This document shows, piece by piece, positions 1 through 64,000 of a DNA stretch of 64,000 nucleotides. A model generated the notes under the pieces. It did no database searches. It had not been told where the DNA came from and worked only from the letters and a program-made list of their open reading frames with translations. The DNA lies in NCBI GenBank assembly GCA_002269645.1, contig NIVC01000877.1:104803-168802 (forward strand), written 5' to 3'. How positions within the stretch are numbered: position 1 is the stretch's first letter; each line of letters opens with the position of its first letter. Source of the stretch: Macrostomum lignano. Lineage: Eukaryota. The translations under genes were made by a program, and so were the position numbers.

Positions 1-1724
1 CCTGGTAAGCAGCTGGAAATGCAAGACGTCGAAGAAAATGGAGATCAGCAGACCCCTTCAGCTGAAGCTCCGGTTCCGGTGAGTGCACAATTTCGCTTCC
101 ATCTCATAGTTTGTCGCATATCTAAAAACTAAAACAACTAGAGATGGGCCACCCGCTATCTCTACACAAAAGTGCTCGGACTCGGATCATTGGAAGTCCA
201 GGAGGGGAAATTACTCTTCAAAATACTGACTTCAAAGGGCCTGTCAACTTAAGCTCATAAAGTGGAGTCCGAGTAACCTATGTACACAATATGTACACAA
301 ATAATACGTCATTCTACTCACAGTGACACCAGAAAGCTGGGTTTGGAAAAGAGTGACAAAAATGGACCTGGGATAGGAGAGCACAAGCAAGAGGATAAGT
401 AGAGACTCCACATTATAAGCTTAAGTTTACATAATAGTACCTAATTATCATCTTGCATTACTTTGAAGTCACTGTCACTCCAGCCCGCAGCACCTGGCAA
501 TGGCAAGCAGCCCAGTCTTGTGGCTGCGGATTTGCATGACGCCACTTTCGAGTGCCTCGAGACAGCTGTTGGGGAAATTCGGCGTCTTGGCAAGGAAGGT
601 AAATCAACTCTGAGCAATATTTACCTGTGATCCTTGATGACCTTTGTCTGTGGCATGCGCACCTGCTTGTCTATCCGTATTAGTCCTTGGTCTGATGCAA
701 AAATAATCGTTAAACCCTACAGTTTTCAGAGAATCGGAGGGGAATTACCCTTACCTCCACCGGGTCATAGTTTTACTGCTGCTCTGTGACCAGCTGCCAT
801 CGCTAAAGCGTTGGCTGCCGAATCGGTTGGTTCAGTTCTGCGATTCGGAAAAGCAGCGTTGCGAATATGAGCCAGGGAGTCTGACTGACTCCGAGCCTGT
901 GCACTTCTGCTTTCTACCAAGGCACACGAAGATTGTTGGCAAGCTGTGGGCTCTGTTGAAGGGAAATAAGACCACGTCATTTAGCGCCGTTACTGACGCG
1001 ATTAAGTGAGTTGTATGCCCTGTTGCAATATATAAACAATTTTTCTAATACCCTTCACTTCAAATTAAAAAACAGACTCTAAAGCAATTGGTAAAAGTTT
1101 TTTGAGCAAGCATTTTCTTAGCTTTATTCCTTCTGACTATTCATGAAACTTTATTTATGAATAGACAACCAAAGCACTACTTGGATTCTGAAATTCTTTA
1201 GGAGGCAGGCGTTACCGAAAGAATAAATTACGATATGTTTTGCCTTTCTTATAGGTCTGTTGATAGTCGATGACTATGACTTTATGAATACATTCATTCC
1301 GGGGATTCTCTAACAGGTCGTGCCTGAGCAGCTCATCAAAAAGTAGCGACCCGGCCTTCCAGTCTGTGGAGGCGGCTACCCGTCACAAGAAAAAGCTATT
1401 GTATCGCCTGGGTCCGAAGGGCTTGAAGGAATTGCGCACCGCCTACGATCACTGTTGTCCCGGGTGAGTGCCCGCCCGGCTGACTGACCGGCTGGCCGGT
1501 GGCTTGTGCAATTCTCGCCCATTTGAGAGCCAACCCCCAAAGCACAGTTGGTGTGCACGAGCTGTACTCCCTGTGTGAGCGTGTGTGTCTGCTCAGGGAT
1601 CAGCGGAATGGGCGTTTCTCTCTGACTGCGTGTTGATTGTCGCCTTTATTTGCCCAAAAACTCCCTCAGACCGGCGGGCCCAGAGAATGACGACAGCTTT
1701 GCCGCCCAGTGCCCGCCTTCAAGA

Positions 1725-2385
1725 GGAGAGAGAGAAGAAAGAGGAGGGAGAGGAGAGAGAGGAGAGAGAGAAGGGAGAGGAGGGAGAGAAGAGAGAGGAG
1801 GGAGAGAAGAGAGGAGGGAGAGAAGAGAGAGAAGAGGAGAGAGAGGAGAGAGAGGAGGGAGAGGAGAGAGAGGAGAGAGAGAAGGGAGAGGAGGGAGAGA
1901 AGAGAGAGGAGGGAGAGAAGAGAGGAGGGAGAGAAGAGAGAGAAGAGGAGAGAGAGGAGGGAGAGGAGAGAGAGGAGAGAGAGAAGAGAGAGGAGGGAGA
2001 GAAGAGAGGAGGGAGAGAAGAGAGAGAAGAGGAGAGAGAGGAGGGAGAGGAGAGAGAGGAGAGAGAGGAGGGAGAGGAGAGAGAGAAGGGAGAGGAGGGA
2101 GAGAAGAGAGAGGAGGGAGAGAAGAGAGGAGGGAGAGAAGAGAGAGAAGAGAAGGGAGAGGAGAGAGAGGAGGGAGAGGAGAGAGAGAAGAGAGAGGAGA
2201 GAGAGAAGGGAGAGGAGGGAGAGGAGAGAGAGGAGGGAGAGGAGAGAGAGAAGAGAAGGGAGAGGAGAGAGAGGAGGGAGAGGAGAGAGAGAAGAGAGAG
2301 GAGAGAGAGAAGGGAGAGGAGGGAGAGAAGAGAGAGGAGGGAGAGAAGAGAGAGGAGGGAGAGAAGAGAGGAGGAAGAGGAGGCA
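1725..2385. repeat. GA-rich low-complexity tandem repeat (GAGAGAGGAGG-type)
   Basis: Purine-only repeat, directly visible. It produces the E/R/G-rich and S/L/P-rich ORFs in the track. Confidence 0.95.
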
Positions 2386-2691
2386 AGAATCGACAAAAGC
2401 GAAAGCGAGCCCCGTCGCAAATGTCGTGCGACTCTGTCTCAGGCGACGTGGACATGAGGGACGTAGAAAATGGAGATGGACTGACCTCTTCTGCTGGAGC
2501 TGCAGTAAAGGTAAGTGGCATAAGTGGACAATTTTTGCTTCTATCTCATAGGGCCGCAGATCTTAAAATTAAAACAGCATTTAGATGGGCCACCCGCTAT
2601 CTATGCAGTGCCAGCCAGCAGGTGCCAAACACAACCTGGTTTCACCTGATCCTGGGAACAGATTCCTTATGTCGTTAATGGATTTTAAATT

Positions 2692-3666
2692 TTGCGTCTC
2701 TTACTACTAGCGTTACAGAATCATTCAGAATCATTCAAACATTATAAAAACTTCTTGACACTAAATTTTAAACACAAAAAGGATAAAAACAAAAGCTTTA
2801 CCTTAATAAACGCCTATATACCCCCACTGTCTTCAAAATATTATGAAGAAGAAAATTGGGAACAGTTAACAATTCTCCTGGATGCTTACCACTCCGAAGA
2901 AAACATCTTCCTTATTGGAGACTTCAATGCTCATATATACAATACCTCGTACATAGATTTAAATTCAATATATACCACCAGAGCAAAAAACATCTCACTT
3001 ACTAGACAAAGCCAAGACAAGAAAACCTGCAAAAATGGTAGACTACTTAACCAGATTGCTGACTCATACAACCTGCATCTAATCAATGGTAGATCATTAT
3101 CAGACACAAATGGTGAATTCACCTTTCTCTCAAAATCTGGTTCCTCTGTTATAGATCTCTGTTTCGTCTCTACCAGCTTACTCCAACACCTTGAAGACTT
3201 TAAAGTAAAGAACCACACCTACTTTAGCGACCACAACCAAATAGTGCTCTCCCTATCAAGTGAATTCACAGAGGAAATCACAGAAACTAAACAAGCAACC
3301 AATAACTCGAAAACGAGATACAGAGTCCTAAAAAAGTCACATAAACCCAACCTGCAACAAGAAAAACATATCAATAACTTCGCAAATGACCTGAAAAACA
3401 TGAATGACAAAATCACAAATCTAGACATACAAAACCCAGCTTTTATAAATGAATTAAGTAGAAAAGTTAGACAAATTCAAAACAACATCACAGTAGAGAT
3501 AAAGAACCCACTATGCTCAACACTGCCTCGCTTCCTTAAAGATTTAAGAAACGCTGCTAGACATGCCTGCAGAAGATATAAAACCTTCCCTACTCCCAAC
3601 AACCTCTCAAGCAAAGTACAACTCAAAAAAAGCATACGAAAAAAAGCTCACTTCATGGAAATTTGA
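2692..3666 (+). CDS. LINE ORF2 N-terminal part: AP endonuclease (5' truncated)
   Basis: Motifs FTLINAYIPP, FLIGDFNAH, FTFLSKSGSSVIDLCFVS, SDHNQI. Frame break in the A7 run at about 3625-3631. Confidence 0.85.
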   Translation: MRLLLLALQNHSESFKHYKNFLTLNFKHKKDKNKSFTLINAYIPPLSSKYYEEENWEQLTILLDAYHSEENIFLIGDFNAHIYNTSYIDLNSIYTTRAKNISLTRQSQDKKTCKNGRLLNQIADSYNLHLINGRSLSDTNGEFTFLSKSGSSVIDLCFVSTSLLQHLEDFKVKNHTYFSDHNQIVLSLSSEFTEEITETKQATNNSKTRYRVLKKSHKPNLQQEKHINNFANDLKNMNDKITNLDIQNPAFINELSRKVRQIQNNITVEIKNPLCSTLPRFLKDLRNAARHACRRYKTFPTPNNLSSKVQLKKSIRKKAHFMEI

Positions 3667-5818
3667 AACAACTCTCTGTGCAGACAACATGATCAACCAA
3701 GCCTTTATTCAAAACGATACAAAACAACTTTGGAACTTATTAAAAACACCAAATCCCTCAAACAACAGAGTAACAATTGATGAAAAATTTATCATACACT
3801 TTCAAAATCTTGTAACTGAACAAGACAGCAGCATTAGACTTTCATACAATCTTCACCTTGACAACCCTATTCTGGCTGATTTAGAGGATTTCAATGCCCC
3901 ATTCACCAAAGAAGAAGTTATAAAACATATTAAAAAGCTCAAAACTGACAAAGCACCTGGGCACGATAAAGTATATGTAGAAACACTCAAATACCTCGAG
4001 AACGAACTTGCTGACCTCCTATGCTCACTTTTCAACGAAGCACTCAAACAAGGAACCTTCCCAACTAGTTGGATAACAAATACACTTCATCCGATTTATA
4101 AAAACAAAGGCAGCAGTGCCGACCCCAACAATTACAGAGGAATCTGCATTCAACCAATTCTTGGCAAGCTCTTTTGCCAAATTATTAAATCCAGACTCGA
4201 AAACCTAGCATACGCAAACAATCTTATATCAAAATACCAATACGGTTTCAAGCCCAATCACAGCACAATCGACCAATGTTTTAATCTTTACAACATTATA
4301 AACCAATCCATCTACAACAAAGAAGAACTCTTTATTGGATTTGTTGACTATGAAAAAGCCTTCGATAGCTTAAATCAACCGACCCTCTGGCACAAAACGG
4401 ATAACCAGGGTATTAAAGGTCAAATGACGGAACTTATCAAGAACATGCATAAAAATGCCTGCTTCATTCTAAAAAATGATGATGATGATGATGAAACCCA
4501 GCCAATCCCAATATCAAAAGCTGTTCTTCAAGGCAACCCTCTCTCTACCATCCTTTTTGAACTATATATTGACGACATTGTTGAATATCTTGAACTCTCT
4601 AGCGCTAGGCGCTCTCTTACGAGATCTGCTTTCCCACTCATCCTACTCTTTGCAGACGATCAAGCCATTCTAGCTAAAAACAAAGACGAACTTCAAGACA
4701 CATTTACGACTATGGAAAATTACTGCAAACAAAATTACTTGAAAGTAAATGCAAGCAAAACAAAGTTCATGCAGGGCAATACCAGACAAAAAAACGACGC
4801 AGAAAGCATTGCTACAAAAATATACTACGACAACCAAGAAATAGAGGAAGTAAATGAATTTAAATACCTGGGAATTATTTTTGAACCAAAAAACAGCTTT
4901 AAAAAATGTATTGAACACCAAACTAAGCAGGGATATACAGCCATGTTTTCCCTACTCCATAGGGTAAAGAATACGTCCCTAGACATCACACTCATTCGCA
5001 GACTATTTGACGCGCTTGTTACCCCCGTTATCACTTACGGTTGTGAGCTCTGGGGCCCTCTGGCTACCATGTCTGATACAAAAGCTATTGATAATATTCA
5101 GCTGAAGTTCTACAAATATCTCCTCAATCTACTAAAATTTGCTAGCAACAGTGTGATATCATCAGAACTTGAGCTTACTCCAATCTCTCAACGAATCGCT
5201 AAAACCTACCTTATCTACTGGCTGAAGATTAGACACAAAAAACTCTGCCAAACGACTCTAGAAATTTTCTACTCAAACACCAGCCAAAAAAATCCATGGA
5301 AAACAAATGTACTAAAGAAACTGGAAAGTATAGACTTAAAAGCACTAACTGAAGATAAACTTTCCCAAAGCTTTAATAACGAGAAATACCTAGTGAAAAA
5401 GCACCTCAAGATACACAGAGAAAGAGAACTTAGCCAAAAGCTAGAGAATCAGCAACATATTAAACTCTACAAAAACGCCTATCTCTACAAAAAAATCTGC
5501 AGGCCCGACCTTTCAGATTACTTTCCATGCACTTTTAGAAACAAAAAATTCTTAACAACCCTCCTAAAACTGAAATGCGAAATTACACCCAACATTTTCT
5601 CTCATGAAGCATGTAGACTGTGTGGAGCGAGAAATGGTTCCGATATCCTACACTACTTGACCGAATGTCCTCAAACTGAAAAGATCAGAAAAAAATACTT
5701 CTGTCAGTACCTCTTAAATGACAAGCAAGTACACAAGTTAGGATATGCTACAAATGAAAAAAGAGTCAGAAAAGAGCTCACTGGTGTAGCTAAAATATAT
5801 GAAGTCATGAATAGCTAA
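3563..5818 (+). CDS. LINE ORF2 C-terminal part: reverse transcriptase plus CCHC zinc knuckle
   Basis: KAPGHD, NYRGI, QYGFK, FVDYEKAFDS, VLQGNPLS, LFADD, FKYLGI, YGCELWG, CRLC-x8-H-x4-C. Confidence 0.92.
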   Translation: MPAEDIKPSLLPTTSQAKYNSKKAYEKKLTSWKFETTLCADNMINQAFIQNDTKQLWNLLKTPNPSNNRVTIDEKFIIHFQNLVTEQDSSIRLSYNLHLDNPILADLEDFNAPFTKEEVIKHIKKLKTDKAPGHDKVYVETLKYLENELADLLCSLFNEALKQGTFPTSWITNTLHPIYKNKGSSADPNNYRGICIQPILGKLFCQIIKSRLENLAYANNLISKYQYGFKPNHSTIDQCFNLYNIINQSIYNKEELFIGFVDYEKAFDSLNQPTLWHKTDNQGIKGQMTELIKNMHKNACFILKNDDDDDETQPIPISKAVLQGNPLSTILFELYIDDIVEYLELSSARRSLTRSAFPLILLFADDQAILAKNKDELQDTFTTMENYCKQNYLKVNASKTKFMQGNTRQKNDAESIATKIYYDNQEIEEVNEFKYLGIIFEPKNSFKKCIEHQTKQGYTAMFSLLHRVKNTSLDITLIRRLFDALVTPVITYGCELWGPLATMSDTKAIDNIQLKFYKYLLNLLKFASNSVISSELELTPISQRIAKTYLIYWLKIRHKKLCQTTLEIFYSNTSQKNPWKTNVLKKLESIDLKALTEDKLSQSFNNEKYLVKKHLKIHRERELSQKLENQQHIKLYKNAYLYKKICRPDLSDYFPCTFRNKKFLTTLLKLKCEITPNIFSHEACRLCGARNGSDILHYLTECPQTEKIRKKYFCQYLLNDKQVHKLGYATNEKRVRKELTGVAKIYEVMNS

Positions 5819-6639
5819 AACAGTTATGCAAACTGAAACAGACATATCAGCAGTGAAATAAATCCGCTTTTCTTTTGTTTATTCATTTACTGCCTTTTTA
5901 ATTTCCTATTTAATTAGCATTTAATTAATATTTAATTAGTTTCCTATCTAATACCTATTTAAATCGTCGCTATTCGTTTAACGTAAATTTCTTTCGAAGT
6001 TCGTTTTTGTTCATTTTTCGTTCGTTTTTCACGCTTTGAAATATTGCGCGCTTGCAAAATACTATATCTTTTTACAAAAAACGCTCTTTCAAATACCTTA
6101 ATAATTTTACAAATATCGTAACTCGCATCGTAACTCGTGTAAAAATTTAACCTTTTGAACAAATTTAACCTTTTGAACTTAATCGTAATTAAACAACTAA
6201 TGCTAAAATAACTTAAATACACAGAAATATACTGGCCAAACAGGCTTCTTGCCTGAGCCAACTTACTACTACTACTACTTAGCGGCCCTTGCAATAAATA
6301 ATAAATAAGTCAGTGGCTCGTAATAGCAAATTATTTGCACAGTGCTTTTATCACTTTGAAGTCACTGTCACTCCAGCCCGCAGCGCCTGGCGAGCAGCAG
6401 CAAGCTGTGCTCAGTGTTGTGACTGCGCATTTGCCTGTCGCCGCTTTCAAGCACACCGAGAGAGCTGTTGAGATTCAGCGTCCTGACGATGATCTCTTCC
6501 GTCACGGGTGAGTGCCCGCCTGACTGACAGGCTTACGCTTAACAGCTATCGCGTCTGAAACTTCAACCAACCCCCAAGGCACAGTTTGTGTGCATGCCTG
6601 ACAATAAGAAAGCCGGGACTGCTGTGCACCCTGTGTGAG

Positions 6640-7372
6640 CATGTGCCTGCCTGCTCAGGGGACAGCGGAATGTGCCTGCCTGCTCAGGGGACAGCGGAAT
6701 GTGCCTGCCTGCTCAGGGGACAGCGGAATGTGCCTGCCTGCTCAGGGGACAGCGGAATGTGCCTGCCTGCTCAGGGGACAGCGGAATGTGCCTGCCTGCT
6801 CAGGGGACAGCGGAATGTGCCTGCCTGCTCAGGGGACAGCGGAATGTGCCTGCCTGCTCAGGGGACAGCGGAATGTGCCTGACTGCTCAGGGGACAGCGG
6901 AATGTGCCTGCCTGCTCAGGGGACAGCGGAATGTGCCTGCCTGCTCAGGGGACAGCGGAATGTGCCTGCCTGCTCAGGGGACAGCGGAATGTGCCTGCCT
7001 GCTCAGGACAGCGGAATGTGCCTGCCTGCTCAGGGGACAGCGGAATGTGCCTGCCTGCTCAGGGGACAGCGGAATGTGCCTGCCTGCTCAGGGGACAGCG
7101 GAATGTGCCTGCCTGCTCAGGACAGCGGAATGTGCCTGACTGCTCAGGGGACAGCGGAATGTGCCTGCCTGCCTGCTCAGGACAGCGGAATGTGCCTGCC
7201 TGCTCAGGGGACAGCGGAATGTGCCTGACTGCTCAGGGGACAGCGGAATGTGCCTGCCTGCTCAGGGGACAGCGGAATGTGCCTGCCTGCTCAGGACAGC
7301 GGAATGTGCCTGCCTGCTCAGGGGACAGCGGAATGTGCCTGACTGCTCAGGGGACAGCGGAATGGGCCTGCC
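6640..7372. repeat. 29-bp minisatellite (GTGCCTGCCTGCTCAGGGGACAGCGGAAT)n
   Basis: About 25 near-identical units, some with a 2-bp deletion (CAGGAC). Confidence 0.95.
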
Positions 7373-8253
7373 TGCTCGCTTCCTCTCTAGCTGCGGGACT
7401 CCTGCAAACTAACTATGGAATGGTGCCAGTTATTAACGAATTAATGACCTCGATATTTTATTAGACACAAGTTAAAAAACGGCAAGTTAAAAGCATAAAG
7501 ATCCACGAAAATGAAATAAGGGATTAAGAGTGCCGGGCCCCGGCCTTGGATTGCGACAATTTAGGAATAGAACTGGGGCTTTTGTGCCAATCTTAGTGTC
7601 TAAGAGAAAAGAAAAAAACTGTTTAACAGAAAAGTGGGCCTTTATCAAAGGGAAAGAGACGAAAACTAAAACCAACTGATTCATTACGCCAGACCCGAGA
7701 ACGAAGCGCTACTGCTGCCGCCTCCTGTCAAGAAGCTAAAATCTGGCGCCGTGAATACGGTCTCGGACCGGCCGGGCACCTGAAGTGATTCATTTTGGCC
7801 CTGAAAGCTTCAATCCAGTTTGAATGTATTTCCAACCAATGAACGCGCTCCAACTAGCAAAAGTTGAGGACACGACCTCAACCTCAACCAATGAAAAGTA
7901 GTTATGTACCACCCAATGCGATCAAGACCGAAAAGTACTATAAAAACCTATGTCAACCAAGCAAGAAGCTCGCTCCCTCTCTTTGCCTCCCTTCGCCTCC
8001 TTTTTTGCCCTCTTTTTGCCTGTCTCGCCTTCGCCTCTATTAGCTTCTGTCAGCTATCTAAGAATTACTTTTGATTGAAACAGTTTGGGTCTCAACCCAA
8101 ATACCAAAGCTAATAACTTGACCCACTGAAATTGAATTGACAAACAACCCTTTCTCCACAATAGACTGAACCTTCGGTTCACCCAAACAACCAGAACCCA
8201 CTATAACTTGAATTGAACGAGCTCCTTGTTTGGAATACCATCTGTAGACATTA

Positions 8254-8368
8254 AGGTCGTACTATAAAGCTGTCGTAGCGTAAGTTCGATCGTATGTCGG
8301 AACTTTTACACTGCGGAGATAGGATCTGAGAACGATCTTATCTTACGATGGCTTTATAGAACGGGCCC
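8254..8368. mobile_element. Small MITE-like inverted-repeat element (PIF/Harbinger-like?)
   Basis: Imperfect inverted repeat: GGTCGTACTATAAAGCTGTCGTA vs the reverse complement of TACGATGGCTTTATAGAACGGGCCC. TTA lies at or near both flanks. Confidence 0.4.
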
Positions 8369-8965
8369 ATTATATTTTGTAAGATAACATCTCGAGATTG
8401 TGACCATCAACTACGAGCGTACAACGGTCTGTAAGTTACCATCAAGTGTTTGCCTCATCAGGAAAACTCAGTTGAATCCGCCGCCTCAGTTATTTGGCTC
8501 TCACATTGATACTCGAAGTAGACATAGAGCCACAGTGAGAGTGAGAGTGAGAGACCACACAAACAACAGCATATATTTGAAATAATTCACACCCGACCGT
8601 TGTAATCAGTTGCAGACTGTCTTTCTGCTTTTTAGTGTAAGGGCATTTGACATTTTGATAACAAAATATTCTCGTTTGATTGTTTGCTGACATTTCCCCA
8701 AAATCTAAGAGTTTTATGAAGTTTTTAAACTAAAAAAAAACTGGCAAGGCGAAGGCCAGCAGCCTTTCTAAAATTGTTACTAAAATTGTTCTGTCAGTTG
8801 TTACTTAAGAGTATTTGATATTAGATAAAATGTGATTGAATTGTAAAAAAAAATTGTAAAATTTTTGTCAAATCCTCCATCACAGTTTGAGGGCATTTAT
8901 TGAATTTTTTTATTAGAGGACTAGTGATCTCTGTTGGTGTTATAATAGAGGATTATTGGTCTATG

Positions 8966-9981
8966 TGATGTAACCGCCCTTGTCGCCTGTCCGCTCCGTA
9001 GAGAGACGAACGCATGACTAGAGGGGGCAATGACCGTAGGCTGCCTATGACCGGGCAATGGCCTGACGTACCTCCAGCACCAGACTGTCCCGCCCACATG
9101 ATTGATAGCTTTGGTAGCGCTTTGTGACCAGAGGGCCAAGGGCCCACATGGACCCCATCTGTAGCCAAGGTGCAATAGTTGGTCACTCGGTCATAGTATG
9201 ACCGAGTGGCTGCCACCACTCTATGTGACCTGGCGCACCTGGATCTTTCTACCAGACCTCTCGAGGCTAGAGCCCCGCCTGGGATCGTTACCAGGAGATT
9301 TAGGCTAACAGGGGAGACACATGCAGCCGAGTACAGGGACTCTGCTTGGGGCATGATCGGGAACTCTGGGCTCAATCTGGAGGATTTCTCAGCAGGGGAT
9401 CCTTTGTGGCTGTGAGCGAGGCTAACTTGCGACTTTGATTACTAAGAGTAGTATGAGACGAACATGTACTGTCTATAGGTTAGATTGCTCAGGGCGAAGG
9501 GACGCGTCAGCATGGGGTTGCAACCTTCCTACTGCCATTCTGTGCCAAGACTCGCTAATCCCCTCTACTGCCCGCACACACGGCCCCGCAGCACGCACTC
9601 ACAGGCGGGCTGTGCACGGGGAGAGGCCATTAGCTTACCCAACTTCCTTATGCTTTGCCACCCCGGGAGAAAGGCTTAGCAAGCCATGAGTGAAATGATG
9701 GTGAAAGAGTGAATAATGATGGGGTTAGTTAATAGTTAATATTTAGGCCCTTAGGCAAAGAATCAGGCAATTAGGCGGCTTCACTATTGAATAAAATACA
9801 GCAGAAAGTTACGGTATCACAATTGACTCAGCTCTCTAATCAGACAATGGAAAATAGGCAAACCCCGGATAAGCAAAGGCAATTAGAGCACAAATTAGTA
9901 ATAGGAACTTACCGGCAGCTGCACAGAGAGAGAGAGAGAGACGGGGTGACCGAGGGCGGCTGTAGGCTGCAGTCAGGCAGA
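8966..9981 (-). mobile_element. Left part of a TG...CA element (probable Gypsy-type solo LTR, about 2.2 kb) split by the Polinton
   Basis: Starts TGATGTAACC (8966), the exact inverted copy of GGTTACATCA (27924-27933). TATG flanks both ends (8962-8965 and 27934-27937), a 4-bp TSD. Confidence 0.7.
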
Positions 9982-10085
9982 AATAGTATACGTTTTTTTG
10001 ACACAAAGCCGATTTCCTTATGGCGAAATACATAGTAAGTACAGGCCCAAAAAATGGCAGAGTCTGAAATTTGCCGTGCACGCAA
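9982..10085 (+). repeat. Left terminal inverted repeat
   Basis: About 100 bp matching the reverse complement of about 26640-26742, with only a few substitutions or indels. Confidence 0.95.
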
Positions 10086-10318
10086 ACTAGCTTTTACGCA
10101 ATGAATTAACCAATTAGCTGAATCACTTTTACGCAAACACCTGTCTATCCACCTAAATTCTATCCGCAATGAATGCTGCTAATTACAAGCCCAACCAAAA
10201 TTCAATTTGACACAAAGCTTATTTCGCGTATAACTTAACGCATTTAAATTCTTCTTTTCAAGCAGTATTGTATATTTCAACTAGATACAAACACAATTTG
10301 ACGCACAAATTAGCGAGT

Positions 10319-10882
10319 CTACAAATATTGAGGCAGCACTCGTAAAACAAAATTGCGTAATTTACCATACAAGTATCGAAACGAACCAGTGCGAATTATA
10401 TTCCGTTTAAAAACGCTTCTAATAAAACACTCTAGGTTTCCTCTGGTAGTCAACTTATGAAAAATATAAAAAATTACCCAAAATCCACAACTTCCACTCT
10501 GTGGGTCTTGGATAGCAAAGCGACTATAACACCAATTTTTCGAATTTTCACATTCTTTTCCTAGCCATTTTGCTATTCTTGGCAATGGTAGTAGACCAAG
10601 AGAATCAAAATATTCACCAAGTCGTTTGCTACCGCGACCTGCTCGATGACCATAAACCCAAACGCATACCCAATGTTTTCCGGGCAGGTTGGAGACGTCA
10701 GTATTAACGATAAAAAAATAGTCTTTACCGTCTAAAGGTAAGCGTCTAAGTCCACCAACAAAGTTTTGAGGAAAAACACCAAGAAATACAACATTTAAAA
10801 AATGTGCGCACAATTTCGATACAACATTGCGAAGGAAGCGATCTGTTACACCACGATCTAGGATAGAATCAATTACTTCCAT
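10319..10882 (-). CDS. Adenain-like (Ulp1/adenoviral-type) cysteine maturation protease
   Basis: NTDVSNLPGKHW (His), YFDSLG (Asp), QDPQSGSCG (Gln, Cys): intact catalytic set in the order typical of Polinton proteases. Confidence 0.92.
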   Translation of the reverse strand: MEVIDSILDRGVTDRFLRNVVSKLCAHFLNVVFLGVFPQNFVGGLRRLPLDGKDYFFIVNTDVSNLPGKHWVCVWVYGHRAGRGSKRLGEYFDSLGLLPLPRIAKWLGKECENSKNWCYSRFAIQDPQSGSCGFWVIFYIFHKLTTRGNLECFIRSVFKRNIIRTGSFRYLYGKLRNFVLRVLPQYL

Positions 10883-12194
10883 ACTGTGCCAGGAACAATG
10901 TCGCGAAGTTCAGTCAGTTGCAGTTGCTTGTCAAATATACCTCCAAATATGACGTTGTACACGGTACTAGTTGCAGCATTGAAGCGTAACTCTAGTTTTA
11001 CATTTCCTTCCTTATACAGTTGCACTCCCCGTCCGACACCAGGTTCACTTCCAAGACTGAATGCAAAAATTGAGTAACCATTGGCGTAATCCAGCATATT
11101 AAATCCAATATCTCGTCCCTGTAGATAGATTCCAAGCTGTTGTAGCAAAAAATTATACTCTGTCACACAATCATCTCCAAAGTTTGTCTGCAGCGGACGC
11201 GATGGTACCGAGTCTCCATTCACAAACACACCAATGCTGCTCACATTTGCATGCTCAAAGTTGAACGGATTTGTGTCCATGCTTCCATTGAATGCCTTGT
11301 TGCTTACGATTGCCATCAATAAAAGCCGTGGTACCCCACTAGGAAACAAATTTTCATGCGTATGGCTAGACGATCCTCGGGTATAGTAAACGTACCAAGG
11401 CTTAGACTTCGGTGCGGATATAATGCATTGTGACTTTTAAGTCCATGAGCATGTGCACTGATAACACTCGGCGAGGGTTGAACAAACCGCAATCGTAGTT
11501 CTGCACGCAAAAACTTGATCTCATAGTCTTTTAAAACCGCACCAGCTTCTAATGTTGACCCGCTCAGGACAAATTTACTTTTTGCCGGTATGAGCTTGAT
11601 CCGTAGTGGTGTCTTTGATAGTAGATACCGAGGCTGACGAAACAAATCCAAGAATAACGGCCCCGATACAGTGCACCGCCTATTGTTAGCAATGAGCGCC
11701 TGCCTCTTTGTTCGTCCATCGTTTTCACTTGTTGCATTCATTTTACCAGCTGTATCCTTGTAAAACCCCCACGGCAGTAAACCAGCCTTCTGAGCTGTAT
11801 GTCCATATTCCAGTAATGTAAGAAGCATAGCCTTGTATGGATACATAAAACTACCACCTTCAACTACAGTATCGCCAATAGTAAATTGAACGTCCTCAAA
11901 CAATGTTCCAATAACCAAATTATTCAAACAAACAAAATTTTTCGTTGCATCTATAGGTTCACCTTCACTATCACTAACGCTGAAGCATACCGTGAGCACA
12001 GTTTCTTGTAGATCCAAATACAAATCGCCTGCAGGCACAACTTCAAATTCGATAGGTGATCCTTTTGTAATACCATGTTGCGGTTGAATGTTAGTATATC
12101 GATTATCCAAAACACTAAACTGAACAGGACTTTGATCAAATAGCGACAATTCACTTTTAAGAGCAGCAATATCAGGTCCAAGCAAATGGTTCAT
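10873..12194 (-). pseudogene. Duplicate major capsid protein gene with a 1-bp frameshift
   Basis: Appears identical to 12706-14028 except G4 to G3 at about 11379-11381, which splits it into the 296-aa and 158-aa ORFs. Confidence 0.85.
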
Positions 12195-12195
12195 G

Positions 12196-12654
12196 CTACT
12201 TTTCAAACAGACTAAAAAGTTTCTTGCTTGCAGTAGCAGTTCGACGTTTTCCTATACCACCGGTCTTCTTGCGTTTTCTTTTGTTCACGCGTCCCTTTCC
12301 ACACTGTCTTGTTCGTCGTTTCTTTTGCCGTTTCTTCTTTCCTAAGCTTATAGCCACTCCACTGGTTCTTTTCCTTCGCTTTGGTCTCGAAACTGCAGTT
12401 GTATTAAACATCTCTTCGCTCGATTCTGTGTCCAAGTGACGCTTCCGACCCATACCAATTTTTGCTGTCGCACTTTTCAAATACTCCAGACCACGATCCA
12501 AGAAATCTTTCTTTGCGTTGCGTAGTACAGGATACACCAATCTGTCCGCCAAATTTGACAAAAAACCGTAACCTTCGTAAACAGGAATGCCATATCCACC
12601 TCCACCTTCAGCAGATCTATTCGGACCAGAATAAAAAGCAAAAATAGGATCCAT
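12196..12654 (-). CDS. Duplicate of the Arg/Lys-rich putative core protein
   Basis: Same translation as 14030-14488; part of the tandem duplication. Confidence 0.7.
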   Translation of the reverse strand: MDPIFAFYSGPNRSAEGGGGYGIPVYEGYGFLSNLADRLVYPVLRNAKKDFLDRGLEYLKSATAKIGMGRKRHLDTESSEEMFNTTAVSRPKRRKRTSGVAISLGKKKRQKKRRTRQCGKGRVNKRKRKKTGGIGKRRTATASKKLFSLFEK

Positions 12655-12705
12655 TTCAACAGTCTTCTCTTCGTCATGTTACACCACGATCTAGGATAGA
12701 ATCAA

Positions 12706-14028
12706 TTACTTCCATACTGTGCCAGGAACAATGTCGCGAAGTTCAGTCAGTTGCAGTTGCTTGTCAAATATACCTCCAAATATGACGTTGTACACGGTAC
12801 TAGTTGCAGCATTGAAGCGTAACTCTAGTTTTACATTTCCTTCCTTATACAGTTGCACTCCCCGTCCGACACCAGGTTCACTTCCAAGACTGAATGCAAA
12901 AATTGAGTAACCATTGGCGTAATCCAGCATATTAAATCCAATATCTCGTCCCTGTAGATAGATTCCAAGCTGTTGTAGCAAAAAATTATACTCTGTCACA
13001 CAATCATCTCCAAAGTTTGTCTGCAGCGGACGCGATGGTACCGAGTCTCCATTCACAAACACACCAATGCTGCTCACATTTGCATGCTCAAAGTTGAACG
13101 GATTTGTGTCCATGCTTCCATTGAATGCCTTGTTGCTTACGATTGCCATCAATAAAAGCCGTGGTACCCCACTAGGAAACAAATTTTCATGCGTATGGCT
13201 AGACGATCCTCGGGGTATAGTAAACGTACCAAGGCTTAGACTTCGGTGCGGATATAATGCATTGTGACTTTTAAGTCCATGAGCATGTGCACTGATAACA
13301 CTCGGCGAGGGTTGAACAAACCGCAATCGTAGTTCTGCACGCAAAAACTTGATCTCATAGTCTTTTAAAACCGCACCAGCTTCTAATGTTGACCCGCTCA
13401 GGACAAATTTACTTTTTGCCGGTATGAGCTTGATCCGTAGTGGTGTCTTTGATAGTAGATACCGAGGCTGACGAAACAAATCCAAGAATAACGGCCCCGA
13501 TACAGTGCACCGCCTATTGTTAGCAATGAGCGCCTGCCTCTTTGTTCGTCCATCGTTTTCACTTGTTGCATTCATTTTACCAGCTGTATCCTTGTAAAAC
13601 CCCCACGGCAGTAAACCAGCCTTCTGAGCTGTATGTCCATATTCCAGTAATGTAAGAAGCATAGCCTTGTATGGATACATAAAACTACCACCTTCAACTA
13701 CAGTATCGCCAATAGTAAATTGAACGTCCTCAAACAATGTTCCAATAACCAAATTATTCAAACAAACAAAATTTTTCGTTGCATCTATAGGTTCACCTTC
13801 ACTATCACTAACGCTGAAGCATACCGTGAGCACAGTTTCTTGTAGATCCAAATACAAATCGCCTGCAGGCACAACTTCAAATTCGATAGGTGATCCTTTT
13901 GTAATACCATGTTGCGGTTGAATGTTAGTATATCGATTATCCAAAACACTAAACTGAACAGGACTTTGATCAAATAGCGACAATTCACTTTTAAGAGCAG
14001 CAATATCAGGTCCAAGCAAATGGTTCAT
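12706..14028 (-). CDS. Double jelly-roll major capsid protein (Polinton PY / hexon-like), about 440 aa
   Basis: Size, position next to the protease, and the motifs SELSLF, IEFEV, PYKAML and AFNGSMDTNPFNFEH typical of Polinton MCPs. First ATG at 14028 (the track uses an alternative start at 14040). Confidence 0.9.
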   Translation of the reverse strand: MNHLLGPDIAALKSELSLFDQSPVQFSVLDNRYTNIQPQHGITKGSPIEFEVVPAGDLYLDLQETVLTVCFSVSDSEGEPIDATKNFVCLNNLVIGTLFEDVQFTIGDTVVEGGSFMYPYKAMLLTLLEYGHTAQKAGLLPWGFYKDTAGKMNATSENDGRTKRQALIANNRRCTVSGPLFLDLFRQPRYLLSKTPLRIKLIPAKSKFVLSGSTLEAGAVLKDYEIKFLRAELRLRFVQPSPSVISAHAHGLKSHNALYPHRSLSLGTFTIPRGSSSHTHENLFPSGVPRLLLMAIVSNKAFNGSMDTNPFNFEHANVSSIGVFVNGDSVPSRPLQTNFGDDCVTEYNFLLQQLGIYLQGRDIGFNMLDYANGYSIFAFSLGSEPGVGRGVQLYKEGNVKLELRFNAATSTVYNVIFGGIFDKQLQLTELRDIVPGTVWK

Positions 14029-14029
14029 G

Positions 14030-14488
14030 CTACTTTTCAAACAGACTAAAAAGTTTCTTGCTTGCAGTAGCAGTTCGACGTTTTCCTATACCACCGGTCT
14101 TCTTGCGTTTTCTTTTGTTCACGCGTCCCTTTCCACACTGTCTTGTTCGTCGTTTCTTTTGCCGTTTCTTCTTTCCTAAGCTTATAGCCACTCCACTGGT
14201 TCTTTTCCTTCGCTTTGGTCTCGAAACTGCAGTTGTATTAAACATCTCTTCGCTCGATTCTGTGTCCAAGTGACGCTTCCGACCCATACCAATTTTTGCT
14301 GTCGCACTTTTCAAATACTCCAGACCACGATCCAAGAAATCTTTCTTTGCGTTGCGTAGTACAGGATACACCAATCTGTCCGCCAAATTTGACAAAAAAC
14401 CGTAACCTTCGTAAACAGGAATGCCATATCCACCTCCACCTTCAGCAGATCTATTCGGACCAGAATAAAAAGCAAAAATAGGATCCAT
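14030..14488 (-). CDS. Basic putative DNA-condensing core protein
   Basis: 152 aa. N-terminal GYG motifs and amphipathic helix, K/R-rich C-terminal half (RPKRRKR, KKKRQKKRR, KRKRKK). Immediately upstream of the MCP. Confidence 0.65.
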   Translation of the reverse strand: MDPIFAFYSGPNRSAEGGGGYGIPVYEGYGFLSNLADRLVYPVLRNAKKDFLDRGLEYLKSATAKIGMGRKRHLDTESSEEMFNTTAVSRPKRRKRTSGVAISLGKKKRQKKRRTRQCGKGRVNKRKRKKTGGIGKRRTATASKKLFSLFEK

Positions 14489-14529
14489 TTCAACAGTCTT
14501 CTCTTCGTCATGCAATCCCAATTCATGTG

Positions 14530-15690
14530 TTACTTATACACTTTAGAAAATAGTTTAGCAGTCTTTGCGTCAAGATCATTTTCGTTTAACCACTGACTTC
14601 TTGAGATTGGCATACCTTTCCATTTTACTAGATACAGACGACTTCCATTTTTCGCTCGATCAGTTTCAATAACTTTTTCAATTTCATTAGGTGTTTCATC
14701 TGTCTCGTTTACCAACATTAGTTCCGCTTGGTTAAACCTTCCTTTCAGCACTTCAAATCCATCTTCAGGGTCCACTAATTCGTACATTGGCGGGTCTGTC
14801 AAGTGTACACGATGAATGCGATATTTTGAATTACTCCAAGTCGTAGTGTATCCTTTTTCAAATGTTCCTCGACGTCGTGTAATTCTAACCCAATCACCAA
14901 CTTTAAATTTATTCTCATTCTTTTTAGTGTACGACTTCGCAAACATTTTGTCCCACAAAATTCCTTGTAAATGCGGGTCTGTCTCTACCCGTTTTGGTGT
15001 TTCTCCACTCAAGGATCGATGAGGACTAGAGTTGAAATTATCTTCCAATTGCGGTAAAATGTCAAACCATCGAGGTAAATTTTTTGCTCGAAAGTATCGT
15101 AATAGACGTTCCTTTAACGAGCGGATAAATCGTTCAGCCATGCTTGCCTTGTAATTGCTTTGGCTAACAAAAAATCGAACTCCTTCCTGTTTCAGCATTT
15201 GACGTGTAGCTCTTCCGAGAAACTCCATACCAGCATCACCTTGTAAATAAACAGGCTTAAAACCACTTCGAAAAATCTCTAGTAATACTTGACTAACTTC
15301 TGAAGGCTTCTTTGTACGCAATGGTCTTAGTCGTACAACTCTAGTAAAACAGTCGATAAGAACAAGTATGTAACGATAACCTCGATTTTCCGTCTTGTAT
15401 TGAGGTAAATCTGCCAAATCGATTTGAAACTGAAACTTTGCAACTGGTGGCACACTAATTTTTGGAGTTGGAAAGTTTCGTCGTGTTTTTCGAAATAAAT
15501 GATGCTCATTTGTTGATCGCACCCAATTATCAACTTCGCGCTTTGCAACTTTGTTCGTAATCTGTGGAAACTTTTTACGTACTTCACGAACAAGTATAGT
15601 CTTGTTACCACTAAATGAAGTAGGCCTGTTCAAGTTAAAAAAAGCATCCGTCAAAAATTCTTCAATTTCCTTACGCACTCGCTTCATCAT
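14530..15690 (-). CDS. Retroviral-type (RVE) DDE integrase with C-terminal chromodomain
   Basis: FQIDLADL (D), LQGDAGMEF (D), AERFIRSLK (E), FKVGDWVRI, FEKGY, and the chromo-like IEKVI...YLVKWKG...QWL. Consistent with the 6-bp TSD. Confidence 0.95.
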   Translation of the reverse strand: MMKRVRKEIEEFLTDAFFNLNRPTSFSGNKTILVREVRKKFPQITNKVAKREVDNWVRSTNEHHLFRKTRRNFPTPKISVPPVAKFQFQIDLADLPQYKTENRGYRYILVLIDCFTRVVRLRPLRTKKPSEVSQVLLEIFRSGFKPVYLQGDAGMEFLGRATRQMLKQEGVRFFVSQSNYKASMAERFIRSLKERLLRYFRAKNLPRWFDILPQLEDNFNSSPHRSLSGETPKRVETDPHLQGILWDKMFAKSYTKKNENKFKVGDWVRITRRRGTFEKGYTTTWSNSKYRIHRVHLTDPPMYELVDPEDGFEVLKGRFNQAELMLVNETDETPNEIEKVIETDRAKNGSRLYLVKWKGMPISRSQWLNENDLDAKTAKLFSKVYK

Positions 15691-15859
15691 CAGTTAGATT
15701 GATGCTAGTCGTTTGACAGTTGCAACAAAAGAACGAAGCCTCGATCGAATCTCCGTCAGTATCCTCGTTGTGCTCCTTTCCCAGAAACGGCACACATTCA
15801 GATTTTATGCAAAAAAACTCACAGAGACGAATCAAAAGTTTTTGGAAGATAGATGACAT
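15671..15859 (-). CDS. Small Cys-rich hypothetical protein (62 aa)
   Basis: ATG start, TATAAGC box 64 nt upstream, overlaps the integrase start. No recognisable family. Confidence 0.35.
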   Translation of the reverse strand: MSSIFQKLLIRLCEFFCIKSECVPFLGKEHNEDTDGDSIEASFFCCNCQTTSINLTDDEASA

Positions 15860-15971
15860 GGTTTGTCTTATTAAACTATATATTTTTCATAAACAAAAAA
15901 TTAACCTTTTTAAAAAGCTTATAGTGCTCGAATCAATTTTGTTAAAACGTAATCTGTAATTTTAAAACAAC

Positions 15972-16661
15972 TTAATTCAGTGTTTGATAATTTTCAAACA
16001 GACTAAGATCCTCCTTTGCAACAGTTTTTGGAGCAGACATTAGCTCGTTTCGTACATGACGCCCGATTTGGTTTGCTGCGATTCCACGTTTTCGAAGAAA
16101 GTCTAAAAATGTTTTTAGTCCACTAGGCGGTTGAGTCTCGTGTCGCTTAAGCGGTCTGTCTCGAACAACATATTCCATGAGATCTTGTATCTCGGCATCA
16201 GTCAAATTAGCCAGCATTGGTTCTGCATTCTTGTCCATGTCCGAAAATAGGTTTTGAGCGAGAGCTTCGAAACGTGGTAAAAAAACTTTAGGAATTTCCC
16301 TTGATTCGCTGGCATATGAACTTCTTACAGTAGTCCCTTTGCGAACAAGTGACAGATTGTCCTCGTCTCCAGTGCGATAGACTTTGCGCAATTTTAAAAG
16401 TTTGTCTTCCAATCTGCTTCGTTTCAATTGAGCTGTGTAATTTGGCTCCTTTTCCATTTCCTTGTCCAAGTTATCCATTTGGTCTCTCATTTCCACCATA
16501 TTTTTTGCCAGAGCATCTTGCGGTGCGTCTAAAACTTCAGTTTTTCGAGGTGTCTCAGCAGTTGGTGACGATCCTTGCTCTGCACCTTGACATGCAGATT
16601 GATACACAGATTCAGGTACTAGATACATTCGTTGAAAACTACTACTCTCGTTAGTTCGCAT
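15972..16661 (-). CDS. Polinton hypothetical protein (229 aa, predicted helical/coiled coil)
   Basis: Tightly packed ORF in the virion module. RMYLVP resembles the N-terminal motif of unannotated Polinton ORFs as I recall them. Confidence 0.7.
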   Translation of the reverse strand: MRTNESSSFQRMYLVPESVYQSACQGAEQGSSPTAETPRKTEVLDAPQDALAKNMVEMRDQMDNLDKEMEKEPNYTAQLKRSRLEDKLLKLRKVYRTGDEDNLSLVRKGTTVRSSYASESREIPKVFLPRFEALAQNLFSDMDKNAEPMLANLTDAEIQDLMEYVVRDRPLKRHETQPPSGLKTFLDFLRKRGIAANQIGRHVRNELMSAPKTVAKEDLSLFENYQTLN

Positions 16662-16671
16662 TATATTCCTA

Positions 16672-17100
16672 CTACTTTCGTTGAATTGATCGTATTAAAT
16701 TCGCTGCTCCCGCGGCGGTACCAACTACTCCAGACGTTATCCCAAGCGCAGTGCTTATAGCAGGTAGAGCGGCAATAATTGGAGCCAAAAAAGGTAAAAA
16801 TCCTCCGTGTTGGACAAGTATTTTCCTTTTTGCAGTAATTGGAGTCTTCTGTTCCAAAAGCTGGCGTATATATCTGCGATGCTTCTCAAGTCGTCTTTTG
16901 TTACAGTTACTAATTTTAATACGTCCACTAATAATATTAAACAGAAAGTCTACTAGACATCGTATCTCCGACTCTGAAAGTGTTTGTAAAAAACTTTTTC
17001 TCTGCTTTGGATGCTTTAGCCGATAAACAATTTGTAGTAAAAAAGCACACTGACACAATGAGCGAGCATTTTGTTTTCCTTTTTCTGTTAGTTCGCTCAT
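16672..17100 (-). CDS. Putative membrane-active virion protein with C-terminal amphipathic peptide (GGFLPFLAPIIAAL...)
   Basis: Basic middle region, then QHGG-FLPFLAPIIAALPAISTALG. Similar GGFL-tail proteins recur in Polintons/adintoviruses (from memory). Confidence 0.7.
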   Translation of the reverse strand: MSELTEKGKQNARSLCQCAFLLQIVYRLKHPKQRKSFLQTLSESEIRCLVDFLFNIISGRIKISNCNKRRLEKHRRYIRQLLEQKTPITAKRKILVQHGGFLPFLAPIIAALPAISTALGITSGVVGTAAGAANLIRSIQRK

Positions 17101-17156
17101 TCTTACAAAACAAATTCACAAAATTTTCTATTACACAATTAATCTTTGCTTATAAA

Positions 17157-18146
17157 TTAGTCCGACCTATGTTTAAAATGCAGTACGACAACAACGTGTG
17201 CTCCCGGATCAAAATTAAACGGTTTTCCGCGCTGGTCCGATAGTCGAATCGAAATCTCGTGAATTTGTTGTCGATTTGTTTTCAAGTAGTAGGGTGTTTG
17301 CAATGCACTGCTATCGCGTATAAGTTCTCCGTTTTTCTTTTGTTGGAGTTCCACAACTCGAAGCAACGGTACTGATGTACTTCCCACTGCTTGATACTCG
17401 ATTATATCTGTGTAACAGTACATGTAAACCGTTTTACTAGGCATCGGAGAAGGTAGCACAGCATCCAAGTAGGTTTTGTTAATGCGCCAAACACGATTTC
17501 TCAACCAATATTGGTGTACTTTGATGTACACTTCTCCTTCCGTTTTTCGAAGATAGTCTCCATGCGAAACAAGTCGTATAGCTTCACCAGGCGATAGAAC
17601 ACAATAAAAAACATAATAGTTCTCAGGTACTAGCGCTAGAGTATTGTCGAGACTTTTTATCAAATCCAAGTATGAACCATCCGGTGGTTGTACACTACCA
17701 GCGGCAGGTTTTGATAATTTTTCCGAGACAAGTCCAGAAAGTTTCTTCCAAGAGTCAAATTTGAAAGCGTCCATAAATGTAACTGGTAGTTCTAATCCAA
17801 TAGTTTTTTCGCCTGAATTTCGTAAAAGCCAGGCAAATTTTTCATCTGTACCAGACGGTTGCCAGGAAACGTAAGCATCCAAGTCTGCCTCTGCCCAAAC
17901 ACGACCCCAATAGTTTTTCTTTAATCGTATTATTGAGTCAATGTCCGCAAAATATGGAACTTCAAATCGACGCTCACGATGAGCATTTGGCGTCGTAATT
18001 GCTCCATGGCACAGTAATTCAACTAGTGCAACCTCGAAGAATCCGTTCAATAAATTTATTGGTTCAGTTAGTCGCACTCGAAATTCATTAGGCGAGTTGG
18101 TTTCGTAACTGATATCGTTTGACGGCAAAAAAACGTAAAAACTCAT
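17157..18146 (-). CDS. Minor capsid protein / penton (Polinton PX)
   Basis: N-terminal FYVFLPSN...NEFRVRL..PINL..GFFEVALVE and C-terminal MYCYTDIIEYQAVG...PLLRVV...ISIRLSDQ...F: the penton signature. Confidence 0.88.
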   Translation of the reverse strand: MSFYVFLPSNDISYETNSPNEFRVRLTEPINLLNGFFEVALVELLCHGAITTPNAHRERRFEVPYFADIDSIIRLKKNYWGRVWAEADLDAYVSWQPSGTDEKFAWLLRNSGEKTIGLELPVTFMDAFKFDSWKKLSGLVSEKLSKPAAGSVQPPDGSYLDLIKSLDNTLALVPENYYVFYCVLSPGEAIRLVSHGDYLRKTEGEVYIKVHQYWLRNRVWRINKTYLDAVLPSPMPSKTVYMYCYTDIIEYQAVGSTSVPLLRVVELQQKKNGELIRDSSALQTPYYLKTNRQQIHEISIRLSDQRGKPFNFDPGAHVVVVLHFKHRSD

Positions 18147-18181
18147 TTTGAAATAAAACACAAACTAATATTGACAACAGT

Positions 18182-18898
18182 TTATAATTTGCTTATAATA
18201 ATATTACACAAACTTTGCATCACATTCACGAGTATAGACAACTTGTTCATCACCAGAAATATTCCTGTTCTCAATCGTAAAAAATCTGGTGTCACTTGCC
18301 GCAGGTCAATGAATAAATATGAAAAAGGTTTGTTATTTGTTGCGTCTTCATACACATTCACTAGAAACCTACTATTACGCGGATACATTTGTCGACCGAG
18401 ATGTTCAACTGTGGTTCGATCGCGCACACTACGAGTTAGACAAATATAACTAGCTGATAAACTTCGCATGCGTGCTTCTGGATCAGACTTGTTAAAAAGA
18501 CCTTGACAAAGGTACAGACAAGTCAAAGGGATATGATGCGCATGCTTTGTAAACATACTAGTAAATTCTGGCAACTTAGCAATCTCGCTTTGCAAGTCGT
18601 CAACAACAACCAAATCGTGTGGTAAAAAACGATTAATCATCTGTGGTGTGAATTCGGGTACAAAAACAATAGGGTCAAGACCGCTTTTTTGCCAGCATGT
18701 TCTAATTCGTTGTTGATCGTCTGGTTTCAAACTTGATCCATGGCACCAAACAAGACGGCACGGTTTTTTATCAAATAATTCTTTTCGTTCAGTCAACAAA
18801 CGCAACGTCCATTCAGTTTTACCCGAGTTTGAAGGTCCAGCAATAATAAATGTAGAATCGTGAGCTAGTTGCATATTGTATGGCTGCTGCATTTTCAA
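18182..18898 (-). CDS. A32/FtsK-like genome packaging ATPase
   Basis: Walker A GPSNSGKT, Walker B LVVVDD, plus FTKHAHH, LCQ, NKPFSYLFIDL. Confidence 0.93.
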   Translation of the reverse strand: MKMQQPYNMQLAHDSTFIIAGPSNSGKTEWTLRLLTERKELFDKKPCRLVWCHGSSLKPDDQQRIRTCWQKSGLDPIVFVPEFTPQMINRFLPHDLVVVDDLQSEIAKLPEFTSMFTKHAHHIPLTCLYLCQGLFNKSDPEARMRSLSASYICLTRSVRDRTTVEHLGRQMYPRNSRFLVNVYEDATNNKPFSYLFIDLRQVTPDFLRLRTGIFLVMNKLSILVNVMQSLCNIIISKL

Positions 18899-19338
18899 GC
18901 ACCAAAGCGTTGCTTAACTTGCATAACCTTGGTAACCAACTTCGCAGCTAGTTTTTCTTTCCAACCAGTAGACGGATCGTGGGCAATCTCTCGTGCACCA
19001 GATTCTAATAGCTTATCAGCTTTTAACCTCTCTTGCACGTCAGAATTTTTATCATAGGCCACGTCGTGAAGCATGCACAAATTGTCAAGCCGATTAATTC
19101 CTCGTTGTCCTTTTGCTAGCCTAGCTTGCAGTTGCGTACCTGGACCACAAAACTGATATCCGCCGGGTAAATGTGCTTCAAATGGTAAATGATTAATTAA
19201 CCAATTTACGACACCATAACCTTGTTGCTTTTTATTAATCTTTCTAATAGATTTCTTCTTTTTACGAATGCTCTTCTTTTTCTTTTTAAAACCTCGATCT
19301 TTCGCTGGAGACATTTTTACAACATATATTTTAGGCAT
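18895..19338 (-). CDS. Parvovirus-type phospholipase A2 domain protein (PLA2X-like)
   Basis: YQFCGPGT (Ca-binding loop) and NRLDNLCMLHDVAY (His-Asp), preceded by a Lys-rich N-terminus. The likely start may be the second ATG at 19314. Confidence 0.88.
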   Translation of the reverse strand: MPKIYVVKMSPAKDRGFKKKKKSIRKKKKSIRKINKKQQGYGVVNWLINHLPFEAHLPGGYQFCGPGTQLQARLAKGQRGINRLDNLCMLHDVAYDKNSDVQERLKADKLLESGAREIAHDPSTGWKEKLAAKLVTKVMQVKQRFGA

Positions 19339-19429
19339 AAATTTTTAAAATTGCTTATAGTATTTACAAAGCTCTCGCATAGTGCACCAATCACCAAAGA
19401 AAAAAATCAGTTTATTATTATTATTATAC

Positions 19430-19912
19430 TTATTGGCCAGTGCTGCCAAAGCCGCCAAAGCCGCGCCGCTTGGTCGGCGGCTCAATCATCCGAATCGAAT
19501 TGTCTGCTTCAGTCACATAGACTGAAGCAAGCACGGCCTGCTCCAGAACCAGTTGTGCAATACTGAGCCCGGCATAGTACTCAAAGTCTTCCGGACTGTA
19601 ATTAAACAAGACTATACAGATTTCACCAGTATAGTCGGGGTCGATTACGCCACCGCCAACAAATAAGCTGTGCAGAGCCATGCTGGAACGTCCCGCTATC
19701 CTGCCATAGGTACCAGGCGGTAAGCGAATTTTGAGTCCGGTTCGCACACTCCGGGACTCGTAGGCCGGAATGGTACCATCGACGCCAGCGCAAAGATCAT
19801 ACCCGATCGACCCGACAGTTTTTCGGGTCGGAATCGTTGCCGAATCGTATAGACGTTCAACTAAAAGCTTACGATCAGTTAGTTGTTGTTGCTGCTGCTG
19901 CTCGGGATTCAT
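19430..19912 (-). CDS. dut: dUTPase
   Basis: All five trimeric dUTPase motifs: GSIGYDL, GRIAGRSS, GVIDPDYTGEI, IAQLV, RGFGGFGSTG. ATG taken at 19912. Confidence 0.95.
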   Translation of the reverse strand: MNPEQQQQQQLTDRKLLVERLYDSATIPTRKTVGSIGYDLCAGVDGTIPAYESRSVRTGLKIRLPPGTYGRIAGRSSMALHSLFVGGGVIDPDYTGEICIVLFNYSPEDFEYYAGLSIAQLVLEQAVLASVYVTEADNSIRMIEPPTKRRGFGGFGSTGQ

Positions 19913-20209
19913 GTCGATTCTTGTAGCTGAAAGTTTAAAAAAAAGTTTTTTTTCTTGAAACATGAACGATAGCACTACATTTACGTCTACTACAAACACA
20001 AGCTTAGTCTTGAGAATCTAACTATAAAAAATATACTTTTTCAAATAATTAAACACAAAAAAGTGCTAAAATTATAATTTAAACGAATGCCGGTATCATT
20101 TATTTATTGTAAATAATGATCAATGAAAAAATTAATGATGGGTTACAGTCTTCTATAGCATGCTATTACTTTGTACAACAAAAGAGATCAGAGCATATTG
20201 TTAATTAAT

Positions 20210-20535
20210 TAGCCAAGTGCCAGTGTCCAAAGGGTAGCGAATTAATTGAACTTGTCCAGGATCGCTTCGTATCGAAGAAGCTTAGTGCAAGTTTTCTTTG
20301 TTGCATCAAAAAAAACTTTCTGTTTTCGAGAACGAATGGACTGCATGCGCGAAAACACAAGTTGTCGCTTGTGTAAGACTCTTAAATAGTCTTGATGCTT
20401 TAAACTGCTCTGTGCGGCTTTAGAAGCAGTACTGCTCCAGCTTTGCGACCGATTGAGACTGGAACTTTAAACGATTGCTGCTTAACCAGACCGGACCGGA
20501 CTGGACCGGACCGGACTGGACCGGACTCCCCGCGC

Positions 20536-20567
<32 letters not shown>

Positions 20568-21302
20568 ACCACCACCGCCGCCACCACCACCACCACCACC
20601 GCCGCCACCACCACCACTGCCGCCGCCCGCCCCCACACCACCGTGGGACGTATTTGTTGACAGTGTGCTTGCATGGCTTTTGCGATAAACGCAGAGCATC
20701 AAGTCTAGCTGCTCGATTGCTCTATATTGCCAATTACTACCTCGAGATTGAAAATTGTCAATTTTTATTAACAACTGATTAATAACGCGTGCGAACCAGT
20801 CATTGTAGGCCTCGGGAGATAACAGCATGTCACTGTTTGCAATCGTCTCATCAAATGATATTGTCGCAATGTTGGTATTAAAATAGACCGAAATGATCTC
20901 TTCGCTGCTCGAGCCATCGTTGTCGTCTGCTGCTGTTTTCGGTCGAAATAGTGTCACTTTCAAGTGAAAGCAGACTCTTATTAATAAACTGGGTGAGCCA
21001 ATTTTTTCCAATATTTTAAATATTGGTTCTCTTAAAGACGCAATCAACTCGCCAGGAAGTAACTCGCCAGAGCTGTTGCCTTGTTGTTCAAGAGTGGGAG
21101 TAAATTCGACAAAATTTACCCGACCACGATGAGCTGACTCGCGCAAAGCGATGGACCACCCATCTGGTGGGTTTTCGATCAGGTTTTGCAGCGATCCGGT
21201 CAGTAATCGTTGCGGTGAAAAACAAGCACCATGCGAGTGAGCATGCAGCTCGGCTTGATTACTGAACTTTTTTCTGCAGATTTGGCATTGTGCACGCGGC
21301 AT
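20210..21302 (-). pseudogene. C2H2 zinc-finger ORF resembling the N-terminal part of Polinton pPolB polyproteins, truncated
   Basis: CQICRKKF..ELHAH finger; YFNT; KIDNFQSRGSNWQYRAI; VPVSIGRKAGAVLLLK. After two in-frame stops comes SDNLCF. No exonuclease or polymerase motifs follow. Contains a poly-Gly microsatellite. Confidence 0.55.
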
Positions 21303-21524
21303 TGTGTGCACCTAGCTCGACAACGAGCGTATCGAGCATAATATTAATAGATGATCCGGTTTGTCATTTGCGGCTGTAAGAAAAATGATGATTTGGTTAG
21401 TTATAGGTATAGCTGACACGTTTACTATTAGAGAAAACAATTGGTAAATAAATGAAAACAAGACAAAATGTTTAAAAGAATGCATCGCAACTGCGATTTG
21501 ACAGCAATTGTTTACTTGTTAAGT

Positions 21525-22082
21525 TTAGTTATTAACAGAGATTAAAAAATCCTTGACATGGTTAAGAATATTATTCAATTCATGAGTGTTTTGAACGCCC
21601 ATAATAACAAACTTTTTCGAAAAAAATATGTTACAAAAAAGCCTTGGTTTTGATGCTGATCTAACAGAAACTGCTTGTGGGAAATTTTCTGCATCGTATC
21701 CAACCAGATAATTCGAATAGTAGCCTGCATATCTTTTTAGACTAGAGAAACCGAATTTTGGCCAAAGATGACCAATAAAGCCGACATAGGTACTGCTCTG
21801 AATTTTTACTGAATCAAAATCTACACAATTAATAGTGTCGTTGATAAATCGTAAAACTGAGACTATCTGAGAATTTGATTTACAGCCATATATAGTTAGT
21901 TTTCCTGCTGGATAAAGTTGGATTTTAGCATTTGAATAAATTGTCTTTAGCATTGTTGGTCGGCTTAGGAATAGTTTGCAAAACCGGTTTCTGGTCTGTA
22001 GCTTCTGTTTGGTCTGCTTTAAATCAAATTTTTCAAACGGGTGCAGCTTCAGACTCGCAGTAACTATTAATAGGACAAGTCG
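21525..22082 (-). CDS. Divergent TATA-binding-protein-like protein
   Basis: Two TBP-repeat matches by eye: AKIQLYPAGKLTIYGCKS ~ TALIFSSGKMVCTGAKS; DFDSVKIQS ~ FLDFKIQN; YDAENFPQ ~ YEPELFPG; KPRLFCNIFFSKKFVIMG ~ KPRIVLLIFVSGKVVLTG. The frame stays open 43 codons upstream of the ATG at 21953, up to a pyrimidine tract plus AG. Confidence 0.75.
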   Translation of the reverse strand, partial: RLVLLIVTASLKLHPFEKFDLKQTKQKLQTRNRFCKLFLSRPTMLKTIYSNAKIQLYPAGKLTIYGCKSNSQIVSVLRFINDTINCVDFDSVKIQSSTYVGFIGHLWPKFGFSSLKRYAGYYSNYLVGYDAENFPQAVSVRSASKPRLFCNIFFSKKFVIMGVQNTHELNNILNHVKDFLISVNN

Positions 22083-22292
22083 CTAAAACGGAAAATAAAT
22101 AATAAGAAAAGTTAAACATGACTATACTATCGTAAATTCTAATATTAAATTACAAAACCTGGTTAGCGTACAAGGAGTAGCAAAAAATGTTTTGAGCTTT
22201 TCCCTAAAAAATAATATTTCCCTAGCCAAAAATTTGATAAATATAGTGGAATAAGTTAGTTAAAACTTGGATAAAATTAGTCAAAAATTTTG

Positions 22293-23491
22293 TTACTCAT
22301 CATCAGAGCTGCTGTACGAGTCGTCCGATGAAGACACGCTAGCTGTAGTAGCGTCCGCAGCAGCACGCTTTAAAAATGCTGTCTCCTTGGACGCTACCCT
22401 GGTTCCAGAGGCAGGTGTACTCACCAAGATCTTTGCTGGTGGAGCCTCCACCCAGTCTGTGCCATCTGCACCAGCTTCGGCAGAATTGTTTTGCTGTTTT
22501 GCACCGCTGCGTTTTCGAACTTGCTTTTTAGGCGGCGGTTCAATAGAGGCTGGCGCTGCATTCGATGTAGTCGACTTCTTCGATACGGTGGTGGTAGACC
22601 GACGCTTTGCAGGTGACTTGGCAGGTGTCACCTGGCTTGAATTCTGCAGGCTTTGTTCATTTGCTTCTTCTTGCTCACAGGTAGATGTTGGGGACGGACT
22701 CCTGCTTCTAATTGCTGACTTGGTCGCGGGTAGGTGTGCAAGCACTCCCTTGAACATGTCGAGGCGCTGCAACATGTTGTCGGAAGATTCTATGAGTGTC
22801 AGAGAGCGCACAGCGAATGTAATGCGCCAGACGAGGCAGCCTTTTGGACAATACAAGCTCGTTGCTTGCACTGTCATTTGGTAGGTACCGCTGACACCTT
22901 TGAAATCGGAAATGGACACCTCCTTCCCGTGTGGATGATCGTTGCTGATCCTGATTGTGGCACAAGGGTAAGCAGGCTTTATAGCCAGCCATTGTTGAGG
23001 CACAAACTCGAGGACGTCGTTAGCATGCTGATGAGCTGGTTTTGTTAGTCGTGCCAAGGGTCGAGCATCTTGAATCTCGTTCAACTTGACCGATAGACCT
23101 TTTTCGACTTGACTGCAAAACATTATATAAATTATGAATATAGTTTCCTAAAATTAATTGTATAAATTTAATATGGTGCTCACCGGAGAGAGTGGAAGAG
23201 TTCCTTATCGCAGCTGTCTGGATGAAATTGGACACTTACTGCGTCGCGAGAGTCGTGTCTGCAAGACGGATGATCGAGCTCTGGCCTTTCTGCGATTCCA
23301 CGAAAAAGCTCCATTGGAGCCTTGGTTTGCAATATAATTGGGTACCATTTTGTACACTCGATTGATGGTTTCCACGCAATAGATCGAAACTGGCAGGACG
23401 AACCAGTCGTGGTTGTAGACTGCTCTCCAACGTAAAAAATCGGACTCGAGTCGGAGCGTACAATTGACTCCGTCTTGATGCAAGCTGCCAT
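22293..23491 (-). CDS. Spliced 375-aa protein, putative OB-fold ssDNA-binding protein (exons 23491-23184 and 23112-22293)
   Basis: 71-bp GTGAGC...TTTTGCAG intron joins two track ORFs in frame (FHSL-R-QVEK). Beta-strand-rich core, low-complexity linker, acidic tail SSSDDSYSSSDDE. TATAAATA at 23570-23577. The gene structure is well supported; the SSB function is inferred. Confidence 0.65.
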
Positions 23492-24179
23492 GTCTTACAA
23501 GCAATTGAATATAGTATTTCTTTTGCTGTAATGATTGAGCTCATGAAAAATTGACCATTTCGGGTCTTGTATTTATAGCAAGCATTGCATGCTGTTTGTG
23601 AACTAGTAAACAAATTTAATTGTTGCGTGCTGATTAAGACATTGTTGCGTGCCAAAGGTGGCATAAGTTTCTAGGGTGGGTTGCATGATTAGGTCTAATT
23701 TTACGCAAATGTAGGTTGATATTTTATAAAATAAAATTAATGAATCTTAGGCACACTAGTTATAAATTTGCAAGAGTAACACGATGGCAAGCGTTTAATA
23801 AGAAGACTGCTGGTTGCTGCTTCATTAGATTGGTTTTGTTCTCAAGTAGAATGTAATTAAAATATTTTGCGACTTGAAAAATTAGCAATCTTGGATTTTA
23901 GAGTAAAAATAAGCTGCACGCGGTGCTATGAAATTAATTTATTGAAAGTTTTGCTTGCATGTTGGAATTTTTTAGCTCGCACGGTGACAAGAGATTGCTT
24001 GAGTAACCTATATATAGAGTGTTACTTTTCAAACAGAAAAAGGTATAGTTGTAACTCAGCTTTTGCAGTCCTATATTGAGCAGAAGCTATATAGAGTTAC
24101 ACTATCATGCTGCGACGCGCAGCTTGTTGGGACTATAATGACTGCCGCTGCTATAACCGCATGCAGTCAGTGCAGTTGA

Positions 24180-25070
24180 CACACAAATGCTGTTTGGACT
24201 AAGCTAAATTACTGTGTTGAGACAGTTAAGCTGGACCACGGCTAAATCACTATTGATACGGTTAATTGCTACTAGACCCATGGCTAAATCACTGTACGTT
24301 GAGACGGTTAAGCTGGACCACGACTAAATCGCTGTACGTTGAGACGGTGGTTAAGCTGGACCATGGTTATAAAACTGGACGGGTGGTTAAGCTGGACGAC
24401 TACAGCTAAAATTACTGTTGAGTCAGTTATGCTAGACCACAGCAGCCAAATCACAGTTGAGGTAAAGCTGACCATAGCTAATTCTCACTGTTGAGACGGG
24501 TGCTGCTGCTTGGCTCACAGCTAAATAACTGGACAGTTAAGCTAATCGGACTACAGCTAAATCCCTGTTGAGACAGTTGCCTGGACCACAGCTAAAATCA
24601 CTGTTGAGGCAGTTAAGTCTGGACAACAGCTAAAATTACTGTTGAGACAGTTAAGCCTTGACTATAGCTAAATCATCGTTGAGGTAGTTAAGCCTGGACT
24701 ATAGCTAAATCACTGTTGATGCAGTTTTAAGCTAGACCACAGCTAAATCATACTGCTGAGGCAAAAAAGCCGGACCACGGCTAAAAACTGTTGAGGCAAA
24801 AGCTGGACCACAGCTAAATCATACTGTTGAGGCAAAAGCTGGACCACAGCTAAATCATACTGTTGAGGCAAAAGCTGGACCACAGCTAAATCATACTGTT
24901 GAGGCAAAAGCTGGACCACAGCTAAATCATACTGTTGAGGCAAAAGCTGGACCACAGCTAAATCATACTGTTGAGGCAAAAGCTGGACCACAGCTAAATC
25001 ATACTGTTGAGGCAAAAGCTGGACCACAGCTAAATCATACTGTTGAGGCAAAAGCCAGACCATGGCTAAA
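24180..25070. repeat. 36-bp tandem array inside the Polinton (CTGGACCACAGCTAAATCATACTGTTGAGGCAAAAG)
   Basis: 7 perfect units at 24803-25054, preceded by progressively degenerate units back to about 24180. Confidence 0.92.
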
Positions 25071-25317
25071 GAAACGTATGAAAAAAAATTATTTGCATGG
25101 ATTAATAATTTTTGTTTAATGATGACTGTACAAGATATTGACTTTATATTGAATTAAATAATTTCAATGAATGGTGAATAAAATTGAAAGAATTTTTAGA
25201 ATAATGAATTTATAGAGATTATATTATTGATTACAGACTTGTTTGATATATACTAAAAGAGCAATTACTTGACACATTGCTGGCAAAATTTTATGAAGAG
25301 TTAGAAAAAATGTCTTT

Positions 25318-26179
25318 TTAAGATAGGTCCCAATATTCAAATACTTGAGTTGTATTACAGGTCTTTGCTAATTCTACTTGGTAGAAGCCTGTGCTCATTT
25401 GAGAGACTTTTACAGACTTGATGTCCTTCTGTACAATAATTGGCGAGTTTAGCAGCGGTTGAACTTGGGTAGAAATAGCAATTGATGATGATGGTGTTTC
25501 AGTTGCTGTCGTTGGTTTGGTACTTGTAGGCTTACTGCAAGTTTGCTTTGTTGGGTCATTGTAGCTGGTTGGTGATGGTGGTGGTGGTGCATACTGCAGT
25601 TGGTCAGTTGGTCGTGGGTTCGATTGCTGCCTAATTGACTGAATAACATCAGTTCTTGTGTAAATGCGATCTAGCTCAGTTGTCTGTCTCTCGACATGAA
25701 TCGAGGTTACTCTGGCGAGAGATGTAGAATATGATGCTCTTGCAGCAGAATTGGATGTGGTGGTGTCGTGGCAAATGCGTTTGCACTGATCTGGAGGTGG
25801 CCGCGTGAAGAAACCATTCTTGAATGCTATAATAATGGATAAGATGAGGGAAATTTGGTATAGGTGCATGTATACAATGTATATAGAAACTGAACTAGCA
25901 GAGAATCAGTCTAAACAGAAACCGAACTAGCAGACAATCAATCTAGAAATTCTGAACTAGCAGAGTATTAGTCTAAACAGAAACCAAACTAGCAGACAAT
26001 CAATCTAGAGACTGAACAAACAGAGGATCGGTCTAAACAGAAACCGAACTAACAATCAATCTAGAAACTAAACTATAGCGAACAGTCAATCTAAAAAAGA
26101 AAACTGAACTAGAGTAGGTGATTATCTTACCTTGTTTAACATAGCGCTCGGCCAATTCCTGCTGACGTGATCGCTTCAT
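25318..26179 (-). CDS. Spliced 185-aa hypothetical protein (exons 26179-26131 and 25826-25318)
   Basis: ATG AAG CGA...AAA CAA G|GTAAGA donor and CCATTATTATAG|CA acceptor give the in-frame sequence MKRSRQQELAERYVKQAFKNGFF. P/T/S-rich middle region. Confidence 0.55.
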
Positions 26180-26574
26180 TTCACTTAAGATGTAAGTATA
26201 GTTGAACAAGTAGTATAATGTAAACTTGGTTTAAGTTATTTAATATTTTCTGTGTCAGTGTGTTCGTATATATATATATATAGTATAAAGAAGAAGCATG
26301 TTGACGCAGTTGTTGACATAGTATCTGTAAACCATCTGCTCAAGTTGGTGCAAAAATTCTTTAGGCACTCAAGAATAGATCATTTACTATCTTTCTTCAA
26401 AAGGGTGATAATATTCACAAGTTTTCAATATTTCAATAACACTTGAAATGTGTGAATAGCTTTGGAGTAAATTTGTCTTGAATGGAATCCTTTGAAGTGT
26501 GTTTGTGTCACCATTGCTAGAATCGGTTACTTGTATTTTGGACAGGTGGATATGCAATTCGTCTGAATAATCAC

Positions 26575-26742
26575 GTTGCGTAAAAGATATTTAGCGTGCA
26601 CTTGGAATTTCAGACTGCATGCACATGGAATTTCAGACTGCGTGCACATGAAATTTCGGACTCTGCCATTTTTTTGGGCCTGTACTTACTATGTGTTTCG
26701 CCATAAGGAAATCGGCTTTGTGTCAAAAAAACGTATACTACT
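26575..26742 (-). repeat. Right terminal inverted repeat with three internal 23-bp direct repeats
   Basis: Reverse complement begins AGTAGTATACG. Three copies of GTGCAC(A/T)TGGAATTTCAGACT-like sequence at about 26597-26662. Confidence 0.95.
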
Positions 26743-26748
26743 GGCAGA

Positions 26749-27933
26749 CAGTGAAGCGGCGATGCGCTGGAGCGACGAGGCGCTGATGTAGATCAGGCGA
26801 TGCTGATGATGCTGGGCGGTATCAGACCGCTGGCCGATAGGCGAGCTCACTTGGGGAGCTAAGGATAACTTGGCGGTAACAGACCGCGGACCGGCAGGGA
26901 TTCGCCTTATAGACGAATAGGTCAGAACTCAGTCTGACAACAAGTCCCGGAAAGGGGAAAACGTCTGAGGATTCTCATGCCGAAATCGCTTCCTTTTATA
27001 GACCTCACAGCCGCCTCCCCAAGGTCGTTACCATGGCTCCCTCTCTCTGATTGGCTGCCGGCAGAATGACGTCAGAATGAGTCATAATGAGAAGCATGAG
27101 ACCGGCATAGCAACATGAGAAATCGGGAAATTGCGCAATCCGGAGGTGGGGTGGGGGGATAATTAGCGCAGCGGGTGGTCGCGAAAGTGTTGCGCAAGCA
27201 AACATTGAGAACAATAGGGCTGGGGTCGAGAACAAAGGAATTGGAAATCGGGGATAATTGGGGAGAACTGAGAACAATGGAAAAGTAAACATTGGGGAAA
27301 AGATGATAATTAGGTGCGAAAACGAGAACAAAAGAAAGAGAAAATCGGAGAAAATGGGATAATTGGTGGGGGTCGAGAGAACAAAAGAATCAAAAACGAG
27401 AACAATAGAAGCGGAGGTGGGGTGGGTGTCGCATGAGAAATTTGGGGAGGAGAACAATGGCGTGAGAAAAGGTTGCGCAAGAGAGGGGGATGAGTCATCG
27501 ATGAGTCACCGAGGGGAAGAGGGGGTCACACGACTTGCGTCACCGTTTGGGAGTTTGAGAAGGGATGGGGGAACGGTGAGCACACAGAATACTGTAAGTA
27601 GACACAGAGAAAGAGGGGACAGCGCAGGAAAAGAGTGCAGAGGGAGACAAAAAGAGGGGAGATAGGGAAAGTATAGGAAGAATAGGGCGGAAAACAGAAG
27701 AGATAGGGTAGAGGGGGAGGTACAGAGAGGGGTAGGGAGCTCCGGAAAGGCAGGTGTGGCGGCAGGGGAGACGGGACCAAGGCAGCAGGAGGGGTGCAGC
27801 AGAGCGGGAGTTTCCAGGCCCGGTCGGAGACCTGGCCGAGTCTCGACAGCTCTGCGCAGAGGGTGCACGGGATAGGAGGCACTTTCGAAAAAGTTCCCAT
27901 GCCCTATCCCGCGACCAGAGCGTGGTTACATCA
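26749..27933 (-). mobile_element. Right (U3-like) part of the split TG...CA element
   Basis: Ends GGTTACATCA followed by the TSD TATG. Carries a minus-strand Pol II promoter cluster. Confidence 0.7.
26993..27084 (-). promoter_or_regulatory. LTR-type Pol II promoter: AP-1, CRE, CCAAT, TATA
   Basis: TGAGTCA 27078-27084, TGACGTCA 27067-27074, CCAAT (ATTGG 27050-27054), TATAAAAG (CTTTTATA 26993-27000), in the correct order on the minus strand. Confidence 0.65.
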
Positions 27934-28489
27934 TATGCCAAATATCATCAGACGAAAAGAGTGAGGACAATCTTTCCTTATTGTCAGTGTTTGGCACTGT
28001 TAATTAAAATCTTAGCTACCGTTAATGGTAAAAGCAGTGTTGAGACAAAAGACCTTTTCTTATTAACATGTAATTTTCTGAGTCCAATTGACCTGCTCAT
28101 ATTTTTTCAGTCTCTAGTATTGCTAATACACAATTTTTGAACATATCTACACTTACTTAATGAAATATTCTGTCAAATTCTCAAGAACTGCATAACAGTA
28201 TTTGAAGACAAACTAGGTTGTACCATAGACTAAATGCGTGAACTGCATAGCAGTAATTGAAGACATGTTAGGTTGCACCATAGACTAAATCTGTGAACTA
28301 CATAGCTACCGACGATTAAGACAGTCAAGGGACTGTCACACCGATTAAGACCACTTATTTAAATTTGCTGATACTTCTAACACTTTTAATCTGATCAAGC
28401 GTGTGGTCAGATCAAGCTAAATATAAAATCAGGTTGCTACATATTTTTCGTCTAAATTTTTGCAGACTTCTTCAGTTCATTTTTGGGCC

Positions 28490-30065
28490 CTAACTCTCCC
28501 CACCCTCAGCTCATAGCCTATAATTCCCCACCCTCTGCTCATAGCCTATAATTCCCCACCCTCTGCTCATAGCCTATAATTTCCCTACCCTCTGCTCATA
28601 GCCTTTAATTCCCCACCCTCAGCTCATAGCCTATAATTCCCCACCCTCAGCTCATAGCCTATAATTCCCCACCCTCAGCTCATAGCCTATAATTCCCCAC
28701 CCTCTGCTCATAGCCTATAATTCCCCACCCTCTGCTCATAGCCTATAATTCCCCACCCTCTGCTCATAGCTTATAATTCCCCACCCTCTGCTCATAGCCT
28801 ATAATTCCCCACCCTCTGCTCATAGCCTATAATTCCCCACCCTCTGCTCATAGCTTATAATTCCCCACCCTCTGCTCATAGCCTATAATTCCCCACCCTC
28901 AGCTCATAGACTATAATTCCCCACCCTCAGCTCATAGCCTATAATTCCCCACCCTCAGCTCATAGCCTATAATTCCCCATCCTCTGCTCATAGCCTATAA
29001 TTCCCTACCCTCAGCTCATAGAATTCCCCACCCTCAGCTCATGGCTTATAATTCCCTACCCTCAGCTCATAGAATTCCCCACCCTCAGCTCATAGAATTC
29101 CCCACCCTCAGCTCATGGCTTATAATTCCCCACCCTCAGCTCATAGACTATAATTCCCCACCCTCAGCTCATAGACTATAATTCCCCACCCTCAGCTCAT
29201 AGACTATAATTCCCCACCCTCAGCTCATAGACTATAATTCCCCTCCCTCAGCTCATAGACTATAATTCCCCTCCCTCAGCTCATAGAATTCCCCACCCTC
29301 AGCTCATAGAATTCCCCACCCTCAGCTCATGGCTTATAATTCCCCATTCTCAGCTCATTGACTATAATTCCCCACCCTCAGCTCATAGCCTATAATTCCT
29401 CACCCTCAGCTCATAGACTATAATTCCCCTCCCTCAGCTCATAGACTATAATTCCCCTCCCTCAGCTCATAGAATTCCCCACCCTCAGCTCATGGCTTAT
29501 AATTCCCTACCCTCAGCTCATAGAATTCCCCACCCTCAGCTCATGGCTTATAATTCCCCATCCTCCGCTCATTGACTATAATTCCCCACCCTCAGCTCAT
29601 AGCCTATAATTCCCCACCCTCAGCTCATAGACTATAATTCCCCTCCCTCAGCTCATAGACTATAACTCCCCACCCTCAGCTCATAGACTATAATTCCCCA
29701 CCCTCAGCTCATAGCCTATAATTCCCCTCCCTCAGCTCATAGCCTATAATTCCCCATCCTCTGCTCATAGCCTATAATTCCCTACCCTCAGCTCATAGAA
29801 TTCCCCACCCTCAGCTCATTGACTATAATTTCCCACCCTCAGCTCATTGACTATAATTTCCCACCCTCAGCTCATTGACTATAATTTCCCACCCTCAGCT
29901 CATTGACTATAATTTCCCACCCTCAGCTCATTGACTATAATTCCCCACCCTCAGCTCATAGACTATAATTCCCCACCCTCCCCCCCATAGCCTATAATTC
30001 CCCTCCCTCAGCTCGTAGCCTATAATTCCCACCCTCCCCCCATAGCCTATAATTCCCCACCCTCA
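28490..30065. repeat. About 29-bp minisatellite (CCCCACCCTCAGCTCATAGCCTATAATT-type)
   Basis: More than 50 units with length variants, directly visible. Confidence 0.95.
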
Positions 30066-30148
30066 GTTTAAACAACCGACCCCAATCCCATCTTTCATTT
30101 AAAGAGTTTAGAGTGAAAACTTGGCTGAATGTAATTCCTTTTCAGCGA

Positions 30149-30436
30149 ATGTCGTCCTCAGCGCCCGCCGCCTTCCAGGCCCCATCAGCCAACCAGGTGC
30201 GCCAGAATCGCCAGATTTTGGAGGAGCTGCAGGAGCAGAAGAAGCGTCTCGGTTCCGCCGGCCCCAAAGCGGGACGGGAGAGCGGCGGCGAATCTTCTGC
30301 TTCCGGAAAGCAGTCGCAGCAGCAACAGCAGCAGCAATTTGTACAGCCTAGCGACTCGTTTGGGACATTTTTGAAGCAGGACAGCCTGCTGGGCAATGCC
30401 ATGATCCCCGTGCTGCCCCGGATTCCCCCGCCATGA
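30149..30436 (+). CDS. INIP: SOSS complex subunit C (INIP) homolog, 95 aa
   Basis: NRQILEELQEQKKRL ~ NRVAILAELDKEKRKL and FLKQDSLLGNAMIPVLPRI ~ FITQDSAFGNLILPVLPRL of animal SOSS-C. Confidence 0.85.
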   Translation: MSSSAPAAFQAPSANQVRQNRQILEELQEQKKRLGSAGPKAGRESGGESSASGKQSQQQQQQQFVQPSDSFGTFLKQDSLLGNAMIPVLPRIPPP

Positions 30437-30885
30437 TCCCCGTGCTGCCCCGGATTCCCCCGCCATGATCCCCGTGCTGCCCCGGATTCCCCCGCCATGA
30501 TCCCCGTGCTGCCCCGGATTCCCCCGCCATGATCCCCGTGCTGCCCCGGATTCCCCCGCCATGATCCCCGTGCTGCCCCGGATTCCCCCGCCATGATCTG
30601 GAGATTCCCCGCCACGATTCTCTGAGATTCCCCTGCCATCATCTTCTGGGGATTCCATTTCAGGATTTCCCCAGCATTCAGGATTCTCCTGCCATGTTCC
30701 TCTCCCCTTTAGGGTTCCTCCGGATTTCGAGATTCCCCCGCCATGGTCTGGGGATTCCCCCGCCATGATCTGGAAATTCCCCGCCACGATTCTCTGGGAT
30801 TACCCTGCCATGGATGGTCCTCTGTGGATTCCCCTCCAGGATTCCCCTCAGGATTCCCCACCATGATCATCTAAGGATTCCCCGA
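30401..30885. repeat. 32-bp tandem repeat seeded by the INIP 3' coding end
   Basis: 6 perfect units of ATGATCCCCGTGCTGCCCCGGATTCCCCCGCC (30401-30592), then degenerate GGATTCCCC units. Confidence 0.92.
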
Positions 30886-31879
30886 CTAGCTGATCATGCA
30901 CGTTGTACTACATACTTATTAACCTGCGCGATACATTGATTAAGAAAGCCCTTCATAACAGAAAGATTTTCAACAAAAATATTTGAGATTTTGACCCTAA
31001 CGACAGAAAGATTTAGAAACAGAAATGATTATTAGTGAGACTTTAAGCCTTTAAGTTGGAGATATATTGTAGCAGACGCAGACAGACTTGCAGATGATAA
31101 GCATTCTAATCAGCTTAAAGTGTGCTCATTATTTACAAGTATTACGAGCTACTTCGGGTACACAGAGTTTCGTCGGTTTCGCTTCAGTTTGCTCGTGCCG
31201 AAATAGAAGATGCGACAAATCAATTTACGTCCAAATCGTGTAGTGTTAGTGTTAGACCCATACTACTCACCACACAGTTGTTAAGATTGTTCCTCATGCT
31301 TTGTTTGCGTTTAAGCTTCTGTACTGTACATATATTTAAGTGAATCTTAAACCCAATCAAATCGAAATATTATGAAAGCTTTCGTCCTCATTGAGTCATG
31401 CTGAGGCAAATTGCAGCTATTATAAATTAATTTTACTAATCATTTATCTGGCATTTATATCTTCATCAAAATCCTCTGCCTGTACCTTGATTCGAAATAA
31501 AGGCAAATTGCTCCCGCGTGTCGAGTTTGAAGTTCTCAGACAGAGACGCGACGGCTTAACTTTTGTACTTTTAGCTTGGCTATTGCTAATTTTAAATAAG
31601 GGGCGTTGATGACACCTGCAACCGTTTAATTGTGTTTATCAATTTTCATCAATAGCATAAATATAAGAGTACTGTTCAATTGGCAGTTGATTGATTCTCA
31701 CTCAAACTAAACAGAAAGGAGTTTCTTATAAAAGTGCTTTTTTCTCGGGTATAAGAACTTGTAGTACAGTTTCTGAATGCATTAATATGCGCTTGTATCT
31801 GTCTCTGCTCACGTGTCCTCTGCCTTCCTTGTCTGTCTGCCTTGTCCGCCTTTCATTGGGCCTGTCTCTTCATCGCATT

Positions 31880-31995
31880 CACCTGTCTATCTGTCTGTCC
31901 GTCTGTCTATCTATCTGTCTGTCGGTCTGTCCGTGTCTGTCTGTCTGTCCGTCGATCAGTCTGTCTGTCGGTCCATCTGTCTGTCTGTCCGTCTA

Positions 31996-32046
<51 letters not shown>

Positions 32047-32050
32047 GTCT
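31880..32050. repeat. (CTGT)n microsatellite
   Basis: Direct observation. Confidence 0.9.
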
Positions 32051-32203
32051 ATCTTGTCCTGCATCAGTTTTTCTATTCCCGGGCCTGCAAGCGATGCGCA
32101 GTGAATCAAAACAGATTCAGTTTCGCCACTGGTCAGGCAGGTAGGAAACCGCTGACAATCCTTGAAGCCAAAGTTTCACCGATGGCAGAAATGCGCTTTG
32201 CTG

Positions 32204-34125
32204 ATGCAGCAGCCGGCAGAGCAGCTTCATCTCATCGACTGCCACGCTCACCTGGCCGACGCCTGCTTTCTTGAGGTATTGATGGGTTTTCAGTGGATTG
32301 CCAGTTCAGCTTGGGTAGATTTGAGCTGCTGACTTAAACTCTATTTTCGCCCAAAACATGCTTTAGGATATTGACACGGTCGTCCAGAAAGCGATTAAGG
32401 TGTGTTCTTTTATAAGATTGCTGTTTTTAATCTTCTATCTCTCAACTTTCAAGTGCCCCTTCAACATATTTTTAGAACGGTGTCCAACAAGCCATTGTTG
32501 TTAGCGAAAGCATTGAGAATTTTGATCGCATCTTTGAGCTGCAGTCCAGGTTGGTTATTGGGGTGCTTCTTTTTGGGCAACATTACAAAACATCCTGATT
32601 AACCCTGAACTGCACCTGAGCATAGCCACTTAGGCGCTTTTAGAGTCGACCCTGAGGTGCACTAAATTACATGTACATCATAAAATGTCTTTTGAGCTTT
32701 GAAATTTACGTAAATTGCTCCTGGGGCTGTATACCTGAAGTAGACCTGAGTCTATCCTGAAATAAAACGTATAAATCGATGTTAAATGCAAAATGTCAGC
32801 ATACTAAAGGTGTTTTACAATAAATGTCCTACTTGGGACACCTAGCTCGTAGCTGTTTACCTAGAATGTGCTTGGGCAAGACTCCCGAATGTAGAGGCGA
32901 GACTCCTCTAGTGCAATTTCTATCTTTATGTTTTGATTCCCCTTAGTTTTTTTCCTTGAGTTTCCTAAGTTAAAAAGGCTATAATCTCCTAACGGGTTGC
33001 TTCTCTGAGAGCCCAATTGCCCTAATTTCCGATACTTCTGCGACTGGAAACTACTATTAGTAACGTAAAAGCAACTTCTATCCTGTTCCTATATTTATGC
33101 CCTATTACACGAACAACACCTGAAAGCTGTATCCAAAATACATGAGACTCGACCATAAAGAACCATCGCCGTTGATGTACATCTGAATATCTTAGATCTG
33201 ACCCTAAGAACGTTCCATAATCTAAAATGCTTAAGGTAACTATTAGCGGCTAAAAAGTTAAACTCGTTGCCTTTTCCAATCTTTCCTATTGCCCTCTCCT
33301 CAGACACCCGTCCTTCATCCAGCCCTGTCTGGGTGTCCACCCCGTGCAGCAGGCGGGCGGCCCCGGCCTCCTGGTCGGTGGCGAGTCCCGCAACCGTTGC
33401 GTCCAACTTGACGACCTCGAGAAGGCGATGCCAGCGATCGAGGCGGCCGCCGACCGCCTGATTGGCGTTGGTGAAGTCGGCCTGGACTTCACGCCGCGCT
33501 GGTGCCCCGACGAGGCGGCCAGGGAGACGCAGAAGGCCGTGCTGCGTCGGCAGGCCGAGTTCGCCCTGCGGCACGACCTGACGCTGAATGTGCACTCCAG
33601 GTGCGCCTGTCTGCTGCCTGTCTGCCTAGTTATTAGTAATTCATAGCTAGTTAACAAGTCGTCATGACTCAAGCTGTTCCGCTGTGCAAATTTGCAACCG
33701 ACGCTCCCCCCCCCACGCCCAGATCTGCCGGTCACCACTGCATCGAGCTGCTGCACTCGCTAGGTGTGCGGCGCGCCCACCTGCACGCATTCAACGGCCG
33801 GCCACACTACGCGGTGACGGGCGCCCAGCTGGGCTATTACTTCTCCATCCCGCCTGAGGTGGTCCGCGACTCCGGCAAGCAGCGCCTGGTGGCGGCCCTG
33901 CCGCTGGACCGCCTGTTGCTCGAGACCGATTCGCCCGTGCTGGGCCCGACCGTCGACCAGAGAAACGAGCCGTCCAATGCTCGGCTTGTGCTAGAGTTCA
34001 TCGCCAAGGACAAGGCCATCTCGACTGAGGCCGCCGCGGCCGCTTTGCTAGACAACACGATGAAGGCCTATCCGAGACTGGCCAGAGCACAGGGGGTCCC
34101 GGTGGGAGACTCAGGGTGTGACTGA
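32204..34125 (+). CDS. TATDN3: TatD-family DNase TATDN3, 292 aa; exons 32204-32275, 32367-32399, 32476-32549, 33304-33600, 33723-34125
   Basis: LIDCHAHL, PCLGVHPVQ, GEVGLDF, LNVHSRSAG, HLHAFNG, LLETDSP, RNEPSN. All introns are GT-AG and phases join into an 879-nt ORF. Confidence 0.93.
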
Positions 34126-34824
34126 AGTCCAACTAACGTGGCTACCAATCAGATTCTGTTCAGTAGGGGAAAGTAGGAGAGTGAGGTGTGTGCTGATATG
34201 CGCTTTAACCGCCAGCCAATCAGATTTGGATGTATTGCAGGGTTGTGGAGTGAGGTGGGTGCTGATATGCGCTTTAACCGCCAGCCAATCAGATTCGGTT
34301 GCATTGCAGAGTTGTGGAGTGAGGCGGGTGCTGAGAGAGACATTCGTCAGTCATGCACCTGTTTGATTTGTCACTAAAATTATTGGATTAATATTTTTGC
34401 ATTCTTGGTTATTTACGCGAGTACTTGCAATGCAGCCTGCAATTGACTACTTTAACTCGTATATATGATTTTGCTAGACCTTTTCGGTGTTGCAATTTTT
34501 ATTAGATTTCTTTATGCGGAAATTTATATTCCAAATATTACTAAAGTAAATTTTCTAAGTAGCGTAGATCGCATCTGGCTTTTATATTTTGGCAAATAGT
34601 CTCAGCCATTGCGATTGAAATACGCACAAAAATATTCAAACTTCTCTCGTGGGCGCGGCGCAGTAAATAGGGAACTCGTTTTTTCTCTCTTCTTTATTCT
34701 CGTTTTTTACTACGAGTAGTATTGTTTTGCGATGCCAGCAAGCTATTCCGATTGCCAAATTTTCATGTACTTCTTTTACATTTATTACCATCCATGGTCC
34801 CAGATTCTCAACTCATTCATATTC

Positions 34825-36260
34825 TAATGACGCAGAATCCCAGCTTCTGAGCTCTATTTAATTAATGCAGAATCCCAGCTTCTGAGCTCTATTTAATTGA
34901 CGCAGAATCCAAGCTTCTGAGCTCTATTCCAATGCTGCAGAATCCCAGCTTCTCAGCTCTATTCCAATGATGCAGAATCCCAGCTTCTCAGCTCTATTCC
35001 AATGATGCAGAATCCCAGCTTCTCAGCTCTATTCCAATGATGCAGAATCCCAGCTTCTGAGCTCTATTCCAATGATGCAGAATCCCAGCTTCTGAGCTCT
35101 ATTCCAATGATGCAGAATCCCAGCTTCTGAGCTCTATTCCAATGATGCAGAATCCCAGCTTCTGAGCTCTATTCCAATATGCAGAATCCCAGCTTCTCAG
35201 CTCTATTCCAATGATGCAGAATCCGCAGCTTCTCAGCTCTACTCCAATGATGCAGAATCCCAGCTTCTCAGCTCTATTCCAATGATGCAGAATCCGCAGC
35301 TTCTCAGCTCTACTCCAATGATGCAGAATCCCAGCTTCTCAGCTCTATTCCAATGATGCAGAATCCCAGCTTCTCAGCTCTATTCCAATGATGCAGAATC
35401 CGCAGCTTCTCAGCTCTACTCCAATGATGCAGAATCCCAGCTTCTCAGCTCTATTCCAATGATGCAGAATCCCAGCTTCTCAGCTCTATTCCAATGATGC
35501 AGAATCCGCAGCTTCTGAGCTCTATTCCAATGATGCAGAATCCCAGCTTCTCAGCTCTATTCCAATGATGCAGAATCCCAGCTTCTCAGCTCTATTCCAA
35601 TGATGCAGAATCCGCAGCTTCTGAGCTCTATTCCAATGATGCAGAATCCCAGCTTCTCAGCTCTATTCCAATGATGCAGAATCCCAGCTTCTGAGCTCTA
35701 TTCCAATGATGCAGAATCCCAGCTTCTCAGCTCTATTCCAATGATGCAGAATCCCAGCTTCTCAGCCCCATCGCAATGCTGCAGAATCCCAGCTTCTGAG
35801 CTCTATTCCAATGATGCAGAATCCCAGCTTCTGAGCTCTATTCCAATGATGCAGAATCCCAGCTTCTCAGCTCTATTCCAATGATGCAGAATCCCAGCTT
35901 CTCAGCTCTATTCCAATGATGCAGAATCCCAGCTTCTCAGCTCTATTCCAATGATGCAGAATCCCAGCTTCTGAGCTCTATTCCAATGATGCAGAATCCC
36001 AGCTTCTGAGCTCTATTCCAATGATGCAGAATCCCAGCTTCTCAGCTCTATTCCAATGATGCAGAATCCCAGCTTCTCAGCCCCATCGCAATGCTGCAGA
36101 ATCCCAGCTTCTCAGCTCTATTCCAATGATGCAGAATCCTAGCTTCTCAGCCCCATCACAATGCTGCAGAATCCCAGCTTCTCAGATCTACTCTAATGAT
36201 GCAGAATCCGCAGCTTCTCAGCTCTACTCCAATGATGCAGAATCCGCAGCCTCTCAGCCC
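34825..36260. repeat. 35-bp minisatellite (TGATGCAGAATCCCAGCTTCT(C/G)AGCTCTATTCCAA)n
   Basis: About 40 units, directly visible. Confidence 0.95.
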
Positions 36261-39200
36261 TAACTGAACAATAATTCAGAATCTAATCTTCTGAAGCTCA
36301 GAGTCCCGACTCTATTGATGATGTCGATCAGCTGAAGCTTGTGAAAATAAGGAAAACTAAATTCAGTTTATTCCTATTTACATAATACGAGGTCAAGGAT
36401 GCGAACCAGTTTATTTATGCATTCTGTTTTGACTCGTTTTTCAATTTCCGAAATTAATGTTCGAGTTTCCGCCCTTGCTCTCTCGGGCTCGGCTGAAGTC
36501 AACAACAAAAGGAAATGCAAGACTACAGCAACTTGCTACTATAGCATTGAAGGGCAGCAATAGCAAAGAGGGATTGTTCAACAAGGGGATGCGGGAGCTG
36601 ATCAAGCAAATCTCATCTCCCGGAGACGGCAACCTGCCTTGAATTTTCGCTCTGCTGCTGCAACTGCGGCGGCTGTTGCTGTGGCAAAGTTATCGTCTCA
36701 GGGATCGGAGAGTTTGAGTTCGAATAATATCGAGCAGAATCAGAGTGAGATACGAGGGGGGGGGGTTGAAAATGGCACCAGTTGACAGTTGGTTGCTGTC
36801 TAGGCGGATGCTTTGGCCTGTGTCGGCAAAGGGGTTAAATATTAACAATTTTCACATACTTAAGCAGCTAAAATTAGTTCGGTTAGTCATCTCGCACTGT
36901 ACTGAAAAATAAACAGACTTCAATTCTAAAAGGGAACTTCTAAGTTCTGCAGCACTTTAAATTCATTTAATAAAATCTTTGCCGTGCAGCGGTTAAGCGA
37001 AGGCATTTTAGAAATGTCGCAGTTTCGTCGTGCAGTACTGCACTGCAAAGAGCAAAGGGCCTGCTGTCTGGCAGGCATCCGCTATCGCTGCTGATATTGA
37101 ATGGCTTCGATTTTAATAAATCCAAATTAACTTTAACAGGTTAAATACCTTCGCTACAAAAGAGCGCCGAAGCAAGAAGAATGCTAATCAAAGAAAATTC
37201 AAAGAGATTTTTACAGTGTAATAAAATAAACACTTGGATAAGATGGGCTCTGCCTGAAATAGGGCTCTCCCTTACCAAAGTCCTGGAACTCACCACGACC
37301 ATTTTTGGAATTGCGCGCGTGCACCGGCTTAGCAAGGCAAATAGCGAACAAATTGCGAAGCGAAGCAGATTTGGCCCGACTTCGGCGCTGGCTGATTTTT
37401 ATCTCTGGGGCCCCACGCACCAGGTCGTCTTTTCCTTTCTTTCCCCTATGGATGCTCCCCCCACCCCCCGGTTCATCAATCGTCGCACAGAATATTGTCT
37501 AGCACGGCTTGGGGGTAGGCGTGACCTCCACCCATCCTCCGCTGTCTGAATACCCTCACCCCTGTCTGGCGTTCTCTCATTGGCTGGGCCGGTTTTCACA
37601 CTTTCAGCAGGCATATCATTTAGGACTGTACAATTGTACATTCTCCTTCTAGACCTAAAGTCTGTCTGAGACTGAGGGGGTGGTCACCCTGTCTGGCGGA
37701 AATCATTACAACTGAGGCCAAGCGGGGAAGGTCCTGGGCCTGGCCTGGTTTTCAGACACGACATGAGCCGGCAAGGCCCAGGCCGATAAACAGGCCAATA
37801 TTTTAACATTTCATTTTTTCGTTCGCGTTCGCTTCTTAGTTCTTATTCTTTCGCCGAGCTTTAAATACACTTATTTTTTCTGCAATCTCGCATCCCTACT
37901 CCCTAGTATGATAATCCTTTCCTAATCTTCCTTACTTTACTTTACTGCAGTTATGTAGAGACTCAAGTTTAACAAAGGCAAACTACTAAGTACTAACGGA
38001 TTATTCAACATTGTTATGTTACCCATGAAGCAAACACAAGAGAAAGTTTGTTCTTTAATGTCTTAATTTTTTTGCAAAGAGCTGTGTCTGTCTGCTGTCA
38101 TTTCTTTGCTAGTAGACCTAGCTGTCTGTGTGGAACGAACCCTCTGGATGAACTGTGCTGTATACACAATCGCAAGTTCGCAGAGCAGAATAGGTTAACT
38201 AGAACAAGCACATTGCAACTAGCGAGCCAGCAATGAAGAAGCGAAGCCGCGCACTTCAACACTGCTGGTTTGCTTAGCAGCGACTTAGCCCAGACAGGCT
38301 TAAGCAACAACACTCGCAGCTGCAGGGCAGCCTCTCCAGGGCCTCGCAGCCACTTTCAAACCTGCAGTGGCGGCCCCACCCTCACCAGTCCCAGCAAAAA
38401 AGCTCTCCGTGGCTCAGCCCGCTTCAAATCTGCCCCCAGGCCCCACACGTCTGTCAACCCTCCTCCACCTCCGGCGGCTTCAGCTTTAAGCCATTAGATT
38501 TATGCTTATTATAGCTATAGGCATTAAGCTTAGCAATATTTATTCATTCCGTTTGGTTCTCTTGCACTCTAATGTATAATATAAACTAGATGGGGGGCAG
38601 ACGAGACGGTGGGTGTCTGTCTATCCCCAAGTACTCCAGACCTCCTTCATCCATCCTATCCCCTTCCCAAACCGGTCCTCAGCTCTAATTCCCTTGGTAT
38701 CGGCATTGGTATGCAGCTCTCTACCCCGGCCGAGACCAGCTGCAGAGAGTCTTGTGCGTGCGTTCAGAAATGCAGAACTGCGCTGCCTCATCCGTCCCCG
38801 TGAATTTCTCTCCCCTTCTGTCTGCTTTGCCTCTTGTCTGGCCTCATCCCCCTGCAGTGCTCCGCACCCCCTGTCTGCAGTCTGTCTGCACTTCTAAATC
38901 CCCTTGTCCGGCCGGCCTCGGCCACTAACCTCCCTCAGCCCTCCCTTTCAGTTCCTGTGCCGCCCGTCGGCTGCTGGGCGGCAGGATGGGCCGGGCCGAC
39001 AAGGCCTTTTTAATCGTTTCCTGTTTCCCTGCATTTCCCACTCTCGCCTGATGTTGCTGACTGACACTGAAATATTCAAACTCTCCCCCCAACTGAGCGA
39101 AAGAAATTGGGGAAATCTTGCCGATTTTGTTGCCGGGCAAACTGTGGACCGGGCTCTCGGTCGTATCGTGTGCATAGTAGGATAAAGGACTTTGCTAGAT

Positions 39201-40194
39201 TAGATGTTTGTCTGTCTGACTGGCTGTCTGTCTGTCTGTCTGTCTGTCTGTCTGCTTGGCTGGCTGAACTCGCGCTCAGCCTCAGACACGCAAGCAGACG
39301 GTATAATAGTGTAGTAGTACTCTGGACTCAGGAGAGGGGCCGTCGCCTCCTGCATCTCACAAAGGAACTGAAATTCAATAGCCTTTTGCCCGCGAGCAGA
39401 AAAGCAGAGGCGGAAACGGAGGAAAAACAGACGAGCAGCTGGATTTCGGAAATAACAAGACTGCCGATTCTGTCGTGCTGCCTCGCCTCTGGCTCACTTT
39501 AATTGAAGGCAGTCGGCAATGGCCCACTTATTTCTTCAGACAGCACTCTGGATTTCCATCAAATTTCGATTTTCGACTCAAATCTTGGTAAAAAATTGCA
39601 GAAATCAAAATCGGCAGCTTTTACACAGGCCTTTTAGTCCGCCTCCTCCATCCCACCTCTTGCGTCCGTCATCCGCCCCTTTTATCCTCCATCTCGGAGT
39701 TCCCTTTTTCGTATAGAACAACTCCACAGCACAGGTTTGCTAAGAGCCCCTCCGTCTCGCAGTCTGTTTGGTGCTCTGCAAACATCAGCAAAAACACCAG
39801 TCCTTTAGCTGCTCCATATAGACAGTCTCAACTGCAACCGGCATGTGTCGCACTCAGATCAGTCCAAATCAGACACTTCATTAATTTCAGTTCTCCCATA
39901 TTTTGCTTTGTTATCCCTGTTTGTCTGTTTGTCTGCCTGTCTGCCTGTCTGGCTGTCTGTTGATTACCGAATTGCAGTAACAAAGCAATGTATCTGTACT
40001 AGCTTTACGAGTAAAGTGCATCAAACCTCATGGTAACTGTTCTGGATAGAGAGCCGTCTGTCGGTCTCTAAAAAGTCACTTGAAAAGAATATCCCCATAT
40101 TGCTGCACTGCCTGCCGAGAATTCGGTACCTTAGAGTGGCCTCGATCGCTTTTCTGTTTATAATTGAGCTCTTGCTCGCGCGTCATTTGCCCTC

Positions 40195-41810
40195 TCTGCC
40201 TCTCCTGTCTACCTCTCCTCTCTGCTTCTCATCTCTACCTCTCCTCTCTGACTCTGCCTCTCCTGTCTACCTCTCCTCTCTGCTTCTCATCTCTACCTCT
40301 CCTCTCTGACTCTGCCTCTCCTCTCTGCCTCTCCTCTCTGCCTCTCCTCTCTGCCTCTCCTCTCTGCCTCTCCTCTCTGCCTCTCCTCTCTGACTCTGCC
40401 TCTCCTCTCTGCCTCTCCTCTCTGCCTCTCCTCTCTGACTCTGCCTCTCCTCTCTGCCTCTCCTCTCTGCCTCTCCTCTCTGACTCTGCCTCTCCTCTCT
40501 GCCTCTCCTCTCTGACTCTGCCTCTCCTCTCTGCCTCTCCTCTCTGACTCTGCCTCTCCTCCCTGCCTCTCCTCTCTGCCTCTCCTCTCTGACTCTGCCT
40601 CTCCTCTCTGCCTCTCCTCTCTGCCTCTCCTCTCTGACTCTGCCTCTCCTCTCTGCCTCTCCTCTCTGCCTCTCCTCTCTGACTCTGCCTCTCCTCTCTG
40701 CCTCTCCTCTCTGCCTCTTCTCTCTGACTCTGCCTCTCCTCTCTGCCTCTCCTCTCTGCCTCTCCTCTCTGACTCTGCCTCTCCTCTCTGCCTCTCCTCT
40801 CTGCCTCTCCTCTCTGCCTCTCCTCTCTGCCTCTCCTCTCTGACTCTGCCTCTCCTCTCTGCCTCTCCTCTCTGACTCTGCCTCTCCTCTCTGCCTCTCC
40901 TCTCTGACTCTGCCTCTCCTCTCTGCCTCTCCTCTCTGCCTCTCCTCTCTGACTCTGCCTCTCCTCTCTGCCTCTCCTCTCTGCCTCTCCTCTCTGACTC
41001 TGCCTCTCCTCTCTGCCTCTCCTCTCTGACTCTGCCTCTCCTCTCTGCCTCTCCTCTCTGACTCTGCCTCTCCTCTCTGCCTCTCCTCTCTGCCTCTCCT
41101 CTCTGCTTCTCATCTCTGCCTCTCCTCTCTGCCTCTCCTCTCTGCCTCTCCTCTCTGCCTCTCCTCTCTACCTCTCCTCTCTGCCTCTCCTCTCTGCCTC
41201 TCCTCTCTGCCTCTCCTCTCTACCTCTCCTCTCTGCCTCTCCTCTCTGCTTCTCATCTCTACCTCTGCCTCTCCTCTCTGCCACTCCTATCTACCTCTCC
41301 TCTCTACCTCTCCTCTCTGCCTCTCCTCTCTGCCACTCCTCTCTACCTCTCCTCTCTACCTCTCCTCTCTACCTCTCCTCTCTGCCTCTCCTCTCTACCT
41401 CTCCTCTCTGCCTCTCCTCTCTGCCTCTCCTCTCTACCTCTCCTCTCTGCCTCTTCTCTCTGCCACTCCTCTCTACCTCTCCTCTCTACCTCTCCTCTCT
41501 GCCTCTCCTCTCTGCCTCTCCTCTCTGCCTCTCCTCTCTGCCTCTCCTCTCTGCCTCTTCTCTCTGCCTCTCCTCTGTGCTTCTCATCTCTACCTCTGCC
41601 TCTCATCTCTACCTCTCCTCTCTGCTTCTCATCTCTACCTCTTCTCTCTGCTTCTTATCTCTACCTCTGCCTCTCATCTCTACCTCTCCTCTCTACCACT
41701 TCTCTCTGCTTCTCATCTCCACGAGCTATCTCTCCTCTCTGCCTCTGCCTCTCATCTCTACCTCACCTCTCCTCTCTAACTCTTCTCTCTGTCTCTCCTC
41801 TGCCTTTTAT
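40195..41810. repeat. CT-rich compound microsatellite (CTCTGCCTCTCCT / CTGACT units)
   Basis: Direct observation. Confidence 0.95.
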
Positions 41811-44789
41811 CTCTAAGTCACATCTGAAGACAGCAGGCAGAAGACAGAGCAAAAAAAGCAGCAGACAACTATTGAAGCCGGAATAGATCAACAGATAGCA
41901 CCAGGAAGCAGATAGCATCAGGCTCTGTATCAGACAACACCTTTTTACTGCTCATCATTACTCAATTTTCATTGCTCATTGCTCACTTTTCCTTGCTGAT
42001 TGCTGCTGCTATCCAGCTGCTCTATACAACGTACATATGCCTTGGTGCGATTGGGTGATTCCACGTTGTCTAATAAATTTTAAAACACTTTCTTTACTTA
42101 ATTTTTGGTTTCTTCCCCAAGACAGTAAATTCCCGGGGTCCCCGATAAGACAATTCCCCGGGGAATCAACATCCCTACTCTCATCTCTACCTCTTTTTCT
42201 ACCCCTCCTTTCTGCTTCTTCGCTCTGCCTCTTCTCTACTCTCATCTCTACTTTTATTTCTCACTCTGCCTTGCCCCCCGCCTTAGTCTTGAACCGGACT
42301 TCAAAGACGTCAGCTCTTAGTTCTTCCGCTGCAACTGCCATTTCCCTGTGCAGCCACAGTGTGCTGCTGCGCTGTCCGCTTTCTCATTTGCTCCTTGCGA
42401 CATTTCCTAAAAAACTAAAAAAGCCTTCAGTCATAGGCTTTAGTCTGAAACTGGGACAGGAAAAAGGTTGAAATTTAACTGTTGTTGGATTTACGAGCAA
42501 GTATCAACCGATTGGGAAAATGAGGAAATTTTTCCACTCATTAGTTTGCCAGTGCATTAAAACCAATGCAGCCAAGAATATCCAAATTTTAATTTTTAAC
42601 CAAAATTTGCAACACCCTACTGATTGCAGACTTCAGTAGGAAAGTTAGGACTTGGTTTTTCAAATATGTCAATGAAGCCACACTCGATCAAAAGTAACAT
42701 ATATAAATATATTGAATAATATTTTATGGAGCTGATTCAAGCTGCTGTCACGTGTCCCAAGTACATGTATGCGTTTTAAGCGCCAGATTTATCAACCTTA
42801 ATTTTACAAACACCAATGGAAAAAAGCATTAACATTGAAGACTGGGACCTGTTGAAAATTGGATGGGAATCATGAAACTTAGGGTTTGTGGCTTACACCT
42901 CCCGGCCAGTTTGTGTCTGTCGCAGTTCACTCAGCTCATTTCCTTCTGTATGCAATCACTTCCATAAGTGACCGCTTTTCACTCCCAACCAGAAATTACT
43001 GCTTTTAAGTTCTCTAGAAACCTATTAGCACCTGTTCAAATTATCTACATATTCCATATGCTAGATCAACTCAGAACTGCAGTTCGTTGATTCGTGTGAA
43101 ACATCCGCATCTGCTAATCTCTGACCTGGATTATTGAAGGGAGGAAAATTAACAGGTAAAATCGTGCAAGGATTTGTCTCGAGATCGGATAGCCTGACAT
43201 ACATATGTAGTTCATTGGCTCCTTGAAGGAAAATTCGATTTCGAACTAAGCTTAATCATGTCCACAGTCCATCAAGATTAGCCGAGACGGCCCGAGCCTC
43301 TCTGCCAAAGGGTATTAATTTTGACAGGAGAAATTTCATCTCAACATGGCTACCAGCTGAAAAATGAGAGAACCAATAACTGCAGGTTGGAGCAGTTGAT
43401 TACAATTACTGAGAGATGCCTGGCCCAACTGGTCAAGTCGAACAGGTAAACTAATCGACTTGGCTGCAGCGAAGTCCCTGGAGGGACACAGCGGGAACGT
43501 GCGGACGCCCATTCCGCTACTCCCTGAACGGCTGACGCGTCGCTATGAACGTAGGGTTGGCGAATGAACCGGAGGTAGCGCATGAGCTGATTGGAAATTT
43601 GAGCTGAAGGTTTACACGCTTCAGTAACTGATGTGTGTGGCCCGAGGAAAAGTGCAGAGTCTGGCTTCGCATGAAGTTGGCACAGATTCTGATATAGTGC
43701 TCGCGGTTTCTTCATCTGAGTTACAAAAACTGCAGTTGGCCTTGGCGGTGTTCTAGTGGAGCTGTGGGAGCGGTCCGGATGTCTTTTCGCGAGAGGCACA
43801 ATCAGACGAGCTTCCGGAGCTGATGAGAGGGCTGTGGGACAGCGCCTCTGGATTGCCTGCAGGTAAGTTCAGCTCGCCCGAGTTGAGCGGTGCTGCAGCT
43901 GGGTCCTGATAAATGCTTTGATGACGCAGTCGGGAATCGAGACAATGGGTTCGGGCCTGATAGAGGAGCCGGGAGGCGCGCCAGCTTTAGCAAGGGCGCC
44001 TTTGGATCCCCGCATGTCCCAGTATCCATTAGGGGTGATTTTGTTGCTAGAACCAAACATGTTAAGGAGCTTGATGCAGTTACGCCTGCAGTGGAACGAA
44101 ACTTTGCCAGTGCAAGAGCTGATGGCAGGAACTTCATTTTGGAAAACGCTGGAGTGGACTCCGGTATACAGTGCTCAAGTTGATCTTCATGCACTTTTGC
44201 CGTTTCTGTCGGATTTGGCATGAAATGCTGTTTGTGGGTGACAAACTGACCGCTAGCCAGCAGACTTTTGCACCTGGAAAATTGCCAAGTGTGAGCACAC
44301 AAACTGTCAACTCCCGAAGCCCATGCAGGAAGAATTGAAAACGGCACAGAGTCTGCAATATTGTATACACACGTAATAACAATATGGCATTATATAATAA
44401 CGATTTTTTTGTTGCATTCCAGCAATCAGTAGTTAGAAGAAACCGAGGTGAAACAAAAAAGGAAACGAAGTCGATTTGTCTGAATTAGGGGTACATTGGG
44501 AGTACTAGCACAGTCGTCTGGCTGGCTTGGTGCCGCTAATAGAGTACACAGTTTCGGTAGCGCAGCAGAGGCAGCAAAGAATCTCGAGATATAATAGATC
44601 AAATAACGATAAGAGCACAAATAGCGATAAACTGTTTATTGTTGTTTACTAAAAGCCTAGAAAATAGGATTTTAACGACAGATAAGTGTTAGATGAGTAA
44701 CGAGTTCATTTTAACGACAATTCGTTGTACAAACGTTTGCCACGACACCCAGATGCGCCTTCGAACTTCCTTGACAAACCCGAGCGCGC

Positions 44790-46643
44790 TTAGCTCTTGT
44801 AGGCGTTGTCGTTCTTCAGCGCGTTGGCCAGACAGCAGGCGAGCAAAATGCCGACCAGCTGCGGGATGCGGCAGAGTGAGGTGGGTGCGGCGGAGTGAGG
44901 TGGGTGCGGCAGAGTGAGGCGGGTGCGGTGGAGTGAGGTGGGTTGTGTGTAATAACAAATAACAAAACGCATAAGTGATGAGTCACGCGATATTTAAATT
45001 TTAGACTAGAAGAAATTGTAGCACATTTAAAAGAATCCTGATTAGACTCGCGTTAACACCGCAGATGACCTTGAGTGTAAGAAACTTACCTCGATTAGCC
45101 CGATAGCGACGCAGACGCCAATCAGAGGCAGCGAGTACTTGTTGATGTAGTCCAGCAGGCCCTGGTAGCAAGTCTATTGGAGCGAAGGGGTTGGATATCA
45201 TGATACAACGGCTATGAATTAACAGAATTTAAGAAATTTGCAATGCAACAGGTCCTTGGAAAATGCCAACCTTTTGGTTCAGGGCGGGGCTGTTGGCGGT
45301 GAACGGGCAGTTTGAGTCCTGCAGGTAGCTATCGAAATTGGTCCAGTTGAAGGCGGGCGACTTGATCTCGGTCTTCAGGCTGGAGGACTTCAGCTGGCAG
45401 CAGGTCATGGGGTTGACGAGCGTCCTGCCTTTGAACTTGAGATCGGAGCCGAGCCAGCTGCTGCTGTTCTTGATGTCGTTGACCTGCTGAGCGCCGCAGC
45501 AGTCGAAGCTGATCTGCGCCAGGTTCAGCAGGTAGGTAACGGCAGCCTTGGCGGCATCATTTCCGGTAGTCTTGGCTTTCGTAGCCTCGTACGTAGGAAT
45601 TGAGACGAAATAGTTGTTCTGCAGGTCGAACAGCGCCTTCTCGGCCGTGCCGCGGATCCGGTTTTGGAACACGGCGGCCAGGATGGCGGTGACGATCTCG
45701 ATGGTCAGCACGATGCCGATCAGGGCGGCGTACTGCGGCACGGGCGGAGGGGAGGCGGGGCGGGTAATTCATAATAATTTCATCGTTGTTTTGGATTGTT
45801 AAGAAACGTCGAGACGCCATTGGCTGCTGTCTCCATAGTATACATGGTACGGTTTCTAAAAATAGAATACTTGGGCATGACGTGTCAAAGCTGTGATTGG
45901 TTGTACATTGTATTGGTATTTTATGTTTAGACTACAAAATCTCGGCTGCTCGTATACAAAAATATGCAATCAGGAAAGGGCATTCATTTACTGCGAATGA
46001 ATAATAATAGTACTAATATTTGATTACACCTGTGGTTAGGTGTGCAACGGACAGCTCAGCCGCAGCTATTGCGCGGCGCATCTTAAGACTGCGTACGGCT
46101 ATTCAGTTCAAGGACTGGGAGGTCGCCACACACACCCTCAATTGCCCCAGTTAATGTTGGCACCCATTTTACAGCTGGGTGAAACTGGAACAATGCTCAA
46201 GGACGCAAATTGTTCTTAGTGGTGTCGAGACTCGAACCCCGACGCTCTTAACCACTACCAGGCTACAAGCCCTGGAGATCAAACCGATTTTGACCTGCAA
46301 GCGCAACACAGACCAGTCAGTCACTCACCGTGTACAATAGACAGGTGGACTCTTTGATGGCGCCGCAGCAGCCGCAGAATCCCACCAGCAGGGTGAAGAC
46401 GCCGACCCCGATTAGCACGTAGGCGGCGATCACGATCAGGCCGCTCTGGTTGGCCACGGTGTCGATCTGCTCCTTGCCGTCGCCGGCGGAGATCTGCCCG
46501 TCCAGCAGGTTGATGAAGCGGAACAGCTCGTCCTTGCTGGCGGTCACCCAGATGCCGACGGCCAAGCTGGCCACGCCGAACAGGAAGAAGGCCACATTGA
46601 AGATGAACAGGATCAGCTTGGCGAAGGAAGCGCTGCAGCCCAT
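44790..46643 (-). CDS. Tetraspanin, 309 aa; exons 46643-46329, 45732-45271, 45173-45090, 44858-44790
   Basis: Four hydrophobic helices, GFCGCCGA, EC2 CCG motif, further Cys (CC, C, CY), terminal ACCL. All GT-AG introns, all phase 0. Confidence 0.93.
45999..46272 (-). mobile_element. tRNA-derived SINE in tetraspanin intron 1
   Basis: Minus strand: A-box-like TAGCCTGGTAGTGGTT, B-box GGTTCGAGTCT, central CACCCAGCTGTAAAATGGGTGCC motif typical of core-domain SINEs, TATTATTATT tail. Confidence 0.65.
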
Positions 46644-48289
46644 TGTTGCTTTTTTTCTGCTGAGAAACTGAGAAGTTGCAAGAAAGTAAACAGGACAAAC
46701 CGGTGCTCAAGCTCAATTGAAGCTGATTATAGCAGAATCGCAGGTAATAACAATAATAATAACCAACTCACGGATAGAGAAAATTTGTTCGCACAGTCCG
46801 CTCTGTTGATTCCAAAACTTGGGTCCACTAAAGGGGGCGGTGGCTTGTCTCGCAATTAAATTAATACAAGAGCTGGGGTAGAATTGGTGGTGTTGGGGGG
46901 AGAGTGAGTCGGCGAGGCCGCAGGTAACAAACAGAGCGGCCCCGCGGGTTTGAGGGGGAGTTGGCTATCAGTGCGGAGGGTCGGGGGGTCGGCGTGGCGC
47001 TTATCTTTGAGGCGATAAGCGCGCACACAAAAGACCAACACGTGTGCGCACATTGGTAGGGGTCTGTGCGCCCGGGGGGGGGAGTGAGGGGGGTTGTTGT
47101 TGACTCCGTTTGTATCGCTGAGTATCGACAGAGCTTGGCCCTGAGTGCTTGGCTCTCTTTTGATTTCAACTCCAAGCTTTGCATTCACATGGCTATGCGT
47201 AAGGCCAGTCCGCCGTGTGCTGTGGTTGTTTGCCTGCCTGCGCTTGACTAGAAGTGAAGTGCTCACTTGCTCTGCTCACTCGATTGTTGCTGATTTAATG
47301 CAACAACTTCAACTCCAATAACAGAATCGTTTCGCCAAGTTGGCCCACCAGCAGCCCAGCGAATTATGCAGAAGATGAAGCAACGCGGACCAGAAGAAAA
47401 CTGATTTTAAATTTTCCCGATGTCGCCGCCCTAGACCCTGTGAACCCAGCGTCATTTGCAGTTGCTGTGAGCTGAAGTCAATCTCTTTGCCAGTGCTCTG
47501 AGATGGCGGTTTTCAGTGTTGCTGAGCATGATTTTCTTAATTTCGTGTTTTGTTCTGCATCGTGGGGCGCCATCGTGGGGCTTTTATAGCACCCGGGGCG
47601 CCAGAACCGGCATATAATTCCCTGCAGTCGATTAGGGAGGGGGTTGCAGGTGCAGCCCCCTTTACTCCCTGGCTGCGAGCAACAACTGGTTGAACTTTCG
47701 TCCGTCTCAGTTGAGGGTTGGCTCTTGTTGCTTTTGCTGAATATATGCTCAAGTCACATGAGTTGCCTCAGTGGGCTGAATCAAGTGCTTTCATTCGTGA
47801 ACATTATTTTATTTATAATATTAGTCATTATAGCTTTTTCAACTGACAATCTCTTGCATAAACCTTAACTACATGTAATTTCTCTACAACTCAGAACTTT
47901 GTGAGGCTTTTCGCAAGTGCGAGGTACTCGTACTCAGGAAATATGGTACCACCCTGAGCCTCCGCCGCCTTCACTGCCCTGTCTTTATCGCTTCGACTCT
48001 CCTCTCATGTGCCTATTGCTCATAACTGGTTTACCGTGCCAGCATTGGCTGCAGAGCTGCTTATCTGCCCGACAGACAGACCGGCAGATTGGGCTGGCAA
48101 ATTCTTTCCAGTTGTTGACGCTATTTTAGCGATTTCGCTGGCTGATTTAAATATTTATCGCTGCCTATTCTGCATGGCATCGCATTTTCTGTTTGATCTA
48201 GTCCCCGGGGCTCTGGAAATCTGCTTGAGATTGCTCAGCCAGGTTCAGATGGTTTCATGAGCGTCAGGCGCGGAATTCTCGGAGGACTT

Positions 48290-48600
48290 TCCTGGAGGAG
48301 AGAGTTCTTCATCCGGGTGGGACTTTGGATGGGGATTCTCCGGGTGGGAATCTCGGGTGGGACTTTGGATCGGGATTCTCCGGGTGGGAATCTCGGGTGG
48401 GACTTTGGATGGGGATTCTCCGGGTGGGAATTTCGGAGGGATTCTCCGGGTGGGACTCTCGGAGGATGGATTCTCCGGGTGGGACTCTTGAGGAGATTCT
48501 CCGGTGGGAATCTCGGGGGATGGATTCTCCGGGTGGGAATCTCGGAGGGATTCTTCAATGGGAATCTTGGGAATCTCGTGGGAGGGGATTTGCCGTCAGT
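48290..48600. repeat. Degenerate minisatellite (GGATTCTCCGGGTGGGAATCTC-type)
   Basis: Direct observation. Confidence 0.8.
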
Positions 48601-49744
48601 GTGAGACTCTCGAGGGAACTAGGGGTTCTCCGGATGGGAAATCTCCATGAAAGATAACTCTTCAGGAGGGGATCTTCAGGTAGCTTGTCCAAGAGGAAAT
48701 CTCGGAGAGACATTCGCATGGGCAACCTGAATGGTAAAAACCGGCTATCCGGCGTCCTGCAGAAACCCCATGACGAAAATATCAGACCAAGGACTACTGA
48801 CTGACGAAGTGTCAGACCAGAGACCAGACCAAAGCCGTGTTTGTGCGAGAAATTCTCAGATCGAATTGCCCAGCTGAAGCTCGTCACTTGCCACTAGTCA
48901 GGGGGGAGCGCTCGAGTATTGAGTTACCTCAGGCCTGCAGCAAGGCTTGTGAATAGCTAATGATTGTTTGGCTATCAGAATTTTTGGCAGCCAGAGACGA
49001 GCAGTCGTGCATGACTGACGGTGGGTCAACAATGACTCAGGGGTGTGAGCATGTGACATTATAGTACAGCTGGTAAACCTGCAGTTGCGCATGGCTAATT
49101 AATAGGTGATCTGTCATTTCCTGTCACTCTTGTTCTTCTAAAACCCTCACAGAACAGATACTAATAGATTCAAAGCACATTTTAAAATTATTTTTACGGC
49201 GCCAACAGTAATGAATAATATCGAATTTCCAAATATGACCAATTTATGGGCATAATGGGCGTTGTCCCTGCCTGGCGTCCACCTGCCTCTCTGACTCAGT
49301 GCGCAGGTCGATAAGGCCCCGCCTGCGCCCAGCGCAATTGGACACGACGCTCTTTCATTCGGTTCGAGAGCAAAGTTTGCCAATTGTAGCGAACCATTTG
49401 ACTCAGAGGTAAGCTCAGCAGCTTGACCTCAGCGAAGGATCGGTCCGAGGGTCTGCAGAAGTCGCGGCATGCAGCAACAAATAAAAGCGCTCGGTTTTTA
49501 TTGGCGTGGTTTTTAGATAAAAAAATCCAATGATACTGTACTGTCGCAAGCGCAGGCAAAATTCTGACTTATGTTTAGGTTCTTTCGATAGCAAAATAAA
49601 CTTGCGTCAGTACTCGCTTGGCAAAATATATGTTTCTCAAAATTGGTTTGCTATTCATTACTTACTTAGATGGAAATTCGAAAAAACTTCGTTTCCTCAC
49701 AGAATACAATGCAATTCCAACTAGCTAAATTGCATTCTCTCGGA

Positions 49745-49960
49745 CCCCCCCCCCTCCCCACAATGTACATTGCTACACACTCTCGTCCCCCACAATGTAC
49801 ATTATCGCACACTCTCGTCCCCGTCAATGTAAATTTCCGCACACTTTCGTCCCCTGACAATGTACAATGCCGCACACTCTCGGCCCGTCAATGTACATTG
49901 CCGCACACTCTCGTTCCCCCGTCAATGTACATTGCCGCACACTCTCGTCCACCACAATGA
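49745..49960. repeat. About 30-bp minisatellite (CAATGTACATTGCCGCACACTCTCGTCCCC-type)
   Basis: About 6-7 degenerate units. Confidence 0.8.
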
Positions 49961-51329
49961 AAATACCGCACACATGTTTTTTATCAATGTACCTCAATTT
50001 ACCGTCTCCAAAATTCAATTTTCAGCCATGATTTTGGTTTCATTAAAAGCTGAACAACTCAGTAAATTGCTTAATCGCAAACGCTTTTCGGATGTGTGAT
50101 CTTAAATGTGTGTAACCGCCGATACCGGGTGAAACCTTTGCACAGTGACCATTTTGCAAGCTCAAGTAATGAAACCTGCATTTCCTGTATTTGACTGCAG
50201 TTGCAGGCGGTTATAACCGTTCTCAACTCAACGGCCGAAAACGGCCATAGACAATTTGCAAACCTACGATCATGCATGTCTCGCTTAGATTTACATGTAC
50301 AATTTACATGGATCCCTTTTATTTTGATGAAGAGCCTGGTGAGAACGAATGACAACGTTGAAAGCGCGTGCAGCTTACATGAGGACATCCAACTGGAGGA
50401 AGATCACGGCGATCAATGGCATCAAAACTGTCGTAGGGATGGACGACAGGCTCGCAGCTGTCCCAAAGTTCATGGATACCCCAGCTGTTTGGCCGGACTG
50501 GGTACCGCCACAATCAGCGAATGGCGGTGCCTAGCCGATGAGCTGTTGAAAAGGATTGCTAGTTAGAACGAACGGGCGTTTCGATGAGTTGCCAAATACG
50601 CGTATTGTGACCAAGTCATAAGTGGAAGGATTACGACGTGAGGACGGCGGCGTGAGGACGGTGACAACGATTCTCTCCCGCCTTCGCTTTTAAAAAATCT
50701 CTCCATCCCTTGCTCGTGCTTCGCGTGCATGCCACACCGGGCCAATAATTACAGAAAAGTTATACAGTATCTCTTTTCAATGAAAGGACTGTTTGCCCTA
50801 GGAAGCGGCTAATTAGAGAAAACAGAAGAGGCGAGTGATACAGGGGAGAGAGAACATAAAACTACAAAGGAAGCTGGCGTCCTCAGATTCGCACTTACAA
50901 GCTTCTGTTCCCTTGAACAGAACTTTGAGGCTATCGCTAGTCAGTGTCCCGCGACGGAAGGCACCCGGCGAAGGCTCGCAGTAATGATGGAGGCGGGCAT
51001 CTCCGGTTCGGTGAGGTTCGCCGCCGACTTTTGAATCGAAGATTAGCGGCGATTTTTGAAACGAATGAAGCGAGCTACGCTTTGAGCTGCGGCTGCAGTG
51101 CTGGCAGGATTAGGCTGCGCAGATCGAACCTTTGAATTAAAATTAGCTCAGTCTTTCAATAAAATTTTATAATCCACGGGTTGGTAGCCAGCAGGAGCTC
51201 TGCGCCTTTTTATCGCGTGACACGTTCAATTTTAGTGTCTTTATTACAGACTCGTTTGAATGGACACCGATTAGGAAGCGCTGGGATCACCTTTGATGTC
51301 TTAGTCTTTGCCCATTTCCGCCCCTCACA

Positions 51330-51570
51330 GCCTCCGCCCCGTTTCGCTCCTCATAGCCTCCGCTCCTCACAGTCTCGCCCCTCACAGCCTCGCCCTCACA
51401 GCTTCGCCCCTCACAGCCTCGCCCTCACAGCCTCGCCCTCACAGCTTCGCCCCTCACAGCCTCGCCCTCACAGCCTCGCCCTCACAGCCTCGCCCCTCAC
51501 AGCCTCGCCCTCACAGCCTCGCCCCTCACAGCCTCGCCCCTCACAGCCTCGCCCCTCACAGCCTCGCCCC
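51330..51570. repeat. 15-16-bp repeat (CCTCACAGCCTCGCC)n
   Basis: Direct observation. Confidence 0.85.
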
Positions 51571-52289
51571 TTTCCACCCCTCACCTCTTGTTTCCGCTCC
51601 TTTCTGCACCTTTCCGCCCGCTTCTCCGCCCCTTTCCGCCTGGCCCCTCACCCTCCACAATCTACTTCAAAAGCCAAACTTTTCTGCCCCAGCTCTTGTG
51701 TCAACACCTCTTAAGTCCCTTGAGTCTTGTTGACAAGCAGGCAGCATACGACGGCCCGTAGAAAGGCAAGATTGTTTTCGGTTACTTTTGAGGTCACAGC
51801 TTGCGCTCAAAACAGATTTTGTCCTTGCTTGATGATGTAGATTTACTTAGCTAGCATGATGTTGCGCGCAACTAGCCTTTAAAAGATTTTCTAAGAAACG
51901 AAGTTTATGGTCCTACATGTTTGGTGAATGGCCCTCATGGACGTGGACTGCATCACATACAAACTGCTCAGCTAGCAACTACTGTTGATACATTGCCTCA
52001 ACCTTGGAGCAAGCTGACTGCTAGAGGCTCTTTGAAGCAGTCCGCACTGAATCGTTCTTCAATGGTGGGACAAAGTTATTTTTCGTTGATAAAAATGAGA
52101 AAGGATGAAGGCAGGTTTGCGCAGGCTGTGTTCGATAACTGACTGCGAGGAAAATTAAAAATATTCACCCTGTTCCCTGGCAATGCCTTTTTATTTGACA
52201 ATATATAAACTTCAAACTTATCGAACCAAGAGCCAAATATGAGCAAGGAACTGTTTCTCAGCTCATTTAGCTCTTAAAGATAATGCTGT

Positions 52290-52460
52290 CGCTTAAAATC
52301 TCACCTGAGGACAAGATTTGAATCTCACCTGAGGACAAGATTTGAATCTCACCTGAGGACAAGATTTGAATCTCACCTGAAGACAAGATCGCAATCTCAC
52401 CTGAGGACAAGATTTGAATCTCACCTGAGGACAAGATTCGAATCTCACCTGAGGACAAGA
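52290..52460. repeat. 24-bp minisatellite (AATCTCACCTGAGGACAAGATTTG)n
   Basis: About 7 units. Confidence 0.9.
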
Positions 52461-52517
52461 TCAAAGAGAACATTCTAACCTACATCTAGAATAGGGCAGC
52501 CATAGTTAAAAACTTTG

Positions 52518-53816
52518 TCAGTTTTCGTCCAGTTGCTGGTGGGAGCCGCCTGCACTGTCGCTCAGCTCCTGTGGACTGCGCTGGTAGGTCGTCGAACCAC
52601 CCGCTGTTGTGCCACCGGCGCCGCCGCCGCCGCCGCCGCCGCTGATGATGGCGCCAACGACTCCGGCAACGTTGGCGGCCGCGGCAGCCGCGGTGGTGCC
52701 ACCAGCCGAAGCGCCCCGCCTGCTGGCAGTCGTGGGGGAGGCGCAGAACTGGCGCAGGATGCCGGTGGTGCATGTGTAGATGAAGAAGTTGCACAGCGAG
52801 TCCAGCTCAACCAGGGTGTTCACCACCAGCTCGGTCAGCGGCGCCTTGTTCTTGATGAAGCCGCACACGTCCGTGGGGCTCTCGAGCACCAGGCAGGTGA
52901 GCGACAGGGCCACAATCAGCTGCATGCTGCGGCGCTCGCGCTTCGCCTGACGGTGGCACTTCTTCCGGCGACGCCGCCTGCGCTGCTGCAGCTCACGGAG
53001 CTGCTGCTGGTCCTCGCTGGTCTCCTGCGGCGCCTCGTCCTCCTCGGACGTGGCCGGGTCCGGACAGAGACCGGCCTGCTGCTGCTGCTGGTGCAGCTGC
53101 TGCATCTGCTGTATCTGCTGCATCTGCTGCGAGCACAGCCGCCTCCTCAGGTGGCCGGCCTTCCGGAGCACTGACACCGTGATGACGGTGGCCAGCAGGA
53201 TGGACAGGATCGGCACCATGCCCTGGTAGGTGTAGAACACCACCTCAATGGCGTGCACCTGCGCCTGAGTCCAGTGGGCCCGGCTCAGCCTGGCGTCCTG
53301 CGCCGTCACCATCAGCGCGCTGAGTGCAAGGCCGGCCAAGGCGGCCACCGTTTCCATGGCAACAATGTAGGCCGGCTTGAACAGGGTGCGGCCGGAGGAG
53401 CGGCTGGCCACAGGGCGGCAGACGGCCTCCAGACGGGACCAGGAGATCAAGCCCATGGTCCAGTTGCGCATGGTCAGGGAGAAGCGCAGCAGCGCCTGCA
53501 GCGCCAGCAGCGCGGGCGGCGAGCCTTCGCGGCGTGACGGCGCGGATCGGGCCAGCTGGTCGGCGTAGGCCGCGATGACGGACAGGTGGAAGAGGATCTC
53601 GAACACCGACATGGTCACCACCAGACGGCGGGGCACCGGGTGGACGGCCTTGTCCCGCACCAGGAAAAACAGCGCCGAGAAGGCGGACAAGAGGACATTC
53701 ACTGTGGACAGCGGGATGTACACGTAGGGCTCTGCCAGGTGGCCCAGTGGGCCCGGCCGCTGCCAGTCGGGACCGCCGCCTCCGGGGTCCTCAGCGCCGG
53801 TCCAGTTGGAGGTCAT
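52518..53816 (-). CDS. Intronless orphan rhodopsin-like GPCR (about 432 aa)
   Basis: Several hydrophobic segments. WSRLEAVCRP at the DRY position, LESP in TM6, DSLCNFFIY in TM7, long Gln-rich third intracellular loop. First ATG at 53816. Confidence 0.75.
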   Translation of the reverse strand: MTSNWTGAEDPGGGGPDWQRPGPLGHLAEPYVYIPLSTVNVLLSAFSALFFLVRDKAVHPVPRRLVVTMSVFEILFHLSVIAAYADQLARSAPSRREGSPPALLALQALLRFSLTMRNWTMGLISWSRLEAVCRPVASRSSGRTLFKPAYIVAMETVAALAGLALSALMVTAQDARLSRAHWTQAQVHAIEVVFYTYQGMVPILSILLATVITVSVLRKAGHLRRRLCSQQMQQIQQMQQLHQQQQQAGLCPDPATSEEDEAPQETSEDQQQLRELQQRRRRRRKKCHRQAKRERRSMQLIVALSLTCLVLESPTDVCGFIKNKAPLTELVVNTLVELDSLCNFFIYTCTTGILRQFCASPTTASRRGASAGGTTAAAAAANVAGVVGAIISGGGGGGGAGGTTAGGSTTYQRSPQELSDSAGGSHQQLDEN

Positions 53817-54009
53817 TGGAGAGCCTAGCAGTTGGTGGGACGACAAAGTAAGCGCACTTGTTGATTCTTTCAACTTATGGTAGCCTACTTATAGTAGCAG
53901 CAGTATTTTAGTTTGGCACGTCTTTTGAGGGGCGCCATTTTATGTAAGTGGCGCCATTTTATTTGATGAAGGTGGCTATTTCACTTGAGGAGGGTCATTT
54001 TATTTGAGG

Positions 54010-54380
54010 AAGTGGCGCCACTTCAATTGAGGCAGTGGCGCCATTTCTAACGAGGGAGTTGCGCCATTTTTATTGAGGCAGTGGCGCCATTTATATTGAG
54101 GCAGAGGCGCCATTTCTATTGAGGCAGTGGCGCCATTTATATTGAGGCAGTGGCGCCATTTCTATTGAGGCAGTGGCGCCATTTATATTGAGGCAGTGGC
54201 GCCATTTCTATTGAGAGAGTGGCGCCATTTCTTTTGAGAGAGTGGCGCCATTTCTATCGAGAGGCTGGCGCCATTTCTAGTCAGTGGCGCCATTTCTATT
54301 GAGAGTGGCGCCATTTCTATCGAGAGGGTGGCGCCATTTTCATTGAGGCAGTGGCGCCATTTCTATCGAGAGGGTGGCGC
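54010..54380. repeat. 23-bp minisatellite (GTGGCGCCATTT(C/A)TATTGAGGCA)n
   Basis: Direct observation. Confidence 0.88.
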
Positions 54381-54844
54381 GGCATCTTCAAATAAACTGA
54401 GCACTGCTATTCGCAGTGCCTGAAGTTTTGCTTTCGAAATTGAAGCGAGACAAAATATCGGGTTAATCAACCAGTCTTACCTGGCGACAGCTGCGTCCTA
54501 CCCGCGCGATCCTGGAGGCCACAGGAGAGGGCAGCTCTACTGGATGATATCGTCTCCAACTTCATCTCTTCCTCATCATCTCAGGCATAAATCTCAGGCT
54601 AGACAGGACCCGCTGATAGGGGGTGGGGGACACAGGAAGTCCACACTCGCTGGCCTCTGAAGCAGACCAGCTGGGCCAATCAGGGCCCCAGCGATTGCCC
54701 CTCTCTTTTCCCGTTTCCACCGCCCAGACAGCGCGGCACTGCTGGCCTGTCACTTTGAATATCGGCTTTGCTCACGGGGACTCGGACAGCTGACAGCGGG
54801 CGAGGGTGCTGCCGCTTCAGCAGATACCGGATGCGCTGGGGACA

Positions 54845-55290
54845 GGTAGACAGACAGACACACGCACAGGCAGACAGATCCAGACAGGCAGACAGACAGA
54901 CAGACAGACAGACAGAAGGCAGTCAGACAGACAGACAGGCAGAAGGCAGTCAGACAGACAGACAGGCAGAAGGCAGTCAGACAGACAGAAAGGCAGAAGG
55001 CAGTCAGACAGACAGGCAGAAGTCAGTCAGACAGACAGAAAAGCAGAAGGCAGTCAGACAGACAGACAGAAGGCAGTCAGACAGACAGGCAGAAGGCAGT
55101 CAGACAAACAGACAGACAGAAGGCAGTCAGACAGACAGGCAGAAGGCAGTCAGACAGACAGACAGGCAGAAGGCAGTCAGACAAACAGACAGGCAGAAGG
55201 CAGTCAGACAGACAGGCAGAAGGCAGTCAGACAGACAGACAGACAGAAGGCAATCAGACAGACAGGCAGAAGGCAGTCAGACAGAGGCAG
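54845..55290. repeat. (AGAC)n / GGCAGAAGGCAGTC compound repeat
   Basis: Direct observation. Confidence 0.9.
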
Positions 55291-55889
55291 GCAGAGACAG
55301 ACAGCCACAGCGAGGGACTGAAATCCCAAAGGTGAGCATCTCGCACCAAAGCAGATCCATCTAAAAACAAAAACCGAGGCTGAAAGTGCGCGATCCCCCC
55401 TCCCTGACCTGAATGCCGGGGCTAATAAAAATTCCCAAAGAGATGGCTGCCCCCGACAGCCCCTCTCCAGATGAAGCTGGATGAGCAGCTGGGAGCGGCC
55501 TCTAAATTGCTAATTCGAATTGTTGATACACGGGAGTCGCAAATAATTTTTGTTATTGGAAAAAACGAGTGCGCGAGGTGAGGGCGGTTCCTGCTGAGAT
55601 GGTTTAGGAGACTTTCTTCGCTATTCGGTGCCTGTTGAGTCTTCCGTCCGTGAAACTGCATGCCAACTATGGCACCCTGATTATGCGTTTATGAGAAAAT
55701 AATAAATCAGATGGCCTCGCTGTCAGCTAGGCGAAAGGCTAATCAGGATGCAGTAACAGCTACAGGCGACAATTTCCTTATTAGACAAGAAAAACAAGAC
55801 GCAGTCTCAGCGCTTATTGAGTTAATTAAGTGAGCAGCAGTTGCATGTTGGAATAAATTATACTTCTGCTTTTCAAAACAGGATTAATG

Positions 55890-56245
55890 CGACTCTCACC
55901 TGAGAAAATCAGGCTGGAATATTGTTTGAGAAATGAGATTAGATTAGATCAGATGAGATCTCACCTGACAAAGGAAATGAGATGAGAATCTCGCCTGAGA
56001 TTAGATGAGAATCGCACCTGAAAGAATAGATGAGAATCTCACCTGAGAGAATAGATGAGAATCTCACCTGACAAAGGAAATGAGATGAGAATCTTACCTG
56101 AGAGATTAGATGAGAATCTCACCTGAAAGATGAGATGAGAAATCTCACCTAAGAGATGAAGTGAGAATCTCACCTGTAAGATACATGTAAGATGCGAATC
56201 TCGCCTAAGAAATAAGATGAGAATCTTACCTGAGACGAGATGCGA
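55890..56245. repeat. Degenerate GATGAGAATCTCACCTGA repeat
   Basis: Direct observation. Confidence 0.75.
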
Positions 56246-57254
56246 ATTTCAACCGAGAAAACATGTAGACAGAACGTCACGGGTGAGATACTGGTATGAT
56301 TAGTAAAGGGCAATGAAAATTGTATTATTTGCATTCTCAGATCTCCCTGCCGCTCTGAAAAGATTGAGCAGCTTGTCAAAATAATGGAAAAAAGCAACCG
56401 CTTCAATAAGAGCAAAAGCCAACAGAAATTGAGCAGCCGTGCCACAGCAACAATATAATGGAAATACTCAGGTGTTTCTGCCAATAGCGTCAATTATATT
56501 TTTGCCGTTTGCAAGCAAATGAAAAAATATATATTTATTCATATAATCATCAAAACAGGACAAATGTCTGGTCGTTTTCGCGAGAGACTACTGGCCAGTA
56601 GCGAGTATCTGTCAGCAGCAATTTTGCGAGTAAACAAATTAGTGCACAGCGGGCGGAGGGAGATGAGAGTACGGATGGTACTTATGAATGGAAGAGAAAT
56701 CACGAATCAGCCAGTTGTTCATCAATGAATCGGTGCAATGTGATAGCGCAGAGTGTACACATTCGAAGGCCAAAAATTCAAATAACAACAGTGCATCATG
56801 AGCTCAGAATCAAAAAGCAAGTTTATGTGCAAAAATCAGCAAAACATGCCGCCATGCCGTCTAGAAGACAGGGAAAGTTAATGTGACCTTAATTGACCTT
56901 CCTGTTTAATCTAATAAACAATTTATTTAGCATTCACGCTCATCGAATGATAAACTGAACCACAGCACAGATACTAGAATAACAAGATGTCGCAAAAATT
57001 TGCTTATCTACTCTTATCAGTAGCAAAATAAGCGGTTTTTTGCTTCTAAACGACTAAAATAAAAATTATTAAATCTTACAAGATATCTTAAAGTTTCTGA
57101 AGCTGCAAAAATGACCTCCGGTTTTCTTCAAGCAGATTCATTAAATTTGCATCTTCATCCTGTTTTTTTCGATTGGCTGGGAGGTGGGAGCGCCCTAGCC
57201 CCAGCCCAGCTAGATGAACAGTTAGGCTTTCCTCTCCTTGTGCCTGACTTTGAT

Positions 57255-57560
57255 CTCTCTCCTTACTGCTCTCTCATTGGCTGAGAAAAATTGGGTCTGC
57301 CCCCAGACTGAGTTTCGTCCGTTTGACTATGACTTGTCTCCTTACTGCTCTCTCATTGGCTGAGAAAGATTGGGCCTGCCCCTAGACTGAGTTTCGTCCG
57401 TTTGACTTTGACTTGTCTCCTTACTGCTCTCTCATTGGCTGAACTAGATTTGGCCTGCCCCTTAGTAAGTTTCGTCAATCTGACTTTTGACTTGTCTCCT
57501 TACTGCTCTCTCATTGGCTGAGCTAGATTTGGCCTGCCCCAGACTGAGTTTCGTCCGTCT
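57255..57560. repeat. About 75-bp tandem repeat containing CTCTCATTGGCTGA
   Basis: 4 units (CTTACTGCTCTCTCATTGGCTGA...GCCTGCCCC...GAGTTTCGTC). Confidence 0.8.
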
Positions 57561-58117
57561 TGCGTTCACTAGTGTACTATCGAATTAAATGCAGGTTGTT
57601 CAATCTTAAACCCAAACCCCATATGGCCGAAAGGAACTTTTAGCTACTACATCAAATTTAAGTGTCTTTTCGCAGACAAACTACTGAGAACAGAGTAGAC
57701 GCTCTACTTTTACACTTCAGCGGCGAATGAAATCTAGTTATTCTGGTATCTGTAGACAACAGCAGAGAAAAAAACTGCGCTGCTCGGAAAAAAACACAAA
57801 ATATTAACACAAAACACATCCGAGCTAAAACACAATAGAGATTTGAAACCCCGGTAAACAATTCAAATCATGGGTTTGTGAAACTAAAGCAAGACTTTAC
57901 AGCAAACACCATTGTACCTATCTGATCATATACTGGTCATTGCCCTACTGTCATCGCCCTTGCCTCATTTACCTATATTTTTCTATCAAAAAATTGGAAG
58001 CACTTGTCTGGGAAAACAATACAAAACATATATGAAAAAAATTCCTAACAAAAACGGAACCGACAATTCCCAGGTCAAACGAGGCGGTACAAGAACTGGA
58101 AGCGGGCTGAGAGGCTG

Positions 58118-61176
<3,059 letters not shown>

Positions 61177-63177
61177 TGCATCTGACTTGCCTGGACTTTT
61201 TGGCACCTAATTGGGTCTTGGGAGTTGGCAGATCAGTGATGGGCTGCTTCAAGGCTGTTTTGCTTCAGTCTGCAAGTCAAACAATTGCATGTATAGGCAT
61301 TGAATTGAAATACCTGACAGATATCTGAAGTGATTAGTGATGGACTGATCTGTTCAGGCTTGACAAATAAGTTCACTGTGAAGTTTTAAATCACTTTATC
61401 AGATAGTTTTATATTATTAACACTTGAATTACAACTTAATGAGTTAGATTTGGTCAAAACTATTATGAGCTTCATATTGAAATGCCCATCTTTTAGATGA
61501 TTTCCAGTGTATCACAGATTTTTTGGACGTACAAGATAAAAAGCCCACATAGTCATGCAAAGAAGATTCCTTTGAAAAAGCCAATTGCATATATGCATTT
61601 TTCCTCAACTATTACTATATATTAAGTTATATCACATAATTGTTGTACTTTTAGATTGCTTAGAAGGCTTGAAGTATCATTTCTTTACATCATGACTAGG
61701 TATATATGCAATTGAATTGTCTATGGCCATATCCAATACCAACAAGTGTGTGATAGTCAAGGTGCCTAATAAGACTACTAAGACTACAAATATTATGTCA
61801 TTTATTGTCTATCAGCATACTAAAATCCTTATAAGATAGTTGGCAAGCTTATTAACCAATATATCAACCTTTGAAATTGAAAAACCAAATGACATTATAA
61901 ACTTGTATACAAATATTAGGGCCTAGGGCATATGGGCTCATTGCAAAGGCTAAGTTCTATTAGCTTAAAGGGACTTCCTCAAAGATTAGAATTCTACTTA
62001 TTTATTAGAATATTTAATTTGTTGTTGAAATGAGAGACAAATAGATTAATAAAGAAGAAAGATAAGAGACTTTTATCGATGTTGATATTAACTTTAGCAA
62101 CAGGATAATGTCCATTAAAATATATTTTACGTCTTCCTAATATGAACCTTATGTCTTATGATAAACTTTAGAGTGATTTCTCTAAACAATAAAAAGTAGG
62201 TCTAATTATCTTACTTTTTCACAAAGCTTTTTATTCTTAGAGTACTGTGGCAGGCGAGATGCCACTGTAACAGACTATACTTTTGAAACTCTAATTTTTT
62301 TGTATGCCAAAATTATATTTTTTGTCTAATTGCAGTTTATTTGTGACACTTGTCCCATGTGTGGCCCAAATTTTTTCTGTCCTGGGTCTCTTTTCTTCTT
62401 TTCTTTTTTCTGGCCATTTTTATCACTAAGTTGCATTTTTGTTTGTTTGTGCACTGTTTTGCAAAATTTTGTCTATCACTCAGTCCAGTGCTTGTCCCCA
62501 CTGTCTAGGCTGTTAGTTTCCCAGTGGGGCAGATTTTTGGGGCGTAGGGTCTGGGCGGCATGCGCGCAGGTGTCGCCCCGGGCGCGGCTCGATTTTCCTA
62601 TCCCCACCTTTGTACGCTCGGGCGCCGGTGTGGCGCATTGCTGATTTAACCTTGTTTTATTATGTTTTTAGTGGCGTTTCGTGAAGGAAATGTGATTTGT
62701 AACGTAAAATAGTATCTTCCACTTTTCATTTGAATAATTTTTTCTGTTTAAACGAAGTGTAAAATTCCCTACAAACGCGATACAATTTTTCAATTTTCAA
62801 TTGCTCTTTTTTAAGCGAACTTATGTTAACTCGTCCTATGCCACTGGTAGTAGGATAAAAAGATGTGCTTCAGACATCGATTTTCAGGTACAGAAAAATA
62901 TTTATTTTTAAGCGTGTGTATTTCTCCAGCTTATAAGTCGAGAGTAACTAACAAGTTCGCAATTTTTGTGTATTCCCAATTAAGCTATATTCGAGCTATG
63001 TAGGTGTTAGCTACTTTCGGGTAGCTAGCTACTGCTAATTGTTTATTCATTCGATTAAGATGAGTGCCGAAAATTGGACTTTCCAAGTCATATTGACTTG
63101 ACTTTCGACTTTTTAATTCAAAATTGAACAAGTAAATTTGTATACGTATAATAGGGCGTACGTATATAGTTGTAGCA

Positions 63178-63245
63178 CAAGGGGTCGGCAAACTCCGGCC
63201 CGCGGTCCAGATGCAGCCTGCGAGGCCTCTAGATCCGGCCCCCGG
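63178..63245 (+). mobile_element. hAT (Charlie-like) transposon end fragment
   Basis: CAAGGGGTCGGCAAACTCCGGCCCGCGG..CAGATGC.GCC resembles the common hAT terminus CAGGGGTCGGCAAACT..GGCCCGCGGGCC. No matching opposite end seen. Confidence 0.45.
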
Positions 63246-64000
63246 GCCCTTTGCAACTTCTATGTACAAGCCGGCCCGTCAAGGACTGCACATTAAAAAA
63301 TATGTGGCCGAGGAAGTGGCCAGATGTATTTTAGAAAAAGTGGCCGAAGATAATTATTTTACCAAAGCGAATTTTTTTCTCACAAAAGGCCATAGCTAAG
63401 TAAAAATATTTGTTTTTAATGAGTGCAACGTGTAATGTAACACTTTAACCATGTACAATGAGCATATAGCATCGAAAATAATATGTGGCCGAGAGTAAAT
63501 AATTCAATAGTACGTTCTAATTGTGGTAGTTGGGTACCACCGATTGATTATTGGCTCTTATGGTTTCTTAATAACATTACAGTTTCTGGACAATAAAATT
63601 ATGCGTACCCTATTCTGGTCCCCGTTAGTCCACTCCCTGGCGCAAGTCATGACGTATTTCTGCCCTCTTCCTGTTCCCCTTTGCCCCATTTCTGGCGCTA
63701 TATGACCAAATTGTGTTTTCCTTTTGTTTTACTATGTATTTCTGCGGTAATTTTGTTGAATCCCCTTTTTGGCCTTTTGAGTTTTCGCCTTCCCAGTTTC
63801 TGGGCCTCGCAAGCCTTTTTTGTGACCTGTTTCCTGTGTATTTATTCCGCCCCTTGCGCCTGTCCTCCCTCAGTTTTTTTTCTCCTCTCTCCCTCTCTCT
63901 TGCTCTTCCCCTTTTCTTCTACTCTTTCGACTCGCCCCTTAACTTAATAACGTTTAGTTAACGTAGTCTAATACTTGAAGGAAAGAAAACCTAACTTAGT

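Follow-up and report, generated by a model that had tools for sequence, protein, structure and literature searches.

A Polinton family of Macrostomum lignano with an internally deleted polymerase gene and its probable dependence on a polymerase-bearing relative

The window analyzed here is a stretch of 64,000 nt from Macrostomum lignano (GCA_002269645.1, contig NIVC01000877.1, positions 104,803-168,802 of the forward strand), and all coordinates below refer to it. It contains a Polinton-type element at 9982..26742 (Table 1). The terminal inverted repeats (TIRs) are 94% identical over 102 nt, and GGCAGA flanks the element on both sides. GGCAGA is single-copy in all five uninterrupted paralogues of the host repeat used as the target, and it is therefore a true target-site duplication (TSD). 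A 6-bp TSD is given as a Polinton feature in the available text of PMC8097293. The assembled element includes a 1,834-nt tandem duplication (10844-12678 and 12677-14512) with a single 1-nt indel between the copies; without it, the length is ~14.9 kb. With 40 of 57 candidates scored, the duplication junction is fully matched only in the window copy. Also private to this copy are two 1-nt indels, near 11379 and near 18259, and the left terminus AATAGT, which is AGTAGT in other copies. The two indels and the terminus may be assembly errors, as may the duplication.

Both TIRs, the 6-bp TSD and the length had been described in a first-pass annotation of the window, and these measurements agree with it. 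It had also reported open virion and integration frames. The catalytic motifs are present and the second copy of the major capsid protein (MCP) gene is open, but the first copy is broken and the ATPase is altered over its final 17 residues. All 14 main ORFs lie on the minus strand. The gene order on a single strand, which had been singled out as notable, is common to the intact relative and sister families.

Table 1. Positions and supporting evidence of the features of the element in the 64,000-nt window.
Feature	Position	Strand	Evidence or remark
Left TSD, GGCAGA	9976..9981		Single in 5/5 empty host-repeat paralogues
Left TIR, ~102 bp	9982..10084		First 110 nt 0-1 base apart between deleted and pPolB-bearing copies
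Adenain-like cysteine protease, 187 aa	10319..10882	-	Peptidase_C5 E 0.044 (Pfam, weak); His/Asp/Gln-Cys motifs
Extra tandem copy of MCP and 152-aa genes, 1,834 nt	10844..12678	-	MCP broken here by 1-nt indel near 11379
Major capsid protein (likely), 440 aa, open	12706..14028	-	Homology; dN/dS 0.04
152-aa basic protein, possible core protein	14030..14488	-	Function inferred from composition
rve integrase with C-terminal chromodomain, 386 aa	14530..15690	-	Pfam rve E 4.5e-8, Chromo E 1e-6; DDE motifs
229-aa ORF	15972..16661	-	Kept in sister families
Protein with adenovirus pX-like motif, 142 aa	16672..17100	-	Pfam Adeno_PX E 2.3e-6
Penton/minor capsid protein (inferred from size and position), 329 aa	17157..18146	-	Same position conserved in sister families
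Packaging ATPase	18182..18892	-	Walker A and B motifs; last 17 residues unlike other copies (1-nt indel near 18259)
Parvovirus-type phospholipase A2 (PLA2) protein, 147 aa	18895..19338	-	Pfam Phospholip_A2_4 E 3.4e-9
dUTPase, 177 aa	19430..19963	-	Pfam E 1.5e-29
pPolB 3' remnant, ~64 codons	20200..20406	-	Beyond the stop; carries 1-nt insertion
N-terminal part of pPolB, 300 aa	20400..21302	-	C2H2 finger, predicted terminal-protein domain, Gly linker, OTU start
Deletion joint	20406..20407		3,163 nt of pPolB gone; 1 nt of homology
TATA-binding-protein (TBP)-like ORF	21525..22082	-	First ATG 21953, possibly spliced; Pfam TBP E 2.3e-7; archaeal TBP 1mp9 E 3e-4
276-aa ORF, acidic tail, candidate single-stranded-DNA-binding protein (lead only)	22293..23123	-	
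142-aa ORF, possibly non-coding	23236..23664	-	
36-bp tandem array	24548..25070		Length varies between copies; adjoins the spot of the missing 1.6-kb segment present in the intact relative
183-aa ORF	25318..25869	-	
Right TIR	26639..26742		Terminates in TACTACT
Right TSD, GGCAGA	26743..26748		

Motifs for integrase, protease, ATPase, PLA2 and dUTPase catalysis are present, and the rve match of the integrase exceeds the Pfam cut-off. The MCP has 113 homologues, several of them in animal genomes. One of 52 aligned members of the MCP family matches DJR-like_dom in Pfam (E 0.0018); the MCP and penton themselves have no Pfam match, and their names are putative, being based on homology and position. 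Ten proteins, the penton among them, had no match in NCBIfam, and sequence searches of PDB with MCP and terminal-protein profiles returned nothing useful. The 276-aa ORF scored 0.93 in Atlas to NCLDV clusters with DUF2738/DUF5871 and 0.89 to Pox_I3, with a low-confidence model (pLDDT 41).

The catalytic protein-primed B-family polymerase (pPolB) is missing. Rather than an autonomous Polinton, the element is a derivative of one. Five polymerase and exonuclease motifs of pPolB were sought in six frames of the element and none was found. The gene is internally deleted rather than absent. Copies with the same TIRs elsewhere in the genome carry a pPolB of 1411 codons, with 3,163 extra bases at window position 20406, and the catalytic four-fifths are gone in the deleted form. 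Against the 1411-aa pPolB, the 300-aa ORF shows 95% identity to residues 1-211. Thus the absence of pPolB in the first-pass annotation holds for its motifs, but the N-terminal part and ~64 C-terminal codons had been overlooked. Its label of Polinton-like virus is incorrect: the element derives from a true Polinton with both pPolB and integrase. A Polinton-like virus in the strict sense, with pPolB replaced by another replicase, was considered and rejected, as there is no frame over 460 codons and no helicase or polymerase match in Pfam. The 3' remnant shows pS of 0.315 and pN of 0.059 over 65 codons, and its 1-nt insertion is also present in contigs of three public runs.

The 300-aa fragment is predicted to carry a Polinton-type terminal-protein (D1) domain, which would prime DNA copying. 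The domain spans approximately residues 49-207, with Ser189 as the candidate linking residue, and the OTU domain is truncated just ahead of its catalytic motif. The structure model (pLDDT 80) has a five-stranded sheet and two long helices, with Ser189 in the Gly loop preceding the last strand, and agrees with the topology described for Polintons in the accessible portion of PMC11161782. The G-S-x-W motif is invariant in all 14 aligned sequences. The best Foldseek matches of the model were PolB-type proteins of adintovirus and MELD-virus (E 2e-9 and 3e-5). Matches of the model to Y-family little-finger domains in PDB (Z up to 7.3) were treated as a common arrangement. According to the same portion of PMC11161782, natural stand-alone terminal proteins have extra helices that are absent from fused domains, and the freed fragment may therefore be idle.

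In the pPolB-bearing relative, the pPolB frame is unbroken over 1414-1415 codons in two of three contigs. It shows Pfam DNA_pol_B_2 and Endonuclease_7 and matches pfam03175 (E 3.6e-20), with OTU-type Cys/His motifs read by eye. Its TIRs differ from those of deleted copies by 0-1 base in 110. The nearest pPolB-bearing copies are ~4% divergent overall and ~15% divergent in the dUTPase segment, indicating that they are not the direct parent. Between the deleted form and this relative, dS is 0.54-0.61 in dUTPase and ~0.05 in other genes, a difference of about ten times. No donor of the divergent dUTPase segment was present among the fetched loci, and older copies do not reveal the acquiring lineage. 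The deleted form is ~4.7 kb shorter than this relative; besides the pPolB interior, a 1.6-kb segment of the intact relative was lost. The dN/dS ratios between the two subfamilies, 0.04 for MCP, 0.14 for integrase and 0.24 for the terminal protein, indicate purifying selection; it may predate the deletion, and hence is no proof that the deleted form needs these genes.

In total, 31 deletion-type contig copies were reduced to 17 distinct 6-bp flanks, each recovered as a left and a right flank, and three pPolB-bearing contigs to two. The deleted form therefore occupies 17 independent TSD-flanked sites and the pPolB-bearing form two. Contigs C34 and C2123 contributed no new flank. No further full pPolB copies of this family were found in a terminal-protein search (97 of 97 candidates scored) or a pPolB DNA search (12 of 12). 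The integrase frame is open in most copies. Flank similarity is confined to flanks of the same site. Of 12 deletion-type contigs that include both ends, three have flanks that do not match, which indicates that the assembly mixes copies and that shared variants may be partly misassigned.

The 13 full-length deleted copies are 0-46 substitutions apart (median 14.5) in ~13,044 nt, or ~0.1%. Nested shared variants (at nine, four and three sites) and linked length variants define sub-lineages. Variants common to subsets of sites suggest several rounds of copying after the deletion. A single site has a 1.9-kb tract holding seven pPolB-type alleles, a possible sign of exchange with a helper-like template. 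Shared variants fall outside the 14 ORFs in 11 of 18 cases against 4.7 expected (P 0.002, rising to 0.04 when one doubtful ORF is included in the coding set). One shared variant, at four sites, alters a residue of the terminal protein.

Both forms co-occur in other samples. The 3,163-nt skip is present as a joint in contigs from three of four public runs (four studies), and the pPolB interior is covered in all four (30, 30, 30 and 25 of 30 bins). One public contig of 3,255 nt from the pPolB interior shows no differences. Contig depth in these runs is ~2-4x greater at the joint than within pPolB, which is below 17:2, although depth does not equal copy number and is also raised by broken relatives. 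Other samples hold their own variants of the deleted form. The first-pass annotation had proposed either a helper-dependent lineage or a deletion derivative. Both apply at once, with the borrowing of the polymerase as the inferred part: the architecture recurs at 17 sites and so is no one-off, a pPolB-bearing element with matching TIRs is present in the genome, and the joint in public contigs of three studies speaks against pPolB having been collapsed out of the assembly.

It is probable that the 17 sites represent a Polinton (Maverick, adintovirus-type) deletion family multiplying on the catalytic polymerase of the relative with the same TIRs at two sites. Helper dependence is likely from the shared TIRs, the census and the co-occurrence, all of them read from genome sequence. 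An integrated copy would be released as linear DNA, and the helper polymerase would copy it from the shared TIR origins via protein priming. The primer would be either the fused terminal protein of the helper or the free one of the element itself; use of the latter is conceivable but somewhat doubtful. New insertions, flanked by 6-bp duplications, would be made by the element's own integrase, whether or not a particle stage intervenes. The genome, shorter than the helper by ~4.7 kb, would gain a copying advantage, leading to 17 sites versus two. Defective-interfering genomes gain a copying advantage through shortness. A more specific form of this reading is only tentative: a satellite producing a free terminal protein of its own plus every virion component, with only the catalytic polymerase borrowed. 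Such a satellite would be a living intermediate of the terminal-protein/polymerase split behind adenoviruses and an interfering partner holding the helper at low copy number.

It is unlikely that the integrase alone spread the element by cut-and-paste without viral polymerase, with host replication or gap repair raising the copy number and the capsid genes and terminal-protein fragment as undecayed passengers. The mostly open integrase and the 6-bp duplication at every insertion would fit, as would the relationship of Polinton integrase to cut-and-paste Ginger/TDD transposases (available text of PMC2836005), and the copies are young enough for passengers to look intact even now. However, shared variants avoid coding sequence, if weakly, one site has the helper-type allele tract, and it is unexplained why a 15-kb unit reaches 17 sites and an equally integrase-competent relative only two. 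Improbable as well is a single burst, in which a defective-interfering genome arose in one infection or reactivation and, with a helper outside the assembly amplifying it, seeded all sites at once, leaving no lasting lineage. Copies only ~0.1% apart are consistent with such an event, as are a deletion with a mere 1 nt of homology and the origin of the dUTPase and of the right side of the joint in a more distant strain, which was not recovered. The nested sub-lineages, the 1-nt insertion that became fixed in the defunct 3' remnant, the loss of the second, 1.6-kb ancestral segment and the variants particular to other samples indicate instead that copying went through several rounds, which need not mean many host generations.

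Assembly collapse, or one decayed insertion multiplied along with host DNA, is largely refuted and has very little probability left. Some contigs do join ends from different sites, and another, rearranged relative of 8.5 kb, seemingly multi-copy, is one site repeated with its flank; it was accordingly ruled out as a second amplified family. Against this stand the 17 different flanks, similar only within the same site, and the joint in independent public contigs. A convergent deletion in sister families was rejected: among 22 mapped loci of related Polintons, none has the same clean terminal-protein-only layout, and most carry pPolB through its length. Protein P0003, considered as a similar deletion, aligns to two widely separated parts of a full pPolB locus and probably reflects an error of gene calling.

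Defective-interfering viral genomes and non-autonomous derivatives of DNA transposons have internal deletions, kept ends and more copies than the helper. The present family resembles them in all three respects. Typical deletion derivatives drop most genes, whereas only the catalytic enzyme and a 1.6-kb segment are lost here and 14 ORFs are kept. Non-autonomous Polintons were reportedly noted by Kapitonov and Jurka in 2006. Judging from the available text of PMC8502044 and PMC8097293, animal Polintons/Mavericks (Alpha-type adintoviruses) share the TIRs, 6-bp TSD, rve-chromo integrase, ATPase, protease, putative capsid genes, and PLA2 and pX motifs, as well as the OTU-bearing pPolB of the intact relative, which matches PF03175. 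The differences are the deletion of the catalytic four-fifths of pPolB in the majority form, separate ORFs for PLA2 and pX, and the TBP-like gene. In adenoviruses and a Stylophora coral polinton, too, terminal protein and catalytic polymerase are encoded separately and the split falls at the terminal-protein/OTU boundary, but, in the accessible portion of PMC11161782, they keep the catalytic gene, which another element would have to supply here.

In the literature searched, mobile polintons lacking polB are described only in the 2026 Pannagram preprint (10.1101/2025.02.07.637071), from Pieris mannii and other insects. In its available text, they are similar to the present family in TIR flanks, amplification after polB loss and highly similar polB-bearing neighbours. 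They comprise two variants and a single small group, in which LINE or LTR cargo accompanies the loss or replacement of polB, and the authors leave the mobilisation route open. Here, in contrast, the internal deletion is clean, the sites number 17 versus 2, and the terminal-protein part is an open ORF. No report of such a 17:2 pairing in which the terminal protein is retained was found in the literature within reach, that is, outside subscription journals, Repbase and preprint supplements.

The deleted and polymerase-bearing forms have their ends in common, occur together in several samples and are set apart by one sharp lesion at the terminal-protein/OTU boundary. These properties make the trans action of pPolB, the use of a free terminal protein and a check on copy number by defective partners testable. 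Polinton copying has so far been inferred from gene content. Polinton surveys that count polymerase matches would miss the majority form of this M. lignano family.

The pPolB gene of the window element is internally deleted rather than missing altogether. A left-end query gave 40 matches in the genome among 68 candidates. One copy with the same TIRs has 3.16 kb extra exactly at window position 20406, and this segment codes for the remainder of a pPolB. The pPolB frame is unbroken, with 1411 residues from the first methionine, in two of three pPolB-bearing contigs. Its beginning resembles that of the 300-aa ORF of the window, and it matches DNA_pol_B_2 (E 3.6e-20) and Endonuclease_7 in Pfam. 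The first-pass annotation had described an element with no pPolB. No pPolB catalytic motif was found in any of the six frames of the window element, but the N-terminal part and ~64 codons of the 3' end, downstream of the window stop, are kept. The alternative offered in the first-pass annotation, a deletion derivative, is borne out, as 3,163 nt of pPolB are missing relative to the same-TIR relative. The window frame ends two residues past the break, just ahead of the OTU-type Cys motif (residue 294 of the intact protein). The joint shows 1 nt of homology.

Coordinates of features (G000:C numbers, contigs of the assembly; L numbers, stretches cut from them)
Feature	Sequence	Position	Strand	Remark
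Element	window	9982-26742		inverted repeats at ends, 102 nt, 94% identity in self-alignment of arms
Insertion target	window	9700-9981 and 26743 onward		high-copy host repeat, at least 638 candidate copies, ~95% identity
3' remnant of pPolB	window	20200-20406	-	
Deletion joint	window	20406-20407		
300-aa ORF	window	20400-21302	-	predicted terminal-protein domain
Poly-glycine linker	window	20520-20640		between terminal protein and OTU
TBP-like gene	window	21525-22082		dN/dS 0.12
Lost 1.6-kb segment	L024 (from G000:C1136)	about 1270-2890		AT-rich, short frames
Deletion-type copy with 8.45-kb insertion	G000:C4072 (L031-L032)	about 14500-23000		insertion in MCP gene, ends starting CACTAC
Same-family derivative	G000:C105 (L086, L123)	about 564000-579400		lacks dUTPase-to-candidate-SSB stretch, terminal protein included; also bears an insertion

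The deleted form has a second loss: it lacks a 1.6-kb segment near the right end that the intact relatives share with two older ones. One 68-residue opposite-strand frame in this segment has a hydrophobic stretch and a basic tail. In G000:C201, C616, and C3922, which are older relatives at 75-90% identity, a right-end segment lies between the 5' part and the 3' end of pPolB.

Both TIRs and the 6-bp TSD had been reported from the window, and both are confirmed. GGCAGA borders the element on the left and right and is single in all five uninterrupted paralogues of the target host repeat, indicating a real target-site duplication. Pfam supports the integrase with a chromodomain, PLA2, dUTPase, the pX motif, and the TBP-like gene, and weakly the protease. 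The integrase, protease, ATPase, PLA2, and dUTPase frames, described earlier as open, have the expected catalytic motifs in place. A tandem duplication of 1,834 nt adds a copy of the MCP and 152-aa genes, and the first MCP copy is broken. Its junction was seen only in the window copy among 40 scored of 57 candidates. The gene set fits Alpha-type adintoviruses as described in PMC8502044. Sister families keep the TBP-like gene, here inside an animal Polinton, upstream of pPolB; it may adjust viral transcription.

The deleted architecture is not a one-off. The joint region (581 nt) was matched full-length at 98-100% in at least 30 places (40 scored of 51 candidates). Among 31 contig copies examined, 17 distinct 6-bp flanks were each found at least once as left and as right flank. 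Nine contigs have both ends and a matching TSD (seven different TSDs), in three the two ends come from different sites, and contig ends truncate all the others. Two further end fragments gave no new flank. Similarity among flanks is limited to those belonging to the same site. The pPolB-bearing element with the same TIRs, whose presence in the genome had been left to be checked, is found on three contigs with two flanks. Only broken fragments, and no further full pPolB copy, were found with the terminal-protein query (97/97 candidates scored) and the pPolB DNA query (12/12). Many Polinton families with pPolB that are more distant are also present (at least 119 matches, 91 scored of 974 candidates); their terminal-protein regions are at most 56% identical.

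The 8.45-kb insertion in C4072, an unclassified mobile element, has a 693-codon frame with a weak DNA_pol_B_2 match; frames of this kind recur at many genomic positions. A same-family relative of 8.5 kb, carrying an internal inversion and lacking several stretches (G000:C4827, C300 twice, C2428, C299, and C1156) represents one insertion site (TSD ATCATA) repeated along with host flank. Its pPolB joint is present in two public runs too.

An artefact is very improbable as the source of the deleted form. At least half of the sampled joint-region words occur in 20 of 24 listed public runs (8 studies). Four runs from four studies were compared in detail with the joint and the pPolB interior. Contigs from three of them show the same 3,163-nt skip (shorter sides 63, 41, and 29 nt), which argues against assembly collapse; in the fourth, one contig extends 29 nt beyond the joint. 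The pPolB interior is covered in all four, in one by a 3,255-nt contig with zero differences. In two runs the deleted form has variants specific to the run. Compared with the pPolB interior, depth at the joint is ~2 to 4x as high, below 17:2, contig depth not being a copy-number measure. In public run X18, a loose end at 20406 leads to a contig that runs on into pPolB and is slightly altered close to the OTU motif, possibly an additional broken variant.

The deleted family likely depends on copying in trans by the catalytic polymerase of its same-TIR relative. An integrated copy would be excised, replicated by the relative's catalytic polymerase, perhaps with its own free terminal protein, perhaps packaged in its own capsid, and inserted by its own integrase; the shorter genome would outnumber its helper because of its shortness. 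The model of residues 1-211 (pLDDT 80, 14 aligned sequences) shows strand, strand, helix, strand, strand, helix, loop, strand. The candidate linking residue is Ser189 in G-S-x-W, invariant in the 14 sequences. Among named viral proteins, Foldseek ranks highest a C2H2 protein of an adintovirus (E 2e-9), followed by a PolB of a MELD virus (E 3e-5). PMC11161782 gives the same layout for the terminal-protein domain, with the linking residue (Ser or Tyr) on a Gly/Pro loop ahead of the last strand, proposes that OTU releases the terminal protein by cutting at their boundary, and describes a coral polinton with the terminal protein as a separate gene; it adds that natural free terminal proteins carry extra helices, so the fragment may be idle. 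As the break falls at this proposed cleavage boundary, the predicted fragment would roughly equal the processed terminal protein. In clean contigs, length differences of the poly-glycine linker among sub-lineages are multiples of 3; tracts in sister families can be shorter. The adjoining 276-aa ORF may encode an SSB: it matches (Atlas score 0.93) families that are linked to SSBs; no confident fold was obtained for it.

Movement by the integrase alone, with no polymerase supplied, is unlikely. A single burst powered by a since-lost helper is about as unlikely. Across 13 full-length deletion-type copies, the median difference is 14.5 substitutions (range 0-46) in ~13,044 nt. Variants common to nine, four, and three sites, with linked length variants (Gly tract, 36-bp array), fall into a nested hierarchy, a sign that copying went through more than one round once the deletion existed. 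With single-site rows excluded, 11 of 18 variants shared between sites are located away from the 14 ORFs, against 4.7 expected (P 0.002; P = 0.04 if one doubtful ORF is taken as coding), a weak hint of selection after the deletion.

In insects, mobile polintons without polB are described beside intact ones in a preprint (10.1101/2025.02.07.637071), and the deleted form here likewise coexists with intact elements. Literature searches turned up no majority form that loses only the catalytic part while keeping its terminal protein, and no paper on Macrostomum lignano Polintons. Polinton proteins listed in UniRef for this flatworm align with one locus of the genome, mostly in pieces at 91-100% identity, so that it or a very close relative is the likely host.

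The deleted and pPolB-bearing forms are ~96% identical (dS ~0.05), and dN/dS between them is 0.04 for MCP, 0.08 for protease, 0.13 for ATPase, 0.14 for integrase, 0.28 for penton, and 0.24 for the terminal protein; this selection may be older than the deletion. Silent divergence between the forms is far higher in dUTPase (dS 0.54-0.61) and in the 3' pPolB remnant (pS 0.315 vs pN 0.059), which makes the two a mosaic, the divergent segment ending at the joint. No donor strain was found among the relatives compared. The deletion may have arisen in a cross of two strains. One deletion-type site has a 1.9-kb tract with seven pPolB-type alleles.

Follow-up and report, generated by a model that had tools for sequence, protein, structure and literature searches.

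A conserved TATAAG(C/T) box as likely late promoter of virion genes in a Macrostomum lignano Polinton that encodes a TBP-like protein

The motif TATAAG(C/T) was found before most virion genes of a Polinton in the genome of Macrostomum lignano, and it is likely a late promoter of TATA type placed about 40-65 nt upstream of these genes. From its sequence context a promoter role is very probable, and we favor, with reasonable confidence, the TBP-like protein of the element as the factor that reads the box. Because the box is kept across diverged sister elements and is replaced where the versions of the TBP-like protein differ, it is likely that the element provides the promoter reader that turns on its late genes. 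The window refers here to the whole stretch of DNA that was analyzed (64,000 nt of contig NIVC01000877.1).

The element that carries the boxes is a Polinton whose polymerase is truncated and which has a gene with the TBP fold. It shares with Polintons/Mavericks (adintoviruses, MELD viruses) the TIRs, the 6-bp duplication, the integrase and a PLA2-like gene, and it has putative counterparts of their pPolB, ATPase, protease, and major and minor capsid genes. Both the TIRs and the 6-bp target-site duplication that characterize the group were present, as was an integrase of retroviral type (Pfam rve and Chromo). The place of the family B polymerase is occupied by an N-terminal fragment in the window and by a 1411-aa ORF in the sister copy C1136, which by its motifs we take to be the protein-primed polymerase. 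The candidate capsid module (MCP, penton, packaging ATPase, adenain protease) consisted of ORFs whose size and order are those expected; they have relatives in 22 metagenome loci, and their Pfam matches were weak or absent. The features of the element are the following:

9982..26742, minus strand: Polinton/Maverick element, deletion derivative with truncated pPolB
9984-10054 and 26670-26740: TIR arms, 99% complementary
9976-9981 and 26743-26748: target-site duplication of 6 bp, GGCAGA
22293..23123, minus strand: SSB-like ORF of the early block, no Pfam match of its own, SSB label from the first-pass annotation
21525..22082, minus strand: TBP-like gene (Pfam PF00352, E 2.3e-7)
20400..21302, minus strand: N-terminal fragment of putative protein-primed DNA polymerase, 90% identical to the start of the 1411-aa ORF of C1136, remainder deleted
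19430..19963, minus strand: dUTPase (Pfam PF00692, E 1.5e-29)
18895..19314, minus strand: PLA2-like virion protein (Pfam PF08398, E 3.4e-9), matching ATG start in sister C1136
18182..18892, minus strand: packaging ATPase, from Walker motifs and position, no Pfam match above cut-off
17157..18146, minus strand: penton/minor capsid protein, from position and family features, no Pfam match
16672..17100, minus strand: PX-like core protein, adenovirus mu/protein X-like (Pfam Adeno_PX, E 2.3e-6)
15972..16661, minus strand: 229-aa ORF with no assigned function, conserved across families
15671..15859, minus strand: 62-aa Cys-rich ORF, counterparts in families B2, B4 and B5
14530..15690, minus strand: retroviral-type integrase with chromodomain (Pfam rve, E 4.5e-8; Chromo, E 1e-6)
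14030..14488, minus strand: basic core protein, from composition and position
12706..14028, minus strand: major capsid protein (MCP), from size and position, no Pfam match
10873..12654, minus strand: tandem duplicate of core and MCP genes, second MCP split into two frames
10319..10882, minus strand: adenain-like maturation protease (weak Pfam Peptidase_C5, E 0.044)

The names penton (17157..18146) and MCP (12706..14028) are in part presumed, from known features of the family and of Polintons, respectively. The C-terminal end of the ATPase in the window copy was unlike that of most sister copies. The core and MCP duplication spans 1.83 kb and its junction was present too in contigs of runs X14 and X5. 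In family D, the positional counterpart of the SSB-like ORF matched PC4 (E 8e-5).

The boxes were compared among five sister families (A, B1, B2, B4, and B5), whose ATPases are 63-68% identical:

19353..19359, minus strand: TATAAGC, 45 nt before the PLA2-like ATG at 19314; exact in 4/5 families, TATATGC in the fifth
18191..18197, minus strand: TATAAGC, 51 nt before the penton ATG; 5/5 families, at 43-54 nt
17148..17154, minus strand: TATAAGC, 54 nt before the PX-like ATG; 5/5 families
16753..16759, minus strand: TATAAGC within the PX-like frame and 98 nt ahead of the 229-aa ORF; 1/5 families, none in the four B families
15917..15923, minus strand: TATAAGC, 64 nt ahead of the small Cys-rich ORF, itself upstream of the integrase; exact in 4/5, TATATGC in B1
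14532..14538, minus strand: TATAAGT, 50 nt before the core-protein ATG, over the last integrase codons; exact in 4/5, TTTAAGT in B4
14180..14186, minus strand: TATAAGC in the core-protein coding sequence, 158 nt before the MCP ATG; 5/5 families, at 124-165 nt
12346..12352, minus strand: second occurrence of the pre-MCP box, within the tandem duplicate
23570..23577, minus strand: canonical TATAAATA, candidate early promoter

The first-pass annotation had listed six of these boxes on the minus strand; their coordinates and their distances to the ATGs (45, 51, 54, 64, 50, and 158 nt) were all exact, whereas the sites at 16753-16759 and 12346-12352 had been overlooked. The former is family-specific and may be due to chance. 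The first-pass statement that the boxes lie in or at the gaps between genes does not apply to all of them: the site at 14532-14538 overlaps the integrase end, the one at 18191-18197 overlaps the end of the ATPase frame, and the one at 14180-14186 is inside the core gene. The association with virion genes was retained for most of them, but not for every one, since the ATPase and the protease carry no exact box in the window copy; across the five families an exact box preceded the ATPase in 1/5, the 229-aa ORF in 1/5 and the protease in 0/5. The canonical TATAAATA attributed to the SSB-like gene is indeed present, at 454 nt from the first ATG of that frame; an ORF further upstream, which may be the first exon of this gene, is 86 nt away from it. 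Canonical or near-canonical boxes occurred 450-660 nt before the SSB-like frame in 5/5 families.

TATAAG[CT] was exact in 27 of the 30 orthologous slots of the five families and the other three held one-base A/T variants, the swaps falling at positions 2 and 5; the flanks of the box were near random among the same families (identity 0.25-0.43). The site within the core coding sequence kept the same codon phase (xxT ATA AGC) in 5/5 families, with a codon-usage product of 2e-6 over four families. In the 7.3-kb virion block of the sister copy C4064, seven sense boxes and one antisense box were counted vs. 0.91 expected from an order-2 Markov model (P 5e-5), and TATAAGC was the top-ranked 7-mer in an unbiased count; the early block of this copy contained none, and no TATAAG(C/T) box was found in the early blocks of any of the five families. 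Upstream windows, 25 in total, contained 22 boxes vs. 0.46 expected from an AT-matched background. The conserved sequence and spacing of the box, together with the canonical boxes that early genes carry, gave strong support to the promoter reading and to the early/late split proposed at first pass. The frequent location of the box at or just beyond a stop codon would also suit a signal of the preceding gene for 3'-end formation, termination or RNA processing, an explanation to which we give hardly any weight, as the box is kept in coding sequence around 120-165 nt before the core-gene stop, its spacing is linked to the next ATG, and it is missing after the last gene (protease), where AATAAA is found in B1, B2, B4, and B5.

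Box-to-ATG distances were 32-56 nt in 42 of 80 cases and below 32 nt in 8 of 80, with a lower edge near 32 nt. Upstream ATGs occurred 9-35 nt past several boxes, and no initiator consensus appeared 21-42 nt after the box in 29 aligned sites. As far as can be judged from the letters, this spacing fits a TATA element at -30. TAAG is contained in two box classes, those of A/B and D/F, and the first-pass annotation had mentioned the TAAG late motif of baculoviruses; in baculoviruses a viral polymerase reads this motif as an initiator, and late promoters shared with the helper are known from virophages. An initiator of this kind, or a site for the polymerase of a helper virus, with transcription starting inside the box, is nevertheless very unlikely for the Polinton. 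TAAG is not invariant: TATATGC occupied 2 of the 30 orthologous slots, and ATAAAC or ATGCAAA, which lack TAAG, were the boxes of other clades. Moreover, a start inside the box would take in the upstream ATGs mentioned above, and both the variants and the lower edge of the distances fit a -30 element instead, so that the analogy with baculoviruses was not upheld. Contigs of four runs assumed to be RNA displayed no joints, start pile-ups or leader sequences over 12700-20450, and were uninformative either way.

The TBP-like gene holds both repeats in one open frame of 185 aa that starts upstream of its first ATG (21953), at an acceptor-like TTT(T/C)AG conserved in A, B1, B2, B4, and B5; an upstream exon is possible. 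The two-repeat saddle fold (PF00352) was recognized by Pfam above cut-off over two stretches. The structure model reached a pLDDT of 95.7, with host TBP included in the input alignment, and superimposed on TBP (VIA) with Z 16.3 and rmsd 2.6 over 166 aligned residues. A search for homologous proteins with the viral alignment returned two proteins. The canonical set of four intercalating Phe and two Asn/Thr pairs on the DNA face was incomplete (F99 to P, F116 to Y, N69 to L, N159 to S, T124 to Y, and T215 to M; yeast numbering, assigned by motif), and F190, P191, and F207 were kept. Altered DNA-binding faces on a TBP fold are also found in TRF2/TBPL1, TBPL2 and ASFV B263R, the latter an NCLDV TBP-like protein; TRF2 has lost most intercalating phenylalanines, whereas F190 and F207 persist in the Polinton protein, and no RNA polymerase is encoded by the Polinton elements in the stretches examined. 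In all 34 viral rows the equivalents of E186/E188 were acidic (D/E and E, respectively) and F190 was kept; in TBP, the E186/E188 residues form the acidic stirrup that binds TFIIB. Gln occupied the L114 position in 12/12 rows with a G6-C7 box, and Arg at V122 together with Asn at V71 occurred in 12/12 rows labelled ATAAAC, host TBP being canonical at all of these positions. In yeast TBP, positions L114, V122, and V71 are critical for DNA binding, and F116Y, V122R and loss of F99, R105, and R196 are DNA-binding nulls (PMC2265533 Table 1). Since all these changes occur among the viral proteins, the TBP-like protein might be devoid of DNA binding.

Other TBP-bearing Polinton clades, in this genome and in metagenomes, presented boxes of their own. 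YTTAAGAA was enriched in the D families (7 observed vs. 0.41 expected, and 7 vs. 0.30) and CTAYAAATA in the E family (7 vs. 0.12), with no cross-enrichment of these boxes in other clades, and the D and E families each contain a TBP-like ORF. YATAAAC was enriched in 8 of the 22 metagenome loci with at least three virion genes and TTAAGC in locus L116; the classes YAYGCAAA (L105 group) and TAAGA (L152, L168, and L172) did not reach significance at block level. In the metagenome loci, a variant box preceded 65/113 virion ORFs vs. 4/62 TBP-like ORFs and 9/113 antisense windows, with patterns defined on the same loci as those counted and with close relatives among them; canonical boxes preceded 19/62 TBP-like ORFs vs. 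10/113 virion ORFs. Two loci served as held-out predictions: L138 (Arg122) presented ATAAAC five times in sense and never in antisense, as raw counts, and L137, with a Gln114 TBP-like gene, presented no clear box. Despite the TBP-like ORF of family E, canonical TATAAATA made up 5/7 of its boxes.

Pairing of the box with the element's own TBP, as first proposed, was supported by correlation: every TBP-like clade combines a particular box with particular DNA-face residues. Box classes followed clades in both the TBP and the ATPase trees; the ATAAAC rows were grouped by the former and split by the latter, but the conflict was not significant (AU p 0.33), and co-evolution is for this reason not separated from descent. 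The same confounding, together with the fact that the candidate genes travel together in the families examined, would suit another sequence-specific factor of the element or the host (e.g., the PC4-like protein or the 229-aa ORF) reading the box, with the TBP-like gene merely co-inherited. We regard this as highly improbable given the TATA-like variation (A/T swaps at positions 2 and 5), the TATA-like distance, and locus L184, which has a PC4-like gene and no uniform box.

L184 was the single locus available as TBP-less control, no TBP-like gene being detected in it. At the same slots it displayed mixed TATA boxes, including TATAAGCA and TATAAACG; a uniform box was missing from this relative, and TATAAGC appeared once. 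Because TATAAGCA stands at these slots, host TBP may read a box of the TATAAGC type. On this basis the box could be a weak variant of TATA that host TBP recognizes, leaving the TBP-like protein another job, as a TRF2-like or decoy factor for TFIIB, NC2, Mot1, or TAF1, or as a repressor of early or host promoters. The loss of many canonical DNA-contact residues points the same way, and in vitro, cellular TBP can work with some non-consensus boxes (PMC2396422 section 10). We nonetheless hold this explanation to be unlikely: in the yeast assay, departures from the consensus did most harm at T3-A6 (PMC2396422), and the explanation does not account for the fixation of one particular non-consensus box per clade, for the avoidance of canonical boxes at virion slots while TBP and early genes use them, or for the conservation of the altered residues within each box class.

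Family H of G000 (two copies of 20 kb each) gave no TBP match (best E 1 or worse), and its genes have T/A runs directly at the ATG and no common box at 30-60 nt; being incomplete in sequence and of a distant type, it represents a contrast and not a control. Locus L185 was dropped as too distant. Among viral contigs, no relatives were found with the window MCP, the MCP alignment or the TBP-like alignment, and searches with the ATPase alignment gave two loci and then one.

The proposed Polinton pairing would work like the vTBP/TATT switch of herpesviruses, outside that family. With the beta/gamma-herpesvirus vTBPs (KSHV ORF24, EBV BcRF1, and HCMV UL87) it shares a viral TBP fold with a non-canonical TATA on structural genes and a canonical TATA on early genes (PMC7498053); use of host Pol II would be a further likeness. 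The same paper describes a requirement for at least six viral activators in herpesvirus late transcription and a distinct N-terminal domain by which vTBP binds the Pol II CTD. In contrast, the Polinton protein is a bare TBP core of ~180 aa; its sequence similarity is of the cellular type and its acidic TFIIB stirrup is intact. Its frame lacks the N-terminal CTD-binding domain of the large vTBP, there is no frame of herpesvirus vTBP size among the ORFs of the element, and a Pfam scan of 16 of these ORFs gave no match to the five further herpesvirus late activators. The motif, TATAAG(C/T) and not TATT, is altered mostly in its 3' half and in a clade-dependent manner. Literature searches agreed with the first-pass statement that no such system was known for Polintons/adintoviruses: in Starrett et al. 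(PMC8502044), "TBP" is a gene label in a figure legend and the word "promoter" does not occur, and no TBP or TATA-box passage was found in the other Polinton papers searched by term.

Taken together, the observed box and its conservation, its absence from early blocks, the TBP fold and the correlation of residues with boxes suggest a late switch, for which we infer where transcripts start, when they are made, and that the protein binds the box and recruits TFIIB. Canonical TATA boxes read by host TBP would drive the early block, made up of the SSB/PC4-like gene, pPolB and, through splicing, the TBP-like gene. The viral TBP-like protein would then bind the variant box; it has retained the C-terminal half, which would grip the 5' TATA, and its remodelled N-terminal half would accommodate G-C at positions 6-7, with halves assigned to bases as in TBP in general. 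Through the acidic stirrup it could recruit host TFIIB and Pol II, and transcripts would start around 30 nt downstream of each box, thus yielding several nested late mRNAs on which the ATPase, the 229-aa ORF and the integrase would be second genes.

Whether a widespread branch of animal Polintons carries in this way the smallest known viral late switch is a tentative proposal, for which we see slightly less than an even case. It would consist of a single TBP core that was captured and that works with neither a viral polymerase nor a partner complex; its DNA face would have been re-tuned several times so that each lineage reads its own TATA variant (Gln114 with G6-C7, Arg122/Asn71 with A6-C7). 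Several TBP-promoter pairs, insulated from one another, would then exist side by side in one host genome as a natural TBP recognition code. These proteins would be natural altered-specificity TBPs with predicted residue-to-base pairs and, if the reading is true, the vTBP strategy of herpesviruses would have arisen independently in a genome that is far smaller. The finding bears on the timing and the drive of capsid genes in elements that lack an RNA polymerase and for which no animal-Polinton promoter appeared in the papers searched. Selection on the boxes across many families is itself evidence of present or recent expression of the virion genes, and a box with its matching factor would provide a handle on whether and when Polintons act as viruses.

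The Polinton spanned positions 9982 to 26742 of the window, with TIRs and a 6-bp target duplication, and carried the following genes:

minus strand, SSB-like ORF, TBP-like ORF, truncated pPolB, dUTPase, PLA2-like protein
minus strand, ATPase, penton, PX-like protein, 229-aa ORF, 62-aa Cys-rich ORF
minus strand, integrase, core protein, MCP, protease

Its left non-coding arm contained a tandem repeat array of about 36-nt units (24200-25060) degenerating toward the early promoter. From their translations, we take the flanking host sequences to be a non-LTR reverse-transcriptase-like ORF (3563-5818), a short SOSS-C-like ORF (30149-30436) and TatD-like exons (33428-34125). Searching the genome with the ATPase gave 398 candidates, and 29 of the 150 scored had an ATPase at least 98% identical. 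Most copies shared the short TBP-to-ATPase spacing of the window copy, which was about 3 kb longer in three sister copies (C1136, C2373, and C84), and C1136 held a polymerase-sized ORF of 1411 aa. The polymerase-deleted derivative (window 20400-21302, and genome copies) retained every virion gene along with the TBP-like and SSB-like genes; judged by this spacing, it seems more numerous than its full-length sisters (about two dozen vs. three), as a defective element amplified in trans would be.

All six TATAAG(C/T) boxes that the first-pass annotation had placed on the minus strand were present on the sequence, and the distances claimed to the ATGs (45, 51, 54, 64, 50, and 158 nt) were exact; not all six lay in gaps, three of them overlapping coding sequence. 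Two further boxes occurred in the element:

16753-16759, minus strand, extra box inside the PX-like ORF
12346-12352, minus strand, extra box in the 1.83-kb core+MCP tandem duplication

The 20 matches in the window comprised eight minus-strand sites of the element, one antisense site in the penton gene, four scattered sites and seven minus-strand TATAAGC copies that belong to a tandem repeat of the host, beyond the ends of the element (28769-29552). The core+MCP duplication (10873-14512), whose second MCP is broken, is probably no assembly error, since its junction was also present in contigs of sequencing runs X14 and X5.

The motif proved enriched over background in the virion blocks of all five families compared, namely that of the window's Polinton (A; 7 sense-strand boxes vs. 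0.91 expected) and its sisters B1 (9 vs. 0.71), B2 (5 vs. 0.52), B4 (5 vs. 0.65), and B5 (6 vs. 0.47), B3 being excluded as too close to B2. Antisense boxes numbered one in A and none in each of the others, and the early blocks contained no box in any of the five. TATAAGC led the ranking of all 7-mers in A, B1, and B5; it came second in B4 and, behind repeats, sixth in B2. The exact box filled 27 of 30 slots upstream of orthologous genes (PLA2, penton, PX, small ORF, core, and MCP in five families), the slots being defined from family A and the small-ORF and PLA2 starts of the B families chosen with the box in view; the other three held TATATGC (twice) and TTTAAGT (once). The B-family small ORFs translate into related Cys-rich peptides. 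Identity of the box flanks between families was 0.25-0.43. The pre-MCP box lay inside the core gene and was read xxT ATA AGC in 5/5 families, with a codon-usage product of 2e-6 (four non-reference families, independence assumed). The exact box preceded the ATPase, the 229-aa ORF and the protease in 1/5, 1/5, and 0/5 families, and TATAAGG stood 134-140 nt upstream of the protease in 3/5. Several B-type copies were rearranged or broken up by other Polintons or repeats (L029-L030 on C4009, L020-L022 on C1391, and L023-L025 on C3589).

We consider a promoter role of the box highly probable. Box variants showed the A/T swaps seen in TATA boxes, here at positions 2 and 5, and one variant lacked TAAG. 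Among 80 box-to-ATG distances from 11 outside loci (nine distances from the relative L184), 42 were 32-56 nt and eight below 32 nt. ATGs often stood 9-35 nt past the box, ahead of the homologous start codon; transcripts beginning near +30 would bypass them. In C1136 the PLA2 frame starts at the ATG equivalent to 19314. No initiator consensus was seen downstream of the aligned boxes, and contigs of the sequencing runs carried no information on start sites. Reading the box as a 3'-end signal is argued against by its location inside coding sequence, well ahead of the stop, and by the lack of a box behind the last gene, a place at which four B families have AATAAA. The B1 dUTPase box (L094:8422) was TATATAAGC, canonical and variant in one, and is a candidate dual early/late promoter.

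The TBP-like frame matched PF00352, and its model (pLDDT 95.7, with host TBP part of the input alignment) matched TBP structures at Z 16.3, the first unrelated row scoring 8.5. Its first strand preceded the first ATG and followed an acceptor-like site common to five families, which makes splicing from an early transcript probable. In the B families a deoxynucleoside-kinase gene absent from family A followed the TBP-like gene (L015 on C362, L009 on C889, and L018 on C1680; Pfam dNK, E 3e-21), the two genes sharing one continuous frame in B4 and overlapping in B2/B3. TBP C-terminal repeats grip the 5' TATA and N-terminal repeats face the 3' bases. Compared with host TBP, canonical at these positions, the TBP-like protein retained the acidic stirrup as well as F190, P191, F207, and V213, and differed at N69, F99, L114, F116, V122, and T124 (yeast numbering, assigned by motif); if that geometry holds, the conserved half would lie over the conserved bases and the altered half over the altered G-C. 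The changed positions are DNA-binding-critical in yeast TBP according to Table 1 of PMC2265533. Some substitutions are null in yeast TBP, as would suit a non-binding decoy, which is possible.

Distant families of the same genome (D1, D2, E, and F; ATPase 34-40% identical) all had TBP-like ORFs, that of E being a weak match (E 3e-7 on our profile, no Pfam match), and no TATAAG[CT] in their virion blocks. Their boxes were YTTAAGAA in D1 and D2 (7 and 7 observed vs. 0.41 and 0.30 expected), TATAARAA/CATAAGAA in F (4 vs. 0.21) and CTAYAAATA in E (7 vs. 0.12), the last canonical at 5/7 sites. In D and F (L034, L049; L074) the TBP-like gene ended the virion block with its own late-type box 53-74 nt upstream, a layout that would permit positive feedback and was not shared by A/B or by most metagenome loci. 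A Polinton family with a very high copy number (L100-L103, on C274 and C326; at least 117 integrase matches at ≥90% identity), in which no TBP was detected, had T-runs and A-runs directly at the ATGs, a sequence arrangement that suggests another expression mode.

Of 105 metagenome hits to related TBP-like proteins, 80 were kept and 22 had at least three virion-module genes. YATAAAC was enriched in 8 of these 22. Enrichment was also seen for TAAGA-type boxes (L174) and, within upstream windows, for TTAAGC (L116). The YAYGCAAA class of the L105 group gave a weak signal, and no box was significant at block level in L137, L152, L168, or L172. Across the 71 metagenome loci with a usable TBP frame, variant boxes preceded 65/113 virion ORFs, 4/62 TBP-like ORFs and 9/113 antisense windows, and canonical boxes 19/62 TBP-like and 10/113 virion ORFs, counts whose significance is overstated because the patterns were defined on the same, often related, loci. 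Gln occupied the L114 position in 12/12 rows with G at box position 6 and C at 7, and also in L137, which had no clear box; Arg122 and Asn71 occurred in 12/12 rows labelled ATAAAC, four of them labelled by eye.

Box classes tracked clades in the TBP and ATPase trees alike; ATAAAC rows formed one supported clade by TBP and were split by ATPase, whose data did not reject their monophyly (P = 0.33). L184, the only TBP-less relative by HMM or profile comparison and possibly an incomplete locus, had five different boxes at its virion slots (TATATAAA, TATAAACG, TATAAAAC, TATATAAG, and TATAAGCA). This supported the promoter reading and the idea that uniformity goes with the TBP; TATAAGC also occurs there without a detected viral TBP. 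This last point, the mostly canonical box of family E and the agreement of box classes with clades speak against reading of the box by the element's own TBP. The early/late split proposed earlier agreed with box-free early blocks and canonical boxes on TBP-like ORFs. On balance, we consider it moderately probable that the element's own TBP-like protein reads TATAAG(C/T). Most likely, host TBP would start the early block at canonical TATA boxes, the viral protein would then read the box of its clade, its kept stirrup would recruit TFIIB and Pol II, and nested late transcripts would be driven from the box.

Such a switch would resemble in its working the vTBP/TATT system of beta/gamma-herpesviruses as described in PMC7498053, differing in its motif and in lacking a large vTBP. 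A figure legend in Starrett et al. (PMC8502044, preprint 10.1101/697771) names a TBP gene, and promoters are not mentioned in the text searched; term look-ups in PMC11161782, PMC11131425, 10.1101/2023.08.22.554363, PMC8097293, PMC11296320, PMC12220804, and two 2026 preprints gave no passage on TBP or a TATA box. The pairing was not described in the literature searched, subscription papers and supplements, perhaps with gene annotations, lying outside its scope. The contributions here are several distinct TBP-box pairs within one genome, synonymous-site constraint, a residue correlation and one TBP-less control.
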